Below are positions 1 through 64,000 of a DNA stretch of 64,000 nt, one piece after another. The notes beneath the pieces are model-generated. The model saw nothing but the letters and a program-made list of their open reading frames with translations, made no database searches and had not been told where the DNA came from. This DNA is from Gammaproteobacteria bacterium (lineage in GTDB: Bacteria > Pseudomonadota > Gammaproteobacteria > Tethybacterales > Persebacteraceae). How positions within the stretch are numbered: the first letter of the stretch is position 1; each line of letters opens with the position of its first letter. Both the position numbers and the translations under genes were made by a program. The DNA is taken from the NCBI GenBank assembly GCA_965243565.1, contig OZ251571.1, positions 905,129 through 969,128 of the forward strand. Direction: 5' to 3'.

Positions 1-319
1 CGACCCTATATTGCGTTGAGAGTTCGATAATTTTACGCACCCACTCTATATGCACCTGATCAAATAAATTATTTTTACTTTCGTTTAAAATACCAATAAG
101 ATTGACAACAATGTCGGTATTTTTCAAAATAGCAGAAAGGTTTTCAGTAGAATTGCCATGATAAGAAATAACCGAAGTGTTGGGCAATAAAATAAGGTTA
201 TTTTTGACACGTTCACGATTGCGCGCAGGAATAATAACCGTATGCTCGCCTCGTTTGGCTATTTCAGCCGCTAAATGTCGGCCTATAAAACCACTTCCTC
301 CAAATATTACAATTTTCAT
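1..319 (-). CDS. NAD(P)-binding epimerase/dehydratase-like protein (SDR/NmrA-like); N-terminal ~106 codons only, gene continues off the window start
   Basis: Reverse-complement translation begins MKIVIFGGSGFIGRHLAAEIAKRG, a Rossmann GxxGxxG motif. The ATG at 319 overlaps the metG stop by 1 nt. Confidence 0.5.
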   Translation of the reverse strand, partial: MKIVIFGGSGFIGRHLAAEIAKRGEHTVIIPARNRERVKNNLILLPNTSVISYHGNSTENLSAILKNTDIVVNLIGILNESKNNLFDQVHIEWVRKIIELSTQYRV

Positions 320-2391
320 TATCTTATTTTTGCCCCTGCTTTGGTTTGTGAATCTGGCGAAAGCAAAACAACACCGCCATCGGCTTCGGCTGCTAGTACC
401 ATACCATAAGACACACCAAACCGCATTTTACGCGGCTTTAAATTGGCAAGATAAACCACCTGTCGCCCGATTAATGTTTGTGGGTCGTAGTATTTGCGAA
501 TACCCGAAAAAACATCACGTGGTTCGCTCTGGCCAATGTCTAGTGTTAAGTGTAGCAGTTTATCTGCATCTTCTATAATTTTTGCATCAACGACAGTTGC
601 AACACACATCTGTATTTTTGCAAAATCATCAATCGTAATATCATTATCGATTGATGATTTTGTTTCTTTTGTTGTTTCTTCTGTTGCTTTTTTTGGCTGT
701 AACGACTGTAACGGCTGTGTTAATTGGTTAATCGTTTTGTCTTCGATGCGTTTTAATAAATGACTGAATTTACCTATAACATGGGCGTTTTTTAGCGGCA
801 TAATGCCATTTGCTGTCCATTGATATGGCTCATGCTGAAAAAATGCTAAAACATCTTGTGCTAGGCTGGGAATAATAGGTGATAAATAGCCGATTATGCA
901 ATCAAACTGACGCAATGCTCTAGAGCAGAGTTCGTGTAATTGTTGGTGTTGGGAGTCATCTTTTGCCATTATCCATGGTTTATGTGAGTCGATCTCGGCA
1001 TTGAGAGCATCAACATTATGCATAATAATTTGTACGACTTCGTGGTAGCGACGTTGCTCATAAGCACGTTTTAGCCTGTTTTGAGTGTTGCTGTCAATGC
1101 CACCAAAAGAATCAACATTGTTATCAAGTGTGTTGTCAAAATAGCGATTTAAAAAATTAGCGGTGCGGCTAGGGATATTAATCAGTTTACCAACCAAATC
1201 GCTATTAATTTTTAATTTAAAATCGTTTAAATTAAAGTCGATATCCTCTACATTATCGCTTAGCTTGCTCGCATAGTAGTAACGCAAATAATCAGGTTTT
1301 AGCCCGAGTTTGATGTAGCTCTCGGCAGTGATAAAAGTACCACGGGACTTTGACATTTTCTCGCCGTTAACAGTTAAAAAGCCATGCACGAAGAGTCGAG
1401 TAGGCCGTCTGTAACCACTGTTTTTTAACATTGTAGGCCAAAACAAGCCGTGAAAATACAAAATATCCTTACCAATAAAATGATACATCTCTGTTTTATT
1501 TAGTGTGTCATCTTCTGTACATCGGCAAAAATCGTCAAATACAATTGTTTTATTTTTATCACAGAGGTTTTTAAAACTAGCCAAATAACCAATTGGTGCA
1601 TCTAACCAAACATAAAAGTATTTTTCGTCTTTTATATCAGGAATTTGAAAACCAAAATAAGGCGGATCGCGTGATATGTCCCAATCATGTAATCCTTTTT
1701 CAAGCCACTCATTGAGTTTATTGGCAATTTGCTTCTGCAAGCGTGAACCCGATGCACCTTCGGCATCAATGGTTACAGTATCGCTTAGCCATTGCTTTAG
1801 CTCTGCTTCTTTTCCGGTTAATTTTAAAAAATAATGTAAAGAACTGCGTAATTTTGGTGTGGTGTTCGATATAGTGGAAATTGGGTTTTTTAGAGCGGTT
1901 GACTCATAAACCGTACCACAGGCTTCGCAGGAATCACCGTATTGATCTTCTTTGCCACACTGCGGACATTCTCCTTTAATGTATCTATCGGGGAGGAATA
2001 TTGATTGTTCTTCATCGTAAAGTTGATTAATTTCACGCTCGACTATACAATCATTATTACGTAAACTCAAGAAAATAGACTCCGCAAATGCTCGATTTTC
2101 ATCACTATGGGTACTGTGATAATTGTCAAAGTCGACATTAAAATCAGCAAAATCTTTCATGTGAGATTTTTGCATTGAATAAATCAATTGCTCAGGTAAT
2201 ATATTTTCGGCTTTTGCACGTAGCATAATCGGCGTGCCATGGGCATCATCGGCACAGACAAACCAGCATTCGTTACCGCACATTTTTTGATAACGTGACC
2301 AAATATCTGCTTGAATATACTCAACTAAATGACCGATATGAATATCACCATTGGCGTAAGGCAGTGCGGCGGTCATTAAAATTCTTCTCAT
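319..2391 (-). CDS. metG: Methionyl-tRNA synthetase
   Basis: 690-aa ORF with class I HIGH motif (PYANGDIHIGHL), KMSKS, a Zn-knuckle CPxCG and a C-terminal tRNA-binding domain; collinear with E. coli MetG. Confidence 0.95.
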   Translation of the reverse strand: MRRILMTAALPYANGDIHIGHLVEYIQADIWSRYQKMCGNECWFVCADDAHGTPIMLRAKAENILPEQLIYSMQKSHMKDFADFNVDFDNYHSTHSDENRAFAESIFLSLRNNDCIVEREINQLYDEEQSIFLPDRYIKGECPQCGKEDQYGDSCEACGTVYESTALKNPISTISNTTPKLRSSLHYFLKLTGKEAELKQWLSDTVTIDAEGASGSRLQKQIANKLNEWLEKGLHDWDISRDPPYFGFQIPDIKDEKYFYVWLDAPIGYLASFKNLCDKNKTIVFDDFCRCTEDDTLNKTEMYHFIGKDILYFHGLFWPTMLKNSGYRRPTRLFVHGFLTVNGEKMSKSRGTFITAESYIKLGLKPDYLRYYYASKLSDNVEDIDFNLNDFKLKINSDLVGKLINIPSRTANFLNRYFDNTLDNNVDSFGGIDSNTQNRLKRAYEQRRYHEVVQIIMHNVDALNAEIDSHKPWIMAKDDSQHQQLHELCSRALRQFDCIIGYLSPIIPSLAQDVLAFFQHEPYQWTANGIMPLKNAHVIGKFSHLLKRIEDKTINQLTQPLQSLQPKKATEETTKETKSSIDNDITIDDFAKIQMCVATVVDAKIIEDADKLLHLTLDIGQSEPRDVFSGIRKYYDPQTLIGRQVVYLANLKPRKMRFGVSYGMVLAAEADGGVVLLSPDSQTKAGAKIR

Positions 2392-2453
2392 AGTAGAATT
2401 TTATCATTGACAGGGTAAGCATAAGATGATTTTTATTTATTTATGCCCTGCTC

Positions 2454-2459
2454 TATAAT
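2454..2459 (+). promoter_or_regulatory. Candidate -10 hexamer (TATAAT) for the TRAP operon, in the metG/dctP divergent intergenic region
   Basis: Perfect TATAAT ~48 nt upstream of the dctP ATG; the -35 is weak. Seen in sequence only. Confidence 0.3.
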
Positions 2460-2506
2460 GAATACTATCCTAAATATTGCAAGATAATAAAAAGAGGATA
2501 ACAACA

Positions 2507-3583
2507 ATGAAAAGAAGAGATTTTTTAACTGCTGGTTTGGTGGCAGGTGCAGTTGGTAGCACATTGACAGCGCCAGCGGTTTTAGCAAAAGATAAAATAA
2601 AATGGAAAATGGTCACGACATGGCCAAAAAACTTTCCCGGTCTTGGTACAGGTGCCAATCAGCTGGCTAAGTACATTACCGAAATGTCTGAAGGTCGCCT
2701 AGAAGTAACGGTTTATGGTGGTGGTGAGATTGTCCCGCCATTGGGTATTTTTGATGCCGTATCCGAAGGTGTCGCCGAAATGGGGCATGGTGCTGCCTAT
2801 TACTGGAAAGGTAAAACCCAAGCGGCTCAGTTTTTTGCTACAGTGCCATTTGGTTTGACTGCAGATGAAATGAATGCATGGGTATATTACGGTGGTGGTC
2901 AAAAAATTTGGGATGACATTTATGCCGACTTTAACCTAAAGCCATTTTTAGCAGGTAATACTGGTGTACAAATGGGTGGCTGGTTTAATCGCGAGATTAA
3001 TACATTGGGAGATTTTAAAGGACTTATTATGCGTATGCCCGGCTTGGGTGGCGAAGTCCTAAGCAATATCGGTGCAACCCCTAAATTACTGCCCGGTGGC
3101 GAAATATTCACCTCTTTACAGACCGGTGCAATTGACGCAACCGAGTGGGTAGGTCCTTACAATGATTTGGCATTTGGTTTTTATAAAATAGCAAAATATT
3201 ATTATTACCCAGGTTGGCACGAGCCCGGTACCGCATTGGAGTCTTTTGTTAACAAAAAAGCGTATGATGCATTGCCTAAAGATTTGCAACGCGTTATTGA
3301 AGTTGCTTGTCAAGCCGCTAATAACGACATGCATGCCGAGTTTACCGCACGTAATGGCCAAGCACTGGATACACTGATTAACAAGCATAATGTTCAGCTC
3401 AAGCGTTTTCCTGATGATGTGGTTGAAAAACTGCGTGTCACCAGTGAAGAGGTTGTTGCCAATGTTGCCAATAGTGATCCTGCTAGCAAAAAGGCTTACA
3501 ATAGTTATATTAAATTCCGTGCGAATGTGGGTAAATGGACAACATTATCCGAAACCAACTATTCAAACGCTCGTAAACTTTAA
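2507..3583 (+). CDS. TRAP transporter solute-binding protein (DctP family) with a twin-arginine signal peptide
   Basis: Start chosen at MKRRDFLTAGLVAGAVGS...AVLA (Tat motif RRDFL), preceded by AAGAGGA. DctP-family length and motifs, followed by dctQ/dctM. Confidence 0.85.
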   Translation: MKRRDFLTAGLVAGAVGSTLTAPAVLAKDKIKWKMVTTWPKNFPGLGTGANQLAKYITEMSEGRLEVTVYGGGEIVPPLGIFDAVSEGVAEMGHGAAYYWKGKTQAAQFFATVPFGLTADEMNAWVYYGGGQKIWDDIYADFNLKPFLAGNTGVQMGGWFNREINTLGDFKGLIMRMPGLGGEVLSNIGATPKLLPGGEIFTSLQTGAIDATEWVGPYNDLAFGFYKIAKYYYYPGWHEPGTALESFVNKKAYDALPKDLQRVIEVACQAANNDMHAEFTARNGQALDTLINKHNVQLKRFPDDVVEKLRVTSEEVVANVANSDPASKKAYNSYIKFRANVGKWTTLSETNYSNARKL

Positions 3584-3596
3584 TCATTGCTTATTG

Positions 3597-3630
3597 AATA
3601 CAGAGAATAAAATTCTCTGTATTCTTTTTT
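3597..3630 (+). terminator. Intrinsic terminator / intra-operon attenuator hairpin between dctP and dctQ
   Basis: Perfect 12-bp stem AATACAGAGAAT / ATTCTCTGTATT with a 3-nt loop, followed by CTTTTTT, immediately before the dctQ ATG at 3632. Confidence 0.6.
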
Positions 3631-3631
3631 A

Positions 3632-4135
3632 ATGCTCGAAACCATTCGTCGCACGATTGATGCAATCAGTGATGGCACTGGTCGTTTATTGTCATTTGCC
3701 TTGCCAATAATGACAATTACCACCATTGCCATCATTGTTTTTGCTCAATTTTTTAATAGTGGCTGGGTGTGGATGAATGAAATTATCGTTTATTTGCATG
3801 GCTTACTTTTTATGTTGGCGACTTCCTACACCCTATTGCACGAAGGACATGTGCGTGTTGATGTTATATATGCGAATTGCTCGCCAAAAAAACAAGCATG
3901 GATTAATATACTGGGCGTGATTTTCTTACTGGTTCCCACTTGTCTGGTCATTTTTATTTATTCGTATTCCTATGTTTTGAACTCTTGGAATGTACTTGAA
4001 ACCTCATCAGAGGGGCAAGGATTGCCAATTGTCTATCTATTAAAAACCAGTATTTTAATAATGCCTTGTCTTTTAATCTTGCAAGGTATTTCTATGATAA
4101 TCAAAAATTGGCAAGTGATACAAAACAAGGCGTAA
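3632..4135 (+). CDS. TRAP transporter small permease subunit (DctQ-like)
   Basis: 167-aa hydrophobic protein with 4 predicted TM segments, between the DctP and DctM homologs. Confidence 0.8.
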   Translation: MLETIRRTIDAISDGTGRLLSFALPIMTITTIAIIVFAQFFNSGWVWMNEIIVYLHGLLFMLATSYTLLHEGHVRVDVIYANCSPKKQAWINILGVIFLLVPTCLVIFIYSYSYVLNSWNVLETSSEGQGLPIVYLLKTSILIMPCLLILQGISMIIKNWQVIQNKA

Positions 4136-5509
4136 ATGACCGAGTTATTGCCTTTCTTTCTTTTTTTATTTGTCATTTTAATCTTATTGGCAGGATTTCC
4201 TGTTGCTTTTTCGCTAAGTGGTGGTGCATTAATATTTGCATTATTCGCTTATAGCTTTGATGTTTTTGACGCCAGTTTTTTAAGCGCAATCCCCTCTCGC
4301 CTTTATGGCATTATGACCAACGAAACGCTTATTGCGGTGCCGTTGTTTGTGTTTATGGGAACGTTGCTAGAGCATAGCAAAATATCTGAAGATTTATTAG
4401 AAGAGATGGGGCGTGCCTTTGGCAAGATGCGAGGTGGACTCGCTATATCGGTTTGCATTGTCGGTGCTATCTTGGCAGCATCGACTGGTATTGTTGGTGC
4501 GACTGTGGTTACCATGGGTTTAATATCATTGCCGGTTATGTTACGACACAAGTATAACCCTGCCCTATCTTGTGGTGTTATTAGTGCTTCTGGCACGTTG
4601 GGACAGATTATCCCACCGTCCATTGTCTTGGTTTTATTGGGGGATGTTATTAGCAATGCCAATCAAAAGGCACAACTAGAAGCTGGTAATTTTTCGCCCG
4701 ATACCGTATCGGTTGGCGATTTGTTTTTTGGTGCGTTAATTCCCGGGTTAATGCTGGTGGGAATGTACATAATTTATATTGTAATTACGGTAATTATAAA
4801 ACCGCATTGGGCTCCTCCCATCATGCAAAACAAAACAGATGAACACAAAAGTTTGCATATTTTTTCGGCACTATGGGCACCAATTGTTTTAATCATTGCC
4901 GTTTTAGGGACTATTATCATGGGCTTTGCCACCCCCACCGAAGCGGCAGCAGTCGGTGCTTTTGGCGCAATTATATTGGCTTCTATTAAAAAAACATTGT
5001 CTCTATCGATACTGAAAAAAGCAATGCACCAAGCCACTCGCATTAGCTGCATGGTATTTACCATTTTTATTGGTGCCAATATTTTTTCGTTGGTTTTTAG
5101 AGGTTTGGGCGGTGATGGAGTAGTAGTAGAAGCTTTAAACAACCTACCGGGTGGCGTTATTACTGCCTTTTTTACGGTAATGTTAATCATGTTTATCTTG
5201 GGCTTTTTTCTTGATTTTATCGAAATTGTTTTTGTGGTTGTCCCTATTGTTGCGCCTATCCTAATACAAATGGGCTTAGACCCAATTTGGTTGGGTATTA
5301 TGATTGCCATTAACCTACAAACATCTTTTTTAACACCACCATTTGGTTTTGCACTTTTTTATCTAAGAGGCGTTGCCCCACCTTCGATAAAAAGTAAAGA
5401 TATTTATCTGGGGGTGATCCCCTTTATTATAATTCAGCTGCTATTGCTGGTTTTATTGTGGTTTTATCCCAACCTAATAACATGGTTGCCTCATAAAATA
5501 TACAATTAG
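4136..5509 (+). CDS. TRAP transporter large permease subunit (DctM-like)
   Basis: 457-aa polytopic membrane protein with DctM-family similarity; start overlaps the dctQ stop. Confidence 0.9.
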   Translation: MTELLPFFLFLFVILILLAGFPVAFSLSGGALIFALFAYSFDVFDASFLSAIPSRLYGIMTNETLIAVPLFVFMGTLLEHSKISEDLLEEMGRAFGKMRGGLAISVCIVGAILAASTGIVGATVVTMGLISLPVMLRHKYNPALSCGVISASGTLGQIIPPSIVLVLLGDVISNANQKAQLEAGNFSPDTVSVGDLFFGALIPGLMLVGMYIIYIVITVIIKPHWAPPIMQNKTDEHKSLHIFSALWAPIVLIIAVLGTIIMGFATPTEAAAVGAFGAIILASIKKTLSLSILKKAMHQATRISCMVFTIFIGANIFSLVFRGLGGDGVVVEALNNLPGGVITAFFTVMLIMFILGFFLDFIEIVFVVVPIVAPILIQMGLDPIWLGIMIAINLQTSFLTPPFGFALFYLRGVAPPSIKSKDIYLGVIPFIIIQLLLLVLLWFYPNLITWLPHKIYN

Positions 5510-5740
5510 ACCTTTAGCAAAAAATCACTCGCTGATGCCCTTGTTATCGGCATCAATCCCTTACCAAATTAGACGATGTTGCAATAAATTTTTCTGGTAG
5601 TTTTTGCATAGCGTTCTCATAGTCATGGACTTGCCCCGTTAACAGAAATACAACACACGCCACCCAAGTATGACAGTTATATCAACAAACATAAAATCAT
5701 TTGGTAGAATCGACAACCCATTCTATAAAACTAATTATTT

Positions 5741-6988
5741 ATGATAATACTATCTGATAAACAACCATTTGCACAAGGTGGCAACCGCTATGTATTTGTT
5801 CATCCACAAGACAGCAACAAATGCATTAAAATATTGCAACCACATCGCTTAAGCAAGTTTGTACGACCGTATTATAAGTTTCCTCGAAATTTACGTGGTC
5901 TAAATCATTATGATGATAATTTACGTGAGCAAAAAGGGTATCGTTATGTTGATTCAATACCACAACAACACGATGCATATAAACACATTCCACACTATTA
6001 TGGTTTAGTAAAAACCGATATTGGATACGGTAGTGTGTCTCAACTTATGCGTGATTATGATGGCAACATTAGTAAGACATTAAGGCAATACTTGCAAGGA
6101 TTTGTAGCAGGAACAGAAGATAAAACCTATATTGACCACGTTAACGAACTTAAATCATTTATACGAGAAATATCTTTTATATCAAAAAAATTAACACCAC
6201 AAAACATATTATCAGTGCGTATTAATGAACACCAACGACGGTTATATATAATAGAAGGGTTTGGTACACAAGAATGGATTCCCCTAGTACGTTATGTCCC
6301 TTTCTTGAAAAAAAGGAAAATAGAGCGTACGCTCCACGCCTTTGATAAAAGAATAGATGTTGAATTTTCTCTCATCAAAAACACAGTAATATTATCTGCC
6401 AATGATTATTTTGCAGCGGGCAGAACACGACGTTGTTATGTTTCTCCACAGAACCCCAGTCAATGTTTAAAAATCGTTATTCCCGGTAGCGACGGTCTAA
6501 AACTCAGGAACAAAAAATACCGCCGCCTTTTTCCTGCCTCGCGTTACAATCCAAACATGATAGAATGGCGTTGCTACCAAAAAGTTGAAAAAATGAATGA
6601 CGAAACACTCTGGCAGCATATTCCTCGTTGCTATAGTTTTGTTAATACTAATATTGGACAAGCACTGGTTTTAGAATTACTATGCCATGCCGATGGTAGC
6701 ATCTCCACACCTCTTATTCAAAGGATTCAACAGGGGGTGGACGAATCATTACTATCTGCCTATAATGAATTTCTTGATTTTATCCGTCGAAGTGGTTTTT
6801 ATACAACAGAAGTTAATAATATAAATTGCGTTCGCCTACCAGATGGTAGTGAACGCCTCTATTTTGTTGAATGTAGATACCGTCGCCCTGGGTTAACTTT
6901 CATTCCCGCTATTCGCCGCCGCCGTTTAGAGAGAATAATACAAACACGCATTTACCCCGCTTTTAATAAATATGCCAAGCAAAAATAA
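5741..6988 (+). CDS. Tandem-duplicated YrbL-family (PhoP regulatory network, kinase-like fold) protein
   Basis: Two consecutive YrbL-like modules. Module 1: SDKQPFAQGGNRYVFVHPQDSNKCIKI. Module 2: AAGRTRRCYVSPQNPSQCLKIV. Both match the E. coli YrbL N-terminus (SEQSPLGTGRHRKCYAHPEDAQRCIKIV). Confidence 0.7.
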   Translation: MIILSDKQPFAQGGNRYVFVHPQDSNKCIKILQPHRLSKFVRPYYKFPRNLRGLNHYDDNLREQKGYRYVDSIPQQHDAYKHIPHYYGLVKTDIGYGSVSQLMRDYDGNISKTLRQYLQGFVAGTEDKTYIDHVNELKSFIREISFISKKLTPQNILSVRINEHQRRLYIIEGFGTQEWIPLVRYVPFLKKRKIERTLHAFDKRIDVEFSLIKNTVILSANDYFAAGRTRRCYVSPQNPSQCLKIVIPGSDGLKLRNKKYRRLFPASRYNPNMIEWRCYQKVEKMNDETLWQHIPRCYSFVNTNIGQALVLELLCHADGSISTPLIQRIQQGVDESLLSAYNEFLDFIRRSGFYTTEVNNINCVRLPDGSERLYFVECRYRRPGLTFIPAIRRRRLERIIQTRIYPAFNKYAKQK

Positions 6989-7038
6989 CATTACTTTTAG
7001 ATTATTTAGAAAGCGTTATCCGTCGCTATGCTTTTGAC

Positions 7039-8781
7039 ATGAATAATAAATTATTATTCCATGAATTTTGGCGGTTGTTAGCCCCCTATCGGCATATTTT
7101 TTATGGTTCTGTCGTTTGCATGGTAGTTGTTGGAATTAGCGAACCATTGCTACCATTACTATTGGGCGAGTTATTAGACAGTAGCCAAGTACCAGCCTCT
7201 TCCGCCGTCCCCCCTAGCCAATGGTTGCCATGGGCATTTTTAGTCATTATTATTGTACGCAGTATATTTGGCTTTGGGCGTAGTTATCTTGGCGGTTGGC
7301 TAGAAGTAACCATACAAAAAGATCTACGACAACAAGCAGGATATAACGTATTACGCAGAGCTCCTCAAAAATTAATGACCAGTAAGAGCGGTGAAATTAC
7401 ATCACATATTGTATTTTTAACGGGCGGATTGATTAAATCATTCATTAAAATCATTACCGCAGTTGTACAAGACAGCGTAAAACTAATCGGTTATATCGCA
7501 TTACTATTTTATTTACACTGGCAATTAGCGAGTATTGTAATTGTCTTTATAATGCCCATATTCATAGTGACTCGCTATATCAACCGACGAATAAAGAAAA
7601 GATCAAAAGGAATATTAGAAAAGACGATTATGTCTGTCTCTGGTGTTAACCAATTAGTTAACATTTGGAAAATAATTAAATTATATGGCGGACAAGAAAT
7701 AGAAAAAAAACATTTAGAAAAAAAATTCTCTCATATTCGTAACACAATGCTACGCCGTGTTTTAGCCAAATCAGCACTATTGCCACTAAACCAAATTTTA
7801 TTCGCCCTACCGTTTACTTATATTATTTATTATGTCATCGGCGAACTAGAACGGGATACAATCACCGCCGGCAGTGTTGCCGCTTTTATCTCCACTATGC
7901 TACTTATTAATGTACCGATACGCAGTATCATCAGTTCTATTGCTACTTGGGTTGAAATGACTGTAACAGCGGATTCTGTATTTAATTTTATAAATCACCC
8001 ATTAGAAAAAGATGATGGTAGTAAAACACTAGACAAAATAGACGGGCAACTTTCTTTTAATCAAGTATCATTTTCCTACCGTAACGATACAACAGCATTA
8101 GATAACATCACCCTCACCATAAAAGCTGGCGAAACTATTGCATTAGTTGGGCGCTCTGGCTCTGGTAAAACTACTCTTGTCAATTTATTACCCCGTTTTT
8201 TATCCCCTGATAGTGGTAGCATTACGCTAGACAATGTAAATATTGTTGACTTGAAACTACAATCACTACGCCAGCATATAGATATTGTCACACAAGAACC
8301 CTTGTTATTTGAGGACACAATGGTTAATAATATTACCTATCCTCAATCAATGAATCATGACAGCGCAAAAGTAGAAGCCGCGTTAAAAAATGCTGTTGTT
8401 GATTTTATTGACACATTGCCGGATAAATTAGATACCATTATCGGTGAAAATGGTGCTACTTTGTCGGGTGGTCAACGCCAACGGTTAATGTTAGCCCGAG
8501 CGTTTTATCGTGATGCCCCTATTATTATTTTAGACGAAGCGACATCGGCACTAGACAGCGATACCGAAGGCAAAATAAAAACTGCAATGCAACGACTACT
8601 TAAAGGACGCACTGCCATTATTATTGCACACCGCTTTACTACTATAGATTTTTCCGACCGCGTGGCAGTGATAGATAAAGGAAAGTTAATTGCCATTGGC
8701 ACCGTGCAAGAACTACTAAAAACCTGCCCATTATTTGCAGAACTCTACGAGGCACAACGCTTAGAAGATGCAGCATCATGA
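7039..8781 (+). CDS. ABC transporter, fused permease/ATPase (MsbA-like lipid A/polysaccharide exporter)
   Basis: N-terminal 6-TM domain; Walker A GRSGSGKTT, ABC signature LSGGQRQR, Walker B ILDEATSALD. Confidence 0.85.
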   Translation: MNNKLLFHEFWRLLAPYRHIFYGSVVCMVVVGISEPLLPLLLGELLDSSQVPASSAVPPSQWLPWAFLVIIIVRSIFGFGRSYLGGWLEVTIQKDLRQQAGYNVLRRAPQKLMTSKSGEITSHIVFLTGGLIKSFIKIITAVVQDSVKLIGYIALLFYLHWQLASIVIVFIMPIFIVTRYINRRIKKRSKGILEKTIMSVSGVNQLVNIWKIIKLYGGQEIEKKHLEKKFSHIRNTMLRRVLAKSALLPLNQILFALPFTYIIYYVIGELERDTITAGSVAAFISTMLLINVPIRSIISSIATWVEMTVTADSVFNFINHPLEKDDGSKTLDKIDGQLSFNQVSFSYRNDTTALDNITLTIKAGETIALVGRSGSGKTTLVNLLPRFLSPDSGSITLDNVNIVDLKLQSLRQHIDIVTQEPLLFEDTMVNNITYPQSMNHDSAKVEAALKNAVVDFIDTLPDKLDTIIGENGATLSGGQRQRLMLARAFYRDAPIIILDEATSALDSDTEGKIKTAMQRLLKGRTAIIIAHRFTTIDFSDRVAVIDKGKLIAIGTVQELLKTCPLFAELYEAQRLEDAAS

Positions 8782-8896
8782 GATGAATTTTACCTGTCGC
8801 CTCATCTATACCGACTTCTTCTAATCCTATCCCCTGCCAACGAAATAAAAATAGAGAAAAACTCTCCAATACCAGTACACAGGGTAAAATATCACT

Positions 8897-9940
8897 GTGA
8901 AAATACTACATGTCGCTAATTTTTCTTGGTTTAACGCCAAACACAAGCGTGCCGATAACATGGCACGTTACTACGCCCCCGATCGTAAAATTAGTAATGG
9001 ACTAATCCGCAACGGGTATAACGTATGGGATTTTAGTTATCGTGATACCGCACGATATCTTTCCCCATTAGGCATGGGTAAAAAGCTCGGTGCCCAAAAA
9101 ATGAACCAGTACTTAATAAATCAGGCACGCTACTACAAACCCGATTTATTATTATTAGGACACTGCGAATTATTAACACCTACAACATTAGCAACATTGC
9201 GCGACATGCTACCAAATTGTAAAATAGCACAATGGTGGGTGGATTGGTTCACTGATAATTCCATACGGCATCTAAACAAAAAATTACCTTATTTAGATGC
9301 CTTTTACGCCACCACTGCCCCCTCTTATTATCAAAACCTAATCGCCCCTTCCTCCTCTACTTCGGACGAAGCATCAACAGCGTTATATTATCTACCCAAC
9401 ATTACCGATTCTTCTGTAGAAACCAAGCAAGCATACAACGCCCCAACTCATCAATATGATGTTTTATTTATCGGTACCGATGCCGCAGAACGCGCCCATT
9501 TATTACAACAAATAAAAAAAATACCTAATATTAATTGCGGATTTTTTGGTTTTGATGGACAACCAAAACTAACAGGTAGCGATTTTATTACCGCCTTTGG
9601 TAACAGTAAAATGGGGTTAAATTTAAGCCGTGCTACCGACATCCCCCTATACTCATCAGATCGCTTGGCACAACTTACGGGCAACGGTTGTTTAACCCTC
9701 ACCCCCAGAATTCCGCAAATGACAACGCTTTTTAATGAAGAAGAAGTAGTGTATTACGATAGCAATGAGCAATTAATAGAAATTATAAAAAAATACAGCA
9801 AAGATAACGACAAATGGCGAGAGATAGCAAAAGCAGGCTGGCAACGCTCCCACAGTAGTTATAACGAACGCCGAGTAACGCAGTTTATGGTAGAAGCCGC
9901 TAATAAAGAAAAATTTAGCGAAAAATATGAATGGATTTAA
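8897..9940 (+). CDS. Putative glycosyltransferase (CgeB-like / GT1-like C-terminal domain)
   Basis: 347-aa ORF in a polysaccharide cluster. Weak family-level resemblance to CgeB/DUF3880-type glycosyltransferases; identity not secure. Confidence 0.45.
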   Translation: MKILHVANFSWFNAKHKRADNMARYYAPDRKISNGLIRNGYNVWDFSYRDTARYLSPLGMGKKLGAQKMNQYLINQARYYKPDLLLLGHCELLTPTTLATLRDMLPNCKIAQWWVDWFTDNSIRHLNKKLPYLDAFYATTAPSYYQNLIAPSSSTSDEASTALYYLPNITDSSVETKQAYNAPTHQYDVLFIGTDAAERAHLLQQIKKIPNINCGFFGFDGQPKLTGSDFITAFGNSKMGLNLSRATDIPLYSSDRLAQLTGNGCLTLTPRIPQMTTLFNEEEVVYYDSNEQLIEIIKKYSKDNDKWREIAKAGWQRSHSSYNERRVTQFMVEAANKEKFSEKYEWI

Positions 9941-10078
9941 TATATTTTTTAAAGATATATATATTAATAAGTAATTGAATATATGTATCTTTAATTGAAT
10001 ATGATTTATAAATTAATAATAAAATTTAACTAAAAATATTATTTTGTTTTACATTCCATAGAGTATAATTTCACCATT

Positions 10079-11098
10079 GTGGAAATGAAATATAAAGACA
10101 CACATCCGTGGCTAGACTTTACCCTTAATTTAAAGAAAATTCCGCCACATATTTGGTTTGATCTTGGGGAATGCGTTAGCAAATGCGACCACCTACAACG
10201 CACCGCTATGTCAGATGAGTTACGCAAAAATATATACAACACCTTTTTAACAAAAGGTGCAACCGCCACTACCGCCATAGAAGGCAACACACTCGGCGAG
10301 GAATTTGTAAGAAAAATAATAGACGATGAAAAACCACAAGTACAGGAATCCTACCAATATCTTGCTCACGAAGTACACAATGTAATCGCCCTGTTTGATG
10401 ACATTTTTAAAAAAGGCAAAATGGGGCATTGCCTCCTTTTTTATCGCCTGATATATTAAATAGTTTTCAAGCAAAAATCTTGAGCAATATACCTATTGAG
10501 GGTAACATCGGTAAAGTGCGACAACGCAATGTTGTTGTAGGCAACTATCGTGGTGCACCACCAGAAGACTGCACCTACTTATTACAGCATTTATGCGACT
10601 GGTTAAATAAAGATGAGGTGTTTTCCTATCTACAAAATACTTACGGCAAAAAAACAGCTGGTATTATTCGTGCTATATTAGTCCATTTTATACATTGCGT
10701 GGATTCATCCCTATGATGATGGCAACGGGCGAACCGCACGCATGGCAGAATTTTATTGTCTAGTAACGGCGGGCATCTCTGCCGCCGCCGCCCATTTATT
10801 AAGTAACCACTGTAATACATTACGCGATCAATACTATAAAGAACTTAACGTCGCCAGCCAAAATAAAAGCCCGATAAATTTTATCAACTTTATGGTTAAA
10901 GGTTTTCGAGATGGCTTGCGCGAGCAATTAAAATCAGTTTATGAAGAGCACAAGCGATTAGTATGGCATGATGTTACCGAGCAAAAAATAACAGGTTCTG
11001 TACCCACACGGCAACGACGCATCGAATTAGCGCGATTACTGGGCAATACTACTAATCAGCGTCTCAAATTAAACCGCCAAAGAATTACTTGCCAATAG
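10079..11098 (+). pseudogene. Fic/Doc-family (AMPylase-type) gene disrupted by two frameshifts
   Basis: Three consecutive ORFs in frames 2,1,2. The canonical Fic motif IHPYDDGNGRTAR (HPFx[DE]GNGR) is encoded just upstream of the third ORF's ATG in its frame. The N-terminal inhibitory-type motif TAIEGN is present. Shifts sit at an A6/T6 run (~10409-10442) and a T4 run (~10690). Confidence 0.7.
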
Positions 11099-11330
11099 AG
11101 ATGTTTTTGTTTTATACGCAAGGCAAGAAAATGTAATGGCTTTACTTAACAATGATCTTAATGAATTAATAAAAATTGACATCGTTAAACGCACACAAAA
11201 GAGTTATCAAGCAAACATGCAACAATTACACGATATGCAACCGCCTATTGCAGAGTAAATTATTTAATTAGTTATATCCTGTATATAGCGAAAAATACGA
11301 CAACTAGCAGCAACAAACGAATTAAGCATT

Positions 11331-12206
11331 TTATAATTTTTTACCTTCACTAACGACTTGCCAGCCGTTTTGACAATAATAGCGTACAGCATCATCGCGT
11401 ATATTTTTATGGTCGGCACTTTTGTAGGTTGCCGCCGCACCACCACCAGCAATCTTGCCAAATTGAGGATCACAACTCCATAATGTCATATCGTCTGCGG
11501 GGTGTGGTGGTACGTACGTTTTAACACCACCGTGTTTTAATGCCATGCAACTAAAATGTATGTCTTCGCCGTTGTCCCACGAAAAAGGTTCTTCACGCCA
11601 CATATAACTAAAATGCCGTTTATCTGAAAACCAAGCATGTCCGACTAAATCCACTGTTTCAACAGTATTGCTGTGCTTTCCATTCCAACCAACTTTTTCT
11701 TTTGCCGAGTACCCACCGCTAACGGGTAATAGTACACCGCTACCTCCTAATATTCCGTCATGTCCTGTTTCTATTGTTTTTAAACAATTTTCAAACCATT
11801 TGGGTTGTGGCAGAATATCATCATCAAATAATGCGATGTATTTTGTTTGTACTAAATTTGCCAATGCAAACCGTCCAAAAAATTTCCAATTAAAATTAGA
11901 GACAATGACACGGTCGGCAATATCAGAAAAATCAGGAATCGGTGCCCCGCTTTCATTACACCATAACCATATTTGTGCGGGCGGATACGTTTGTGCCCGT
12001 AATGCTTCTATTTGCTGTGCGACGTACCCGGGGCGTCTATAGACGGTTAATATGACGGTGATGTCTTGATTGTCCTTTGTGGGTGCTGGTATTACCTCTG
12101 CTGTTTTATTAAACACCACGCCCTGCTTTTGCCCGGCTAATCGCCGCTGCCGCTCGCCCCATCGCATAGCCAATTTTTTTAATAAAGGTGGTTTTTTCTT
12201 TTTCAT
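11331..12206 (-). CDS. Putative glycosyltransferase (DxD-type)
   Basis: 291-aa ORF with a LFDDD motif, located between the Fic remnant and wecB; family uncertain. Confidence 0.45.
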   Translation of the reverse strand: MKKKKPPLLKKLAMRWGERQRRLAGQKQGVVFNKTAEVIPAPTKDNQDITVILTVYRRPGYVAQQIEALRAQTYPPAQIWLWCNESGAPIPDFSDIADRVIVSNFNWKFFGRFALANLVQTKYIALFDDDILPQPKWFENCLKTIETGHDGILGGSGVLLPVSGGYSAKEKVGWNGKHSNTVETVDLVGHAWFSDKRHFSYMWREEPFSWDNGEDIHFSCMALKHGGVKTYVPPHPADDMTLWSCDPQFGKIAGGGAAATYKSADHKNIRDDAVRYYCQNGWQVVSEGKKL

Positions 12207-13348
12207 TGTGCTAAGTAGTCGGCAATATACTCAGCTGCGTGTCCATCACCAAAGGGATTTTTTGCAGCTGCCATAGTATTATAAAGGGTGGTATCAGTTA
12301 GCACACAATTAGTGGCATTAATAATACCTTCGGTTGTTGTTCCTACCAACTGTGCGGCTCCGCATTCTACAACCTCAGGGCGTTCGGTAACGCTACGCAT
12401 AATTAATACCGGTTTGTTTAATGTGGGAGCCTCTTCTTGTATGCCGCCGCTATCGGTTAATATTAAATGACAATGACTCATAAGATAGACAAAGGCGGCA
12501 TAGTCTAAAGGTGGCAATAAATAAATATTATTAATATCTGCTAGCCTATTGTGTACTGTGTCCTTTACTTGTGGATTAAGATGGACGGCATAAACAATGT
12601 CAATGTGGGGGTGTTTTTGGGCAATCGTTTTTAATGCACTACAAATATTTTGCATTCCTTCGCCAAAACTCTCACGCCGATGCCCTGTAACAAGTATAAA
12701 AGGTCTATCATTACTAATACGATAGCCTGCTGCATTGTAACCTGCATTGGCAACGGTATGTTGTACGGTGGCGTTAATGTTGGCATTATTGATGATTTTG
12801 TTTTGCGTATATAACAATGCATCTAATACGGTGTTACCAACGATATGAATACTACCATCGGCTTTTTCTGCTTTTAATCGGGTTTCATTTTTTTGCGTAA
12901 CGGCAAAATGAAGAGTAGCCAGTTTGCTAATCAATAATCGGTTTGTTTCTTCGGGCCACGGGGCACGACGGTTATCACTACGTAAGCCTGCTTCTACATG
13001 GGCGACAGGTATGTCGGCATAAAAACCCGCTAATGCACCAGCGGTAGCAGTGGCGGTATCTCCTTGTACAACAACAGTATCGGGGCGTTGATGGCGAATA
13101 ATATCATTAGCACCAGCGAGAACGGCAGCAACAACATCGCCTGTATGCTGATTTTGTTTCATTATCTGCAGGTCTGTATCGGGTACTATATCAAACCATT
13201 GCAGTGCTTGCTGTAACATAGTGCCGTGTTGAGAGGTGGCGCATACCGTTACTTTAAATTCGGTTTGGCGTGCGCGTAATGCGAATATCAACGGGGCTAA
13301 TTTAATGGCTTCTGGTCTTGTGCCGATGAATATTAATATATTTTTCAC
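12203..13348 (-). CDS. wecB: UDP-N-acetylglucosamine 2-epimerase (non-hydrolysing)
   Basis: 381 aa; N-terminus MKNILIFIGTRPEAIKLAPLI and overall collinearity with WecB/MnaA. Confidence 0.9.
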   Translation of the reverse strand: MKNILIFIGTRPEAIKLAPLIFALRARQTEFKVTVCATSQHGTMLQQALQWFDIVPDTDLQIMKQNQHTGDVVAAVLAGANDIIRHQRPDTVVVQGDTATATAGALAGFYADIPVAHVEAGLRSDNRRAPWPEETNRLLISKLATLHFAVTQKNETRLKAEKADGSIHIVGNTVLDALLYTQNKIINNANINATVQHTVANAGYNAAGYRISNDRPFILVTGHRRESFGEGMQNICSALKTIAQKHPHIDIVYAVHLNPQVKDTVHNRLADINNIYLLPPLDYAAFVYLMSHCHLILTDSGGIQEEAPTLNKPVLIMRSVTERPEVVECGAAQLVGTTTEGIINATNCVLTDTTLYNTMAAAKNPFGDGHAAEYIADYLAQ

Positions 13349-14031
13349 AGTGATATTTAGATTTAGATTTTGGTTCGGATTGTAGTTAAACGCTATTATC
13401 CGCTTATTATCCGCTATTTCCCCTTATGCCTACTGTACTCATTACCCACATCATTCACATTTCCACAGCGTTTATCTGGTAAAAATTCATCTGGCATTAT
13501 AAAACAAATTTTAACCGACTTTAACTTTTTTAGTTAGAGCCTAACTCTTGCAATGAATCATAATCTTAAAAACTGGCATGAATATTTCCAAACAGATGCG
13601 AATTGTAGAAGGATTATAGTATCCAATAAGCAGGAAAATAGTAAAAATAGAGTTTTTAGATTTTACGGAGGGAATAATTGAAATGAATGTGATGAATTAT
13701 GAATTATGCAAAGATTTCAATATATGTATATGTGTGAGTCATATTTTTGCACCTATAGATTTTTACCGCCATAGGCAGACTTGCATCGGCAAGAGGGCTA
13801 GGACTGATTAATGGTGGTTATGGCGATTAAAACCGTCGCACCAATTTCCTCTAATTATGATGACTTGGTAATTTCTTATTCTACCAAATTTACCAACATT
13901 GAGGTGGATTATGCAAAGGTCTAATACAGTGCCTAGCCACATAGTGCAATTATTATAGTGCTTATTTCATTAATTATTTGTTTTTAGCATAAAATATAAT
14001 TATTATAACTTTTTTGTTATAATGCGTTTCT

Positions 14032-15504
14032 GTGCAATACTTTCCATTCTTTCTAAATATCCACACGAAACTGGTTTTACTGGTTGGCGGTGGCGTGGTG
14101 GCACAACGTAAAGCCGACTTGCTACAAAAAGCGGGCTGCCACCTGCGTCTTGTTGCCCCGACTGTCCGTAGCGATTTGGAGGCATTATTACAGCATAATG
14201 GCACTGTCTCTAAACGCCCGTATCAACCAGATGATATTACTGGTTGTACGCTGGTGGTGTGCGCTACAAATGATGAAGCGATTAATGCACGCGTTTCTGC
14301 CGATTGCCGCCAGCGTGGCGTGCCGGTAAATGTGGTGGACTGCCCTGCTCTGTCTGATTTTATTTTTCCGGCACTGATTGACCGCTCACCGCTCACTGTT
14401 GCTGTTTCTAGTGCTGGTGCTTCGCCGGTGTTGGCGCGACGGGTGCGCGAAAAAATTGAATCTTCATTGCCAATGGCAACCGGTGCACTAGCGGTGTTTT
14501 GCGAAGAACACCGCCAAACGGTTAAAGACGCACTGCCGCCGCAGAAGCGTCGCCTGTTTTGGGAGGATGTACTGGATAGCGAAATTGCTGAAAATATATT
14601 AGCCGGTAACAGTGCCGATGCCAAGACGATGCTACTGCAACGTTTACAGCAGTTTGGTACTGACAGCGATAAAATCGGTCAGGTTTATCTGATTGGTGCT
14701 GGTCCCGGTGCAGCGGATTTACTTACTTTTCGTGCACTGCGTTTACTACAACAGGCTGATGTGGTGGTGCATGACCGTTTGGTTTCTACCGAAGTGCTGG
14801 CACTGGCGCGACGCGATGCCGAGAAAATTTTTGTCGGTAAATGCCGCAACCAACAGCTGATGAGTCAGGAAGAAATTAATCAGTTACTCATTAATCTGGC
14901 ACGTAAAAATCTGCGCGTGGCACGCCTAAAAGGTGGCGACCCGTTTATCTTTGGGCGTGGTGGCGAAGAATTACAGGCATTACGTGCTGCCAACATCCCG
15001 ACACAAATTGTACCCGGCATTACCGCCGCTAGTGGTTGCGCTGCGAGCGTGGAGATGCCGCTTACCTATCGCCATCTTGCGCGTAGCGTGCGTTTTGTTA
15101 CTGTTTATGAGCAAGATAAACAAGATGCTCATTTTTGGCAGAAACTGGCGAATGAACAGGACACGACACAGGTGTTTTATATGGCGGGGGCGACCATGGC
15201 GTTTGTTTGTGAACGCCTTATTGCCGCTGGGAGCAAACCGCAAACGCCGGCGGTGTTAATATGTGGCGGTACCACCACAGCACAGCAGCATTTTAGCGCA
15301 ACGCTAGAAACGCTACCCGCAATGGCATCATCAAAATGGTTTTCGCCGGCATTGCTGGTGGTGGGTGAAGTCGCTGCCCTTGCCCGTAAAAGTTACGATG
15401 CCATCGCTACCGCTTCTACCTCGAATGCTTCTATTGAGCATTTATTTATGAATTTACAACATGGAGAATCTCATGCTATCAACCAACCAATGGGAATCTA
15501 TTAA
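14032..15504 (+). CDS. cysG: Siroheme synthase (precorrin-2 dehydrogenase/ferrochelatase + uroporphyrinogen-III C-methyltransferase)
   Basis: N-terminal Rossmann VLLVGGGVVAQRKADLL and C-terminal methyltransferase motifs GAGPGAADLLT and GGDPFIFGRGGEE. The exact start is uncertain. Confidence 0.9.
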   Translation: MQYFPFFLNIHTKLVLLVGGGVVAQRKADLLQKAGCHLRLVAPTVRSDLEALLQHNGTVSKRPYQPDDITGCTLVVCATNDEAINARVSADCRQRGVPVNVVDCPALSDFIFPALIDRSPLTVAVSSAGASPVLARRVREKIESSLPMATGALAVFCEEHRQTVKDALPPQKRRLFWEDVLDSEIAENILAGNSADAKTMLLQRLQQFGTDSDKIGQVYLIGAGPGAADLLTFRALRLLQQADVVVHDRLVSTEVLALARRDAEKIFVGKCRNQQLMSQEEINQLLINLARKNLRVARLKGGDPFIFGRGGEELQALRAANIPTQIVPGITAASGCAASVEMPLTYRHLARSVRFVTVYEQDKQDAHFWQKLANEQDTTQVFYMAGATMAFVCERLIAAGSKPQTPAVLICGGTTTAQQHFSATLETLPAMASSKWFSPALLVVGEVAALARKSYDAIATASTSNASIEHLFMNLQHGESHAINQPMGIY

Positions 15505-17269
15505 CTCGTTAGTAGGGGATCTTAATTCCGAACAACGGCTTTGGCTTTCTGGCTATCTTGTCGGGCTGGATAATACACCGCTCGCACTGCCACCTATCGT
15601 AACTGCTGCTACTGCTAACGAAGCAACAACTGCTACACCGATAACGATTGTTTATGGGTCGCAAGGCGGCAATGGCAAGCAAATCGCCACTGCAATGGCA
15701 CAGCTACTTACCAATGTCGCTGTTGATAACCGCGTGGTGTCGCTGGCAGATTATAAAACGGCGTGGTTAAAAAAAGAGCGTTTTCTGTTTATTGTTGTCA
15801 GCACGCATGGCGAAGGCGAACCGCCTGATGATACGAAAGTATTTTATGATTTTATTTTTAGTAGTCGCGCCCCGGCACTGGCGAAACTAAAATATGCGAC
15901 ACTGGCACTGGGCGACAGCAGTTACGAGTTTTTTTGCAAAATCGGGCAGGATATTCACGAACGGTTAGAGCAACTGGGGGCGCAGGCATTGCAGTCGGTG
16001 GTGGAGTGCGATACCGATTACGAACAATCTGCGACAAAATGGCAACAAAACATCACCGACATGATGAAGCAAGAAGAGCCAAAACACAATGGTAGCAATG
16101 GTAGCAATGGTGTACTGCTACTGCCGACAACCGCTAACACCATTACCCTACCCGTCGTCGCCATCGACAACACTCCAACACGGGCGCAACCTTTTACTGC
16201 GCCGATAATTGAGCATATTATGCTTACCACACCACCACGCCGTACGCTACATATAGAGCTGGCACTAGAAGACGCAAACATAGATTATCGCCCCGGCGAT
16301 GCCATTGGTATTTTTCCACAAAACCCGCCCGCCACTGCCGACAAGGTAGCAACGACACTAGGATTAACGGCACAGCAAACACTTACCATTGACGAAGAAA
16401 CTGCTAATGTTAGTGAGTGGATGATTAAACGGTTAGACATTAGCCGCCCGACTGCTCATGCGCTAAATCGCTATCAGAAAATTATCAACAGCACTAAACT
16501 GGGCAAGCTGCTTGATGATAAAAAAGCACTTGGTAAGTATATTAATGGACGCGATTATGGCGATGTTTTTTGCGATTTTCCGCCGCTACCTGAACAGCAA
16601 AGTCAGGCACTTTCTTGCCTGCGGCGGCTGGCACCACGTTTGTATTCGCTGGCATCTTCGCGCGCGCTACGCGACGATGAGGCGCATTTACTGGTTGCCG
16701 TCAGTGACTATAACGGTCATGATACGGCAATACGCAACGGGGTATGCTCGCAGTATCTGGCAACGCAACAGGCAGGAGACACGGTAGATATTTATTTACA
16801 GCGTAATGATAATTTTCGCCTACCGACAGACGGCAATACGCCGATTATCATGATTGGACCCGGCACTGGTATCGCTCCATTTCGCGCTTTTATGGAAGAG
16901 CGTGAAGCCGCTGGCGATGCTGGTGCTAACTGGCTATTTTTTGGCAACCGCCACCGCCGTGATGAATTTTATTATCAAACCGAATGGCAGGGGTATGGTA
17001 AAAATGGTTTGCTTACACGGTTAGATGTCGCGTTTTCACGCGATGGTACGCAAAAAATATACGTGCAAGATAGACTGCAACAGCACGGTGGCGATATTTG
17101 GCAATGGTTGCAAGACGATGCACATATCTATGTCTGCGGCGATACCAACATGGCATCCGATGTACATGAACGGCTATCGGCGATTATCGGCGAACATCAC
17201 GGTGGCGACAGCAATACTTATTTACAGCAAATGCAAACTGACGGACGCTACCAACGCGATATATATTAA
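15461..17269 (+). CDS. cysJ: Sulfite reductase [NADPH] flavoprotein alpha subunit
   Basis: Flavodoxin-like N-terminus, FAD/NADPH oxidoreductase C-terminus (RLYSLASS, GPGTGIAPFRAF). Confidence 0.9.
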   Translation: MENLMLSTNQWESINSLVGDLNSEQRLWLSGYLVGLDNTPLALPPIVTAATANEATTATPITIVYGSQGGNGKQIATAMAQLLTNVAVDNRVVSLADYKTAWLKKERFLFIVVSTHGEGEPPDDTKVFYDFIFSSRAPALAKLKYATLALGDSSYEFFCKIGQDIHERLEQLGAQALQSVVECDTDYEQSATKWQQNITDMMKQEEPKHNGSNGSNGVLLLPTTANTITLPVVAIDNTPTRAQPFTAPIIEHIMLTTPPRRTLHIELALEDANIDYRPGDAIGIFPQNPPATADKVATTLGLTAQQTLTIDEETANVSEWMIKRLDISRPTAHALNRYQKIINSTKLGKLLDDKKALGKYINGRDYGDVFCDFPPLPEQQSQALSCLRRLAPRLYSLASSRALRDDEAHLLVAVSDYNGHDTAIRNGVCSQYLATQQAGDTVDIYLQRNDNFRLPTDGNTPIIMIGPGTGIAPFRAFMEEREAAGDAGANWLFFGNRHRRDEFYYQTEWQGYGKNGLLTRLDVAFSRDGTQKIYVQDRLQQHGGDIWQWLQDDAHIYVCGDTNMASDVHERLSAIIGEHHGGDSNTYLQQMQTDGRYQRDIY

Positions 17270-17288
17270 TGGCAAGCAATGGCAAACA

Positions 17289-18968
17289 ATGACAACTGAT
17301 AACAGTAAAACACCGCCACTCTCGGCAGTGGAAATTATTAAGAACAACAGCGATTATCTGCGCGGTAGTATTTGTAGCGGATTAGCCGAAGAGACCAGCG
17401 GCGCAATATTTGAAGACGACACAGTATTGGTAAAATTTCATGGCATATACCAACAAGATGACCGTGACCAGCGCGATGAACGGGCGCGGCGAAAACTGGA
17501 ACCAAACTATTCATTTATGCTACGCTTGCGTGTACCCGGCGGCTTGCTAAACGCCGAACAATGGCTTGCTGTAGATGAAGCAGCAACCACGCTCACCGAA
17601 GCCGGCAGTTTGCGGCTCACCACACGCCAAACATTGCAGTTTCACGGCATCCCCAAAGAAAACCTACGCCCATTAGTAAAAAAATGCTACCAACAACTGC
17701 TGGATTCCATTGCCGCCTGCGGTGATGTTAACCGCAATGTCATGTGTTCTCCACATCCTGACATCTCGCCGTTGCACCGTCAAGCACATGAAGTTGCTAC
17801 CGCCATCAGTGAAGCACTACTACCGACAACCCGTGCTTATTTTGAAATTTGGTTAGGCGAAGAACGGCTTGCCGACTCCACAGCAGACACAAACACCAAT
17901 GAAACGACAGACCCACTGTATGGCAAACATTATTTACCGCGAAAATTTAAAATCGGCATTGCCGTGCCACCGTCAAATGATATTGATGTTTATTCGCAAG
18001 ACATTGGTTTTATCGCCATAGCAGAAAACGGAGAATTACAGGGTTTTAATGTACTTGCTGGCGGCGGCTTAGCCACCACGCACAGCGATGAACGCACTTA
18101 TCCGCGCTTAGGCAGCGAAATCGGCTTTTGCACAGTGGCGCAAGCGGTAGAGGTTGCTTGGCACATCGCCGCTTGGCAACGCGATAATGGAGACCGTAGC
18201 GACCGCAAGCAAGCACGGCTAAAATACACAATAGATCGACGTGGTGTGGATGTTTTTGTGCAAGAATTACAGCAACGGCTAGGGTATTGTTTGCCGCCAC
18301 CACGCACGGTATCGTTAACATACCGCAGTGATTTATTAGGATGGCAGCAACGAACAGATGGGCTGTGGGACATGGGATTGTTTATTGAAAACGGCAGAAT
18401 TACCGCCGACTCACCGCTACAAAAAGCATTACAACAGATTGCGAAAAAAAACATCTGCCAATTTATGATGACGCCAAATCAAAACCTGATGTTAATCGGG
18501 CTAAACAATAGCGGCAGAAAAAAAGTACAAACGGCATTGAAAAATATATCCGATATTACCCCATCTTCTGCCCTGCGCGAAAACTCAATGGCGTGTGTGT
18601 CATTTCCAACCTGTCCGCTGGCAATGGCAGAAGCCGAACGTTATCTACCCTCATTAATTACTTTGCTGGAACAGGAATTGGAAAAACATCATCTAACAAA
18701 AGAAGCGATTAGCATTCGCATGACCGGCTGCCCCAACGGTTGCGCCCGCCCGTATATAGCAGAAATCGGATTAGTCGGAAAATCGCCCGGGCATTATAAT
18801 TTATATCTCGGTGCCTCCGCCAATGGCGACCGCATAGGCAAATTAGTCGGCGAAGGATTGACGGAACAGCTAATATTAGAAAAAATCAATCCACTACTCG
18901 CCACCTACGCTAAAAATAAAAAATCAAATGAATCCTTCGGCGATTTCGTACTGGCAACACTAATATAA
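17289..18968 (+). CDS. cysI: Sulfite reductase hemoprotein beta subunit
   Basis: Start set at MTTDNSKTPP, in frame with the longer track ORF; siroheme/4Fe-4S Cys cluster CPNGCARP near the C-terminus. Confidence 0.9.
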   Translation: MTTDNSKTPPLSAVEIIKNNSDYLRGSICSGLAEETSGAIFEDDTVLVKFHGIYQQDDRDQRDERARRKLEPNYSFMLRLRVPGGLLNAEQWLAVDEAATTLTEAGSLRLTTRQTLQFHGIPKENLRPLVKKCYQQLLDSIAACGDVNRNVMCSPHPDISPLHRQAHEVATAISEALLPTTRAYFEIWLGEERLADSTADTNTNETTDPLYGKHYLPRKFKIGIAVPPSNDIDVYSQDIGFIAIAENGELQGFNVLAGGGLATTHSDERTYPRLGSEIGFCTVAQAVEVAWHIAAWQRDNGDRSDRKQARLKYTIDRRGVDVFVQELQQRLGYCLPPPRTVSLTYRSDLLGWQQRTDGLWDMGLFIENGRITADSPLQKALQQIAKKNICQFMMTPNQNLMLIGLNNSGRKKVQTALKNISDITPSSALRENSMACVSFPTCPLAMAEAERYLPSLITLLEQELEKHHLTKEAISIRMTGCPNGCARPYIAEIGLVGKSPGHYNLYLGASANGDRIGKLVGEGLTEQLILEKINPLLATYAKNKKSNESFGDFVLATLI

Positions 18969-19307
18969 CACCGTAGTAACAAGATTTTTTTCATAGAAGC
19001 AATTGTCCCTCGATAGTTCAGTTTGTAGTGCAAGTAACTGAAATTAAAAATTCAAACCTTTAGTTGTAAATGTGAATTATGCAAATATCTCAATCTAATT
19101 CACCCCGAACGAACTGAGCCATAGAAAATACGACAGTAGCCATCAACCCTATCAGTGTCAATCGCTGGTTTTATAGGGTATGTCCAACAACTACACGATA
19201 TTGACAACCCGTAGGGCAAAATATTGTTAGGTATGCTAGAGTAAAAGCATAAAAGTTTGCAAAGTGAGATTGCAAAGTGAGATTGCAAAAATCATGAGGG
19301 GAGAATT

Positions 19308-19496
19308 ATGACAAAGCAATTAACAAAAGAGATGATTATTAATGGCGACCGTTTATGGGTGTCAATAATGGAAATGGCAAAAATCGGTCCCGGTATTGCG
19401 GGCGGTTGCAACCGTCAAACGCTCTCTGATGACGATGCCACAGGACGGGCACTTTTTCAGCAATGGTGTGGGCAGAAATTACCGTTGCTGCTGTGA
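19308..19496 (+). pseudogene. N-terminal remnant (~60 aa) of an M20-family amidohydrolase (allantoate amidohydrolase / N-carbamoyl-amino-acid hydrolase type)
   Basis: MTKQLTKEMIINGDRLWVSIMEMAKIGPGIAGGCNRQTLSDDDATGRALF resembles the conserved N-terminus of this family; a full length would be ~410 aa. The ORF stops after 62 aa and the next gene starts ~100 bp downstream. Confidence 0.45.
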
Positions 19497-19598
19497 CTGG
19501 GACGGTTTTCTATGGTAAAATATTTCTATTAGAGATGAAAATATATTTTTAGCATCCCTCTTCTGGCGTTCTTAAAGCAGAAACAGGAGGAATATAAG

Positions 19599-20603
19599 AT
19601 GAAAACATTAACACGAGCAAAAGTAATAAAATCCATGGCAATTATCGGTGCTTTATTACTGACACCAATGACTTCTTATGCCGCCGATAAATTTACCTTG
19701 CAGCTCAAGTATTTAACACAAGCACAGTTTGCTGGTTATTATGTGGCACAAGACAAAGGCTTTTATGCCGATGAAGGCTTGGATGTAGAAATCAAACCCG
19801 GCGGTCCCAACATTGCACCGCCGCAAGTTCTTGCGGATGGAGGTGCCGATGTGATTGTCGAATGGATGCCCGCTGCACTGGCTTCACGCGAAAAAGGGTT
19901 GGCACTGGTTAACGTCGCTCAACCGTTCAAATCTTCGGGCATGATGCTTACTTGTCGTAAAGACAGCGGTATTAAATCACCCAGTGATTTTCGCGGACGC
20001 ACGTTGGGCGTATGGTTCTTTGGTAATGAATATCCGTTTTTGTCATGGATGAGTCAGTTGAGAATCCCCACCGACGGTTCTGACAACGGCGTAACGGTAC
20101 TCAAGCAAGGTTTTAACATAGATCCCATTTTACAAAAAGAGGCGGACTGCATTTCTACCATGACCTATAACGAATACTGGCAGATTATTGATGCTGGCTT
20201 AGGTGCAGACGAGCTGATTGTTTTTAAATATCAAGACCGAGGCGTAGCAACGCTAGAAGACGGTTTGTATGTACTAGAAGAAAATCTAAAAGACAGTGCT
20301 TTTAAAGACAAATTGGTAGGCTTTGTGCGTGCTTCGATGAAAGGCTGGAGATGGGCTGAAAGATATCCCAACGAGGCGACAGACATTGTGCTAGAAAATG
20401 ACTTGACGGGTGCCCAAACAAAAAAACACCAGCGGCGTATGATACGTGAAATCAGAAAATTAATGGCGGGTTCTAACGGATCTTTGGATGAAGAAGATTT
20501 TCAACGGACAGTTGACACCTTGCTCGAAGGTGGCTCTACCCCCGTCATTACCGAAGAACCACAAGGTGCTTGGACTCACGAAATTACTGACGAAGCGTTG
20601 TAA
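19599..20603 (+). CDS. Periplasmic solute-binding protein, NMT1/THI5-like (sulfonate/nitrate/pyrimidine-type ABC SBP), orphan
   Basis: 334 aa, signal peptide, NMT1/SsuA-like fold motifs (QLKYLTQAQFAGYYVAQDKGFY). No permease or ATPase gene adjacent. Confidence 0.7.
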   Translation: MKTLTRAKVIKSMAIIGALLLTPMTSYAADKFTLQLKYLTQAQFAGYYVAQDKGFYADEGLDVEIKPGGPNIAPPQVLADGGADVIVEWMPAALASREKGLALVNVAQPFKSSGMMLTCRKDSGIKSPSDFRGRTLGVWFFGNEYPFLSWMSQLRIPTDGSDNGVTVLKQGFNIDPILQKEADCISTMTYNEYWQIIDAGLGADELIVFKYQDRGVATLEDGLYVLEENLKDSAFKDKLVGFVRASMKGWRWAERYPNEATDIVLENDLTGAQTKKHQRRMIREIRKLMAGSNGSLDEEDFQRTVDTLLEGGSTPVITEEPQGAWTHEITDEAL

Positions 20604-20717
20604 CATGACTGTAGCATATTGCCTTGAGTTGGCAAGCCTCATCAAAAAAATAGTGATGACAGATAAGGGAAAATGACTGTATTGTGAATAAAAACCAATA
20701 CAAAGACGGCATTCTAG

Positions 20718-20993
20718 CGGAACGTTTATCTGATCATTGAATGCGGGCGTTGTCATATTGCTTGCGAAGACACTTCACATCAAGCCATTACCAACCAAAT
20801 AAACGGCGTACGGCGTTTTGAGGTGATAGAAGAAGAATGCGTGGGTTGTAATTTATGTGTTAATGTTTGTCCTGTAGAAAATTGTATCACCATGGAAACG
20901 TTGCCACCTGGTGCTGTTGATAAACGTACTGGTGCCACAGTATTAGCGGAATTTGCCGACTGGACTACACACCCAACTAATCCTTCAGCATAA
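20718..20993 (+). pseudogene. C-terminal remnant (~90 aa, no start codon) of a PreA/dihydropyrimidine-dehydrogenase-like protein (2x[4Fe-4S] ferredoxin tail)
   Basis: Open frame IECGRCHIACEDTSHQAI...EEECVGCNLCVNVCPVENCITMETL with two Cys-cluster motifs; no upstream catalytic domain remains. Confidence 0.5.
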
Positions 20994-21014
20994 GAATAAT
21001 GCTGAAGAAAAATA

Positions 21015-21191
21015 ATGAAAATAATAATGTTAATGTTAACATTGTCTGGGTGCGTTCCAGTTCTAATAACTGTACCACCACCAGATATTACTATCAGCCC
21101 TGATGAATTTAATGAGACAACGATAGTAAGAATGTCGCCAAAAGGTGCTATTGTTATTCTCCTATCGATTATGGACTATCAGCAGGACTAG
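21015..21191 (+). pseudogene. Possible small lipoprotein remnant (58 aa, lipobox LSGC), with related sequence continuing out of frame
   Basis: MKIIMLMLTLSGCVPVLITV... then a stop; downstream, another frame continues with a plausible peptide. Weak. Confidence 0.25.
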
Positions 21192-21481
21192 GATTTGAGT
21201 ACAATACCTTTCTATCCAGATTCTATTGTGGTTATATTAGGGGCTACCGATATAAGATCATTTAGCAATTTTGACGTTAAGATTGATGGTAAAGTTTATC
21301 AATATATCGTTAGAAAAAATGTACGCATTTTGCTTTGGTTTGTAAAATTGCTGCAATTAATTTATTGAGATGAATTATGCAAAGGTCTAAATTATATTAA
21401 AAAAGCAGTAAAAATCGATAGGTGCAAAAACTTTTTGCAGTAGTACGGTCTATGATAATAATGCAATGATAGAATCCACTT

Positions 21482-22966
21482 ATGTCAGAATCAATACACA
21501 CCCTTAGGCGTCAGCATCTAGAACAATTAAGAAAAGAAGGCAACCCCTTCCCTAACGATTTTAAACGGGATAATACCACTGGTAATTTGTTAGCGCAATA
21601 CGGTGAAAATTCACGCGAAGAACTTGAAGATTTAAACGCCACTGCTAAAATTGGCGGGCGTTTAATGTTGCACCGCCGTATGGGCAAGGCATCTTTTTTT
21701 ACCATTCAAGATATGGCAGGCAGAATACAAATCTATGCTGGTAAAGCAACTTTGGGTGATGATGAGTTTGCAAAAACTGATGCTTTGGATATTGGCGATA
21801 TTATCGCTTGTGAAGGCACCATTTTTAAAACAAAGACAGGCGAATTAACATTGCGTGCCAATGTGGTTCGTTTGCTTACAAAATCCCTGCATCCTCTTCC
21901 TGATAAGTTTCATGGTTTGACTGATGTTGACGTGCGTTATCGGCAGCGGTATGTGTCGTTAATGGTTAATCAAGAAGAACAAGAGATATTTAGATGTCGT
22001 GCAGAGACCATTCGTTATATTCGGAATTATTTTCATACAAGAGGCTATTTAGAAGTCGAAACACCTGTTTTGCAAGCGATTCCCGGAGGGGCGGCGGCAC
22101 GTCCATTTGTAACACATTACAACGCACTGGATGATAATTTTTATCTGCGTATTGCACAGGAGTTGTACATTAAACGCTTATTGGTAGCTGGTTTTGACAA
22201 AGTCTTTGAGTTAAATAAAAATTTTAGAAACGAAGGAACATCACCTAGGCATAATCCTGAATTTACGATGCTTGAATTTAACGCCGCTTATCAAGATTAT
22301 GAAGATTTTATAAATGTAACCGAGGATTTACTTCACGGTTTGGTTGTGCAAATAACTGGTAATGAAGTTATCAATTATCAAGGAAAAGAAATCTCATTTA
22401 AACGCCCGTTTGCTCGTCTTTCGCCTGCCCAAGCCATTGCCGAGCAATATCCTGAATGGTCGGTAGAGCAGTTGCAAGATGCTGCGTTTTTAAGCCAAGC
22501 CATTCTAAAATACGCAGGCAGTAAAGTGCAAAATATAGACAAAATGAGCGTTGGCGAATTGCAATTATTGTTATTTGAAAAATGTGCCGAGCATCATTTA
22601 ATTCAACCTACTTTTTTAATTGACTACCCTGCCGAATCATCCCCTTTGGCAAGACGTAGAGATGGTGCACCTTCTATTGCGGATCGCTTTGAACTATTTA
22701 TTGCAGGGCGCGAATTGGTCAATGGTTTTTCTGAACTCAATGATCCTGATTTGCAATCTGAATTGTTTAGAAAGCAGGCACAGCAACAAGCAGACGGCGA
22801 TGAAGAAGCGATGTTTTATGATGCCGATTATATTAATGCACTAGAATACGGTTTGCCACCCAATGCTGGTGGCGGTATTGGTATCGATCGCTTGGTTATG
22901 TTGCTAACCGATCAAGCGTCGATTCGTGATGTTATATTATTTCCGCAACTAAAATCTAAAAAATAA
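21482..22966 (+). CDS. lysS: Lysyl-tRNA synthetase (class II)
   Basis: 494 aa; OB-fold N-domain and class II motifs (FRNEG, GGGIGIDRLVMLLT). Confidence 0.95.
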   Translation: MSESIHTLRRQHLEQLRKEGNPFPNDFKRDNTTGNLLAQYGENSREELEDLNATAKIGGRLMLHRRMGKASFFTIQDMAGRIQIYAGKATLGDDEFAKTDALDIGDIIACEGTIFKTKTGELTLRANVVRLLTKSLHPLPDKFHGLTDVDVRYRQRYVSLMVNQEEQEIFRCRAETIRYIRNYFHTRGYLEVETPVLQAIPGGAAARPFVTHYNALDDNFYLRIAQELYIKRLLVAGFDKVFELNKNFRNEGTSPRHNPEFTMLEFNAAYQDYEDFINVTEDLLHGLVVQITGNEVINYQGKEISFKRPFARLSPAQAIAEQYPEWSVEQLQDAAFLSQAILKYAGSKVQNIDKMSVGELQLLLFEKCAEHHLIQPTFLIDYPAESSPLARRRDGAPSIADRFELFIAGRELVNGFSELNDPDLQSELFRKQAQQQADGDEEAMFYDADYINALEYGLPPNAGGGIGIDRLVMLLTDQASIRDVILFPQLKSKK

Positions 22967-22978
22967 CGATTTTCGTTA

Positions 22979-23017
22979 TATTACGTTACCCTTGCTTATC
23001 GCAGGGATAACGTAATA
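22979..23017. terminator. Bidirectional hairpin between convergent lysS and rluB
   Basis: ~13-bp stem TATTACGTTACCC / GGGATAACGTAATA (one bulge) with a 12-nt loop; a T-run on the minus-strand side (TTATTTTTT). Confidence 0.5.
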
Positions 23018-23034
23018 CGTAAAATAGTACTTAC

Positions 23035-25662
23035 TTATTTTTGCTCGGTATTATTAAGATAGAGTTCGCGACATTCACCTGGGTTTAATTTTTCAGGTAA
23101 GTGAAAACTGCCAAACCGTACCCGAATCAAACGACTGATGCCTATATCATAATGCTCGAATATACGACGGACGATTCTATTTTTGCCTTCGTTTAATATT
23201 ATTCGATACCAAGAGTTTACGCCTTCGCCTTCAATTTCTAATTTAAAATGAGACGGGCGTATAAGGTCTTTTCCTTCTAAAACCAAGCCGTTTTCTAAAA
23301 TATCAGCGATACTACTTTCATCTAACGCTCTATCTGCACGAATGCGGTATTCTCTTTCATAGCCATTAGATGGATGTGAATATTGATGTACCCAATCGCC
23401 ATTGGTTGAAAATAATAGTAGCCCTTCTGTTGCAACATCCAAACGCCCAACGCTCATCCAACGTCCGTTGTCTAATGTGGGTAAGTCTTCAAAAACAGTA
23501 TCAATTCCGTCGCTTTCGACAATTTTTCCGACGGGCTTGTAATAAGCCAACCATCTGTCTGGAATGTCTTGCACTGTGATTACTTTATCGTTGACGAGAA
23601 CTTTATCGGTCGGTGTGACGCGTTGTCCTACCGTTGCGATTTCACCGTTGACTGTGACTACACCAGATTCTATGAGTGTTTCCATTTTTCGCCGTGAACC
23701 CAAACCGGCAGTGGCAAGCATTTTTTGCAATTTTTCATCATTGTTCTTAGGTGCATTATCTACGTGAGGTCCGTTATTTAAATTAACCCATTTGCTGATT
23801 GTTTTTTCTTGAGATGGTTTTTTATCTGATTGCTCTCTATTATCGGAAAAATGAGGTTTATCATTGTCGCCTCGATCTGGTCTATCACCTCCGTTGTCAG
23901 AAAAACGGGGCTGGGCTGGGCGATCTTCATAGGGGCGATTACCACCGCCACTGTCTTTATCTGAAAATTTTGGTTTATCACCATCGCCAACTGGTCTGCC
24001 ACCGCCTGATGGTCTATCTCCATATGATGGTCTATCTCCATATGATGGTCTGCCGCCGCCTGATGGTCTATCTCCATATGATGATCTGCCGCCGCCTGAT
24101 GGTCTATCTCCAAATGGTGGTCTGCCACCGCCTGATGGTCTATCTCCATAAGATGGTCTGCCGCCGCCTGATGGTCTATCTCCATAAGATGGTCTGCCGC
24201 CGCCTGATGGTCTATCTCCATATGATGGTCTGCCACCGCCTGATGGTCTATCTCCATATGATGGTCTGCCACCGCCTGATGGTCTATCTCCATAAGATGG
24301 TCTGCCACCGCCTGATGGTCTATCTCCATAAGATGGTCTGCCGCCGCCTGATGGTCTATCTCCACGAGATGGTCTGCCGCCGCCTGATGGTCTATCTCCA
24401 TATGATGGTCTGCCACCGCCTGATGGTCTATCTCCATAAGATGGTCTGCCTCCGCCTGATGGTCTATCTCCATATGATGGTCTGCCACCGCCTGATGGTC
24501 TATCTCCATAAGATGGTCTGCCACCGCCTGATGGTCTATCTCCATATGATGGTCTGCCACCGCCTGATGGTCTATCTCCATAAGATGGTCTGCCGCCGCC
24601 TGATGGTCTATCTCCATATGATGGTCTGCCGCCGCCTGATGGTCTATCTCCATATGATGGTCTGCCACCGCCTGATGGTCTATCTCCATATGATGGTCTG
24701 CCGCCGCCTGATGGTCTATCTCCATAAGATGGTCTGCCGCCGCCTGATGGTCTATCTCCATATGATGGTCTGCCACCGCCTGATGGTCTATCTCCATAAG
24801 ATGGTCTGCCGCCGCCTGATGGTCTATCTCCATATGATGGTCTGCCTCCGCCTGATGGTCTATCTCCATATAATGGTCTGCCGCCGCCTGATGGTCTATC
24901 TCCATATGATGGTCTGCCTCCGCCTGATGGTCTATCTCCATATGATGGTCTGCCACCGCCTGATGGTCTATCTCCATAAGATGGTCTGCCTCCGCCTGAT
25001 GGTCTGCCACCGCCTGATGGTCTATCTCCATAAGATGGTCTGCCGCCGCCTGATGGTCTATCTCCATATGATGGTCTGCCGCCGCCTGATGGTCTATCTC
25101 CATGAGATGGTCTGCCACCACCTGATGGTCTATCTCCATGAGATGGTCTGCCACCGCCTGATGGTCTATCTCCATAAGATGGTCTGCCACCGCCTGATGG
25201 TCTATCTCCATAAGATGGTCTGCCGCCGCCTGATGGTCTATCTCCATATGATGGTCTGCCACCGCCTGATGGTCTATCTCCATAAGATGGTCTGCCGCCG
25301 CCTGATGGTCTATCTCCATGAGATGGTCTGCCACCGCCTGATGGTCTATCTCCATAAGATGGTCTGCCGCCGCCTGATGGTCTATCTCCATAAGATGGTC
25401 TGCCACCGCCTGATGGTCTATCTCCATATGATGGTCTGCCACCGCCTGATGGTCTATCTCCATATGATGGTCTGCCACCACCTGATGGTCTATCTCCAAA
25501 TGGTGGTCTGCCGAATCTTGGTCTGTCGCCTGATGAGGCTTTGTCAAAGTCGCTGCGCGGTCTATCGCTTGTTTTGTTGTGTCGTGAGGAATCGTTAGAT
25601 GTATTTTTTACGTCGGCAGAATTGGTTGATTGAGATTTTGTCTCGTCTTTTTGTGGTGTCAT
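23035..25662 (-). CDS. rluB: 23S rRNA pseudouridine synthase RluB with a ~640-aa N-terminal low-complexity (SYGDRPSGGGRP)n extension
   Basis: C-terminal 233 aa are a canonical S4 domain + RsuA/RluB catalytic domain (EKLQKMLATAGLGSRRKMETLIESG...GRLDVATEGLLLF). Upstream, in the same frame, ~42 twelve-residue repeats. Conserved scpA-scpB-rluB synteny, 55-bp gap to scpB. Confidence 0.8.
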   Translation of the reverse strand: MTPQKDETKSQSTNSADVKNTSNDSSRHNKTSDRPRSDFDKASSGDRPRFGRPPFGDRPSGGGRPSYGDRPSGGGRPSYGDRPSGGGRPSYGDRPSGGGRPSYGDRPSGGGRPSHGDRPSGGGRPSYGDRPSGGGRPSYGDRPSGGGRPSYGDRPSGGGRPSYGDRPSGGGRPSHGDRPSGGGRPSHGDRPSGGGRPSYGDRPSGGGRPSYGDRPSGGGRPSGGGRPSYGDRPSGGGRPSYGDRPSGGGRPSYGDRPSGGGRPLYGDRPSGGGRPSYGDRPSGGGRPSYGDRPSGGGRPSYGDRPSGGGRPSYGDRPSGGGRPSYGDRPSGGGRPSYGDRPSGGGRPSYGDRPSGGGRPSYGDRPSGGGRPSYGDRPSGGGRPSYGDRPSGGGRPSYGDRPSGGGRPSYGDRPSGGGRPSYGDRPSGGGRPSRGDRPSGGGRPSYGDRPSGGGRPSYGDRPSGGGRPSYGDRPSGGGRPSYGDRPSGGGRPSYGDRPSGGGRPSYGDRPSGGGRPPFGDRPSGGGRSSYGDRPSGGGRPSYGDRPSYGDRPSGGGRPVGDGDKPKFSDKDSGGGNRPYEDRPAQPRFSDNGGDRPDRGDNDKPHFSDNREQSDKKPSQEKTISKWVNLNNGPHVDNAPKNNDEKLQKMLATAGLGSRRKMETLIESGVVTVNGEIATVGQRVTPTDKVLVNDKVITVQDIPDRWLAYYKPVGKIVESDGIDTVFEDLPTLDNGRWMSVGRLDVATEGLLLFSTNGDWVHQYSHPSNGYEREYRIRADRALDESSIADILENGLVLEGKDLIRPSHFKLEIEGEGVNSWYRIILNEGKNRIVRRIFEHYDIGISRLIRVRFGSFHLPEKLNPGECRELYLNNTEQK
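23992..25512. repeat. Tandem array of ~42 copies of a 36-bp unit (GGTCTGCCACCGCCTGATGGTCTATCTCCATATGAT) inside the rluB 5' region
   Basis: Direct visual periodicity of 36 bp across ~1.5 kb; one 18-bp half-unit variant. Substitutions are mostly at positions synonymous in the RluB frame. Confidence 0.95.
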
Positions 25663-25716
25663 TATTGTGTTTCGGTTAGGTGAGAGGTGCTACATAAAGC
25701 AATGAATAAGTGTTTT

Positions 25717-26286
25717 TCATTCTGCTACGGTAGTGTTTGTGTTTTCGTTAATGATGTCATCTAGGTTTTCTAGCGTGGGTAGTTCGTCAAATGATATTAA
25801 CCCTAGATCATCTAATAGTGTTTTTGTTGTTGCGTATAGTGTTGGTCTTCCCGGCGTTGGTTTTTGCCCGACTGCCTCGATCCAATGGAGCTCTTCTAAA
25901 AAGCTAATTTGTGAGTTAGAAACGGCAATGCCGCGTAGTTTTTCTATATCGCCGCGCGTAACGGGCTGTTGATAGATGATGATTGAGAGGACTTCGAGCA
26001 TAGAGCGAGAGAATTTAGGCGGGCGTTGTGGGTTTAATCGCCTTAAGTATGGCTGGTAATCGGCATGGCTGATTAATTGATATCCCCCTGCACTTTCGAT
26101 TAATTTAAAAGCCCTGTTTTGCCATGTTGTTTGTAAATTTTTAATCGCTTGGCGTATGTTGTCATTATCTATATCTTCGTCATCAATAATCTTTTTAAAG
26201 GAGTTTATGGTTAATGGTTCATTGGCAACCAATAAACTTAGTTCAATAACGTTTTCAATTAAGCTGAGGTTGGGTTTTTCGCTCAT
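25717..26286 (-). CDS. scpB: Segregation and condensation protein B
   Basis: 189 aa, winged-helix ScpB motifs (IENVIELSLLVANEPLT...). Confidence 0.85.
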   Translation of the reverse strand: MSEKPNLSLIENVIELSLLVANEPLTINSFKKIIDDEDIDNDNIRQAIKNLQTTWQNRAFKLIESAGGYQLISHADYQPYLRRLNPQRPPKFSRSMLEVLSIIIYQQPVTRGDIEKLRGIAVSNSQISFLEELHWIEAVGQKPTPGRPTLYATTKTLLDDLGLISFDELPTLENLDDIINENTNTTVAE

Positions 26287-27053
26287 ATATTTTTTTCAGT
26301 TGTCTGTTCGATTATTAATTCATCGTCATCTTGTTCTTGTTTTAGCACAACCATTTTTTCTAGTTGCATTTGTAATAACGCCATAAAGGTTATACCACCT
26401 TGTTTTGGTTTGACCACTTCAAAAAAAGAAAAAGATCTTTTTTTGGCAAAAAAACGAATTATTTCACTCATAACAGCACGAATGCTGATGGTTTCAGGAA
26501 TGACTTTATAATTTTCATTGGCTTTTAATCGCGCCATTAAGCTGGCAAATGCATTGCTAATTTGTGATGCATTAATAACAGGTTTTTGCACTGTTAGTGG
26601 AATTTCGACAGAAACCAATGGCGATGTAAAATCTCTACTTCGGCGTGATAGTTGGTCAAATGAGGCAGATACGGTTTTGATGCGTTCGTATTCTAATAGT
26701 TGTCTAACCAAATCAGCCCTAGGATCGTTTTCGTCTTCGTCTTCGATGACAATGCGAGGTAACAACATTTTGGTTTTTATTTCGATTAAAAGAGCGGACA
26801 TAGACAAATAATCAGCAACGGTTTCCATATCGCTATGTAATATTTCTTCCATATAGGCAATGTATTGTTTACAAAGTGCTGTCATGGGGATATCAAGAAC
26901 ATCAAATTTATGTTTTCTAACCAAATATAACAATAAATCCAACGGACCTTCAAACATCTGTAATTGGACTCTTAGTGCTTTTGGAGGTAAGTAAAGTGCA
27001 GAGGGGAGTTCGTTTAAAATTTCGCCCTGAACACGAATAATAGAATCTGACAT
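26283..27053 (-). CDS. scpA: Segregation and condensation protein A (kleisin)
   Basis: 256 aa; LDLLLYLVRKHKFDVLDIPMTALCKQY matches ScpA. Confidence 0.85.
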   Translation of the reverse strand: MSDSIIRVQGEILNELPSALYLPPKALRVQLQMFEGPLDLLLYLVRKHKFDVLDIPMTALCKQYIAYMEEILHSDMETVADYLSMSALLIEIKTKMLLPRIVIEDEDENDPRADLVRQLLEYERIKTVSASFDQLSRRSRDFTSPLVSVEIPLTVQKPVINASQISNAFASLMARLKANENYKVIPETISIRAVMSEIIRFFAKKRSFSFFEVVKPKQGGITFMALLQMQLEKMVVLKQEQDDDELIIEQTTEKNI

Positions 27054-28237
27054 TAGTTTTTTATTTTCATAGCATCACGTACATTTCCCAATGTAATCTG
27101 TGCTTCGATGCGGGCGTTTATCGCCCCTTGATGAAGAATATCTTCGACGATTCCTTCTTTTGCAAATTCTTGACGTTTTTCGGTGAGTGGTTCTAATACG
27201 GTGTTTATATTTTGCGTGAGCTTCTTTTTGCAGTCAACACAGCCTATACTTGCTGTGGTGCATCCTTGTTGTATCCATTGATGTTCTTCGGCAGAAGAAA
27301 ATTCCTGATGAAGACTCCAAACTGGACATTTTTCGGGCGTGCCTTTATCGTCTCGTTTTTGACGTGCGGGATCAGTTTGCATTCTTGCAACTTTTTTTTG
27401 AATGGTTGGAGGGGTATCAAATAGTTCTATTGTATTGTCGTAGGATTTGGACATTTTACGCCCGTCTAAGCCTAATAAACGTGGCGTACGGGTCAGCAGT
27501 GAATCTGGAGCGACTAATATTTCTTGAGCGTCAAAAAGACAATGTCCGCGTAAAATTGATATTTCTTCGGCGGTTAAAGACAACTTATTAATGGCTTCTA
27601 GGACGTTGATAAGTGCCTCTTGCTTGCCGTGTTCGCGATAATTGCGAGTAGCAGTTACGATATCATCTTGTAAGTCTTGTGATAATTTTTTGAGCGTTAT
27701 TTTAAGATTTTTTTTGTAACAATCACTTTGACCATAAAAGCGATTAAAACGCCGTGCAACCTCTCGGGTAAATTCAACATGGGGCAGTTGGTCTTCACCT
27801 ACTGGTACAGTATCGGCACGATACGCCATGATGTCGGCACTTTGTAGTAATGGATAACCTAAAAAACCATAGGTATCTACGTTTTTTTGTAGGTTTTCTT
27901 TTTGTTCTTTATAAGTAGGCAATTGCATAAGCCAACTAAGTGGGCATATCATCGATAATAATAAATGCAGTTCGGCGTGTTCGGGAACATCAGATTGGAC
28001 GAATAGCACGGCTTTTTTTGGATCGATACCAACTGATAACCAACTAAGTACGATTTCGTGAGAAAGTGTTTTTAAGTTCTTAGGCGCAGCATAATCAGTG
28101 GTTAATGCATGCCAATCTGCAACAAAAAAATAACACTCGTTAGATTTTTGTAATTTTTTCCAGTTATTAAGGACACCACATAAATGACCAATATGTAGGG
28201 ATCCGGTAGGACGCATCCCCGATAAAATTCGTTTCAT
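27053..28237 (-). CDS. trpS: Tryptophanyl-tRNA synthetase (with an ~60-aa internal insertion relative to E. coli)
   Basis: HIGH-type motif (TGSLHIGHL) and KMSKS; 394 aa versus 334 in E. coli. Confidence 0.9.
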   Translation of the reverse strand: MKRILSGMRPTGSLHIGHLCGVLNNWKKLQKSNECYFFVADWHALTTDYAAPKNLKTLSHEIVLSWLSVGIDPKKAVLFVQSDVPEHAELHLLLSMICPLSWLMQLPTYKEQKENLQKNVDTYGFLGYPLLQSADIMAYRADTVPVGEDQLPHVEFTREVARRFNRFYGQSDCYKKNLKITLKKLSQDLQDDIVTATRNYREHGKQEALINVLEAINKLSLTAEEISILRGHCLFDAQEILVAPDSLLTRTPRLLGLDGRKMSKSYDNTIELFDTPPTIQKKVARMQTDPARQKRDDKGTPEKCPVWSLHQEFSSAEEHQWIQQGCTTASIGCVDCKKKLTQNINTVLEPLTEKRQEFAKEGIVEDILHQGAINARIEAQITLGNVRDAMKIKN

Positions 28238-28854
28238 TATTCCTCTTTATCAACTTCCCCTGCACCCTCACGAATTAGTAGTGGTGGATTTTCTGTAAAA
28301 TCTAGTACCGTAGTGGGTTCCATGAGACAAGGACCAGCATCAATAATAAGATCTACCTGTTTATCGAGGGTTTCTGCCATGTATCTATAATCAAGTGGTT
28401 CATCAGCATCTGCTAATTTAAGGGTGGACGTAATAATAGGCTCGCCAATTTCTCGAAGCAACGCTTGTCCTATTGGATTGGATAAAATTCTTAGTGCAAT
28501 GGTGCTACGCTTAGCAGAGGAATACAATGGCTTGCTAACCATTTTAGTGGCTTTTAATACAAACGTATAAGGTCCCGGTACATGCGATTTTATCAGGCGA
28601 TAAGATGGGTTATCAATGTGTCCATAATTGCCAATTTGGGCTAGATTTTGACATGACAGCGTAAAAAGATGCTTGTCATCCAAACCTCGTAATTGGCGAA
28701 TTTTATCGACAAGATGTACATTTCTTTGCAAACAACCAAAAGCATAATAAGAATCAGTTGGATACACAATTAGACCGTTTTGAATAAATTCAGCTGCCTT
28801 TGAGATGAGTCGATCTTGAGGATTTTGTGGGTGTATATTTAATATAGTTGTCAT
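28237..28854 (-). CDS. L-threonylcarbamoyladenylate synthase family protein (YrdC/TsaC/YciO)
   Basis: 205 aa, YrdC-domain motif VYPTDSYYAFGC. Confidence 0.8.
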   Translation of the reverse strand: MTTILNIHPQNPQDRLISKAAEFIQNGLIVYPTDSYYAFGCLQRNVHLVDKIRQLRGLDDKHLFTLSCQNLAQIGNYGHIDNPSYRLIKSHVPGPYTFVLKATKMVSKPLYSSAKRSTIALRILSNPIGQALLREIGEPIITSTLKLADADEPLDYRYMAETLDKQVDLIIDAGPCLMEPTTVLDFTENPPLLIREGAGEVDKEE

Positions 28855-28903
28855 GCTATTACTCCATTTTCAGATATTTGTCAAAAATAGTTGATACTGA
28901 CTG

Positions 28904-29089
28904 TTATGAGTTCCTTAAGTGATAATGCATACCGCAATAAGGACAATTTGCTTCTCTGTTGATTTTGTTGAGGGGTAAAAACACACGCGGGTGTAACTGC
29001 CATTGCTCGGAATTTTTTGGGGGACAAAAGACAGGAAGGTCTTCTTCGTCAATAATTAAACTTTTAGCAATGCCGAATTCGTCCATCAT
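28904..29089 (-). CDS. Small zinc-finger (zf-CHCC-like) protein
   Basis: 61 aa with a CPx...CPYCGMHY zinc-ribbon; overlaps the ilvE stop, suggesting translational coupling. Confidence 0.4.
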   Translation of the reverse strand: MMDEFGIAKSLIIDEEDLPVFCPPKNSEQWQLHPRVFLPLNKINREANCPYCGMHYHLRNS

Positions 29090-30015
29090 GATTTTTTAAC
29101 GTAGGTAATCCACTTTTCAGAGTTTTTATTGTTGCCTTTGATTGCATCAAAAAAAGCGGCTTGTAATTGTGTGGTAATAGGCCCTCGCTTGCCGTCTCCT
29201 ATTTTGCGGTTATCGACTTCGGCAATGGGGGTAACTTCGGCGGCGGTACCAGTAAAAAATGCTTCGTCAGCACAATAGAGTGCATCACGGGTTAGGCTGC
29301 GTTCAATGATTTCAAAACCAATGTCGTTGGCAAGGGTAAAAATAGTGTCACGGGTAATACCATTTAAAACAGACGTTAGCATCGGTGTATAAATTTTATT
29401 ATTTGAAATAACAAATAAGTTTTCACCTGCGCCCTCTGCAAGTAAACCATTGACATCCAATAACAATGCTTCGTCATAGCCGTCATCTGCAGCTTCGGTA
29501 TGGGACATGACGGAATTAACATAATGACCGCCGATTTTGCCCAAACACATATTGCTGTTAACATGCATACGACAAAATGAGGATATTTTGACACGAATAC
29601 CATTTTTTAAGGCCTCTTCGCCTAAGTAGGTTCCCCATGGCCAAGCAGCTATAATAACGTGAACGGGATTGTTTGTTGCGGCGATTCCCAATTGATTCGC
29701 CCCATAAAACGCCAACGGGCGAATATAACAACTGGTCAGATTATTAGCGATAATAACATCGCTATGTGCTTGTTCTAGTTCTTCTGGTGAAAAAGGAATC
29801 TTCATCCGTAATATATGAGCGGACTGAAAAAATCGTTTATTATGCTCTTTTAAGCGGAAAATCCCCGACCCATTAATTGCCTCATAACAGCGTACACCCT
29901 CAAAAATACTGGTTCCATAGTTTAGCCCATGGGCAAGTACGTGAACAGTTGCGTCTTTCCACGGCACCAACTCTCCATCGTACCAAATAAATCCATTTCG
30001 CTCGGCAAGTGACAT
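29086..30015 (-). CDS. ilvE: Branched-chain amino acid aminotransferase
   Basis: 309 aa; class IV aminotransferase N-terminus WYDGELVPWKDATVHVLAHGLNYGTSIFEG. Confidence 0.9.
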   Translation of the reverse strand: MSLAERNGFIWYDGELVPWKDATVHVLAHGLNYGTSIFEGVRCYEAINGSGIFRLKEHNKRFFQSAHILRMKIPFSPEELEQAHSDVIIANNLTSCYIRPLAFYGANQLGIAATNNPVHVIIAAWPWGTYLGEEALKNGIRVKISSFCRMHVNSNMCLGKIGGHYVNSVMSHTEAADDGYDEALLLDVNGLLAEGAGENLFVISNNKIYTPMLTSVLNGITRDTIFTLANDIGFEIIERSLTRDALYCADEAFFTGTAAEVTPIAEVDNRKIGDGKRGPITTQLQAAFFDAIKGNNKNSEKWITYVKKS

Positions 30016-30045
30016 ATGCTTAAGTATACCAAATCTTCATGGTGC

Positions 30046-30996
30046 TTATTGTAAACGAGGGGTGAAAAAACCACTTGACATTAAGCTTGCTGCCGAAAAT
30101 TCTTTGGCAATTTCGTCAAACCACTTTTTTTCTTGATAAAAGACAACCTCATCGACTCCGATAATATCACGGGCAACGCCGCCCATGTCATTATAATCAT
30201 CCGCCAAACCGAGCTGAATGCTATCGATTCCGCTATACACTGCTCCTTCAAAAATTTCGGGTGTGGTGGTGCTTAAACGGTCACCTCTGCCCTCTTTTAC
30301 GGCACTTATAAAAACACCATGTATATCTTTGACCAATGATCGAACAACTGCTTTTCCTTCTTCATTTTCTTCCGAAAAAGGGTCTAGCATATTTTTATTA
30401 GTACCAGCAGTAATAACACGCCGCTCAACGCCTAGTTTTTCCATCGTATTGACAAAACCAAAACTCGAAAAAATAACACCAATTGAGCCAACCAGACTAG
30501 CCTCATCAACAAAAATTTTGTGAGTAGCAGCCGCAATAAAATAACCACCCGAAGCGCAATAATCGCCTGTTACAGCGTATATTTTTTTCTCTGGATGTTT
30601 TTCACGTAAGCGCATGATTTCTTTATAAATACGGTTTGATTCAACCGCACTGCCGCCAGGGCTATTAATATTTAAAATAATACCTTTGGCGTTTTCGTTT
30701 TTAAAGGCTTGTCGCAAAAAGTGATTGATGGAGTGCGATGAATTTGGACCATTCGCCTCGATGGTGCCGTTAATATTGATAACTGCCGCAAATCCATCAC
30801 CATCACCATCACCACCTTCGACCGCATCATCTAAATAGGCAGAGTTTAATGAAATTACGGTAATGGTAACAATATAAACAATAAAGAATAATTTAAAGAA
30901 AATGCCCCAACGGCGTTTTATCCGCTGTTCGTTAAGCGCTGATGTTGCTAACTGCGCAATGAGTTTTTTTTCAAAATTATCGTTATCTTCTGTCAT
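30046..30996 (-). CDS. sppA: Signal peptide peptidase SppA (S49 family, 36K type)
   Basis: Start trimmed to MTEDNDNF..., followed by a TM helix. S49 catalytic region (GDYCASGGYFIAAA, GSIGV). Confidence 0.75.
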   Translation of the reverse strand: MTEDNDNFEKKLIAQLATSALNEQRIKRRWGIFFKLFFIVYIVTITVISLNSAYLDDAVEGGDGDGDGFAAVININGTIEANGPNSSHSINHFLRQAFKNENAKGIILNINSPGGSAVESNRIYKEIMRLREKHPEKKIYAVTGDYCASGGYFIAAATHKIFVDEASLVGSIGVIFSSFGFVNTMEKLGVERRVITAGTNKNMLDPFSEENEEGKAVVRSLVKDIHGVFISAVKEGRGDRLSTTTPEIFEGAVYSGIDSIQLGLADDYNDMGGVARDIIGVDEVVFYQEKKWFDEIAKEFSAASLMSSGFFTPRLQ

Positions 30997-31003
30997 AATT
31001 ATT

Positions 31004-31264
31004 TTATCCTCCAGTAATTGGTGGGAAAAATGCAACTTCTGCATTATTAGATAACACTGTCGCTTGGTTTGCCAATTGATGATTAACAGATATTTTAACT
31101 GAATTGTCAGATAAAGTATCATGCCATTGTTTGCTTTTTTGTGACAATGCATTAATTAATGTTTGTACAGTCACTTGTGCCTTGACGTTGTCGAGCTCAA
31201 TAGATAGTTCTTCCGAACCGATCTGCTCGCGTACTTTGGCAAAAAATAAAACGCGTATTTTCAT
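31004..31264 (-). CDS. MoaD/ThiS-family sulfur-carrier protein
   Basis: 86 aa, beta-grasp-size, C-terminal GG. Confidence 0.6.
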   Translation of the reverse strand: MKIRVLFFAKVREQIGSEELSIELDNVKAQVTVQTLINALSQKSKQWHDTLSDNSVKISVNHQLANQATVLSNNAEVAFFPPITGG

Positions 31265-31755
31265 TAGAACCTTCTATTATTACGTAATCGCACTAATACA
31301 GCCCCATTGTTTTTTAAAGGTTCGCAATAAGCCTTTACAATAGCCGTCTTCATTAACCAATTGCGTACTGTGTTTTTTAGTACGCCCCCATCTTTCCCAG
31401 AATGCGCACCGCGACCATGGATAATTTCGACACCTGTAAAATGTTGGTCAGAAACATTACATAAAAAATTGTTAAGCGCGGTGTGTGCTTCTACCACTGT
31501 TTTCCCATGTAAATCTAGGGTAGCCTCAATAGCAGATCTTCTTAATTCTTTATAAACGCTTTCGTTTAGACCATTAATTTTATATTTATCAGGTGCTGTA
31601 GTATCGTCTAATTCCCAACTCGAATCGCGTAGTGGTGGTAATAATGAATTAATATTGTTATTGGCTTGTGATTTTAGTTCGTTGCCTTTAACCAATTGAT
31701 TTAAATTGCCATTGCTGTTTTGCATCAGACTATTGAATGTCTCTTCGTCACTCAT
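31264..31755 (-). CDS. Smr-domain protein
   Basis: C-terminal LDLHGKTVVEAHTALNNFL...IIHGRG matches the Smr nuclease-domain core. Confidence 0.6.
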   Translation of the reverse strand: MSDEETFNSLMQNSNGNLNQLVKGNELKSQANNNINSLLPPLRDSSWELDDTTAPDKYKINGLNESVYKELRRSAIEATLDLHGKTVVEAHTALNNFLCNVSDQHFTGVEIIHGRGAHSGKDGGVLKNTVRNWLMKTAIVKAYCEPLKNNGAVLVRLRNNRRF

Positions 31756-32684
31756 TACAGATTTTCCAGATACTTTTTAACGTCCAATGCCGCCATACAA
31801 CCGGATGCCGAGCTGGTTACGGCTTGACGATAAACGCTGTCTTGGACATCACCAGCGGCGAATATTCCATTAACCGATGTTGCAGTTGCCATGCCTTGAT
31901 GTCCACCTTTGGTGAGAATATAGTCATTGCTCATGTCAACGATGTTTTTAAATAAGGAGGTATTGGGTGAATGCCCAATCGCAATAAAAACCCCATCGAC
32001 AATAATGTCTTGTAGCCTGTCTTTTTGATTAACGCGAATGCCGGTAACGCCGGAATCATTGCCTACTATTTCATCAACTGTAGAAGATAACTGTAACTGA
32101 ATTTTTCCTTTTTTTACTTTTTCGTAAAGGTGATCTTGCAATATTTTTTCGGCACGAAAAGTCTCTCGACGATGAATTAACGTGACAGAACTGGCTATAT
32201 TAGATAAATACAATGCTTCCTCGACTGCTGTATTACCACCACCAACCACAGCAACGGGCTTGTTTTTGTAGAAAAAACCATCACAAGTAGCACAAGCAGA
32301 CACACCTCGCCCCATAAAAGCTTCTTCAGAAGGCAACCCTATATATTTAGCGGTTGCACCAGTGGCAACAATGAGTGATCGGCATTGGTATTGACCGCTA
32401 TCACCGATTAAGTCAAAGCTATTTTCTTCAATGGAGACAGATGCAATATGATCGTAAATAACCTTTGTTTCAAAGCGTTCGGCATGTTCCTGAAAACGTG
32501 TCATTAAGTCATTTCCCAATACGCCTTTTGCATCCGCCGGCCAATTATCGACATCGGTGGTGGTCGTTAATTGTCCTCCAGGTTGTATGCCAGTGATAAC
32601 CACAGGCGATAGCCCAGCTCTGGCAGCATATACAGCGGCTGTCCAGCCAGCAGGTCCAGAACCTAATATTATTACATCATTCAT
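31755..32684 (-). CDS. trxB: Thioredoxin reductase
   Basis: 309 aa; FAD motif ILGSGPAGWTAAVYAAR, redox CATCDG, NADPH motif. Confidence 0.9.
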   Translation of the reverse strand: MNDVIILGSGPAGWTAAVYAARAGLSPVVITGIQPGGQLTTTTDVDNWPADAKGVLGNDLMTRFQEHAERFETKVIYDHIASVSIEENSFDLIGDSGQYQCRSLIVATGATAKYIGLPSEEAFMGRGVSACATCDGFFYKNKPVAVVGGGNTAVEEALYLSNIASSVTLIHRRETFRAEKILQDHLYEKVKKGKIQLQLSSTVDEIVGNDSGVTGIRVNQKDRLQDIIVDGVFIAIGHSPNTSLFKNIVDMSNDYILTKGGHQGMATATSVNGIFAAGDVQDSVYRQAVTSSASGCMAALDVKKYLENL

Positions 32685-32705
32685 ACAAACAACTATTTGT
32701 AATTA

Positions 32706-33941
32706 CTAACTTTTAATGTTTGAGAAAAATTCAGTATTGCTTTTTGATTGTCGTAATTTATCTAAAAGAAATTCAATTTTTTTCTCGTCATCCATAATAG
32801 ATAAGGCTTTACGTACTATCCAAATATTTTTTAATATCGCAGCATCAATCAATAAATCTTCGCGACGAGTACCTGATTTATCAACCAATATAGCAGGATA
32901 AATACGGTGCTCGGCGATACGTCTGTCAAGATGTAATTCCATATTGCCAGTGCCTTTAAATTCTTCGTAAATGACTTCATCCATTTTAGAACCAGTTTCG
33001 ATCAATGCGGTGGCAATAATGGTCAGCGAGCCCCCTTCTTCGACGTTTCTGGCAGCACCAAAAAACCGCTTGGGACGTTGCAATGCTTGGGCATCAACAC
33101 CACCCGATAAAACACGTCCAGAGGCTGGTTGCATAGTATTATAAGCACGTGCCAAACGAGTGATTGAATCAAGTAATATAACGACATCTTTAGACATTTC
33201 GACCATACGCTTGGCTTTTTCCATAACCAATTCTGCCACTTGTACATGACGTGATGCGGCTTCGTCAAAGGTAGAAGAAATAACTTCCCCCCTTACAGAA
33301 CGTCTCATTTCTGTTACTTCTTCAGGGCGTTCGTCAATCAATAGAACAATCAGATAAACATCGGGGTTATTTTCTTCGATAGCGTGAGCAATGTGTTGCA
33401 AAATGACGGTTTTACCGCTTTTGGGTGAGGCAACCAACAATCCGCGCTGCCCTTTGCCAATGGGCGAAAACATATCAATAATGCGGCCAGTTAGGTTTTC
33501 TTCAGCACGCATATTGCGTTCTAGGCAAATTTGCTCGGTAGGAAACAATGGTGTTAATGATTCAAAAAATGTCCGCTTACGATTTCTATCGTTGGCATTC
33601 ATGTTGTTGATTTTTTCGAGGCGGCTTAACGAAAAGAAACGCTCGTTGTCATGGGGACTACGCGCTTCACCAATAACCACATCACCCGTACGCAACGAAA
33701 ATCGTCTGATTTGTTGTTGGCTAACATAGGCATCCCCTGCCCCGCCCACATAGGATTGATCAGCATAACGCAGAAAGCCAAAACCATCTACAGTGACTTC
33801 CAGCGTGCCCTCAGTGATAATTTTAGCCCCTTTTGCAGAATACGCTTTAGCCAGTGATATTAATAACTCATGCTTACGCATGCGTAGTGCATTTTCAATG
33901 CCTTCTGCTTCAACCAGCTTTACCAGTTCTGCAATCTTCAT
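32706..33941 (-). CDS. rho: Transcription termination factor Rho
   Basis: Collinear with E. coli Rho from ...[13 protein letters not shown] through the Walker A (GKTVILQ) to the C-terminus. Start set at MKIAELV (33941). The open frame continues upstream to 34154; see findings. Confidence 0.9.
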
Positions 33942-34200
33942 GATACGAAAATAAAATAAAATAAAATCAGGTGCTGATAATACTTCTGTCGCCGCCGTAG
34001 GAGCTGCTTTTTGTTCTGCTCTTTGTTGAATCGCTAATTTTTCGAGGCGGCTGTTAGTGGCTTCGAGTTGGGTGATTTCAGGGGGAATCTTACGGCGACG
34101 TTGTCGTAATGCGTTTTGTTGTTGAGATGATTGTGGTGATTGTGGTGGTGGCATAAAAAAATGGTTTCCTTTCGAAAAAAAAACTAAATATGGGGGGAAA

Positions 34201-34530
34201 TTATCCTTTAAGCATTTCTTCCAACTCAGGCTTACGAAGTGCTCCAATTTTTTTGGATTCTAATTCACCGTTGCGGAACATAAGTAAAGTAGGAATGGCT
34301 CTTACTTCATACTCCTGTGCTTTTAAATTATGATCATCGACATTGATTTTAACTATTTTAATGTCGTTCTCTGCTGCTAGTTCTTCTAGCAACGGTGCAA
34401 TGGCTTTACAGGGACCGCACCACGGTGCCCAAAAATCAACCAAAACGGTTTTGTCACTATCTATAACCTCTGACTGAAATGATTCATCAGAACCTTGTAT
34501 TATTGTACCCATGGGTGTGTCTTTACTCAT
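34201..34530 (-). CDS. trxA: Thioredoxin 1
   Basis: 109 aa from [12 protein letters not shown]...; WCGPCK active site. RBS AGGAG 9 nt upstream of this ATG. The longer track ORF start is rejected. Confidence 0.9.
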
Positions 34531-34764
34531 ACGGGGGATTCTCCTAAAGAATGTGTTTGTAAGGGGGATTGTATATTTCTGTGAAAGAAACAGAGAGAGT
34601 ATTGGTATGCCATGGTATGCAGTTACTCTCTTAACTGTTATAGTGCTAACCAGCACTACACCTGAGGCGAACGTAATTATAGTATAGATTGATGATTAAA
34701 ACAAATAAAAAATATGAAGCCATTGGTTTTTTTGCTATAAAGACAATCGCAAGACAGTCAAAAA

Positions 34765-34840
34765 TGGTGCCCCAGAGACGATTTGAACGTCCGACCTTGC
34801 CCTTAGGAGGGGCCTGCTCTATCCACTGAGCTACCGAGGC
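34765..34840 (-). tRNA. tRNA-Arg (anticodon CCU)
   Basis: 76-nt cloverleaf folded by hand: acceptor GCCTCGG/CTGGGGC (two G-U pairs), D-arm GCTC/GAGC, anticodon loop CTCCTAA, T-arm GGACG-TTCAAAT-CGTCT, CCA end encoded. Confidence 0.8.
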
Positions 34841-34845
34841 AGTCG

Positions 34846-36564
34846 TCAATTATTAATGGTATCCTGTAAAAAAGAAAGCACGCCGTCAATAGGTATCAAT
34901 TCTGTCCCTTCTTTAAAGCGGTTTTTATACTCAACCTGACCTTCTTTTAAGCCACGGTCACCAATCACAATGCGGTGTGGAATACCGATTAAATCCAAAT
35001 CCGAAAACATAACACCTGGGCGTAAATCTCTATCATCCAATAAAACGTCAATATTAGCCGTTTTACATTGTTCGTAAAGATTGGTAGCGGCTTGTCTTAC
35101 TGCTTCGGAACGCCCCCATGAAATCGGCGCGATAACAACACAAAACGGTGCAATCGCATCAGGAAACATCATGCCATTATCATCATAAGCTTGCTCAATT
35201 GCGGCGGCGACAATACGCGTAACGCCAATACCGTAACAACCCATTAAAATATTCACATACTCATCAGCAGCGGACTTAATCACGGCATTCATCGCAGTAG
35301 AATATTTATCACCGAGCTGAAAAATATGCCCCACTTCAATACCACGAACACCTTGTAAAACACCTTTGCCACAAGGTGATTCATCACCAATTTCGGCATT
35401 GCGTAAATCGGCAAATTCGGGCTCTGGACAATCTCGTCCAAAATTCACCCCTGTAAAGTGATAATCATCCTCATTCGCACCACAAACAAAATTAGCAGTA
35501 TTAATCAACGCATTATCAGCAATCACAGGCAACGACATATTAACCGGTCCTAATGAACCAAAACCAGCCCCAATAAGTGCTTTTGCTGCCTCTAAATTCA
35601 ATAATTGGGCGTGCTTACCAATAGCGGGGTGATAACTCGCTTTAATAAGGTTTAATTGATGATTGCCTCGTAATAAAACAGCCGCAGCACCTGCCTCGCC
35701 CTGCACTATCATCGTTTTAATATTTTTATCACCCGACATTACTACGTCCATCTCCAAAAACTCACGCAATGCCGCAATCGTTTTTACTCCGGGAGTGTGT
35801 ATTTTTTGCAATGATTCAGTCGGATCAGCGCGATTTTTATTCGGTAAAACACACGCACAACGCTCAATATTAGAGGCAAAATCACTATCATCAGAATATA
35901 AAATTAACTCTTCGCCGGTATCGGCAAGCACCATAAACTCATGCGATAAATTACCGCCTATCGTGCCAGAATCTGCCTCAACCATGCGATAGTTAAGCCC
36001 AATTTTGTCAAAAATAGTACAATAAGCCTGACGCATAATCTCGTAGCTCTGTTCCATGCCTTTATCATCCACATCAAACGAATAAGCATCCTTCATAATA
36101 AACTCACGCGCACGCATTACCCCAAAACGCGGGCGGATTTCATCACGAAACTTGGTTTGAATTTGGTATAAATTAATCGGTAATTGACGGTAACTAGTAA
36201 CAATGTGACGCACTAAATCGGTAACAATCTCTTCATGTGTTGGTCCCATGCAAAAATCGCGTTTATGTCTATCAGAAAATCGCAACAATTCAGCACCGTA
36301 ATCTTTCCAGCGACCTGACTCATGCCATAAATCAGCCGGCTGCACAGAAGGCATAAAAACCTCTGCCGCCCCTGAAGCATCCATTTCTTTTCGTACAATA
36401 TCAGCGACTTTTCTGGCAACTCGCCAACCCAATGGCAACCATGTATAAATACCACTAGCCACACGGCGGATAAACCCGCCCCTCACCATTAATTGGTGAC
36501 TTATCGTTTCTGCATCCGCAGGCGACTCTTTACTAGTATGAATAAAAAATTGTCTTGCTAACAT
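34846..36564 (-). CDS. proS: Prolyl-tRNA synthetase
   Basis: 572 aa; class II motifs and the editing-domain insertion typical of bacterial ProS. Confidence 0.95.
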   Translation of the reverse strand: MLARQFFIHTSKESPADAETISHQLMVRGGFIRRVASGIYTWLPLGWRVARKVADIVRKEMDASGAAEVFMPSVQPADLWHESGRWKDYGAELLRFSDRHKRDFCMGPTHEEIVTDLVRHIVTSYRQLPINLYQIQTKFRDEIRPRFGVMRAREFIMKDAYSFDVDDKGMEQSYEIMRQAYCTIFDKIGLNYRMVEADSGTIGGNLSHEFMVLADTGEELILYSDDSDFASNIERCACVLPNKNRADPTESLQKIHTPGVKTIAALREFLEMDVVMSGDKNIKTMIVQGEAGAAAVLLRGNHQLNLIKASYHPAIGKHAQLLNLEAAKALIGAGFGSLGPVNMSLPVIADNALINTANFVCGANEDDYHFTGVNFGRDCPEPEFADLRNAEIGDESPCGKGVLQGVRGIEVGHIFQLGDKYSTAMNAVIKSAADEYVNILMGCYGIGVTRIVAAAIEQAYDDNGMMFPDAIAPFCVVIAPISWGRSEAVRQAATNLYEQCKTANIDVLLDDRDLRPGVMFSDLDLIGIPHRIVIGDRGLKEGQVEYKNRFKEGTELIPIDGVLSFLQDTINN

Positions 36565-37544
36565 AACGTTGATTCTATCAGTAATTTAAACACACTGCTA
36601 TTATCAACATCCCCTTATGTGTAATTTTTTATTTCTTGCCAGTTAATGATGTTGTGTACATCATCTAAATCAGTAAGGGGTTTATGTTAGGTAACAAGGG
36701 AAAATCAGGGTAATGTCGCTCTTTAGCAATTTGTTAGGATGAAAATGCTGACATAACTGCAAAATATGAACAGAATATTCCCAAACCAAAAACTTTTTAT
36801 ACATATCCAGCTCAATCCTGCAGAAATGGCAATGTACCGTTAAATGCGTGCCCAATCTTAGCGTGAGGACTTTTTATTCACATTCCGGAGTTTCACCATA
36901 ATATTGATTGTGCAAAATATCTAATTACGCAAAGCCAGCGGCTCCAAATAAGACTCCGAGACCAAATATTAAAAGAGGAAAAGCTAGTCCCATTGCAAAT
37001 TTTTCGCTTCCTGACTTTGAAAATAATGAGCTTAACATTCCCATTAATAGCTATTACCGCGGACCGCCAGTTTTTAATCACAATTACCGATTGGAGTGCC
37101 GTTTTACCGGCTTCAAGACTGGCTTTTAGTAATTCAATACTTACGGAAACTGGTGGCATTGTTAGTCAGCCAACATCCCTTGATGTTCCTGATAATCAAT
37201 TTCTCCTGTTGCAATGATATATTATTCAGGTATGCCCTGAGCCCAGCTATGGTTACTTATAAATTGACCTTTCTTTTCTAGCAGATCAATCTGATACCTT
37301 AAATCGCTAACAATTTCTTCTGGCTTCATAAATGGGTTCCGATTCTTCGCTCATTATTGTTTCCTAACATAACTATTAATCATATAATTTATTATACATT
37401 ATAAGCAATTTTTAGATAGTTTGGTAGATACATGAGTTGTAATTACATTATCATATCTAATTAAGTTTTCACTCCCTTTTTTTCAAGGGGCATAATCACG
37501 GATATAATGCACACTGTCATGATTGTTATAGCAATATTTAAAAA

Positions 37545-37982
37545 ATGAATACACAAGAAGCACACGCCAGAATAAAAATTAACAAACTGCTTGAAAAAGC
37601 AGGTTGGCGTTTATTGGATGACGAACAAGGAAAAGCCAACGTACAACTTGAACAGAATGTAAAAATAAAGCAAAAAGATATTAATGATTTTGGCACGGAT
37701 TTTGAAAAGACAAAAAACGGCTTTGTTGATTTTTTACTATTAGATGATAGAGATTTTCCGTTGGCTATATTAGAAGCAAAAAAAGTAGAAAAACAAAAGT
37801 CATTTTTAGAAGAAATTTACAATGAATTAATTAAATCTTTTGATGATGATTATGAAATGACACCTGACGACATAGCGGAAAATTTTACCACCTCATATTA
37901 TTTTTCTGAATATGAATTAAAAATGCTGGCAGAAAATAAAAAAGATATAGTCTCTAAATTTATTAATGAAGAACTATATTAA
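37545..37982 (+). pseudogene. Truncated HsdR-N-like PD-(D/E)xK nuclease domain (145 aa, N-terminal part of a type I/III restriction R subunit)
   Basis: EAHARIKINKLLEKAGW... GFVDFLLLDDRDFPLAILEAKK matches the conserved HsdR/Res N-terminal motif (D...EAK). Ends after 145 aa with an acidic tail; no helicase domains follow. Confidence 0.5.
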
Positions 37983-38119
37983 TCTGCAAAAGATAATTGT
38001 ATTAAGTAAACAACACCTTTCTTTTTGATACCTACTGCTTCTAATACTCTATAATATGCACATGAAAAACGCTAAAAAATTAACACAACTTGCGATAAAA
38101 CGGTTTTTAGAGGCATAAT

Positions 38120-38946
38120 ATGACGCGTAAATATTATTCACACAGAGCGGGTATTAATCCAAATTCAGATGGACTCCCCCTTGAAGATATCATTGGCTTG
38201 TTTTTAGATATGTTTGAATCACTGGAATCAGATGACTACTTTGACGAGGCATTTGGTTTTTGGTGCGAAGATAGAAATGAAATAATTGAAGGTAAAATAA
38301 AAAATATTGATAATACAATACTCATTGACATAGGAAAGAAAAATTTATGGCCCATTGGGTCTCTGCTCGAAACTATACCGAAGATGACCTTCTGGATATG
38401 ATTGAATTTTTATATCAGCATGTTTCTAAGCCAGCAGGTGTAGTATCACATTCCCATCAGGCGGGATCATTCAGTATGATGTTCTACGTATGTAATCACT
38501 GGGATACATTTGATAAAGAAGAAGGTCAAAAAATATTTCGTGAGCAAATAAATTTTATTTTAGAAAAATATAAAACAAAGTTTGAACTATCAGAAACGGG
38601 AGAAATTCTTCATTCACCTGAACAAGGGTTTGAGAATATTTTTAATGCCGATATTCCAATAGATGATAATAATGTTACCGAAAAAATGAATACTGCAAAG
38701 GCAAAATTTCTTAAATATAAGGCAAGCATCAATGAGCGACAAAGCGCAGTAAGAGATTTAGCGGATGTGTTAGAATATTTAAAACAAAAAATGAAAAATA
38801 CTCTTACAAAACAAGACGAAAGCGACTTATTCAATATCGCTAATAACTTTGGTATACGGCATCATAATGATAACAAAAAACATCTTATGATAAAAAGATT
38901 TGGCTTAGTTGGATGTTCTACCATTACCTTTCTACAATTCATGTAG
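38120..38946 (+). pseudogene. Hypothetical protein split by a frameshift at an A5 run (~38337-38341)
   Basis: Two overlapping ORFs in frames 2 and 1 that read through as one ~275-aa protein if one base is added; no recognisable domain. Confidence 0.4.
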
Positions 38947-39397
38947 TACTCCGTACAATAGAGCGCGACAAAAAACAAAAATTGCCATTATAGAAGGACA
39001 GCGAAGCATAAACTACTGCTTTCTTTTTTTCTTTTTTAGATTTACGCGTTGCCGGCGATTGGCAAAAACATAGGAGATATAGAAATGATGGAGAAAAAAT
39101 TCAGAGAATGGCGTGGGAAATTTGCCAACTCAAAATTTAGCTAAGTAAACTTATTTGTACGCTTCAACTCAAATAAAATTTAACAGATTATATTTGACTA
39201 CCCAGAAATCAAAGAACAAATAGGTGGATAACTTACCATTTGAAATAACCCACTATTACACAATAGGTAAAAAACTAGAAAGATACTTATAATGAATTAA
39301 TTCGAAAAATAGAAAAAGCAAAAAAAAAAATAGACAAGCCTAAGTAGCTCTACTAATCTATAGATACCGCTTTAAAAAATTATGAAAAATTTCTTAA

Positions 39398-39778
39398 GGA
39401 AACTACTTCTTAAATATTACAGAAGAAGTAAAGAACCCTAAACAGTTTATAGAAGGAGCAAAAATATCCGTTACGATTAATCGTTATGAGAGAGACCCAA
39501 GAGCAAGAAAAAAATGCCTTAGGCTTTGTGGCTATAAATGTGAAGTTTGTGATTTTGACTTTGAAGAAGTCTATGGCGAACTAGGTAAAGAGTTTATTCA
39601 TGTTCATCATATCGTGCCATTAGCAACGATAAAAGAGGGATATGAGGTAAACCCGATTGATGATCTTGTGCCTGTTTGCCCTAACTGCCATGCAATGATT
39701 CATCGCCGAGAAAAAATATTAACAGTAGCTGAGTTAAAAGAAATTATGGACAAACAAACAAACAAAATAATCCTCTGA
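39398..39778 (+). pseudogene. HNH nuclease domain fragment (C-terminal remnant, no start codon)
   Basis: Open frame ...ERDPRARKKCLRLCGYKCEVCDF...FIHVHHIVPLA...DDLVPVCPNCHAMIHR has the HNH Cys4/His signature. Upstream 39060-39400 holds only multi-frame debris. Confidence 0.6.
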
Positions 39779-39899
39779 CGCTGTAAACTAAAATCTAAAT
39801 TAGTAATTAACTGTTACATTATCTATTTTTTATAATAAAAAATAAATTACATGCTAGAATAGCATATCTAATTTATAACACTTACAAGGAGAGTTTATT

Positions 39900-40562
39900 A
39901 TGTCGTTACGCATTAATGATTTAGCACCGAATTTTCAAGCAGAAACCACGCATGGAAAGATTGATTTTCATGAGTGGATTGGCGACGATAGTTGGGCGAT
40001 GTTGTTTTCACATCCGAAGGATTTTACGCCAGTCTGTACTACTGAATTGGGCTATATGGCAAAAATTCAGCCAGAGTTTGAACGGCGTAATACTAAAATT
40101 ATCGGTTTGAGTATCGATGCGAGTTCTGAACATGCAAAATGGATGAAAGATGTAGAGGATGTTGGCGGTGCAGCGGTTAATTATCCCGTTATTGCGGATA
40201 CTGATTTGAATGTGGCTAAGCTGTATGATATGTTTCCGGCTGATATTAGTGGTACTTATGAAGGGCGTACTCCGGCTACCAATGCCACTGCGCGTGCTGT
40301 TTTTGTGGTGGGTCCTGATAAGCGTATTAAGTTGATTTTGATTTATCCGATGACAACGGGGCGTAATTTTAATGAGATTTTGCGTGCATTGGATTCGCTA
40401 CAGTTAACGGCAAAGCACAAGGTTGCAACGCCAGTGAATTGGCAACCAGAAGAGGATGTTATTATTGTTCCGTCTGTTAATAATGAAGAGGCAGAAAAAA
40501 TCTACCCAGATGGCTGGAATACGGTTAAGCCGTATTTGCGTCTCGTGAAACAGCCCGATTGA
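39900..40562 (+). CDS. 1-Cys peroxiredoxin (Prx6-like, AhpC/TSA family)
   Basis: 220 aa; peroxidatic motif DFTPVCTTE; Prx6-type length. Confidence 0.85.
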   Translation: MSLRINDLAPNFQAETTHGKIDFHEWIGDDSWAMLFSHPKDFTPVCTTELGYMAKIQPEFERRNTKIIGLSIDASSEHAKWMKDVEDVGGAAVNYPVIADTDLNVAKLYDMFPADISGTYEGRTPATNATARAVFVVGPDKRIKLILIYPMTTGRNFNEILRALDSLQLTAKHKVATPVNWQPEEDVIIVPSVNNEEAEKIYPDGWNTVKPYLRLVKQPD

Positions 40563-40652
40563 TTGCTTAATTCCCTTTCTTAAATCGTAATGGCAGAAGG
40601 GGTTTTATAGGGTTGGGTTAGGTTAGGTGCATTGGCTAGAAAATTACTAAAA

Positions 40653-51394: not shown

Positions 51395-52849
51395 ATGAAT
51401 AACATTGATACCAAAAACTACATTGCCAATGAATGGATTGATTCCCAAAATCACATCGAAAATATTAACCCTTCGGATACATCCGATGTTATTGGAAATT
51501 TTTCCCAAGCCACTACGGATGATTTAGAAAAAGCAGTTGATGCCGCAACGGCATCGCTTAGCCAATGGCGTGCGGTAGGTCTAGAAGCACGGCAAAATAT
51601 GCTGAACACCATCGGCAATGAGATGATGGCTAGGGCAGAAGAGTTAGGACAGTTACTTGCCCGTGAAGAAGGCAAAACAGCCGCCGAAGGCAAAGGTGAA
51701 GTGTATCGTGCTGGTCAGTTTTTTACCTATTACGCTGCTGAAGTATTACGCCAAATTGGCGAAAATTCCTTGTCGGTTCGCCCAAATATCGAAATTGATG
51801 TTCGCCGTGAACCTGTGGGCGTTGTTGCAGTTATCTCACCTTGGAACTTTCCGACTGCAACTGCAAGTTGGAAAATCGCCCCAGCACTTGCATTTGGCAA
51901 TGCGGTTATCTGGAAACCAGCTAACTTAACCCTTGCCTCTGCCGTTGCATTGACCGAAATCATCTCACGGGCAGGTTTGCCATCAGGCGTTTTTCAGTTA
52001 TTAATGGGCAGCGGTGATGCCATTGGCAATACATTGGTATCGCATCCGGGCGTTAATGCCATTAGTTTTACCGGCTCTTATACGGTTGGGAAAAAAGTAG
52101 CAACTCAAGCGGCATCGCATTTTGCAAAAGTACAATTAGAATTGGGTTCTAAAAATGCCTTAACAGTAATGGAAGATGCCGACATTGACGCTGCTGTTAC
52201 TGCCTCTTTGGTTGGGGCTTTTTCTAGCACTGGACAAAAATGCACGGCATCGTCTCGATTGCTCATTCATGAAAAAATTCATGATGAATTTGTCGATAAA
52301 CTACAAGCAGCCATGCGTGGGTTTACTGTCGGGCATTCGCAAGATCCATCTTCAAAAATGGGCCCTGTTGCTAGCCAAGTGCAATATGATTCAAATATGG
52401 CTTGGTTGGCAAGAGCAAAGGCAGAAAACATCGAAGTATTGACTCATGATTTACAACTCACCACCGATAAAAAAGGTTATTATATGGCACCAGCATTGTT
52501 GCTAAATACCACCAATGACATGTTGCTAAATCGTGAAGAAATGTTTGCACCAATCGCCTCCGTCCAAAAAATAAACTCTTACGAACAAGCTTTGTCAATA
52601 AGTAATAATACCGATTACGGATTAGTAGCAGGTATATTCACACAATCACTTGCACGGGCTTCTCATTTTCGGCAGTATTCGCAATCGGGCTGTGTTATGG
52701 TTAACTTGCCAACAGCAGGCACCGATTACCATGTGCCATTTGGCGGTAGAAAAAATTCCAGCTATGGCTCGCGTGAACAAGGGCGTATTGCGGCTGAATT
52801 TTATACCCATATTAAAACGGCTTATACCAATGCAGGAATACCTTCGTAA
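51395..52849 (+). CDS. NAD(P)-dependent aldehyde dehydrogenase
   Basis: 484 aa; catalytic Glu in LELGSKNA and catalytic Cys in GQKCTASSRL. Confidence 0.85.
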   Translation: MNNIDTKNYIANEWIDSQNHIENINPSDTSDVIGNFSQATTDDLEKAVDAATASLSQWRAVGLEARQNMLNTIGNEMMARAEELGQLLAREEGKTAAEGKGEVYRAGQFFTYYAAEVLRQIGENSLSVRPNIEIDVRREPVGVVAVISPWNFPTATASWKIAPALAFGNAVIWKPANLTLASAVALTEIISRAGLPSGVFQLLMGSGDAIGNTLVSHPGVNAISFTGSYTVGKKVATQAASHFAKVQLELGSKNALTVMEDADIDAAVTASLVGAFSSTGQKCTASSRLLIHEKIHDEFVDKLQAAMRGFTVGHSQDPSSKMGPVASQVQYDSNMAWLARAKAENIEVLTHDLQLTTDKKGYYMAPALLLNTTNDMLLNREEMFAPIASVQKINSYEQALSISNNTDYGLVAGIFTQSLARASHFRQYSQSGCVMVNLPTAGTDYHVPFGGRKNSSYGSREQGRIAAEFYTHIKTAYTNAGIPS

Positions 52850-52855
52850 AACATC

Positions 52856-53827
52856 ATGACATTATCGCCACTTATCGACTGCCTACAATACGCTAATTGG
52901 TCTGAAAAAATCTTCAGACAAATGCGCGAAGGCAATGTGCATGCGGTGCATGTTACCATTGCTTATCATGAAAATTTTCGCCAGACCGTACAAAACATAC
53001 AAGCATGGAATGATCATTTCAGAAACCATGCTAATTTAATTTTTCATGGTAGAACGGCTGCCGATATTAACCACGCTATCGCCACCAACCGCACTGCCAT
53101 ATTTTTTGGCACGCAAACAGCAGCGCCGATTGAAGAGGATATTGGCTTGGTTGAAGTCTGCCACACACTGGGTATTCGTTTTATGCAGCTCACCTATAAC
53201 AACCAATCGTTATTGGGTACGGGTTTTTGTGAGGAACACGATAGCGGCATTACCCGCTTTGGGCGTGAGGTTATTGCCGAGATGAATCGCGTTGGCATTG
53301 TTGTCGATATGAGCCATTCGGCTGAACGCACCACTTTAGAGGCTATTGATTTATCAACCCGCCCTATTGCCATTACCCACGCCAACCCCACATGGTGGGA
53401 AGCAGGCAAACGCAATAAATCAAATGAAGTCATTGAAGCATTGGTAGCCAAAGGCGGCATGTTGGGTTTTTCGATATACCCGAATCATCTAAAAGATGGC
53501 AGCGACTGTAGTTTGGATGGTTTTTGCGAAATGATTGCCGAATGTAGCAGCCGCTATGGAGTCGAACATTTGGGCATTGGTAGCGATTTATGCCAAGACC
53601 AACCCGATAGCATTGTGCAATGGATGCGTGAAGGCACTTGGAAAAAATCAAAAAAAGATGAGACCGCTAAGTTTCCACCACAGCCGACATGGTTTGTTGA
53701 TAATCGCAATTTTATAACCATTGCCGAAGGCTTACACAAAAATGGCTTTAGTACCACCGATATACAAGCCATTATGGGTGGCAATTGGCATCGTTTTTAT
53801 GAGCATTCATTTACTGCATCACTATAG
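52856..53827 (+). CDS. Membrane dipeptidase (peptidase M19 family)
   Basis: 323 aa; HVTIAYHENF..., DMSHSAERT, ITHANP motifs of M19/renal-dipeptidase-like proteins. Confidence 0.8.
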   Translation: MTLSPLIDCLQYANWSEKIFRQMREGNVHAVHVTIAYHENFRQTVQNIQAWNDHFRNHANLIFHGRTAADINHAIATNRTAIFFGTQTAAPIEEDIGLVEVCHTLGIRFMQLTYNNQSLLGTGFCEEHDSGITRFGREVIAEMNRVGIVVDMSHSAERTTLEAIDLSTRPIAITHANPTWWEAGKRNKSNEVIEALVAKGGMLGFSIYPNHLKDGSDCSLDGFCEMIAECSSRYGVEHLGIGSDLCQDQPDSIVQWMREGTWKKSKKDETAKFPPQPTWFVDNRNFITIAEGLHKNGFSTTDIQAIMGGNWHRFYEHSFTASL

Positions 53828-53894
53828 TAATAATGATAAATGACGATGGGATTAACTATAAATACCTCTATAAAGTGGTGTAAATAATAAGCAG

Positions 53895-55577
53895 ATGCAA
53901 TCAACCAACGTTTGCCAAAACATATTACGCCCACCCCAGCAAATTATGTCACTGGCACGGATTGGTACGTTTTACCCAACGCGGCTTAGTTTTATGCGGC
54001 AGTTAATACGGCGTTTACACAACGCTGATACAACGGTAAAAAAAACCCGATGGGCGATTGATAGCGATGGCTTTGGCGATGCGGTGTATTCGGTAACGCT
54101 AGAGGGTGATACCTATAGTTTGGTTGTTTTTTCTAACCATATTACGCCAGACCAACGCACCGACCGCGTTATTGCCGAACAGTGGGACATAACCTTTGTG
54201 CTTTATGATGGGATTCCCGATGATGCCGAAGTAGAACGCTTACGCCAACAAGCACCAAAACAAGAAAAAGGTCGCTACAGCGAAAAAGAATTGGTATTAA
54301 GCCGTGCCAATAAATCGGTGCGTTTGTTTGAACATGTCGTACAAAGTCTTGCCGCTGGCAAGCAGCCTGATGTTGATAAAATATCATCCATTGGCTACCT
54401 TATGCGTACCACCGCTGTCTATGGCAATGGCAAGTTTGGCATTGCCGACCGTGCGTATTATGCCCACCGCCCGGCATTGGCATCGCCTTTTCAAGTAGAA
54501 ATGTTAGCGGTTTGGTTGGTGCGTAGTTTTACGCATGATTTAGTTGATTATATCGCTCATACAAAGGCACCCAGCACTGCGGTTAAATTAGACCCTACTT
54601 ATAAACAATGGTTGGGTATTGGCAATTCAACAGGATTAGGCATGGCACCTTTCTTGGTGCGGCATCCTATTTTGCTTAATAATTGGATGATAGCGAAAGA
54701 AGTCGCATTAACCCGTATATGCGCAAAAGAACATGCCTCAAAAGATGAGTATCAACGTATTTTAACCTTGTTGAATCGAGCAATAACCCACGTCAACGAA
54801 TGGAGCGTAGAAGATGCTGTACAAATGCAGCGTATTTTAACCATCAGAAAAGAATTACCACAATTACATGCGCGGTATTTGCGATATTCCAATGCCACTT
54901 TGTTTTTGCAAAAACAGTTCTATGAATCCACAAGAGCTTATTGTGAAGAATGTCAAGAGTTGGTTATTTCATTGCTGATAGAAGCACATCCTACTCTAGT
55001 GGATGATTTGGCAAAAGGCATGGGTTCTGATGATTTCTATTGCTTGCAACCCGCCATGTCGTTAGCAACATTAAAAACGATTATAGAAGAACAATGTCAA
55101 TGGGCGTTAGCGTTTGATTTTTCAACCAAAATCGCCAATGAAAAATTTTGGTACGTATCAGAAGAAAAACTAGAGCCTCGTCTTGGCAATCGTTATCAAG
55201 AAAGCGGTAGCGAAAAAGAAATGCCGCTGGATATCGCCCGCCAAATACAAAGCCTAGCAAACGATATAAAGCAATGCGAATTAACAATGAATGTTGCCTC
55301 TTTTTTGCAAAAATACCCGAAGCATCGCTATTGTATGAGGCGTGTGCAAAACTTCCCCAATTATCCTTATGCAGAAATTCATGACAACCTTGTCGGTAGC
55401 CATTGCTTGCCCATAGATTTATTGCGGTGCAAACTTTCTTTTTTTGGTGCGACTAAATTTGATCCAAAATCAGACCGCTGGACACGGGTTAATTTGTTTC
55501 AAGGTGCTCCTACCATCGATACAATCACCAATGATGATGCAGATGATTGGTGGTTGCCAAAAAATCCATTGATGTGA
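53895..55577 (+). CDS. Hypothetical protein (560 aa), no recognisable domain
   Basis: Long uninterrupted ORF with codon usage like its neighbours; no motif I can assign. Confidence 0.4.
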   Translation: MQSTNVCQNILRPPQQIMSLARIGTFYPTRLSFMRQLIRRLHNADTTVKKTRWAIDSDGFGDAVYSVTLEGDTYSLVVFSNHITPDQRTDRVIAEQWDITFVLYDGIPDDAEVERLRQQAPKQEKGRYSEKELVLSRANKSVRLFEHVVQSLAAGKQPDVDKISSIGYLMRTTAVYGNGKFGIADRAYYAHRPALASPFQVEMLAVWLVRSFTHDLVDYIAHTKAPSTAVKLDPTYKQWLGIGNSTGLGMAPFLVRHPILLNNWMIAKEVALTRICAKEHASKDEYQRILTLLNRAITHVNEWSVEDAVQMQRILTIRKELPQLHARYLRYSNATLFLQKQFYESTRAYCEECQELVISLLIEAHPTLVDDLAKGMGSDDFYCLQPAMSLATLKTIIEEQCQWALAFDFSTKIANEKFWYVSEEKLEPRLGNRYQESGSEKEMPLDIARQIQSLANDIKQCELTMNVASFLQKYPKHRYCMRRVQNFPNYPYAEIHDNLVGSHCLPIDLLRCKLSFFGATKFDPKSDRWTRVNLFQGAPTIDTITNDDADDWWLPKNPLM

Positions 55578-55586
55578 TTTTTTCCA

Positions 55587-56207
55587 ATGTATTCCATTGA
55601 TGAAACCAACCGATTAATCGAAAAAGCCGCTTTGGGTTGCGGGCTTCCCATTGGTTTAGCCGAAACGCTTGCCAATGCCAGCATCTGGTGTTGCCAACAA
55701 AACTTACAAGGCGCACAGTGGGCTTTAAACGCACTACATGGCATTGCTTTAGGCAAGCGATTTAACCCTGCAATACAGGGTATGAGTTGTTTTGAAAATC
55801 TGCTTGTAGAACCCACTCAAACCATAACGTTAAGAGCGATAGATACGGCAGGATTAATGCTTGGCTATGGCGGTGTGGCGTGTCTCCACTATATCAATGA
55901 GATTTGCTCTTTGACTTTAAATTTCGATGGCAAATCGATTGTAGTTAATAAAGATTGCATTGAAATCGAATCAACAAACGAACCCTTTTTATTGGAAAAT
56001 TTAGAGACGGTGACAGATTGCTTAACCGTGTCATTACTAAAAAAGCAATCACAATTAAACAACACAAATAAGCGACTCCCGACCCGTTTGACAATAGACA
56101 GCAAAACATGGCAAATGCTATCGACTCTCGCTGCCAAAACCTATGTCGAGGCAAATAGTTTTTCCAAGCAATTTGGTGCCGGTGCTGGTACGACTGACAA
56201 CGATTAA
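55587..56207 (+). CDS. Hypothetical protein (206 aa)
   Basis: Starts 10 bp after the previous ORF and is likely co-transcribed; Cys-rich; no assignable family. Confidence 0.4.
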   Translation: MYSIDETNRLIEKAALGCGLPIGLAETLANASIWCCQQNLQGAQWALNALHGIALGKRFNPAIQGMSCFENLLVEPTQTITLRAIDTAGLMLGYGGVACLHYINEICSLTLNFDGKSIVVNKDCIEIESTNEPFLLENLETVTDCLTVSLLKKQSQLNNTNKRLPTRLTIDSKTWQMLSTLAAKTYVEANSFSKQFGAGAGTTDND

Positions 56208-56264
56208 TATTGTCTTAGTCTTATTGCGTTTTGCTTATTTCGCAAAAATAAGATTTAAGACAAG

Positions 56265-58712
56265 CTACTGAGACGTTTTTTTGCGTAGGCGTAAGCCATC
56301 GGGGTCGTATGCGGCTGTGCTCATGGCACGCCCTTTTTCTACATCGTCGCCAACTAATACGGTAACCCGAAAACTACCATCGCTGTCTTTTGTCGTGGGA
56401 ATGCCTTCACATTTTATAAGTGCAATGCCCACCGGCATTTGGATGCGGTATCCATGTGCTGCTGAGGTTAATCGTCCAATAATCTTGTCGTTATAGCAAA
56501 CAGGTTCATCTTTCCATATCGTTGCATTAGGGTTATCCAATACAACAGTTAAAAATTGATAATTTAATCCGTTTTCTTTTTGTTCTAATAGTTTGTCACT
56601 ACCAAGAAAAGGGATATTTAAGTCAACCGCAAAATCCAAGCCTGCATCTAATGGCGTAACGTCGCTGTCGAGATCTTGACCATAAGCCAAAAAGCGTTTT
56701 TCGATTCGCATTGATGCCAATGCATAAGCACCAGCGGGTTTTGCCCCTGCTTCTGCCAGTACATCAAATATCTTTTGCGTGTCTTCTATTGCACAAGTGA
56801 TTTCCCAACCGGGTTCACCAACAAAGGATAAGCGTGCGGCTCGAACTTCACAACCAGCAATGGTGGTTTCCTTGCAACCAAAATAAGCAATATCATTGAG
56901 ATCGTTTGCCCCAATTTGAGTCGCTATACTGCCTGTTTCTGGTCCAAAAATGCCCAATACTGCCCATTTTTCAGTTTCATCTATTATAGAGACATCATCA
57001 GCTGGTCTTTTACCATGAATTAGCCAAGCCATGTCACGGCGTATGGTATCGGCATCCACATACATCACATATTTGTCTTCGGCAACACGGTGGACGGTTA
57101 AATCGCTTTCAATGCCACCTGTTTTATCTAACATGGTAGTGTAAATAACACGTCCTACTTTTTTATCCATATTGTTGGCACACCACTGGTTAAGAAATTT
57201 ACAGGCATCACTGCCTTCGACAACAATTTTTCCTAAAATTGATAGTTCAAATATGGCAGCGTGATTGTGCGTTTGTGCGACTTCTTGCGCTACATTGTTA
57301 AACCATGCGGGGCGTTTAAAGGTGAGTTCTGGTTCTTCAGTTTTATTAAAGTACAATGGTCTTTCCCAACCATAGTGCTGACCGAAATGTGCGCCATGTT
57401 TTTGCCATGTTTCATGTAGTGGCGTAAATCGTAAGTTTCGGGCAGAGCTGGGTTGCCACCCGGGGAATGGAATTTGATAGGCATGTCCTAAGATTTCGGG
57501 CGCACGTGCTGATAGGGCTTCAATAGAATTAAAACATTCTGGGAATCGATTCGGATTAACCTCTGACAAGGCAAATGGCATATGACCATGTGCAATGCAA
57601 TGAGCAAGTGCATTGCCAGCACCGCCACTGGTGGCGACTCCAACTGAATTCATGCCACATCCAACATACAGCCCTTTGGTACGAGCGGTTTCACCCAGCA
57701 TAAACATACCATCGGCAACAAAACTTTCAGGACCATTTAACAATGTTTTTATTTCAGCGGTTTCAAGGGCAGGAATACGATGTAAAGCGTTTTCCATCAT
57801 CGGTTCAAAGTGGTCCCAGTCTTCTTGTAATAGTTGAAAAGCAAAGTTTTTTCCTAGTTTTTCGGGCGAGATTGCTTTGGCTCCGGGTTCAAAACTACCG
57901 ACCAACAGACCACCTGAATCGTCTCGTACATAAAGACAGGAATCATAATCAAATAATGTTGGAATATTGCCTTTTAGAGCATCAATGGGTTTGGTTAACA
58001 TGTAAAAATGCTCGCAGGGCCATAATGGCAGATGTGTGCCATACGGTTTTAAGACATCGCGACTCCACAAGCCGCTGCATATAACTACTTTGTCGCACCG
58101 AATACGCCCCTTGTTGGTTTTAACAGCAACGATTTTGTTATTGCTAAATTCAATTCCCTCTAAAGAAGTGTGTTCAAAAATTTGTTGCCCTTTGTTTTTT
58201 GCCCCTTTGACCAGCGCGGCGCATAGGTCGGATACACTCACACGACCGTCTTCGGGTGACCAAACCCCACCTAGTACATCGGTATTTTGCATCAGGGGCC
58301 AGCGTTCTTTTGCCTCACCAGCACTGATATAACTGGCTTCAATGCCAAATAAATGTGATAGGTTTTTTTGGCGGCGCAAATGAGTTAAGCGTTCTGGATT
58401 GGTGGCAATAGATACCGAGCCTTTACCTATCCAGCCAGTGGACTGCCCTGTCTCTTCTTCTAGGCTTTTATACAAACCTTGTGAGTATCGAATTAATCGG
58501 GTTAAATTTTCGGTTTGTCGTAAGCCACGCACCAATGCTGCCGAGTGCCATGTAGTACCGGATGTGAGCTCGTTTCTTTCGAGCAATACCGCATCAGTAA
58601 TACCGTGAAGACCCAAGTGATACAGAGTAGAACACCCCATCACGCCACCGCCGATAACGACTACTGACGCATTATCTGGAAAATCTGTTGTTATAAAATC
58701 ACTAATCTTCAT
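56265..58712 (-). CDS. Dimethylglycine/sarcosine-dehydrogenase-like flavoenzyme (FAD oxidoreductase fused to a GcvT-type folate-binding aminomethyltransferase domain)
   Basis: 815 aa; N-terminal FAD motif VVVIGGGVMGCSTLYHL, C-terminal GcvT-like domain; size typical of DMGDH/SARDH. Confidence 0.8.
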   Translation of the reverse strand: MKISDFITTDFPDNASVVVIGGGVMGCSTLYHLGLHGITDAVLLERNELTSGTTWHSAALVRGLRQTENLTRLIRYSQGLYKSLEEETGQSTGWIGKGSVSIATNPERLTHLRRQKNLSHLFGIEASYISAGEAKERWPLMQNTDVLGGVWSPEDGRVSVSDLCAALVKGAKNKGQQIFEHTSLEGIEFSNNKIVAVKTNKGRIRCDKVVICSGLWSRDVLKPYGTHLPLWPCEHFYMLTKPIDALKGNIPTLFDYDSCLYVRDDSGGLLVGSFEPGAKAISPEKLGKNFAFQLLQEDWDHFEPMMENALHRIPALETAEIKTLLNGPESFVADGMFMLGETARTKGLYVGCGMNSVGVATSGGAGNALAHCIAHGHMPFALSEVNPNRFPECFNSIEALSARAPEILGHAYQIPFPGWQPSSARNLRFTPLHETWQKHGAHFGQHYGWERPLYFNKTEEPELTFKRPAWFNNVAQEVAQTHNHAAIFELSILGKIVVEGSDACKFLNQWCANNMDKKVGRVIYTTMLDKTGGIESDLTVHRVAEDKYVMYVDADTIRRDMAWLIHGKRPADDVSIIDETEKWAVLGIFGPETGSIATQIGANDLNDIAYFGCKETTIAGCEVRAARLSFVGEPGWEITCAIEDTQKIFDVLAEAGAKPAGAYALASMRIEKRFLAYGQDLDSDVTPLDAGLDFAVDLNIPFLGSDKLLEQKENGLNYQFLTVVLDNPNATIWKDEPVCYNDKIIGRLTSAAHGYRIQMPVGIALIKCEGIPTTKDSDGSFRVTVLVGDDVEKGRAMSTAAYDPDGLRLRKKTSQ

Positions 58713-58796
58713 AGCTTAAAACTTCGTCAATTATACACCAGTGAATATTCGTAGTTAATATAAAATAATTGTTAATTATTCGCTAGAATAGAGCCT

Positions 58797-59904
58797 ATGT
58801 TATTAGACAGTAGTGAAATTCGTGCAACAATCTCTGAAGGTGAAAAAATGCTCAAGGAGATAAGGGGGTTCCTTTAATGTTGATGATAAAAAAAATCAAC
58901 TAATCGAGGTTGACCTTCAGCTCATAGATCCTTCTATATGGTCAGATACAGAGCTGGTAAAGCAACACCAACAATTACGAGGACGGTTAATCAAAGACAT
59001 TAACGATGTTGAAACCATCGAAAAACGGTTAACAGATCTTATCGAAATGTTAGATTTGGCGATAGAAGAAGAAATCGATGATTTAATCGAGGAAATTTCA
59101 TTACAGTCTCAACAATTACTTGATGAAATTCAAGCCCTTAATATTCGTCGTTTATTTAGCGGTGAGCATGATAGATCCCATGCGTTTTTAAGCGTTCAAT
59201 CAGGATCAGGCGGAACCGAAGCACAAGATTGGGCTGCTATACTGTATCGCATGTACTTGCGTTATGCCGAAGAAAACAACTACAAAGTAGAGGTAATGGA
59301 AGAAGCGTTGGGTGAAGTCGCCGGCATAAAAGGTGCAACCATTAAGATTATAGGCGATTACGCCTATGGATATTTACGCCTAGAAACAGGTATTCACCGC
59401 TTGGTTCGTAAATCGCCATTTGATTCCAACCACAAAAGGCACACCTCATTTGCCAGTATTTTCGTATTCCCCGTCATTGATGATTCCTTTCAAGTCGATA
59501 TTAATCCCACCGATTTACGCATTGATACCTATCGTTCTAGCGGTGCGGGTGGGCAGCATGTTAACACCACTGATTCAGCCGTTCGTATTACACATTTACC
59601 GACTAATATTGTTGTGCAATGTCAAAGCGATAGATCTCAACACAAAAATAAAGCAAGCGCGATGTCAATGCTTAAAGCACGATTACATCAACACGAACTA
59701 GACCAACGTAATGTCGAAAAAAACAAACTAGAAGATAGCAAAGATGATATCGGCTGGGGCAGACAAATCCGCTCTTACGTATTAGACCAATCCCGTATTA
59801 AAGATTTACGCACTGGTTTTGAAAGCGGCAATACGCGATCAGTTTTGGACGGTGGTTTGGATGGATTTATTCGCGCAGAACTTTTAATGGACGCAAGTGA
59901 ATAA
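58797..59904 (+). CDS. prfB: Peptide chain release factor 2, with programmed +1 ribosomal frameshift at 58872-58878 (CTT TAA T)
   Basis: A 26-codon ORF0 (MLLDSSEIRATISEGEKMLKEIRGFL*) is preceded by an internal SD-like AAGGGGG. The +1 frame continues directly into the RF2 body (SPF motif, GGQHVNTTDSAVRITH). Confidence 0.9.
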
Positions 59905-59934
59905 ATTATCACTTTTTTTGTTATAATTAAAGGA

Positions 59935-60375
59935 ATGATTTTATTCAAAAATACACAGGGTATTTCCAAAATATCACTTTTCTTTTTTATTATTGCCCTT
60001 GGCTTATTTGCGATACCCCTAACCGAAAGTCACGCACATAAAACGCTTGAGCGCGAAATGAAAAAAATTGGGAGAGAGTTTCGTCGTGCCAACGAAAGCG
60101 ACGACCCTGAAAACATCGTACGGCATCTTTTGAAAATGCAATTCATTGCCGAAAAAGTAAAAGAAGAAATGGAACCACATGATGCAACCGAAGAAAAAAT
60201 TAAAAAATTCCACGAAGGCATGGATTTTTTTATTAGTTCCATTAATAATTCCATGCAAGCCGTTTTAAATGGCGATGTAGAACAAACTAAAGAACTGTTT
60301 GAACGACTAAAAAAAATGCGTCAAAAATATCATAAGATATTTGACGTTAAAGAAAAGAAAGAAAAAACTGAATAA
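59935..60375 (+). CDS. Periplasmic four-helix-bundle protein, cytochrome b562-like
   Basis: Signal peptide; Met (LLKMQF) and a C-terminal ...RQKYHKIF resembling b562 haem-ligand positions (Met7, ...YHQKYR). Tentative. Confidence 0.4.
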   Translation: MILFKNTQGISKISLFFFIIALGLFAIPLTESHAHKTLEREMKKIGREFRRANESDDPENIVRHLLKMQFIAEKVKEEMEPHDATEEKIKKFHEGMDFFISSINNSMQAVLNGDVEQTKELFERLKKMRQKYHKIFDVKEKKEKTE

Positions 60376-60479
60376 GCAAGCTAACCCTACTTATTCTTCT
60401 CCCCCTTTACTTCATCTGTAAAGTATTTTTTAATTACTTGTAATATTGCACGGAAAAATCACAACGCATAGGCTTATCA

Positions 60480-61043
60480 ATGGCACAATTTAGGGTTGTT
60501 ATGCAAAGGTTTTTTGATAGATTTATTAGTCCACATTCATCGGGTTGGGATTTAATTGTACGTAGCACCCACTGGTTGGTTGCTTTTTTATTTTATTTCA
60601 ATTATTTTTATACAGAAACAGGCGAATGGTGGCATCGCAAAATAGGTTATGCCATCGCTGCTTTGGTATTATTTAGAATACTATGGGGGTTAAGTTTTGC
60701 TCGTCATGCCAACCATTTAAAAGCGTTTATTCCTAAAATAGAGGCATTACAAGTACATTTGCACGAGTTTAAACACCGTACTCCCATGAAGAATGTTGGA
60801 CATAACCCTTTAGGTGCATTAGCCATTTATTTAATATGGACGATTCTATTTTTTACTGTATTTAGCGGGTGGTTGCAAGACACAGATTGGGGAATCGATA
60901 ACGATGTTGATGTTTGGCACGAAATGAGCACTGATTTCTTGCTGTATTTTAGCTTTCTTCATATAACCGCTGTACTAATTACTTCATGGCGATTAAAAAG
61001 CAATCTTATTCGTGCCATGATAATAGGAAAATTTAAAAAATAA
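60480..61043 (+). CDS. Cytochrome b561-family membrane protein (CybB-like)
   Basis: 187 aa, 4 TM helices with conserved His (STHWLVA, HEMSTDF...). The start may be the internal MQRFF. Confidence 0.7.
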   Translation: MAQFRVVMQRFFDRFISPHSSGWDLIVRSTHWLVAFLFYFNYFYTETGEWWHRKIGYAIAALVLFRILWGLSFARHANHLKAFIPKIEALQVHLHEFKHRTPMKNVGHNPLGALAIYLIWTILFFTVFSGWLQDTDWGIDNDVDVWHEMSTDFLLYFSFLHITAVLITSWRLKSNLIRAMIIGKFKK

Positions 61044-61101
61044 ATGACTATACTGCCTACTTTGTTATTCCTGCACGAACACAAAGACAGTATAAGGAAA
61101 C

Positions 61102-61920
61102 TTACGATTTATCGCCAAAAACAGCGTCCATGCCATCATAAAAGGTGGCTGGTGCAGTAGCGATAAATTGGGCTGCTCTAATCGCCCCAGCGGCGTAATT
61201 GTTGCGGCTGGTAGAGCGATGGGTAATCTCAATTTGTTCTCCTGCACCAGCAAATATAACGCGATGCTCACCGACAATGTCCCCACCTCGCACCACTGAA
61301 AAACCGATATCTTGAGGTTTTCTTTCTGTATCAGAGCGTCTTTGTCTTGCAAATACGGCATCGATATCAAGATCGCCATTAGTCGCTTGAGCGACAATCT
61401 TACCCAATTGTAGTGCCGTGCCAGAAGGAGCGTCTTTTTTGTGTTTGTGGTGCGCTTCAAAAATTTCAATATCATAACCACCACCGCTTCGCCCAGCACA
61501 CAGTAATGATGCGGCTATTTTTGCCAGTTCGTAAGTTACATTAACGCCAATACTCATATTTTGTGCCATTAAAATGGGGATTTTATTACTAAAAATATGG
61601 AGTTGCTCGGTTTCTGCCTTGGTAAAACCGGTGGTTCCAATGACCATTCCAGTATTATTTTCAACACAAATTTGAACAAATTCTAGCGTCGCTGTGGGAG
61701 TCGTAAAATCAATTAATACGTCAATATTGGAAAAATCAATTTGTTCAATGGTTTGTATAGTAGTCTTACCATCGGCTGCTGTTGTATCTACTTTATTATT
61801 GCGGATTGATTCAAATGCACAAATTGATTCTATATTTGGGTGTTCATCGGCTGTTAATATAATGGCTTGCCCCATTCGTCCGCTGGCACCTGATACAGCA
61901 ATACGAATCTTATTACTCAT
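61102..61920 (-). CDS. dapB: 4-hydroxy-tetrahydrodipicolinate reductase
   Basis: Start at MSNKIRIAVSGASGRMG; C-terminal DapB motifs (EAHHKHKKDAPSGTA). Confidence 0.9.
   Translation of the reverse strand: MSNKIRIAVSGASGRMGQAIILTADEHPNIESICAFESIRNNKVDTTAADGKTTIQTIEQIDFSNIDVLIDFTTPTATLEFVQICVENNTGMVIGTTGFTKAETEQLHIFSNKIPILMAQNMSIGVNVTYELAKIAASLLCAGRSGGGYDIEIFEAHHKHKKDAPSGTALQLGKIVAQATNGDLDIDAVFARQRRSDTERKPQDIGFSVVRGGDIVGEHRVIFAGAGEQIEITHRSTSRNNYAAGAIRAAQFIATAPATFYDGMDAVFGDKS

Positions 61921-64000: not shown

Follow-up and report, generated by a model that had tools for sequence, protein, structure and literature searches.

What does a protein built of two YrbL modules do directly in front of an MsbA-like exporter, and how did it arise? 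In the window, the whole stretch of 64,000 nucleotides that was analysed, a plus-strand open reading frame with an ATG start (5741..6988) encodes 415 aa and matched the Pfam family PF10707 (YrbL-PhoP_reg; clan PKinase) with 192 bits in two stretches. Separate scanning of the halves gave 134.7 bits for aa 1-210 (profile positions 1-183 of 185) and 61.9 bits for aa 211-415 (profile positions 1-151 of 185), both above the gathering score of 31.5 bits, and no other Pfam family was found on either half at E<=1. A sequence-only reading of the locus had proposed two complete YrbL modules in one protein, which these scans confirmed. The N module (aa 1-210; 5741..6370, plus strand) and the C module (aa 215-415; 6383..6985, plus strand) belong to lineages designated N-type and C-type. 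Compared with each other, the halves are 33% identical over 171 residues (E=2e-23). At the DNA level, self-comparison revealed just one match of 27 nt at 78% between them. An assembly duplication is excluded because a DNA-level repeat is absent, in agreement with the earlier statement that the halves are divergent. The N-terminal signature that both halves were said to share reads FAQGGNRYVFVHPQDSNKCIKI in the first and FAAGRTRRCYVSPQNPSQCLKI in the second and is present in both, but the second carries S in place of a near-invariant H. The 415-aa protein remained a singleton when approx. 15 billion proteins were clustered at 90%.

Relatives were collected by an exhaustive HMMER search, which found 1010 sequences; word-indexed searches gave 2 with the protein as query and 9 with a 15-sequence profile. 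Most of the best 150 of the 1010 relatives are 190-250 aa long and only four have two domains, as expected if YrbL is usually a single domain of ~210 aa. YrbL has long been known as a PhoP-regulated gene whose product has a kinase-like fold, and no published biochemical function was found in the literature for it or for any other family member. Both halves of the window protein belong to the same Pfam family as YrbL of E. coli and Salmonella and share its pattern of Gly-loop, Lys, Asn and acidic residue. Identity to E. coli YrbL is ~30%. The E. coli protein has one module instead of two, and its gene is flanked by npr and mtgA, whereas the window gene lies next to an exporter and glycosyltransferases. 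An assignment as the YrbL orthologue of the PhoP regulon could not be upheld. The cut-off of the NCBIfam YrbL equivalog NF007671 (227 bits) was missed by the whole protein (162.8 bits), the N half (118.7 bits) and the C half (49.8 bits); judged by these scores, the fused protein is not a YrbL orthologue. Furthermore, the presumed promoter region, the 231 nt between the dctM stop codon and the ATG (5510..5740, plus strand), contained no PhoP box ((T/G)GTTTA-N5-(T/G)GTTTA, <=2 mismatches), in contrast to the PhoP regulation of the E. coli and Salmonella genes, and the window-wide count of such boxes was at chance level. The best sigma-70-like match in this region was located at 5670-5697 (10/12), and the number of promoter-like matches equalled the shuffle expectation.

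Since the MAFFT full-length alignment placed all single-domain homologues on the N half, the N module was modelled alone. The resulting AF2 model reached a pLDDT of 95.2 and a pTM of 0.90. A full-length model, run from C-type and tandem sequences only, gave pLDDT values >90 over most of aa 211-415 and thus over the C module; its N half was poorly covered, and with a pTM of 0.57 the inter-domain geometry is unreliable. Foldseek comparison with the PDB returned 86 matches at E<=1e-3; among the 50 listed, every one is a protein kinase or a pseudokinase. OspG, NleH2 and HopBF1 were the top matches together with eukaryotic-type protein kinases, and the pseudokinases CASK and JAK2 JH2 were also present. 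For OspG, NleH and HopBF1, E values ranged from 1.7e-5 to 1e-4, target-normalised TM scores from 0.54 to 0.64 and identities from 10 to 13%. A sequence-profile search of the PDB displayed no significant match (best E 0.49). According to the models, each module is a minimal protein-kinase-like domain of ~200 residues. Similarly, OspG, NleH1/2 and HopBF1 fold within ~170-200 residues without the usual large C-lobe. These are secreted effectors phosphorylating host proteins (PMC9758233), whereas the window protein gave no indication of secretion. As TM scores of ~0.5-0.6 are combined with 10-18% identity, the structural matches speak for the fold only.

Both halves contain the glycine of the Gly-loop, the beta3 lysine, the catalytic-loop asparagine and an acidic residue (Glu) at the DFG position. 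In the N module, G13, K30, N155 and E172-G-F-G are kept, and in the C module K244, N360 and E377. K30 and N155 occur in every aligned domain of the family (n=174); at position 172, 129 of these domains have D and 24 have E. Judged by these motifs, the ATP- and Mg2+-binding residues of kinases are preserved in both modules. The catalytic-base Asp (HRD/Brenner motif) is absent from both halves, as it is from E. coli YrbL (MSLKPQN). The HRD-Asp position is occupied by K150 in the N module, while the catalytic loop of the C module is two residues shorter and devoid of Asp. In the wider family, 70 of ~150 domains have Asp at this position (53 of 86 in genome loci). Canonical phosphotransfer is not assured, because the HRD-type Asp is missing, the C-half loop is shortened and the position is Asp in about half of the family. 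A combination of an active kinase with a pseudokinase is not supported by this pattern, since the HRD-type Asp is missing from each half and the DFG Asp is replaced by Glu in each. The suggested check of structure and catalytic residues thus gave a divided answer: kinase-like models and Lys were obtained for both halves, but the catalytic Asp for neither. The C module departs from well-conserved family positions at H21 (S235), G88 (S299) and D93 (N304). The D93 to N exchange was rejected as a mark of inactivation as N is common in this column (39 of 161).

The two halves do not stem from a common recent ancestor within the gene. The N half is 50-55% identical to the single-domain proteins P0003, P0152, P0153 and P0002, and the C half is 42-51% identical to the single-domain proteins P0004-P0009 and to genes of the metagenomic loci L005 and L002. 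In genome and metagenome collections without the window genome and its close kin, scans with N-type alignments found only relatives of <=38% identity. In L005, an N-type gene is followed by two C-type genes and an ABC transporter gene whose product is 45% identical to the window exporter, successive genes overlapping by 4 nt. L002 harbors four YrbL-like reading frames in a row, and the contig ends within the fourth. On these comparisons, the 415-aa protein arose by fusion of two neighbouring YrbL paralogues that had diverged long before, because its halves are nearer to different single-domain lineages than to each other and because metagenomic contigs encode these lineages in distinct, overlapping genes that precede members of the window exporter's own clade. 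A recent in-place tandem duplication of a single YrbL gene, the origin assumed in the sequence-only reading, would account for two homologous modules in one reading frame and has precedents in P0020 and P0106, but is extremely improbable: the halves share just 33% identity, each is much nearer to a different single-domain clade, and both clades adjoin elsewhere as separate genes. The fusion junction (6371..6385, plus strand; CTC ATC AAA AAC ACA = L I K N T) is the counterpart of the CTATGAAAAAT sequence in L005, where the stop codon of the N-type gene overlaps the start codon of the C-type gene next to it. Relative to this overlap two changes are present, ATG to ATC and a one-base frame shift, by which both the stop and the start were lost. 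The coincidence of the junction with the overlap, the one-base shift and the singleton status of the fused protein could also point to a sequencing or assembly artefact, an indel error that wrongly joined two adjacent genes. However, this explanation is very unlikely. It requires two independent differences, the frame shift and the ATG to ATC exchange, and a 'repair' of the frame would still leave the C half without a start codon of its own before codon 273, the next in-frame ATG/GTG/TTG. Moreover, the reading frames flanking the fused gene are undisturbed, and the source contig measures 1.68 Mb.

Since the fused lineages are found elsewhere as separate overlapping genes, the fusion most likely hard-wires a heteromeric N-type/C-type complex. 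The tandem architecture is not unique, because P0020, P0023, P0037 and P0106, the four two-domain proteins among the best 150 relatives, also carry tandem YrbL modules. Like the window protein, they comprise two PF10707 modules in ~400-434 aa; in full-length alignments they are 22-27% identical to it. P0020 and P0106 are internal duplications whose own halves are each other's best match (48% and 40% identity), unlike the N-type plus C-type fusion in the window. These comparisons identify tandem YrbL proteins as having arisen independently elsewhere. Taken by itself, the window protein is a curiosity of its lineage.

The predicted exporter gene follows immediately, as had been noted: it starts 50 nt after the stop codon of the fused gene (7039..8781, plus strand) and encodes an MsbA-like half-transporter (TMD-NBD; PF00664 and PF00005). 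Its best NCBIfam match is TIGR02203 (MsbA; 499.7 bits, under the cut-off of 602), and NF008381 scored 413.9 against a cut-off of 867. The exporter is 32% identical to E. coli MsbA, compared with 36-49% for other exporters of LPS-core loci. It is 42-57% identical to members of a distinct clade, which includes the exporters downstream of the YrbL arrays in L005 and L117 and whose members lie in glycan or LPS loci and were labelled MsbA by their depositors. From this relationship, the window exporter may be the MsbA of this lineage. Coupling of YrbL and exporter is not obligatory, since L114, L115 and L118 encode relatives of the exporter without a YrbL gene next to them.

Glycosyltransferase genes and wecB had been expected to follow the exporter. 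They are located nearby, although only in part in the same orientation. A PF13524 (Glyco_trans_1_2) glycosyltransferase-like protein (75.2 bits) is encoded on the plus strand at 8897..9940. In contrast, a GT2 glycosyltransferase (PF00535; 11331..12206) and a WecB-type UDP-N-acetylglucosamine 2-epimerase (PF02350, 359 bits; 12203..13348) are encoded on the minus strand and are separated from the plus-strand genes by a frameshifted Fic gene. L117, a contig with synteny to the window, combines a YrbL array with homologues of the window exporter (51% identity), WecB (54%) and GT2 (47%), the latter two being adjacent. On a Ca. Thioglobus contig, an ABC transporter 43% identical to the window exporter occurs near a PF13524 protein 58% identical to that of the window. 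The GT2 gene beside P0003 in L113 was rejected as a counterpart, as its product has no similarity to the window GT2.

Beyond this locus, YrbL genes are linked to glycosyltransferases. In 67 of 77 genome loci from several phyla, a PF13524 homologue on the same strand ends <=150 nt upstream of the YrbL gene, and the window PF13524 protein is ~30% identical to such directly upstream homologues. Within 8 kb of YrbL (n=80 loci), WaaA was found in 28, an ELM1-like gene in 51, LpxL in 20, GT25 in 20 and MsbA in 19. YrbL domains are fused to GT4 in P0071 and P0122 and to GT25 in P0080 and P0064. The N-terminal extensions of P0013 and P0027 were rejected as PF13524 domains because of lacking similarity; the P0027 extension resembles a spurious ORF. 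In Marinobacter nauticus, the YrbL gene lies between core glycosyltransferase genes in a locus that also contains waaA, lpxL and manC, and LOS loci of Arcobacter butzleri have been drawn with YrbL-domain genes (PMC6477937). The single-domain YrbL proteins of LPS-core loci (for example in Marinobacter nauticus, Microbulbifer and Desulfuromusa) belong to the same family as the window protein; as in the window, a PF13524 homologue is present and MsbA-type exporters are often near. They are single domains with a mostly canonical RD...N...DGxG pattern (53 of 86), whereas the window protein is fused and Asp-less. The gene order also differs: YrbL directly downstream of the PF13524 gene in these loci, and fused gene, exporter, then PF13524 in the window.

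Starting from the observed architecture, fold, kept motifs, fusion origin and gene neighbourhoods, we infer a role in envelope-glycan synthesis because the family is tied across bacteria to glycosyltransferases and LPS-core loci. The fused paralogue pair would modify a lipid-linked glycan in an ATP-dependent reaction ahead of its export, a tentative proposal to which we assign slightly less than even likelihood and in which the heteromer, the substrate class and the chemistry are the inferred parts. The N-type and C-type modules would work as one heteromeric complex at the cytoplasmic face of the inner membrane and would modify, most likely by phosphorylation, a glycan synthesised by the PF13524, GT2 and WecB enzymes encoded nearby. 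LPS core or a ManNAc-containing glycolipid is a candidate substrate, and the ABC transporter encoded downstream would afterwards flip or export the modified glycan. WaaP, WaaY and KdkA (PF06293, PF06176) resemble the window protein in having a protein-kinase-like fold and in being sited among LPS core genes. WaaP and KdkA act on lipid A-core while it is still on the cytoplasmic side, before MsbA flips it, and these kinases are the most apt model of the way in which the window protein may work. The link to LPS kinases drawn earlier stood for the kinase-like fold and, at the family level, for the LPS context, but not for Kdo/WaaP (PF06293) or WaaY (PF06176) membership, which was rejected: neither half gave such a Pfam match at E<=1, and hhalign of the YrbL alignment yielded probabilities of 0.5% with E. 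coli WaaP and 6.4% with WaaY. WaaP-type enzymes retain the catalytic Asp, which is missing in the window protein. A kinase that is encoded next to an ABC exporter of lipid-linked glycans and acts before it is also known from the msbA-lpxK operon, in which the adjacency was observed, and from WbdD, which acts with Wzm/Wzt export. LpxK is a P-loop kinase and WbdD a kinase-methyltransferase with a coiled coil; unlike the window protein, neither belongs to PF10707. Several observations run against a glycan kinase: the best structural matches are protein kinases and not sugar kinases, the YrbL family has no specific relationship to WaaP or WaaY, and the GT2 and wecB genes lie on the opposite strand past a pseudogene.

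The modules might instead be non-catalytic pseudokinases that bind a nucleotide or a glycolipid head group and assist the ABC exporter or the PF13524 glycosyltransferase as a scaffold, an adaptor or a gate. The absent catalytic-base Asp, the Glu at the DFG-Asp position and the two-residue loop deletion in the C half are consistent with this possibility, as are CASK and JAK2 JH2 among the fold matches. These changes are common to the entire N-type and C-type clades, in which K, N and E have nevertheless been retained; this suggests that binding and not chemistry is under constraint. Arrays of three or four translationally coupled paralogues resemble structural subunits. However, Lys, Asn and an acidic metal ligand are invariant in the family, a pattern expected of an Mg-ATP enzyme. 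Since the Asp is also missing in E. coli YrbL and in a third of the core-locus orthologues, an atypical mechanism of the whole family is indicated and not a clade-specific loss. A purely non-catalytic role is rather unlikely in our estimation. More doubtful still is a protein kinase or signalling protein (OspG-, NleH- or HopBF1-like, or a regulator of the PhoP network) whose location among envelope genes is incidental. OspG, NleH and HopBF1 lead the structural matches ahead of eukaryotic-type protein kinases, and the founding YrbL is known solely as a PhoP-regulated gene, but these matches inform on the fold and the window gene has no PhoP box upstream. Moreover, the fusions with GT4 and GT25 and the position behind a glycosyltransferase-like gene in 67 of 77 loci are hard to ascribe to chance.

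Two leads emerge beyond the preferred role in glycan modification. Gene order and domain fusions tie the YrbL family to LPS-core glycosyltransferases in many phyla and predict a role in envelope glycolipids, and the fusion argues that two paralogue lineages act as one complex beside an MsbA-like exporter. A bolder extension, which we consider unlikely in its entirety, is that the Asp-less N-type and C-type YrbL proteins would form a hetero-oligomeric ATP-binding accessory of the exporter, a kinase or pseudokinase module not described before, which marks or gates the lipid-linked glycan for export. The fusion would be its 'Rosetta-stone' form, and PF10707 more broadly an unrecognised family of LPS-core- or glycolipid-modifying enzymes with atypical catalysis. 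If true, E. coli YrbL would gain a testable function in PhoP-controlled envelope remodelling, and a new LPS-modifying class without the canonical Asp would matter for outer-membrane biology and antimicrobial-peptide resistance.

Apart from the genes described, the window also encodes MetG (47% identical to E. coli MetG), ScpAB and ankyrin-repeat proteins.

The reading frame at 5741-6988 (+) encodes a protein of 415 aa whose sole Pfam family, PF10707 (YrbL-PhoP_reg), is matched in two stretches. When the halves were scanned alone against Pfam, residues 1-210 scored 134.7 bits and residues 211-415 scored 61.9 bits against a PF10707 gathering score of 31.5 bits. These values bear out the sequence-only reading of two YrbL modules in one protein, and by profile score both modules are assigned to PF10707. 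Aligned over 171 residues, the N and C halves are 33% identical (E=2e-23), and a search for a DNA-level repeat between them found none, which excludes a mis-assembled duplication; the halves are divergent, as had been stated. Identification of the protein as a YrbL orthologue was rejected, its score lying under the NCBIfam equivalog cut-off. Kinship with Kdo/WaaP-type kinases was not upheld: with PF10707 as the only Pfam match, the protein falls outside the WaaP, WaaY and Kdo families and is separate from these kinases by family. A search for a PhoP box upstream of the gene revealed no association. The YrbL family is known but uncharacterised, and the fused protein adds a new architectural variant to it, valuable chiefly for the link of the family to LPS-core loci and for the hint of a heteromeric complex.

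HMMER, run exhaustively on 1.84 billion representatives, yielded 1010 relatives, nearly all of them single domains of 190-250 aa. The N half is nearest to the single-domain proteins P0003, P0152, P0153 and P0002 (47-55% identity; N-type) and the C half to another single-domain set, P0004-P0009 (40-51%; C-type). Either half resembles the other far less than it resembles its own set, which contradicts the suggested tandem duplication in place and makes a recent duplication highly unlikely. In the metagenomic contig L005, one N-type and two C-type domains are encoded in this order by separate genes that overlap by 4 nt from gene to gene; the last of them also overlaps the next gene, which encodes an ABC exporter with 45% identity to that of the window. 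In contig L002 four YrbL-like reading frames form an array whose final member is truncated by the contig end, and contig L117 contains decayed YrbL copies and one C-type copy. The latter contig also encodes an exporter, a WecB and a GT2 protein that are 51%, 54% and 47% identical to their counterparts in the window, and is therefore syntenic with it. The window junction CTC ATC AAA AAC corresponds to the L005 stop/start overlap CTATGAAAAAT with two changes. As the two lineages occur as separate, adjacent genes in the contigs and the stop/start junction is altered, 5741-6988 is, judged from these comparisons, a fused gene made of two long-standing paralogues that lay side by side. A simple sequencing error is an unlikely source of the fused frame, and an artefact of sequencing is very improbable overall, because the junction differs by two changes and the C half lacks a start codon before codon 273, its earliest. 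Two-domain YrbL proteins were also found elsewhere (P0020, P0023, P0037 and P0106); of these, P0020 and P0106 arose independently through internal duplication. The L117 cluster (ENA ERZ25068803; 1250-5572 and 10723-11845) comprises fragmentary YrbL copies, an exporter in two ORFs and a frameshifted wecB, reflecting either real decay or long-read indel errors, and is adjoined by a SIR2-domain gene.

The placement of an MsbA-like exporter immediately downstream was confirmed. An ABC exporter gene (TMD-NBD, 580 aa) begins 50 nt downstream of the fused gene; its best model is MsbA (TIGR02203), with 499.7 bits under a cut-off of 602. It is followed by a PF13524 glycosyltransferase-like gene (8897-9940). 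Glycosyltransferases and wecB had been described as following the exporter; this applies to the PF13524 gene, but the GT2 gene and the wecB-type epimerase gene (11331-13348) lie on the strand opposite to the fused gene. Genes for MetG and a TRAP transporter border the cluster at one end, cysG, cysJ and cysI at the other. Clustering of about 15 billion proteins at 90% identity leaves the fused protein, the exporter and the PF13524 protein as singletons. The exporter is 32% identical to E. coli MsbA, while exporters of other LPS-core loci show 36-49% identity to E. coli MsbA and 29-37% to the window exporter. Its own clade (42-57% identity) includes the exporters behind the YrbL arrays in L005 and L117 as well as exporters without a YrbL neighbour, which stand beside a PF06258 gene in contigs L114 and L115. 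A Ca. Thioglobus contig likewise encodes a clade exporter without YrbL, with a nearby PF13524 gene 58% identical to that of the window. The window exporter may be the MsbA of its lineage or a dedicated paralogue. Between the exporter/PF13524 and GT2/wecB genes, after an AT-rich stretch (9940-10078), lies a Fic/DOC-family gene frameshifted into three reading frames (10079-11098, +). Its Fic motif HPYDDGNGRTAR is located at about 10700-10740, and Pfam Fic profile positions 2-60 and 70-91 are matched in successive fragments. The cluster was probably split by the insertion of this gene, which has since decayed.

We scanned one genome per species and obtained 80 loci (30-38% identity) from Marinobacter, Microbulbifer, Marinobacterium, Desulfuromusa and Geopsychrobacteraceae, Verrucomicrobia, Moraxellaceae and others. 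Upstream sequence was long enough in 77 loci, and in 67 of these a homologue of the window PF13524 gene lies ahead of YrbL in the same orientation and ends no more than 150 nt away from it. Within 8 kb, we found WaaA in 28, an ELM1-like PF06258 gene in 51, LpxL and GT25 in 20 each and an MsbA homologue in 19 of the 80 loci. In Marinobacter nauticus the forward strand carries, in this order, lpxL, manC, lpxM-like, PF06258, GT4, PF13524, YrbL, GT4 and GT25 genes, with waaA on the opposite strand. Fusions of YrbL domains with GT4 (P0071, P0122) and GT25 (P0080, P0064) also occur, and Arcobacter LOS loci have been drawn with YrbL domains (PMC6477937). Our literature search found neither a description of the PF13524-YrbL gene pair nor a paper giving the YrbL family a biochemical function. 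The pair is tightly conserved, with a gap of about 35 nt, in Gammaproteobacteria, Desulfuromonadales and Verrucomicrobia among the 80 loci, and is often accompanied by the PF06258 gene. YrbL and GT25 are joined in both domain orders (P0064, P0080), and in P0086 YrbL precedes a C-terminal region that, judged by eye from the sequence, resembles a short-chain dehydrogenase.

A search of the PDB for sequence relatives of the fused protein found none. The N module was modelled by AlphaFold2 from 65 sequences (pLDDT 95.2, pTM 0.90). In the full-length model the C module reached a pLDDT above 90 for most of its residues; because the alignment could cover one half only, neither the N half nor the arrangement of the domains is reliable there. 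Foldseek ranked the minimal effector kinases OspG, NleH and HopBF1 first among PDB structures, with many protein kinases and pseudokinases after them. Among 174 aligned YrbL domains, none lacks the beta3 Lys or the catalytic-loop Asn, the DFG position is D in 129 and E in 24, and no more than about half (70) have an HRD-type catalytic Asp. The fused protein retains Lys, Asn and Glu in each half. Of the catalytic Lys/Asp pair whose retention had been in question, the Lys is thus present in both halves but the HRD-type Asp in neither: its position is Lys in the N half and falls in a two-residue deletion in the C half. Three further positions that are otherwise well conserved are substituted in the C half (H to S, G to S and D to N). 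The HRD-type Asp is also missing from E. coli YrbL and from roughly one in three orthologue-like genes of LPS loci. On these residues, the family would either use an atypical mechanism or contain many members that only bind nucleotide.

As the best-supported reading, we tentatively propose that the fused protein acts in the cytoplasm as an ATP-binding enzyme complex, in which the fusion would mirror a heteromer formed by the N-type and C-type lineages. The complex would modify, most likely phosphorylate, a lipid-linked glycan from the neighbouring glycosyltransferases, and the modified glycan would then be exported via the ABC transporter; WaaP or KdkA acting before MsbA offers a parallel for this order. 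A non-catalytic pseudokinase adaptor, favoured by the missing HRD-type Asp, is a somewhat unlikely alternative. It is doubtful that the protein is an unrelated protein kinase, a reading that the Foldseek matches favour and the LPS-related neighbourhoods of the family oppose.

Elsewhere in the window, a 36-bp tandem repeat (24007-25512; about 42 copies, 94-95% identity) lies in an 875-aa S4 and pseudouridine-synthase (RluB-like) gene (23035-25662, -). It encodes a 12-residue Gly/Arg/Pro/Ser-rich unit within an extension of about 640 residues that precedes the S4 domain and has no Pfam match. The repeat accounts for the local GC peak (51%), for the AT skew (-0.29) and for the long shadow ORFs found on either strand. 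At 40653-42915 (-), two neighbouring genes encode ankyrin-repeat proteins of 253 and 431 aa; taken with the Fic pseudogene, ScpA/ScpB and a source contig of 1.68 Mb, these proteins suggest a proteobacterium that is host-associated and has a small genome. A low-GC stretch (36001-40000; 32-35%), slightly more than 1 kb away from a tRNA gene (34768-34840) and proS, contains small ORFs without Pfam matches (37545-37982 and 38347-38946) and may be a small island. The cysG/cysJ/cysI block (sirohaem synthase, sulfite reductase; 14001-19000) has a GC content of 44-49%, compared with 37-40% in its flanks.

Follow-up and report, generated by a model that had tools for sequence, protein, structure and literature searches.

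An RluB-type pseudouridine synthase with a predicted disordered, 641-residue N-terminal tail of tandem repeats

In eukaryotic FUS, EWS and TAF15, low-complexity and RGG regions combine Tyr and Arg "stickers" with Gly/Ser spacers, and the H/ACA pseudouridylation protein Gar1 carries Gly/Arg-rich domains. Bacterial condensate biology has so far been based on few disordered tails, those of RNase E, RhlE, CsdA and Rho. In CsdA/DeaD, RhlE, the C-terminal domain of RNase E and the insertions of Rho, a charged low-complexity, lineage-variable appendage on a conserved RNA-processing core increases RNA binding or condensation (bioRxiv 10.64898/2026.09.17.752289; PMC11260450; PMC11347177; PMC10284900). 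The Arg/Gly/Pro-rich tails of CsdA drive condensation and bring in ribosome-biogenesis factors (bioRxiv 10.64898/2026.09.17.752289), and those of RhlE are treated in PMC11260450. The products of rne, deaD and srmB co-fractionate with RluB (PMC13106914). In E. coli RluB (PDB 4LAB/4LGT), an S4 domain is followed by a catalytic domain, and the roles of its catalytic-site residues have been described (PMC3919597). Its last 40 residues form a disordered, poorly conserved basic tail that is dispensable for binding of the substrate stem-loop (PMC3919597).

We analyzed a 64,000-nucleotide stretch of DNA (the window) from a small-genome bacterium that is probably a symbiont of a marine invertebrate. 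Its rluB is a single 875-codon ORF (25662..23035, minus strand), in which a 641-residue N-terminal extension precedes the S4/pseudouridine-synthase core (Table 1). The domain order is that of E. coli RluB, and equivalents of Arg108, Asp110, Tyr140 and the NRxVRR Arg are present. The tail is where the two proteins differ: in E. coli it is ~40 residues long, C-terminal and non-repetitive, whereas in the window it is N-terminal and contains 42 tandem units.

Table 1 Features of the rluB locus in the window.
Feature	Position	Strand	Description and evidence
scpA	26283..27053	-	Upstream of rluB; Pfam
scpB	25717..26286	-	Upstream of rluB; Pfam
Spacer, scpB stop to rluB ATG	25663..25716	-	54 nt, read from sequence
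rluB, entire ORF	23035..25662	-	875 aa, ~91.7 kDa, pI ~10.0; ORF listing, Pfam, NCBIfam best match RluB
Leader, aa 1-54, non-repeat	25501..25662	-	Ser/Asp/Arg/Thr-rich, degenerate units DRPRSDF and GDRPRFGRPPFGDRPS at its end; translation, composition
Tandem array, aa 55-558	23989..25500	-	84 half-units of 18 nt, 42 x (YGDRPS + GGGRPS); TRF, unit table
Surplus GGGRPS half-unit, aa 223-228	24979..24996	-	Half-unit order string; TRF break near 24998-25005
Surplus YGDRPS half-unit, aa 547-552	24007..24024	-	Near array 3' end; half-unit order string
Linker of degenerate repeats, aa 559-641	23740..23988	-	KPKFSDKD, GGGNRPYEDRP and QPRFSDNGGDRPDRGDNDKPHFSDN among units; translation
KTISKWVNL block, aa 620-628	23779..23805	-	Identical in L089, related to SKWISP of L005
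S4 RNA-binding domain, aa 644-688	23599..23733	-	Pfam PF01479, E = 1.1e-9; aligned to E. coli RluB 4LAB
Pseudouridine-synthase catalytic domain PseudoU_synth_2, aa 704-837	23152..23553	-	Pfam PF00849; GRLD, EREY, NRxVRR intact

The gene order, Aminotran_4 - yrdC - trpS - scpA - scpB - rluB, is common to the relatives L001-L004 and L091. An earlier note on this DNA had placed the start of rluB close to scpB and its conserved core in the last ~233 codons, and both the measured spacer and the Pfam domain boundaries agree with it. No terminator-like site was seen on the minus strand of the spacer. No Shine-Dalgarno sequence precedes ATG 25662, but this is uninformative because over half of the window genes lack one (median energy -0.3 kcal/mol in 36 genes).

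The core matched RluB best among the NCBIfam models (191.7 bits, against 85.8 for RluF, 67.4 for RsuA and 32.4 for RluE). It gave E = 5.4e-53 to E. coli RluB (4LAB), to which it is ~44% identical, and 6.6e-23 to RluF. The catalytic Asp and the intercalating Arg of the GRLD motif, the Tyr of EREY and the Arg of NRxVRR aligned with their equivalents in 4LAB and are conserved; they are also invariant in the alignment of relatives. The score with the TIGR00093 subfamily model narrowly exceeded its cut-off (110.9 vs 109.3) and that with the RluB model missed the equivalog cut-off of 290 bits, so orthology rests on the best match and synteny instead. The RluB model aligned at positions 2-237 of 291, and nothing in the window protein matches its last 54 positions, which make up the C-tail: the protein stops 3 residues past the core and, as had been noticed, is without the tail that ends E. 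coli RluB. We therefore assign the protein as the organism's own RluB, of the 23S rRNA pseudouridine-2605 synthase type, with U2605 activity predicted from its sequence.

TRF detected a 36-nt period in the tail in two arrays of 27.8 and 14.3 copies, with 94-95% identity and scores (1683 and 911) far above chance. Parsing of the array gave 42 YGDRPS-type and 42 GGGRPS-type half-units, or 42 x SYGDRPSGGGRP, in line with the ~42 near-identical 12-residue tandem units first described. The TRF call is split because the extra GGGRPS half-unit shifts the 36-nt register. With head-to-tail units of 18/36 nt, both multiples of 3, the array has the unit structure of a coding minisatellite (in-frame VNTR). 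It consists of Gly (33%), Arg (17%), Pro (17%), Ser (16%), Asp (8%) and Tyr (7%), with essentially no Gln or Asn, and its only aliphatic residues are a Leu and a Val, each a substitution seen once. An aromatic residue recurs every 12 residues, with Gly/Ser/Pro spacers between. The net charge is +43 for the array and +45 for the whole tail, which contains 97 Arg and has a pI of 10.6. AF2 gave a pLDDT of ~40 and no secondary structure at aa 480-635, and ~90 or higher in the core, including S4. The tail is thus predicted to be an intrinsically disordered, strongly cationic Gly/Arg/Pro/Ser/Tyr low-complexity segment, consistent with the low-complexity basic domain proposed initially.

The comparison to eukaryotic RGG domains fared differently. 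RGG/RG (GAR) domains are defined by clustered di- or tri-RGG, or di- or tri-RG, motifs. Although the tail was described as rich in Arg-Gly-Gly, and its array is Gly/Arg-rich and predicted disordered, its 641 residues contain no RGG and two RG. Instead, GGR occurs 42 times, GR 43 times and RP 89 times, and every array Arg sits before Pro. The [G/S]Y[G/S] motifs typical of FUS-type prion-like domains are abundant (35 SYG, one per unit, with 35 SY and 36 YG dipeptides), but the Arg and Asp content departs from the near-uncharged polar composition of such domains. What the tail shares with FUS/EWS/TAF15 and Gar1 is therefore Tyr/Arg stickers, the SYG motif and a Gly/Arg appendage on pseudouridylation machinery; it differs in that Tyr, Arg and Asp are interleaved, with no separate neutral prion-like domain and RGG boxes. 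Two traits of the bacterial RNA-enzyme appendages are also found: a predicted-disordered Arg/Gly/Pro-rich fusion, and a composition that is kept while the sequence turns over. In CsdA, RhlE, RNase E and Rho, however, the tails are mostly C-terminal or internal, shorter, not near-perfect arrays, and none is on a pseudouridine synthase.

Eight codon columns vary between units, three synonymously and five non-synonymously. The earlier note had located the differences at third positions of Gly, Ser and Pro codons. This was correct for Gly (GGT 21/GGC 17/GGA 4 in one column, GGC 40/GGT 2 in another) and Ser (TCA 21/TCT 21). All Pro codons, though, are CCA save one P-to-S substitution; CCG is absent, and the plus-strand "ccg" is the complement of GGC-GGC. 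Of the replacements reported for Tyr, we recovered His (3), Phe (2) and Arg (1), but Leu stands for Ser. The suggested synonymous bias was present in direction, with a between-unit pN/pS of 0.155-0.166 in the RluB frame; the two alternative open frames gave 0.8-1.2 and ~4. The bias is weak, depends on very few independent mutations and essentially on about two high-frequency columns, and gave a one-sided p of ~0.125 in an exact rank test on codon counts. It is the peptide rather than the DNA that is conserved.

A search of orthologues for N-terminal Gly/Arg-rich extensions returned basic, repeat-rich extensions in relatives. Among the 149 nearest RluB cluster representatives, the N-terminal extension has a median of 177 residues, is at least 100 residues long in 119 and reaches 492 at most. 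The idea that the tail had been "relocated and hugely expanded" came from a comparison with E. coli only and is overstated against this background. Four co-occurring strains (L001-L004) contain a 534-aa ORF with three 183-nt repeats; L005 has an ORF of 524 aa; L091 (P0370) encodes 727 aa with 159-nt repeats, in identical synteny and starting 3 nt past scpB; and L092 (P0513, MCH9758498.1) encodes 637 aa with 78-nt repeats. In all of these the extension is open, basic and repeat-rich, and there is nearly no C-tail. In P0513, P0370, L001-L004 and P0131 (617 aa, GCA_044337985.1), the extension lies right after scpB and is built of Arg/Pro/Asp/Gly units with an aromatic residue, such as GGGFRGDRP, RPSYRDRGP and RPSYGDRPDRPA. 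Unlike in the window, the units comprise 26, 53, 61 or 12 residues in 3-20 copies, and the extensions ~295-492 aa. An independent analogue comes from a more distant, Bacteroidota-like S4 and pseudouridine-synthase protein (L007), which carries an N-terminal array of 20 36-nt units, (RPSYGDRPDRPA)n. The pN/pS of this array is 0.33 in its own reading frame and exceeds 1.3 in the others. Between relatives the tail sequence is wholly replaced (36-, 78-, 159- and 183-nt units); such complete turnover is compatible with weak or purely compositional constraint and counts against the explanation we prefer below. None of the proteins compared has a longer extension or a more homogeneous array than the window RluB. 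On the sequences at hand, a long N-terminal low-complexity tail is a lineage-typical architecture, and the window RluB is the most extreme case found. NCBI already lists the 637-residue relative with its 26-residue repeats.

How might such a tail work? Our explanation, held with moderate confidence, is that RluB is made from ATG 25662 as a ~92 kDa protein with a disordered polycationic tail that would tether it to RNA, and whose length would change by repeat slippage. This N-terminal tail stands in for the short basic tail that E. coli RluB carries at its C-terminus. With its many Arg and regularly spaced aromatics in a sticker-and-spacer layout, it could act as a multivalent, sequence-unspecific tether and so raise the local concentration of RluB on nascent 23S rRNA or pre-50S particles. 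It may also drive RNA-dependent self-association into condensates, an effect reported for CsdA, RhlE, RNase E and Rho, whose tails are rich in Arg, Gly and Pro. Purifying selection would hold the peptide motif, while slippage or unequal recombination would lengthen or shorten the array in 18- or 36-nt steps. Such steps preserve the frame, which would make tail length rapidly tunable. The dispensability of the basic tail of E. coli RluB for stem-loop binding (PMC3919597) speaks against this explanation.

This explanation presupposes that the array is translated, and ORF length is weak evidence of that because three of the six frames are, as had been pointed out, free of stops across it. RluB might instead begin at TTG645 or ATG648, leaving the repeats as a 5' leader or intergenic minisatellite; the missing Shine-Dalgarno sequence would fit, and gene callers gave the L001-L005 orthologues only 215-219 aa. 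We consider this very unlikely. The internal candidate starts also lack a Shine-Dalgarno sequence, and M648 would shorten the S4 domain by its first conserved residues, EKLQK, which form the extreme N-terminus of E. coli RluB. No in-frame ATG, GTG or TTG lies between codons 1 and 645; the sole start-like codon there is ATC622, inside KTISKWVNL. That block, upstream of S4 and of all internal canonical starts, is invariant in the closest relative, L089 (core 75% identical), and the linker as a whole has a dN/dS of ~0.19 over 38 aligned codons. Differences among L001-L004 in the extension are biased to synonymous sites in the RluB frame only (87 synonymous:62 non-synonymous, against 26:123 and 30:119 in the other frames), and NCBI and other callers annotate relatives at their full length (637 and 727 aa). 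Finally, the codon adaptation index of the array is 0.746 in the RluB frame, within the range of the reference genes (0.674-0.776); the values for the two alternative open frames, 0.525 and 0.55, fall outside what any reference gene shows. Because the linker is conserved, no other start intervenes, codon usage fits the RluB frame only and five relatives have open extensions, the array is almost certainly read in the RluB frame, with translation starting at ATG 25662, as first proposed. The convincing evidence for a coding tail is comparative rather than within-array. The same codon indices and the pN/pS values above leave hardly any probability to a product from another stop-free frame, either the same-strand HMEIDHQAVADH or the opposite-strand MVYLHMMVCRRL, even though ORFs of 589 and 599 aa are present. 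In L007, moreover, one equivalent frame has 2 stops in the array and two open frames have a pN/pS of ~1.9-2.2, and no such proteins occur in the protein collection. The exact 875-aa product was likewise not found in that collection of 15 billion proteins, while four neighbours from the same contig were, so public gene calls evidently handle the locus otherwise.

A translated array could still be an error or an accident. Some 1.5 kb of near-identical 36-nt units is difficult to assemble, and short-read contigs of relatives (L089, L092) break at or near their arrays. That the copy number or the entire array is an assembly artefact is nevertheless improbable: the source is one 1,684,200-bp contig, the frame is intact over 1,512 nt despite two half-unit indels, variants are distributed irregularly and non-periodically, and comparable arrays came out the same in the HiFi assemblies of four related strains. 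A more serious possibility, though one we doubt, is that having some disordered basic tail brings a benefit or does no harm, and that the 42-copy array is a nearly neutral runaway expansion, kept in frame only since frameshifts kill RluB, with no specific function for its length or exact motif. The complete difference in unit type and length between relatives would fit, as would the homogeneous central and degenerate edge units, which point to recent expansion. In L001-L004 the extension evolves far faster than the core: it holds 13-34 of the 15-38 differences per strain comparison, and the core differences are 31 synonymous:0 non-synonymous. Within the window array, non-synonymous events (at least 7) are no rarer than synonymous ones (at least 4). 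Copy number also varies between near-identical strains, from 16 to 20 among cores 98-100% identical; this was seen for the analogous L007-type array only, as no second strain of the window species was found. Against this, no non-synonymous variant is present in more than 3 of the 42 units, synonymous variants rise to ~50%, and the codon usage of the array is host-adapted. Extensions of ~290 to 641 aa are kept in every full-length relative of the sub-lineage, although reduced genomes (~1.4-2 Mb here) tend to shed useless DNA. The aromatic-Gly-Asp-Arg-Pro theme also recurs in other RNA enzymes.

One such case is that of Microbacteriaceae DEAD-box helicases with an N-terminal (ERPSYGDRPQRS)n array (for example Clavibacter michiganensis, P0126), which has the octapeptide RPSYGDRP and tandem units of 12-13 residues in common with the window RluB. 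The helicases belong to another phylum, are another enzyme and lack the GGG half-unit. The likeness is probably convergent. The L007 codons differ, and the strict motif is not general, occurring once in the tails of 269 RluB proteins. An unlikely, more ambitious reading makes aromatic-Gly-Asp-Arg-Pro a true short linear motif, amplified independently in enzymes of ribosome biogenesis in at least three phyla; RluB of this reduced-genome symbiont lineage would then be a scaffold whose 42-valent array nucleates a nucleolus-like condensate for rRNA maturation, possibly offsetting assembly factors lost in genome reduction. The three amplifications it invokes are RluB here, RluB of the Bacteroidota-like lineage and the Microbacteriaceae helicases.

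Should the tail be nothing but a repeat expansion that the cell tolerates, it would be of curiosity value. The window RluB combines a well-understood rRNA-modifying enzyme with an extreme, highly regular natural polymer of stickers and spacers (42 identical valencies, net +45), and related genomes provide a natural series of unit types and lengths. It is a convenient test case for the effect of tail valency on RNA tethering and condensation, and for the role of the ubiquitous, ignored tails of RluB. There are practical sides too: gene callers mis-split such genes (L001-L005), and tryptic proteomics is blind to such tails; a trypsin digest of the window tail leaves a 384-residue fragment. These repeat genes also break short-read assemblies: the L089 contig stops 42 codons upstream of S4, and the L092 contig starts within its array.

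The window rluB encodes an intact RluB-type enzyme. The best NCBIfam model for its product was RluB (191.7 bits), ahead of RluF (85.8), RsuA (67.4) and RluE (32.4). Among solved structures, the core matched E. coli RluB (4LAB) with E = 5e-53 and RluF with E = 7e-23, and in the alignment to these structures the GRLD, EREY and NRxVRR motifs, whose residue roles have been described (PMC3919597), were intact. Of the 291 positions of the NCBIfam RluB model, the match spans only 2-237; the window protein thus lacks the tail that E. coli-type RluB carries at its C-terminus. The genes upstream are scpB, scpA, trpS, a yrdC-family gene and a class-IV aminotransferase gene, with 54 nt of spacer between the stop codon of scpB and the ATG of rluB. 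An Rfam scan of the window returned one tRNA only, with no match at the rluB locus.

Features of the window and of RluB relatives found in searches
Feature	Position	Strand	Description
rluB	25662..23035	-	uninterrupted ORF, 875 codons
S4 domain	aa 644-688 of rluB product		Pfam
PseudoU_synth_2 domain	aa 704-837 of rluB product		Pfam
scpB	25717..26286		upstream of rluB
Ankyrin-repeat protein	41620-42915	-	431 aa, almost all repeats; Ank_2 E = 5.5e-87
CysJ-like ORF	15461-17269	+	flavodoxin/FAD/NAD
CysI-like ORF	17025-18968	+	sulfite reductase haemoprotein
L001-L004 (HiFi metagenome)	5056-6660		534-aa ORF; three 183-nt units (RPRFAAGDE...RFGGRPGGFRSGPPRN...)
L005 (Tara)	1532-3106		524-aa ORF; Lys/Arg/Pro/Ser-rich extension
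L091 / P0370 (metagenome)			727 aa; 492-aa extension, 159-nt units (RERPSYRDRGP...)
L092 / P0364, full-length P0513 (MCH9758498.1, 'pseudouridine synthase')			637 aa; about twelve 26-residue units (PRDGFRSDRPRPPRSDGGGFRGDRPP)

Tandem Repeats Finder resolved the array in the N-terminal extension into 27.8 + 14.3 copies of a 36-nt period at 94-95% identity. Parsed in 18-nt half-units, aa 55-558 comprise 42 YGDRPS-type and 42 GGGRPS-type half-units, which alternate strictly except for a surplus GGGRPS at aa 223-228 and a surplus YGDRPS at aa 547-552. Degenerate versions of the repeat lie on the upstream flank (DRPRSDF, GDRPRFGRPPFGDRPS) and on the downstream flank (KPKFSDKD, GGGNRPYEDRP, QPRFSDNGGDRPDRGDNDKPHFSDN), the pattern expected if the centre of the array were young and homogenised and its edges older and diverged. 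The G+C content of the array is 54%, compared to ~39% in its surroundings, and its peptide is composed of G at 33%, R and P at 17% each, S at 16%, D at 8% and Y at 7%. Taken as a whole, the 641-residue extension carries a net charge of +45, has a pI of 10.6, and contains nine Ile, Leu, Val, Met, Cys or Trp residues in total, almost all of them outside the array. Its description in the earlier note as an RGG domain does not hold: the extension contains 0 RGG, 42 GGR and 89 RP, and every Arg in the array precedes Pro. Because of this arrangement, trypsin would leave a 384-residue fragment of the tail (aa 1-641; 23740-25662, minus strand), making standard shotgun proteomics nearly blind to it.

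In an AlphaFold2 model of aa 480-874 based on a 29-sequence alignment, aa 480-635 had a pLDDT of ~40 and no secondary structure, and the S4 and catalytic core had a pLDDT of ~90 or higher. A PDB sequence search with the array gave spurious low-complexity matches only. We ruled out a collagen-like reading, since Gly does not occur at every-third-residue spacing, and also an on/off contingency locus: the unit lengths are multiples of 3 nt, so slippage could not switch the frame.

Whether the array is translated was addressed from within the window and by comparison. The synonymous variable columns of the array are three third positions (GGT/GGC/GGA, GGC/GGT and TCA/TCT), two of them at ~50% frequency; the CCA/CCG variation listed in the earlier note does not exist. 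Few units carry a non-synonymous variant: Y is replaced by H, F or R in six of them, and four further variants are singletons. Pairs of units, which are not independent, gave a pN/pS of 0.155-0.166 when read in the RluB frame; for the second open frame on the sense strand it was 0.8-1.2, and for the open antisense frame ~4. The synonymous bias claimed earlier therefore has the proposed direction, but its strength was overstated, as an exact rank test by columns on unit-variant counts gave a one-sided p of ~0.125. Codon usage is more telling: read in the RluB frame, the array has a codon adaptation index (CAI) of 0.746, a value within the 0.674-0.776 spanned by 33 reference genes; the two other stop-free frames have 0.525 and 0.55. 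The RluB frame has no ATG, GTG or TTG after codon 1 and before codon 645; the sole near-cognate start there, ATC622, lies inside the conserved block KTISKWVNL. A Shine-Dalgarno (SD) sequence is absent both at ATG 25662 and at the internal candidate starts. Over 36 gene starts in the window (1-64000) the median predicted anti-SD pairing energy was -0.3 kcal/mol and more than half lacked an SD; with SD usage so weak genome-wide, ribosome-binding sites do not discriminate between the candidate starts. Exact protein look-ups found neither the 875-aa product nor any of three products from internal starts, nor the ORF of either alternative frame; ScpB and P0250 likewise had no record.

The comparative evidence we regard as decisive on translation of the array. 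In L089, the closest relative found (LysS 80% and RluB core 75% identical to the window), the reading frame is open upstream of S4 as far as the end of the short-read contig. Over the 38 alignable codons of the linker between array and S4, pS was 0.71 and pN 0.31 (dN/dS ~0.19), and KTISKWVNL was invariant. With no internal start available, a protein that contains the conserved linker has to begin at ATG 25662 and so spans the array in full. Four co-occurring strains of a further relative (L001-L004) show 87 synonymous and 62 non-synonymous differences in their extensions in the RluB frame, compared to 26:123 and 30:119 in the other frames and 31:0 in the core; the extension is therefore coding, under relaxed constraint. 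The observation of the earlier note is confirmed and its interpretation supported in part: the array is almost certainly translated in the RluB frame, is selected at the peptide level, and forms a polycationic N-terminal segment predicted to be disordered.

A first contig-level genome search with the core returned no relative, and a second, with a sub-family alignment, returned only generic gamma- and beta-proteobacterial RluBs of at most 47% identity. A metagenome search for the array DNA gave no match, and the best identity in a metagenome protein search was at most 49%. The proteins nearest to the core (43-53% identity) all come from uncultured bacteria, and all have a long N-extension in frame with S4 and essentially no C-tail. 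In one of them, L091, the gene order from the aminotransferase gene to rluB is as in the window, and rluB starts 3 nt after scpB. The sequences of these relatives show lineage-wide retention of N-extensions, with a rapid turnover of unit sequence. For rluB in L001-L004 and L005, public gene calls give either a wrong-frame 244-aa ORF and a 219-aa truncated RluB without the S4 domain, or only a 215-aa RluB fragment. Short-read contigs of relatives stop at or inside the RluB N-terminal repeats (L089 2099-2931, L092 1-380), so such arrays are systematically under-assembled in metagenomes.

In a set of 1.84 billion proteins clustered at 50% identity, the N-extension of the best 149 representatives had a median of 177 residues and a maximum of 492, reaching at least 100 residues in 119 and at least 300 in 19; the median C-extension was 168 residues. 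A one-off relocation of the E. coli tail, as suggested in the earlier note, is at odds with these counts. In most gammaproteobacterial RluBs from GTDB genomes, the N-terminal stretch measures 1-10 residues and the C-tail 40-70; basic N-extensions are found in Burkholderiaceae (~140 residues) and in Ewingella, Hafnia and Rouxiella (113-172 residues). In its part of the RluB family, the window protein is thus not unusual in having an N-terminal extension. At 641 residues, its extension is the longest seen, and its array the most homogeneous. In our literature search on 'SYGDRP' and on disordered or tandem-repeat tails of pseudouridine synthases, we met no description of such proteins. We place the window protein among the bacterial RNA enzymes that carry basic disordered appendages, as an extreme case of the widespread, uncharacterised extended RluBs.

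A search for similar repeats with the extension alone returned three groups. The first comprised DEAD-box helicases of Microbacteriaceae (Clavibacter, Subtercola, Agreia and others) with N-terminal (ERPSYGDRPQRS)n (P0126 and ~95 other matches), and the second proteins of Aurantimicrobium and Rhodoluna with RPSYGDRPQRGD units. 'Primosomal protein' entries of the latter genera (P0230/P0213) also carry N-terminal (ERPSYGDRPQRS)n arrays, and the octapeptide RPSYGDRP is common to these entries, the helicases and the window protein. The third group consisted of S4 + pseudouridine synthases whose core looks Bacteroidota-like; they are 560-617 aa long and carry (RPSYGDRPDRPA)n or GDKPAWGDRPQRSDRPSYGDKPRF units at the N-terminus. 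We rejected [FYW]GD[RK]P as a general hallmark of RluB tails, as the tails of 269 homologues selected by their core contain it a single time; the enrichment of relaxed versions comes mainly from P0370 and P0364. The motif recurs in a few lineages only, and convergence is the preferred reading unless evidence to the contrary emerges.

The sticker-and-spacer layout is familiar in FUS-family proteins, and like these the window array spaces Tyr and Arg regularly between Gly/Ser/Pro spacers. By analogy with the tails of CsdA, RhlE and Rho, we infer that the tail would serve as a multivalent, non-specific RNA tether, and it may be a condensate-promoting module that concentrates RluB on nascent 23S rRNA or pre-50S particles. 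The Arg/Gly/Pro-rich tails of CsdA drive condensation at rDNA loci and bring in biogenesis factors (bioRxiv 10.64898/2026.09.17.752289). RhlE (PMC11260450) and Rho (PMC11347177, PMC10284900) offer further parallels, and RluB from E. coli co-fractionates with rne, deaD and srmB (PMC13106914).

The main rival is that array length itself reflects nearly neutral slippage within a tolerated tail. In-frame copy-number polymorphism is shown for an array analogous to that of the window: five variants of the protein typified by L007, a more distant S4 and pseudouridine synthase, have 16-20 units on 98-100% identical cores. The L007 array itself (GCA_044337985.1; 36 nt x 20, directly downstream of scpB) has a between-unit DNA identity of only 85%, and its peptide is conserved despite this: the coding frame gives a pN/pS of 0.33, the other frames values above 1.3. 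In the same genome, with its (RPSYGDRPDRPA)n RluB, the upstream ScpB (3863-4978) has 371 aa compared to the usual ~190-220 aa; at nearly double the usual length, it may also be extended.

The proteins encoded next to rluB map to one contig of 1,684,200 bp that is present in NCBI and ENA. The best named LysS match (62% identity) was Candidatus Persebacteraceae bacterium Df01, or Ca. Doriopsillibacter californiensis, which belongs to the Tethybacterales. Tethybacterales are betaproteobacterial symbionts of sponges and other invertebrates, and cysIJ is listed as distinctive of Persebacteraceae (PMC8546597). These modest identities suggest a Persebacteraceae/Tethybacterales affinity, with which the ankyrin protein and the cysJ/cysI-like genes would fit. 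The ankyrin protein is eukaryote-like, of a kind typical for host-associated bacteria, and tandem repeats of 99-102 bp with 76-77% identity make up its gene. The CysJ-like and CysI-like ORFs overlap by 245 nt as listed, so the second of them probably starts later than given. At 19257-19289, ~300 bp upstream of an NMT1/THI5-like gene (19599), there is a perfect 13-bp tandem repeat (TTGCAAAGTGAGA x 2.5).

Follow-up and report, generated by a model that had tools for sequence, protein, structure and literature searches.

Defence systems already described come close to every recognisable part of the locus reported here. In type I restriction-modification systems of the EcoAI/FtnUII-like kind, the HsdR subunit combines a nuclease domain bearing a D...ExK signature and a QxxxY motif with an SF2 motor and a C-terminal domain, alongside a methylase/specificity gene, which is fused (M/S) in locus L139 and on E. 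coli IncF plasmids (locus L050). HEPN-type accessory genes, with an Rx4-6H motif, can occur within restriction-modification operons (Anantharaman et al. 2013, PMC3710099). McrA-like type IV HNH endonucleases (5-methylcytosine-specific restriction protein A in the source naming) share a set of conserved Cys, His and Asn residues, while AbiJ (Lactococcus Abi-859), Abi_C proteins such as SadR and the PADLOC candidate PDC-S32 place an alpha+beta N-terminal domain before a helical C-terminal bundle.

The window, by which we mean the whole 64,000-nucleotide stretch that was analysed, comes from a 1.68-Mb, ankyrin-rich and probably host-associated bacterium. Between proS and a peroxiredoxin gene it contains a 3.3-kb gap (36565-39899), longer than any other part of the window that lacks a long gene, where an ORF survey found no frame above 199 aa, in agreement with the initial annotation of ~3.2 kb lacking an intact long gene. 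GC content falls to 0.28-0.35 over 37200-39800 compared with 0.404 window-wide, and outside the interval coding density is ~87%, with long intact ORFs. We consider this interval, with a probability of about 80%, to be what is left of three anti-phage genes, unrelated to one another and now inactivated, produced by ordinary gene decay and not representing a new system. Its features are as follows:

36565-37544, no strand assigned: spacer upstream of proS, GC 0.347, with no significant ORF and no similarity found
37480-37508, plus strand: promoter-like site TTTTCA-17 nt-TATAAT, from a consensus match only (10/12)
37545-37793, plus strand: 5' remnant (the first ~83 codons) of an R subunit gene of type I-like restriction, from homology to R N-termini
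37785-37982, plus strand: 3' remnant of a ~230-aa gene, its last ~65 codons and stop, from C-terminal homology and tblastn
38120-38993, plus strand: pseudogene of a ~279-aa AbiJ_NTD4-like family (PDC-S32-related), from tblastn in three frames
38356-38364, plus strand: first frameshift of the pseudogene, at GGGTCTCTG, in TCTCT and not in a homopolymer
38449-38502, plus strand: stretch with an 8-residue insertion that breaks the family's invariant H...CGMHW loop
38874-38881, plus strand: second frameshift, in an A run with six A where seven are needed for the frame
38994-39397, no strand assigned: debris full of stop codons, 7-11 per frame in all six frames
39398-39778, plus strand: McrA-like (type IV-type) HNH nuclease domain, from Pfam, PADLOC and homologues

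The ORF at 37545-37982 had been described as a stand-alone 145-aa HsdR-N-type PD-(D/E)xK domain. That description holds for residues 1-83, which correspond to an R-subunit N-terminus with its D...E-A-K residues, but not for the remainder, which derives from a different gene, residues 81-145 corresponding to the C-terminus of the third gene (gene 3) of the L139 operon. By these homologies the ORF is an in-frame deletion chimera of two genes from one operon and not a domain standing alone. Its R portion is 58-72% identical to the N-termini of HSDR_N+ResIII proteins and, over residues 3-84, 68% identical to the R protein of L139 (836 aa), and keeps D62 (in GFVDFLLLD) and E77-A-K79 in alignment with the homologues. 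The Pfam HSDR_N match reached 19 bits, below the cut-off of 25.1, and a weak match to the EcoAI-family R model was also obtained. Homology breaks off at EAKKVEK, where homologues run on as NPLxGKEQARxYA, and neither the QxxxY motif nor the remainder of the nuclease fold is present in the ORF. The annotation that the frame ends before any helicase module was correct, as no SF2 translocase (ResIII or Helicase_C) follows the ORF and tblastn with three full-length R proteins returned nothing past residue ~100. Likewise, no methylase or specificity remnant turned up in the island when the methylase of L050, the M-S protein of L139 and all ORFs of the fetched loci served as tblastn queries. Thus, while the D...ExK signature is common to HsdR and the window ORF, the latter lacks QxxxY, the SF2 motor and the C-terminal domain, has no methylase/specificity gene, and runs into the tail of another gene.

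The intact arrangement was seen in L139, where the gene order is R (836 aa), fused M-S (843 aa) and gene 3 (234 aa), and a methylase also lies immediately upstream of gene 3 in L140-L142. The tail of the 145-aa ORF matches residues 138-232 of L139 gene 3 (tblastn E 2.5e-14) and has 11 relatives among 1.84 billion representative sequences (best E 2e-17, 65% identity), all aligning at the C-termini of proteins of 59-234 aa. The gene-3 family is rare, ~230 aa long and characterised by a conserved RNxxxH motif, which falls within the deleted portion, and it had no match in Pfam, NCBIfam or PADLOC. Like the HEPN accessory genes, gene 3 belongs to a restriction operon, in which it comes last, after R and M-S, and RNxxxH fits Rx4-6H; unlike them, the family has no profile match, and the window retains only the part that follows the motif. 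A HEPN identity for gene 3 was considered but gained no support, as neither Pfam nor structure searches gave a significant match, with HEPN structures occurring only among the insignificant matches to a low-confidence model. We propose that the ancestral operon would have encoded an R protein (PD-(D/E)xK nuclease plus SF2 motor), a fused methylase/specificity protein and the ~230-aa RNxxxH accessory protein, and that a single ~5.2-kb deletion fused R codon ~83, with the frame kept, to the accessory gene at its last ~65 codons. The product is the 145-codon chimeric ORF, from which motor, methylase and RNxxxH motif are all missing. By analogy with what is established for such families, the intact operon would have provided methylation-guarded DNA restriction.

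Downstream, the initial annotation had recorded a ~275-aa hypothetical protein split by a frameshift. The gene is indeed frameshifted, but there are two frameshifts and it extends to ~38993. Using the ~279-aa protein P0002 as a tblastn query, residues 1-276 of 279 were recovered colinearly over three frames (38120-38359, 38362-38880 and 38880-38993) with 59-85% identity, and the protein of the window matched PADLOC PDC-S32 in part (E 1.9e-10). The suggestion that this protein belongs to no family and could be a novel defence component was not upheld, with more than 2,300 homologues that are 57-61% identical over their full length. Among the 128 columns conserved at >=95% in the family, 22 are replaced in the pseudogene, including R71, R189, R190, H191 and R199. 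The second frameshift could be a sequencing error, since it lies in an A run. In our reading a single-gene Abi-type element has gained the two frameshifts, the insertion in the invariant loop and the many replacements at conserved sites; when intact, it would have encoded an abortive-infection type toxin, going by what is established for such families.

Beyond the pseudogene, 39060-39400 had been called multi-frame coding debris, which fits the stop density seen throughout 38994-39397. Conceivably, what has decayed here is the N-terminal domain of the HNH gene that follows. Low-stringency tblastn gave weak colinear hints of this only, profile searches with six-frame segments reached a best E of 0.57, and frameshift-aware alignment was no better than with shuffled sequences except for P0281 (z 2.85, equalled by 1 of 60 shuffles). 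The HNH frame itself gave clear matches to Pfam HNH (E 4e-9; 36.9 bits, above the cut-off of 21.4) and PADLOC mREase_IV (E 4.9e-8), is 50-63% identical to HNH proteins of 100-220 aa, with 5-methylcytosine-specific restriction protein A as their name in the sources, and keeps all 36 columns that are conserved at >=90%, including CxxC ... HH ... N ... CxxCH ... H. It was correctly annotated as start-less, as no in-frame ATG, GTG or TTG occurs from the stop at 39395-39397 to a GTG at 39614, inside the domain. The frame is open for 126 codons, far beyond chance length (~3e-5 at local composition). Compared with McrA-like type IV endonucleases, the domain therefore shares all conserved Cys, His and Asn residues but has neither a start codon nor a recognisable N-terminal domain. 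In our reading a McrA-like gene has lost its start together with whatever recognisable N-terminal domain it had, its catalytic domain being still pristine, and the intact enzyme would, on the basis of such families, have cut modified DNA. A 1-nt change in AAA 39412-39414 would join an ATG at 39382 to the HNH frame, yielding a protein of 131 aa, a size within the 102-135 aa spanned by stand-alone HNH homologues. The break lies in an A run and could be a sequencing error; no Shine-Dalgarno sequence precedes ATG 39382.

These observations bear on how far the lesions are real and the remnants dead. Some of the pseudogenes could have arisen in assembly, the organism itself having an intact Abi-like gene and an intact short-form HNH gene that only homopolymer-length errors break in this sequence, for which the A6/A7 position of the second Abi-like frameshift, the single nucleotide separating the HNH frame from a 131-aa protein in the size range of stand-alone homologues (102-135 aa), and the 36/36 conserved columns of the HNH domain would all speak. 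We regard this as unlikely, because the first Abi-like frameshift lies in TCTCT and not in a homopolymer, the same copy also has its invariant CGMHW loop interrupted by the 8-residue insertion and departs from the family at 22 of 128 conserved residues, ATG 39382 is without a Shine-Dalgarno sequence, and a base-calling error cannot produce the deletion between R and gene 3. Furthermore, the remainder of the window is densely coding with long uninterrupted ORFs, which indicates that the assembly is not generally error-ridden. Conversely, the 145-aa chimera could be a functional, newly formed small protein, for example a decoy or regulator, in which an R N-terminus has been joined to a helical module at the C-terminus. 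The reading frame is kept across the fusion, its 145 codons remain open in 28%-GC DNA far beyond chance length (~7e-7 at local composition), and a good promoter-like site ends 37 nt upstream. Even so, a whole-query search of 5.8 billion proteins found this architecture in the ORF itself alone, an exhaustive search with the tail gave gene-3-type proteins alone, the nuclease fold is severed directly after ExK, and a recent deletion accounts equally well for the open frame; we therefore hold a functional chimera to be highly improbable. As both the chimeric ORF and the HNH frame are far longer than expected by chance, the lesions must have arisen recently unless a remnant is still in use.

The origin of the interval was weighed in the same way. 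It had been placed directly next to tRNA-Arg, as a possible tRNA integration site, and a tRNA-targeted integrative element would suit the presence of a tRNA-Arg gene 1.7 kb away, the AT-rich, foreign-looking composition, and the finding that, at other loci of the 279-aa family, 2 of 63 upstream neighbours are integrases. However, proS (1.7 kb) stands between the interval and tRNA-Arg(CCU) (34765-34840, minus strand), whose 3' end at 34765 points away, toward trxA. The direct repeats of the tRNA 3' end that had been proposed as a check were not present either, as no second copy of its 24 nt occurs in the whole window with <=3 mismatches allowed, and no direct repeats above chance flank the interval. 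No integrase remnant was detected within 36565-39899 by tblastn with the ORFs of the fetched loci, a query set that includes two integrases, or by Pfam on selected fragments, and we consider a tRNA-targeted element to be extremely unlikely. The best proS match, from one genome scan, is only 68% identical and has neighbours unlike those here, with synteny absent, and so we infer rather than observe the ancestral state of the interval and the boundaries of the island. Proteins of the window, looked up by exact sequence, matched no record, and a cluster look-up yielded no accession. This nearest, though distant, proS relative belongs to a sponge-symbiont lineage.

The interval is thus best explained as a small AT-rich defence islet, probably horizontally acquired, in which all three cargo genes would now be dead. 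The homologies, the lesions, the gene order of the intact operons and the absence of a conserved partner for the 279-aa family are observed, whereas we infer the horizontal arrival of the three genes, the order and timing of their decay and the non-function of their remnants. The initial annotation of a wreck of nuclease-based defence genes is borne out by the type I-like restriction, Abi-type and HNH remnants, but not its view that the pieces came from one former restriction-modification or defence system, as the 279-aa family has no conserved partner among 56 downstream and 63 upstream neighbours in other genomes. Read as gene decay, the interval would be a record of lost defence in this genome, whose organism may no longer need, or be unable to afford, such systems. 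The 145-aa ORF also illustrates how one in-frame deletion could make a defence operon resemble a "stand-alone nuclease domain", which annotators could misread as a new small protein.

The spacer to the left agrees with the annotation of a ~1-kb, ORF-free, AT-rich stretch; its longest ORF within 980 bp is 88 aa, which is within chance length, and it presumably contains the proS promoter. There were no matches from Pfam on fragments, from Rfam or from blastn against plasmids, nor from tblastx with the window and all fetched loci as targets, and 7,208 ORFs taken from those loci likewise gave none as tblastn queries. A 16-nt inverted repeat (36682-36697 / 37357-37372; 15/16 complementary) is, by rough estimate, at about chance level.

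The analysis also brought up two uncharacterised families, the rare RNxxxH protein that ends R / M-S operons and the highly conserved 279-aa AbiJ_NTD4-like protein, and intact copies of both from other organisms are candidates for tests of anti-phage activity. The latter family has 2,365 homologues in the database that are 68-90% identical to the reference P0002, with members across Vibrio, Sulfurimonas and Paraburkholderia, and neither Pfam nor PADLOC has a model dedicated to it. Sixteen of 20 members matched AbiJ_NTD4 (PF18863) weakly, all below the gathering score (best E 2.7e-5), while hhalign against an AbiJ_NTD4 / PDC-S32 protein gave a probability of 96.7% (E 4.4e-10) over a region that takes in the C-terminal NIxNxFxIRH stretch. 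Judged from these profile comparisons, the family is probably a distant relative of AbiJ_NTD4 and PADLOC PDC-S32. The window protein and intact members match only positions ~84-226 of the 301-position PDC-S32 profile (E 1e-8 to 1e-12), whereas a Vibrio paralogue covers positions 1-300 (E 2.3e-52).

The predicted architecture is an N-terminal alpha+beta domain, sensor-like and with an invariant Cys/His quartet, followed by a C-terminal four-helix bundle, which resembles that of AbiJ, SadR and PDC-S32. Unlike AbiJ, the family has no Abi_C match even at E 10, and its conserved motif is R238-H239-H240-N241 (RHHN) in place of Rx4-6H; unlike PDC-S32, it matches that profile in part only, and the window copy is a pseudogene. 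The bundle topology is compatible with HEPN but is not proof of it, and Pfam and structure searches gave no significant match in support of a HEPN identity (best Foldseek match to HEPN, E 5.4). The literature searched contained no paper on PDC-S32 and no experimental test of the 279-aa family. That the family constitutes a widespread abortive-infection system of a single gene, so far overlooked and different from both AbiJ and PDC-S32, we regard as a tentative proposal that is somewhat doubtful at present, and one to which the window contributes a pseudogene only.

Family members are stand-alone genes with varied neighbours, of which a minority are defence or mobile-element genes, and some loci adjoin retron-type RTs, RES or other defence genes. 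In L051 an HNH gene follows the 279-aa gene, and a two-gene system of Abi-like and HNH genes was considered and rejected, as HNH and HNH_2 each account for 1 of 56 downstream neighbours; the L051 HNH belongs to a different subfamily from that in the window (37% identity, core only). The V. cholerae copy lies within an array of small same-strand genes (DUF645, DUF3709, TfoX_C and glyoxalase), cassette-like genes that may be part of a superintegron.

The interval between proS and the peroxiredoxin gene (36565-39899) is the window's largest stretch without a long ORF, in DNA with a coding fraction of ~87% and a GC content of 0.404 overall. Every element listed in the initial annotation is present here, and its core reading of a wrecked nuclease-based defence locus was right: the region contains three dead defence genes, independent of one another and each of a known kind, and represents ordinary genome decay. 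The features of the region and its flanks are:

about 32706-33965, minus strand, rho
between rho and tRNA-Arg(CCU), minus strand, trxA
34765-34840, minus strand, tRNA-Arg(CCU)
34846-36564, minus strand, proS
37545-37982, 145-aa ORF, an R-subunit N-terminus and a gene-3 C-terminus
38120-38993, frameshifted hypothetical, a pseudogene of a ~279-aa family
39398-39778, HNH remnant, a stop-to-stop frame with a complete HNH domain
39900-40562, plus strand, 1-Cys-type peroxiredoxin, separated from proS by a 3.3-kb gap

The three genes would have met different fates, namely a single in-frame deletion, frameshifts with relaxed selection in the 279-aa-family copy, and beheading of the HNH gene.

The 145-aa ORF had been described as an HsdR-N-type domain, which holds for its first 83 residues, the remainder being the C-terminus of gene 3, a rare ~230-aa protein. 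Up to residue ~83 the ORF matches HSDR_N+ResIII restriction subunits at their N-termini (58-72% identity) and retains D62 and E77-A-K79, with the homology ending directly after the ExK, where homologues go on with NPLxGKEQARxYA. The last 65 codons would be open by chance at this composition with P ~0.001, and as this is far beyond chance the tail was searched by itself against 1.84 billion representative proteins. This gave 11 relatives (best E 2e-17, 65% identity), all 11 aligning at their own C-termini. The full-length ones, of 226-234 aa, have a conserved RNxxxH motif ahead of the alignment. One of these full-length proteins, P0371, is the gene-3 product of a compact operon from a locus fetched for comparison (L139; ENA contig ctg23774, 93-5820), whose genes are:

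gene 1, 836-aa R subunit with HSDR_N_2, DEAD/ResIII and SWI2_SNF2 (EcoAI-family model, E 1e-67)
gene 2, 843-aa fused methylase/specificity (M-S) protein
gene 3, 234-aa protein with the conserved RNxxxH motif

In three more loci a homologous methylase likewise immediately precedes the other full-length member of the gene-3 family. Using tblastn, residues 3-84 of the L139 R subunit aligned to window positions 37548-37793 (68% identity, E 1.5e-31) and gene-3 residues 138-232 to 37668-37970 (E 2.5e-14), with no further remnants of R, methylase/specificity or gene 3 left in the region. The simplest reading is that the 145-aa ORF is the product of one deletion of ~5.2 kb, as measured on L139, in an R / M-S / gene-3 operon. 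This would have placed the final ~65 gene-3 codons in frame behind R codon ~83, with loss of the motor, the RNxxxH motif and the whole methylase/specificity gene.

Gene 3 had no match in Pfam, NCBIfam or PADLOC, and its structure model was of low confidence (pLDDT 68), with HEPN structures only among its insignificant structural matches. From its motif and its place in a restriction operon we infer that it may be a HEPN RNase (PMC3710099). A conserved 172-aa gene is found downstream of gene 3 in four of the comparison loci (L140-L143). Among annotated proteins the R remnant is closest to one on an E. coli IncF plasmid (CP068913.1, 59903-67451), which carries no label beyond 'DEAD/DEAH box helicase family protein'; it adjoins an 'N-6 DNA methylase' and an SMC-like gene and is present on many conjugative E. 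coli plasmids, and restriction-like modules of this type appear to be under-annotated.

The frameshifted hypothetical had been regarded as a possible novel defence component with one frameshift. The frameshift is real, but there are two and the gene extends to about 38993, and by its sequence it is a pseudogene in a large family related to AbiJ/PDC-S32, so the idea of a novel component fails for this window. Its repaired translation matches 2,365 proteins, the best being ~279 aa and 57-61% identical with 99% query coverage, and residues 1-276 of one family member are covered in three window frames by tblastn. The frame breaks are at GGGTCTCTG (about 38360) and at an A6 run (about 38878), an 8-residue insertion sits in the invariant H...CGMHW loop, and 22 of the 128 columns conserved at a level of at least 95% are replaced, including R71, R189, R190, H191 and R199. 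In the family alignment C49, H110, C115 and H118 of the N-terminal domain are invariant (numbering of the reference member, P0002), which suggests a metal-binding site, and the window copy's insertion falls exactly in the C115-H118 loop.

Conservation within the family is striking, with aligned members from Vibrio, Sulfurimonas, Saccharospirillum and Paraburkholderia 68-90% identical to P0002. While no Pfam domain is above threshold and Abi_C is not matched, 16 of 20 members show weak matches to AbiJ_NTD4. The family profile matches an adjacent Vibrio parahaemolyticus AbiJ_NTD4 protein over 206 columns (probability 96.7%, E 4.4e-10), including the C-terminal NIxNxFxIRH stretch. The PADLOC candidate defence profile PDC-S32 matches this paralogue at full length (E 2.3e-52) and the 279-aa family partially (E 1e-8 to 1e-12); as the latter match is partial, membership of PDC-S32 was ruled out and the family is, on these profiles, best placed as its distant sister. 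In the AlphaFold model (pLDDT 84.7, pTM 0.78) an alpha+beta domain at the N-terminus is followed by a C-terminal bundle of four helices, with invariant R238-H239 just ahead of the last helix. The model had no significant match among solved structures. AbiJ proteins have been predicted to be HEPN toxins whose N-terminal sensor domains vary (PMC3710099; PMC13064643) and SadR, an Abi_C protein, has been described as a non-specific RNase (PMC13590631); by analogy, the 279-aa family may act as a HEPN toxin or RNase.

We surveyed neighbours of the 279-aa gene in 80 metagenome loci and five loci obtained by exact look-up of intact members (L051-L055). The 56 genes downstream and 63 upstream had no family in common, the most frequent being reverse transcriptase (3), AbiJ_NTD4 (2) and integrase (2), with HNH and HNH_2 found once each, and the gene is a stand-alone unit. 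In Vibrio cholerae it is one of a series of small genes on the same strand (DUF645, DUF3709, TfoX_C, glyoxalase), which we read as a putative superintegron. On a Vibrio parahaemolyticus-type contig (L053:1-9861) it comes immediately after an hsdM-hsdS-HD-hsdR-YgjP type I locus and is itself followed at once, in tandem, by the distant full-length PDC-S32 / AbiJ_NTD4 paralogue. On a 526-kb ENA MAG contig (L051:5468-13235) its neighbours are an ATPase gene (AAA_15/SMC_N) and an HNH gene of 269 aa, and rho-trxA is 2.7 kb away. In the window, too, a rho-trxA pair lies ~2-3 kb from the islet, with the tRNA and proS between; this may be chance or may mark a neighbourhood of repeated insertion. The 279-aa family, like the rare accessory protein with the RNxxxH motif, is uncharacterised, and intact copies elsewhere could merit testing.

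The HNH frame matches Pfam HNH (E 4e-9) and a PADLOC type IV methyl-directed REase model (E 4.9e-8), is 50-63% identical to 100-220-aa proteins, often named 5-methylcytosine-specific restriction protein A in their sources, and keeps all 36 columns conserved at a level of at least 90%. As had been noted it is start-less, with no in-frame ATG, GTG or TTG before 39614, inside the domain. It may derive from a long form whose N-terminal domain has decayed, or from a short form of 131 aa, starting at the ATG at 39382, that was disrupted by one base in an A run. The 400 bp upstream contain 7-11 stops in every frame, and the N-terminal domains of homologues, which form many unrelated clusters, gave no alignment to this debris above shuffled controls except for a marginal score with one homologue, P0281. 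Under either history the gene as assembled is untranslatable from a standard start.

A tRNA-targeted island had also been proposed. The tRNA-Arg gene does not adjoin the region, as proS lies between and the tRNA 3' end points away; no second copy of this end was found in the window, no flanking repeats of the region were above chance, and no integrase remnant was matched in the region using ORFs of the fetched loci, which leaves the proposal without support. The 980-bp spacer 36565-37544 has a GC of 0.347 and the remainder, up to 39778, one of 0.28-0.35, with the flanking proS and peroxiredoxin genes at 0.42-0.43. This spacer has no ORF exceeding chance length, matches nothing in Rfam and resembles none of the sequences searched; it presumably holds the proS promoter and, because its GC is intermediate, may be native and not part of acquired DNA. 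Within it a 16-nt inverted repeat (36682-36697 / 37357-37372, 15/16 complementary) encloses 659 bp, is near chance expectation by rough estimate, and shows no target-site duplication.

Among 185,579 species genomes the nearest proS was that of Candidatus Zeuxoniibacter abyssi (Tethybacterales; 68% identity), with no neighbours in common. Tethybacterales are described as a lineage of sponge symbionts (PMC8546597). Beyond the peroxiredoxin gene are two ankyrin-repeat genes (40653-41414 and 41620-42915, minus strand; 253 and 431 aa) and then ruvA, with the N-terminus of the 253-aa protein appearing signal-peptide-like. Ankyrin-repeat proteins are typical of host-associated bacteria. Three more gaps, at 13349-14031, 18969-19598 and 20604-21481 (630-880 bp), lack any ORF of at least 110 aa and may contain further pseudogenes or genes for RNAs.

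Follow-up and report, generated by a model that had tools for sequence, protein, structure and literature searches.

Known catabolic systems for N-methylated compounds

In phytoplankton and marine invertebrates, homarine (N-methylpicolinate) ranks among the most abundant small nitrogen metabolites; the genetics of its breakdown route date only from 2026. The responsible operon of marine bacteria, homABCDER, was described by Ferrer-Gonzalez et al. (Nat Microbiol 2026, PMC13236597), from Cobetia sp. OBi1 (ACFLL8_11490-11520, the tested genes being ACFLL8_11495-11515) and Ruegeria pomeroyi (SPO3188-3192, with SPO3188-3191 tested). In Cobetia the genes are ordered homE-homA-homB-homT (transporter)-homC (peptidase)-homD (ALDH)-homR; homA and homB are about 700 and 1,700 nt long and adjoin each other in 97.7% of genomes (PMC13236597). 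SPO3188 (homA) carries the annotation 'hypothetical protein', homD is described as 'aldehyde dehydrogenase-like', and mutants of homB, homC, homD and homR do not grow on homarine (PMC13236597). Genetics and metabolomics showed that the N-methyl group stays in place during opening of the pyridinium ring, after which homarine is converted through N-methylglutamate to glutamate with intermediates of composition C7H9NO5, C6H9NO4 and C6H9NO3, and that N-methylglutamate dehydrogenase (mgdABCD) takes off the methyl group as formaldehyde or methylene-THF (PMC13236597).

Three other systems resemble parts of this operon. The Ldh_2 family (PF02615) comprises type-2 malate/lactate dehydrogenases, ureidoglycolate dehydrogenases and the piperideine-2-carboxylate/N-methyl-amino-acid reductase DpkA, and a full-length gene of this family (homE) often follows homA. 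The PA5396-PA5397 pair, linked to dgcAB, also represents an M19-type amidohydrolase of about 325 aa next to a small uncharacterised protein in a catabolic operon for N-methyl compounds, and proteins of the 2i5g type are the nearest solved relatives of HomC. The tgn cluster of Acinetobacter baylyi, reportedly described by Perchat and colleagues in 2018, serves trigonelline catabolism. It was cited as an analogy for HomAB (PMC13236597). Both pathways open the ring of an N-methylpyridinium carboxylate with the N-methyl group kept, C7H9NO5 being common to both, and would also share an N-methylformamido intermediate and oxidation of an aldehyde or lactol by a dehydrogenase followed by amide hydrolysis.

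Gene organization of the locus

Five ORFs were found in the window (the whole 64-kb stretch of DNA analysed here) exactly at the positions and lengths reported in a preliminary description of the sequence. Four of them are on the plus strand. By ORF check, the gene assigned as homD (51395-52849) encodes an NAD(P)-dependent aldehyde dehydrogenase (ALDH) of 484 aa. It is followed by homC (52856-53827), encoding a 323-aa M19-family amidohydrolase ('membrane dipeptidase') of a non-canonical subfamily, by homB (53895-55577; 1,683 nt), encoding a 560-aa protein without known domain or fold, and by homA (55587-56207; 621 nt), encoding a 206-aa DUF3726 protein. The four genes had been said to overlap or abut; they abut, with successive gaps of 6, 67 and 9 nt, and none overlap. 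The fifth gene (56265-58712, minus strand) encodes an 815-aa FAD and folate enzyme of the DMGDH/sarcosine dehydrogenase family and converges on homA, with 57 nt between their ends. Immediately upstream of the cluster are thyA (49991-50806) and folA (50828-51349). The ALDH, M19, DMGDH-type and thyA-folA calls were upheld by Pfam. Absence of recognisable domains, claimed for both remaining proteins, holds for the 560-aa protein, which has no Pfam, NCBIfam or PDB sequence match, and does not hold for the 206-aa protein, which shows a sub-threshold match to DUF3726 (PF12525; E 3.5e-4) and has orthologues annotated as DUF3726.

A weak promoter-like site on the plus strand (51315-51342; TTTACC-16-TAAAAT, 9/12 consensus matches) lies within the 3'-terminal part of folA and precedes the start of homD by 53 nt. 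The promoter scan returned fewer sites than in shuffled sequence, and this site is therefore a consensus match only. The region around the cluster consists of housekeeping genes (uvrA, pmbA, prfB, dapB, fur, lolA). The genome is low in GC and also encodes an ankyrin-repeat protein.

Probable assignment to the homarine operon

Very probably, the genes of 51395-56207, arranged homD-homC-homB-homA, make up the core of an operon for homarine catabolism. The assignment was made from gene order, lengths, predicted functions and taxonomic spread, and not from alignment to the tested Cobetia and Ruegeria genes. In the window cluster the four core genes keep their order, ALDH-M19-HomB-HomA corresponding to homD-homC-(homT)-homB-homA-(homE), with homB and homA adjacent. 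The surveyed taxa (SAR116, Rhodobacterales, Gammaproteobacteria and Vibrio) agree with those of the published operon (PMC13236597). Loci of Phaeobacter and of a Pseudomonas plasmid, which possess homologues of all four window genes, are arranged as LysR | ALDH-M19-BCCT-hypothetical-DUF3726-Ldh; their BCCT and Ldh_2 genes occupy the positions of homT and homE in Cobetia, supporting the match.

The window cluster differs from homABCDER in its surroundings. Neither homR nor homT nor homE adjoins it, and it is wedged in a housekeeping region between folA and the DMGDH-family gene, with prfB beyond the latter. No LysR, BCCT, Ldh_2 or sox/mgd gene was detected among the surveyed ORFs of the window, and no HTH_1/LysR match was obtained among those scanned; a LysR gene was found in at least nine related loci. 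The suggestion that the four genes serve the breakdown of an N-methylated compound resembling an osmolyte was right, as the cluster matches the homarine operon (PMC13236597); the two unassigned proteins put forward as pathway components correspond to homB and homA, and the chemistry envisaged (amide hydrolysis, aldehyde oxidation and folate-linked N-demethylation) fits the homarine pathway. The module is not novel: the pathway is already known, the operon having been published in March 2026, and the window cluster adds a compact copy without a regulator.

Conservation of the gene neighbourhood was surveyed in 85 hom loci drawn from more than 590 genomes. The M19-homB-homA triad is kept in most of them. 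Of 82 loci, 71 contain an M19 homologue, whose gene in nearly all cases comes immediately before homB, and in at least 64 loci homA is the next gene after homB. An ALDH gene precedes the triad in approximately 21 loci, about a quarter. Occurrence of the two proteins outside this context had been named as evidence against the module; homB and homA were found almost always together and beside the M19 gene, and the module is not refuted on this count. Both are real genes.

HomD and HomC

HomD matches Pfam Aldedh with 509 bits. In 11 loci an orthologue (53-65% identity) immediately precedes the M19 gene; HomD and the ALDH from the hom-type locus of Phaeobacter share 62.5% identity. The best NCBIfam matches are alpha-ketoglutaric semialdehyde and 2,5-dioxovalerate dehydrogenases, both below cut-off. 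Assignment as alpha-ketoglutaric semialdehyde dehydrogenase (NF042993), the best-scoring named ALDH family, was rejected at 475 bits against a cut-off of 770.

Canonical M19 enzymes such as DPEP1 and Sco3058 hold a binuclear zinc site through an N-terminal HxD, a bridging glutamic acid and two histidines. HomC matches Peptidase_M19 (PF01244) with 235 bits against a gathering score of 26, and the match covers only positions 34-317 of the profile, leaving positions 1-33 unmatched. Its N-terminus instead carries a conserved motif, IDxLQYxNWS...AVHVTIAYHE (IDCLQYANWS in the window protein), of which IDxLQY is shared by the orthologues. In the sequence alignment with 3id7, the glutamic acid of 'GAEGGH' is opposite glutamine in HomC and the histidines of 'DxSH' and 'xSH' are retained. 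HomC thus appears from its sequence to lack part of the canonical metal-binding site, which would be remodelled. The first 33 profile positions are absent and the bridging glutamic acid is replaced in this alignment; HomC may therefore fall outside the classical hydrolases with binuclear zinc.

The closest solved structure, 2i5g (E 1.4e-56), is an 'amidohydrolase' of the short 325-aa type. This relation favours another reading, in which the M19 gene and those next to it have an accessory role in glycine betaine/dimethylglycine catabolism, like PA5396-PA5397 of the Pseudomonas/Vibrio dgc operon, and the 815-aa enzyme is a true dimethylglycine dehydrogenase. A 325-aa M19 dipeptidase and a small hypothetical protein do precede dgcAB in P. 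aeruginosa and V. natriegens, and dimethylglycine dehydrogenases are the best PDB matches of the 815-aa enzyme. However, the small protein of the dgc operon is DUF5943 (177 aa) and not DUF3726, a HomB homologue is absent from that operon as is dgcAB from the window cluster, and the published phenotype of homB, homC and homD is loss of growth on homarine (PMC13236597), making this reading extremely improbable.

HomB, HomA and the HomB-HomA pair

The AF2 model of HomB is confident (pLDDT 82.9, pTM 0.87), and Foldseek comparison of this model with PDB and BFVD revealed no structural match (best E 0.029, TM <=0.13). The family falls into over 8,000 clusters at 90% identity and 1,752 at 50% identity, and about 125 columns are invariant across 26 homologues. 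Window HomB shares 50-59% identity with members of the main marine clade (SAR116, Rhodobacterales). More distant family members, of 29-31% identity, occur in clusters of S. meliloti pSymB and a Natrinema plasmid along with IclR regulators and other transporters. Such breadth, together with the position of the Pseudomonas plasmid locus among proline-betaine-type genes, could hint that the same enzyme set degrades another pyridine or cyclic betaine (e.g. trigonelline, N-methylpipecolate or proline-betaine derivatives) and that the window copy is a paralogue of hom and not an orthologue. We regard this as very unlikely, as the identity of window HomB is to the marine clade, of taxa named in PMC13236597, and the gene order is that of the published operon.

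In the alignment of HomA proteins the N-terminus and the C-terminal tail are conserved while the middle is variable. The tail has the invariant pattern GAGAGLxDND, and window HomA ends in ...GAGAGTTDND. Foldseek matched the HomA model (pTM 0.78) with the Ldh_2 enzymes 3i0p, 4fjs, 1xrh, 1v9n and 1s20 at a probability of 0.97-1.0 (TMq about 0.4-0.52), and the model superposes on their N-terminal part. HomA has only about 60% of their length and a C-terminal tail of its own. PF02615 was not matched in the Pfam search; hhalign against the Ldh_2 profile aligned only 60 columns at a probability of 27%, and the catalytic 'SHG' segment is deleted in a gap facing 'ERDG-SHG'. As judged from the predicted model, HomA is related to type-2 malate/lactate dehydrogenases but truncated and without the catalytic histidine motif; rather than binding FAD, it probably serves as a non-catalytic partner that descends from an Ldh_2 enzyme. 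HomB is presumed to be the catalytic subunit of the ring-opening step. Natural HomB-HomA fusions of about 800 aa possess DUF3726 in the C-terminal part and keep the GAGAG..DND tail.

HomAB was proposed as a TgnAB-like flavin pair (PMC13236597). TgnAB is a flavin-dependent two-component oxygenase, whereas no flavin domain or other known domain is detectable in HomB and the predicted fold of HomA is Ldh_2-like and not that of a flavin reductase. Pfam and NCBIfam gave no flavin or NAD domain in either protein, and the sole GxGxG-like motif, GAGAG, is situated in the disordered extreme C-terminus of HomA (pLDDT <50), outside any beta-alpha-beta unit. Sequence and model, in which HomA and HomB show no recognisable flavin/NAD domain, do not support a TgnAB-like two-component flavin oxygenase, although the pair may still bind flavin. 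The end products also differ, as the tgn pathway ends in succinate and methylamine and the homarine pathway in N-methylglutamate.

The DMGDH-family enzyme

The 815-aa protein is composed of DAO, FAO_M, GCV_T and GCV_T_C domains, all four above the Pfam cut-offs, and its best PDB matches are rat and human DMGDH (390-395 bits); this bears out the family call of the preliminary description. No NCBIfam equivalog reached cut-off. Among its 80 closest metagenomic relatives (53-59% identity) none adjoins hom genes. These relatives are placed with an RpiR regulator, an amino-acid ABC transporter, a class-III aminotransferase and BKACE, a context that points to an imported amino-acid-like substrate.

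The contiguity of all these genes would suit a novel pathway of six to seven genes, in which thyA-folA, the ALDH, the M19 protein, the two unassigned proteins and the DMGDH-like enzyme as an obligatory partner act together and thyA-folA recycle one-carbon units. In line with this, Phaeobacter has a family member placed convergently in the same way, the triad is followed by thyA-folA in one further locus as well, and the homarine pathway does finish with a folate-linked demethylation. But the Phaeobacter enzyme is just 33% identical, a DMGDH or sox/mgd-like gene is present within 10 kb in only 5 of the 85 hom loci, and the 80 closest relatives keep other company. Just one of the 84 other loci has thyA-folA next to the hom genes, and these two are housekeeping genes in housekeeping surroundings. 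A pathway of six to seven genes with an obligatory DMGDH-like partner is accordingly considered unlikely. The DMGDH-type gene is not borne out as a module partner, nor are thyA-folA as suppliers and recyclers of folate, and their adjacency looks incidental. With the four-gene homarine core as the preferred reading, the 815-aa enzyme is a possible candidate N-methylglutamate demethylase whose link with hom is not conserved. A Vibrio isolate grows on homarine without mgd, a gap noted in PMC13236597.

Proposed pathway and significance

Classical M19 enzymes are dehydropeptidases which cleave N-acyl-dehydroamino acids. The steps proposed below were inferred, and the fit of formulas is our own arithmetic on the published intermediates, which agree with a route through N-formyl-N-methyl-dehydroglutamate; the nearest named families of HomD and the match of the HomA fold with Ldh_2 enzymes were also counted for the step chemistry. 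HomB and HomA, as one unit because they are adjacent and in some genomes fused, would activate and open the ring to give N-formyl-N-methyl-2,3-dehydroglutamate 5-semialdehyde (C7H9NO4). HomD would oxidise the aldehyde to the diacid, C7H9NO5 fitting N-formyl-N-methyl-dehydroglutamate, and HomC would release the formyl carbon as formate, leaving N-methyl-dehydroglutamate/N-methyl-2-iminoglutarate (C6H9NO4). An imine reductase would then form N-methyl-L-glutamate; where present, this would be HomE (absent in the window), whose family, Ldh_2, includes N-methyl-amino-acid and piperideine-2-carboxylate reductases. Finally, an N-demethylase would yield glutamate and a folate-bound one-carbon unit, the adjacent DMGDH-family enzyme being the candidate here.

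Taken jointly, HomB-HomA could tentatively represent a new type of ring-opening enzyme for N-methylpyridinium carboxylates, made of a catalytic subunit of unseen fold and a degenerate Ldh_2-derived partner, with the GAGAGLxDND tail reaching into the active site and no classical flavin/Rieske module; on the same tentative reading, the THF-dependent demethylase of N-methylglutamate that is missing from genomes such as this one, without homE and perhaps without mgdABCD, would be the adjacent single-chain DMGDH-family enzyme.

What is new here is a HomB without structural match in PDB, a HomA related to Ldh_2 enzymes, the HomB-HomA fusions and the apparently altered metal site of HomC. The DMGDH-type enzyme may, as a hypothesis, stand in for the four-subunit N-methylglutamate dehydrogenase, and the ankyrin-repeat protein may hint at a host-associated bacterium feeding on the homarine of its host.

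Gene organization and domain content

The cluster is composed of four genes on the plus strand, namely an aldehyde dehydrogenase (ALDH) gene at 51395-52849, an M19 peptidase gene at 52856-53827, a 560-aa ORF of 1,683 nt at 53895-55577 and a 206-aa ORF of 621 nt at 55587-56207, followed by a convergent 815-aa ORF of the dimethylglycine dehydrogenase (DMGDH) type on the minus strand at 56265-58712. The ORF table reproduces exactly the placement of these five ORFs in the preliminary description. The plus-strand genes had been said there to overlap or abut; as the gaps between them are 6, 67 and 9 nt, they abut and none overlaps. Pfam and NCBIfam confirmed the domains named for the ALDH, M19 and 815-aa proteins, and in Pfam the last showed the complete DAO+FAO_M+GCV_T+GCV_T_C architecture. 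The top NCBIfam scores of the ALDH were to alpha-ketoglutaric-semialdehyde and 2,5-dioxovalerate dehydrogenases, under the cut-offs. The absence of recognizable domains noted for the two remaining proteins holds for the 560-aa protein, which gave no match in Pfam, NCBIfam or PDB sequences, but not for the 206-aa protein, for which the same searches returned a single weak, sub-threshold match to DUF3726. No literature on 'DUF3726' was found.

Identification of the cluster as a probable homarine operon

A related locus on a Phaeobacter inhibens plasmid consists of a LysR gene and genes for an ALDH, a membrane dipeptidase, a BCCT transporter, a hypothetical protein, a DUF3726 protein and an Ldh family oxidoreductase, in this order. 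A gene for an 806-aa FAD oxidoreductase converges after the Ldh gene, and sarcosine-oxidase-like genes are situated close by. A Pseudomonas plasmid locus resembles it. As this context is betaine-like, the literature was searched for pyridine-betaine catabolism. The homABCDER operon for homarine (N-methylpicolinate) was defined by Ferrer-Gonzalez et al. (Nat Microbiol 2026, PMC13236597). The genes of Cobetia sp. OBi1 run homE-homA-homB-homT (transporter)-homC (peptidase)-homD (aldehyde dehydrogenase-like)-homR, and the hom genes of Ruegeria pomeroyi are SPO3188-3192 (PMC13236597); SPO3188 is annotated as 'hypothetical protein'. homA measures about 700 nt and homB about 1,700 nt, the two are neighbours in 97.7% of 11,755 genomes, and homE is variable and mostly missing in Alphaproteobacteria (PMC13236597).

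The window cluster resembles this operon in gene order, gene lengths, predicted functions and taxa, and the positions of the transporter and Ldh_2 genes in related loci agree with those of homT and homE. On this agreement the ALDH gene is very probably homD, the M19 gene homC, the 560-aa ORF homB and the 206-aa ORF homA, an orthology drawn from order, length, function and taxa and not from sequence identity to the tested Cobetia and Ruegeria genes. In the other loci, the Ldh_2 gene was assigned as homE and the BCCT gene as homT. The cluster had been interpreted as a catabolic module for an N-methylated osmolyte; the kind of pathway and the place of the two unassigned proteins in it stand, while the proposed links to the DMGDH-like gene and to thyA-folA are unsupported. 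A scaffold-peptide (RiPP/PEARL-like) reading, with the C-terminus of HomA trimmed by the M19 enzyme as tail protease, was rejected because transporters, LysR and ALDH give the loci a catabolic setting throughout and the phenotype of the published mutants concerns a growth substrate. A link to PA5397, in the dgc operon of Pseudomonas, was considered and dropped, as that protein is not DUF3726 but DUF5943.

Distribution and neighbourhood of the HomB family

At 90% identity the HomB family, annotated merely as 'hypothetical', forms over 8,000 clusters, and at 50% it forms 1,752; with each species represented by one genome, a scan found relatives in at least 590 genomes. The locus sample consisted of 80 fetched loci, two obtained by exact sequence look-up and four plasmid loci with annotation. 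Most of the taxa are marine; among them are Rhodobacteraceae, SAR116/Puniceispirillales, Rhizobiaceae, Gammaproteobacteria, Acidimicrobiales, Poribacteria and Myxococcota; a distant copy is present even on a haloarchaeal plasmid. As a single-sequence query the 206-aa protein retrieved itself alone, and a profile from locus-derived orthologues was needed. Looking up the exact sequences of the window proteins yielded no context for them.

Neighbours were counted by tblastn and our own ORF clustering. An M19 gene is present in 71 of 82 HomB loci, nearly always directly 5' of homB, and a DUF3726 gene lies directly 3' of homB in at least 64. Directly 5' of the M19 gene, an orthologous ALDH (53-65% identity) was found in 11 loci and a different ALDH (about 32% identity) in about 10 Rhodobacteraceae loci. 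An Ldh_2 oxidoreductase gene comes straight after the DUF3726 gene in 18 of 85 loci. Other recurring neighbours are a divergent LysR regulator, OpuAC-type ABC or BCCT transporters, an M24 peptidase and a class-III alcohol dehydrogenase.

Distant HomB paralogues (29-31% identity) occur in clusters on Sinorhizobium meliloti pSymB (L084, 8250-19338) and on a Natrinema versiforme plasmid (L166, 4035-12285). Encoded beside them are IclR regulators, an M19 enzyme or an ALDH, ABC or BCCT transporters, succinate-semialdehyde dehydrogenase and RidA. Such clusters, which extend into Archaea, may serve the breakdown of further pyridine or cyclic betaines.

Structure of HomB and HomA

The AlphaFold model of HomB is confident (pLDDT 82.9, pTM 0.87), and Foldseek found no structural neighbour for it in PDB or BFVD (best E 0.029, TM at most 0.13). 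For the HomA model (pTM 0.78), the Foldseek hits included type-2 malate/lactate dehydrogenases, ureidoglycolate dehydrogenase and YiaK, at probabilities of 0.97-1.0. Compared with Ldh_2 enzymes, HomA is shorter and has no PF02615 match, and profile-profile alignment to HomE showed that the 'SHG' segment is missing. Across the HomA family the N-terminus is conserved, the middle is variable and the extreme C-terminus is an invariant TYVPxSExSRxxGAGAGLxDND-stop. The GAGAG of this end sits in a disordered tail of the model and not in a Rossmann unit; it is probably what was taken for a 'FAD-binding motif' in the published work (PMC13236597).

Forty of the best HomB-family representatives are at least 700 aa long. 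Those of about 800 aa, among them P0194, P0197, P0202 and P0220, are natural HomB-HomA fusions that carry DUF3726 towards the C-terminus and, for example in P0194 and P0202, keep the HomA tail. More distant proteins of 840-960 aa have a longer Ldh_2-like C-terminal part; P0304, P0309 and P0337 (900-960 aa) are HomB fusions with a different conserved end (..LVP..E..RLRP..DPLK.F). These fused proteins speak for a HomAB complex and for the derivation of HomA from Ldh_2.

HomC and the proposed pathway

HomC belongs to a short M19 subfamily, with 2i5g as the nearest structure. The first 33 positions of the Pfam M19 profile are unmatched in it, its N-terminus reads IDxLQYxNWS, and in alignment to Sco3058 a glutamine replaces the bridging glutamate. 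These sequence features suggest that the metal site may have been remodelled.

Mutants in homB, homC, homD and homR do not grow on homarine, ring opening precedes demethylation, and the products are N-methylglutamate and glutamate, with accumulation of C7H9NO5, C6H9NO4 and C6H9NO3 features (PMC13236597). R. pomeroyi mgdA and mgdD mutants grow significantly less on homarine and N-methylglutamate (PMC13236597), which supports mgdABCD (N-methylglutamate dehydrogenase) as the enzyme converting N-methylglutamate to glutamate.

We assigned the steps from the published formulas and knowledge of the families. HomAB would reduce and oxygenate (or hydrate) the pyridinium ring and cleave C5-C6, giving N-formyl-N-methyl-dehydroglutamate semialdehyde, which HomD would oxidise to C7H9NO5, that is N-formyl-N-methyl-2,3-dehydroglutamate. 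HomC would then take off formate to give C6H9NO4, which would explain the one-carbon loss from homarine (C7) to N-methylglutamate (C6); N-acyl-dehydroamino acids are the substrates of classical M19 enzymes, which are dehydropeptidases. Finally, an imine reductase would form N-methylglutamate, a role which would suit HomE since the Ldh_2 family includes piperideine-2-carboxylate/N-methyl-amino-acid reductases. The proposed route parallels the trigonelline pathway, an analogy also cited by the authors (PMC13236597).

The DMGDH-like enzyme

With 390-395 bits to mammalian DMGDH, the 815-aa enzyme is, judged by sequence, a bona fide member of that family. In no case do hom genes adjoin the 80 metagenomic relatives closest to it (53-59% identity), and the Phaeobacter enzyme in the corresponding place is just 33% identical, so the adjacency is not conserved. 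Only 5 of the 85 hom loci have a DMGDH- or sox-like gene within 10 kb, and the suggested partnership of this gene with the pathway is unsupported. In the loci of its own clade (L086-L165) the flanking genes typically encode an RpiR/SIS regulator (30 loci), a family-3 SBP amino-acid ABC transporter (19-24), a class-III aminotransferase (18) and a BKACE enzyme (13); this neighbourhood has the look of an uncharacterised module for N-methyl amino acids. A Vibrio that lacks mgd and yet grows on homarine has been reported (PMC13236597). Two Vibrio plasmid loci, sought by a distant DNA search for their demethylase genes, were not among the matches listed. Since the hom pathway needs an N-methylglutamate demethylase and mgd can be lacking, as in this Vibrio, the 815-aa enzyme is still a reasonable candidate for that function, though a rather doubtful one.

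Surrounding genes

The genes thyA (49991-50806) and folA (50828-51349) lie just 5' of the cluster, and the region around it is of housekeeping type (uvrA, pmbA, prfB, cytochromes b562/b561, dapB, fur, lolA). Among 84 other loci, thyA-folA stands beside M19-homB-homA in just one, a Hyphomicrobiales MAG (L026, 4166-5428), directly 3' of the triad and probably by coincidence. The adjacency in the window, earlier read as a functional link, is regarded as incidental; both genes, like the region, are of housekeeping type.

uvrA (45022-47843, plus strand) is split in two overlapping ORFs in different frames, one of 506 aa with the N-terminal domains (45022-46542) and one of 442 aa corresponding to UvrA residues ~500-942 (46515-47843). 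This indicates a frameshift near 46515-46542, which is either a pseudogene lesion or an assembly error. prfB, for release factor 2 (58797-59904, plus strand), has the classical site for programmed +1 frameshifting, with AGGGGG as a Shine-Dalgarno-like element; its in-frame stop is TAA (CTT TAA T) instead of the usual TGA. An RluB-like pseudouridine synthase (23035-25662, minus strand) has S4 and PseudoU_synth_2 in its last ~230 aa, after an N-terminal extension of ~640 aa; the stretch that holds this extension is of unusual composition, with GC 0.51 against ~0.39 nearby and an AT skew of -0.29. No rRNA was found in the window with Rfam. A 431-aa protein (41620-42915, minus strand) is nearly all ankyrin repeats (Ank_2, 287 bits). 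Such proteins are unusual in free-living bacteria, and it suggests a host-associated lifestyle, which would fit the use of invertebrate or algal homarine.

Known and new aspects of the module

The module had been put forward as novel; as a very probable homarine operon it has been known since March 2026 (PMC13236597). New here are the HomB model without structural neighbour, the Ldh_2-like fold of HomA, the HomB-HomA fusions and the possibly remodelled metal site of HomC. The remaining interest of the system is enzymological and attaches to HomAB and HomC.
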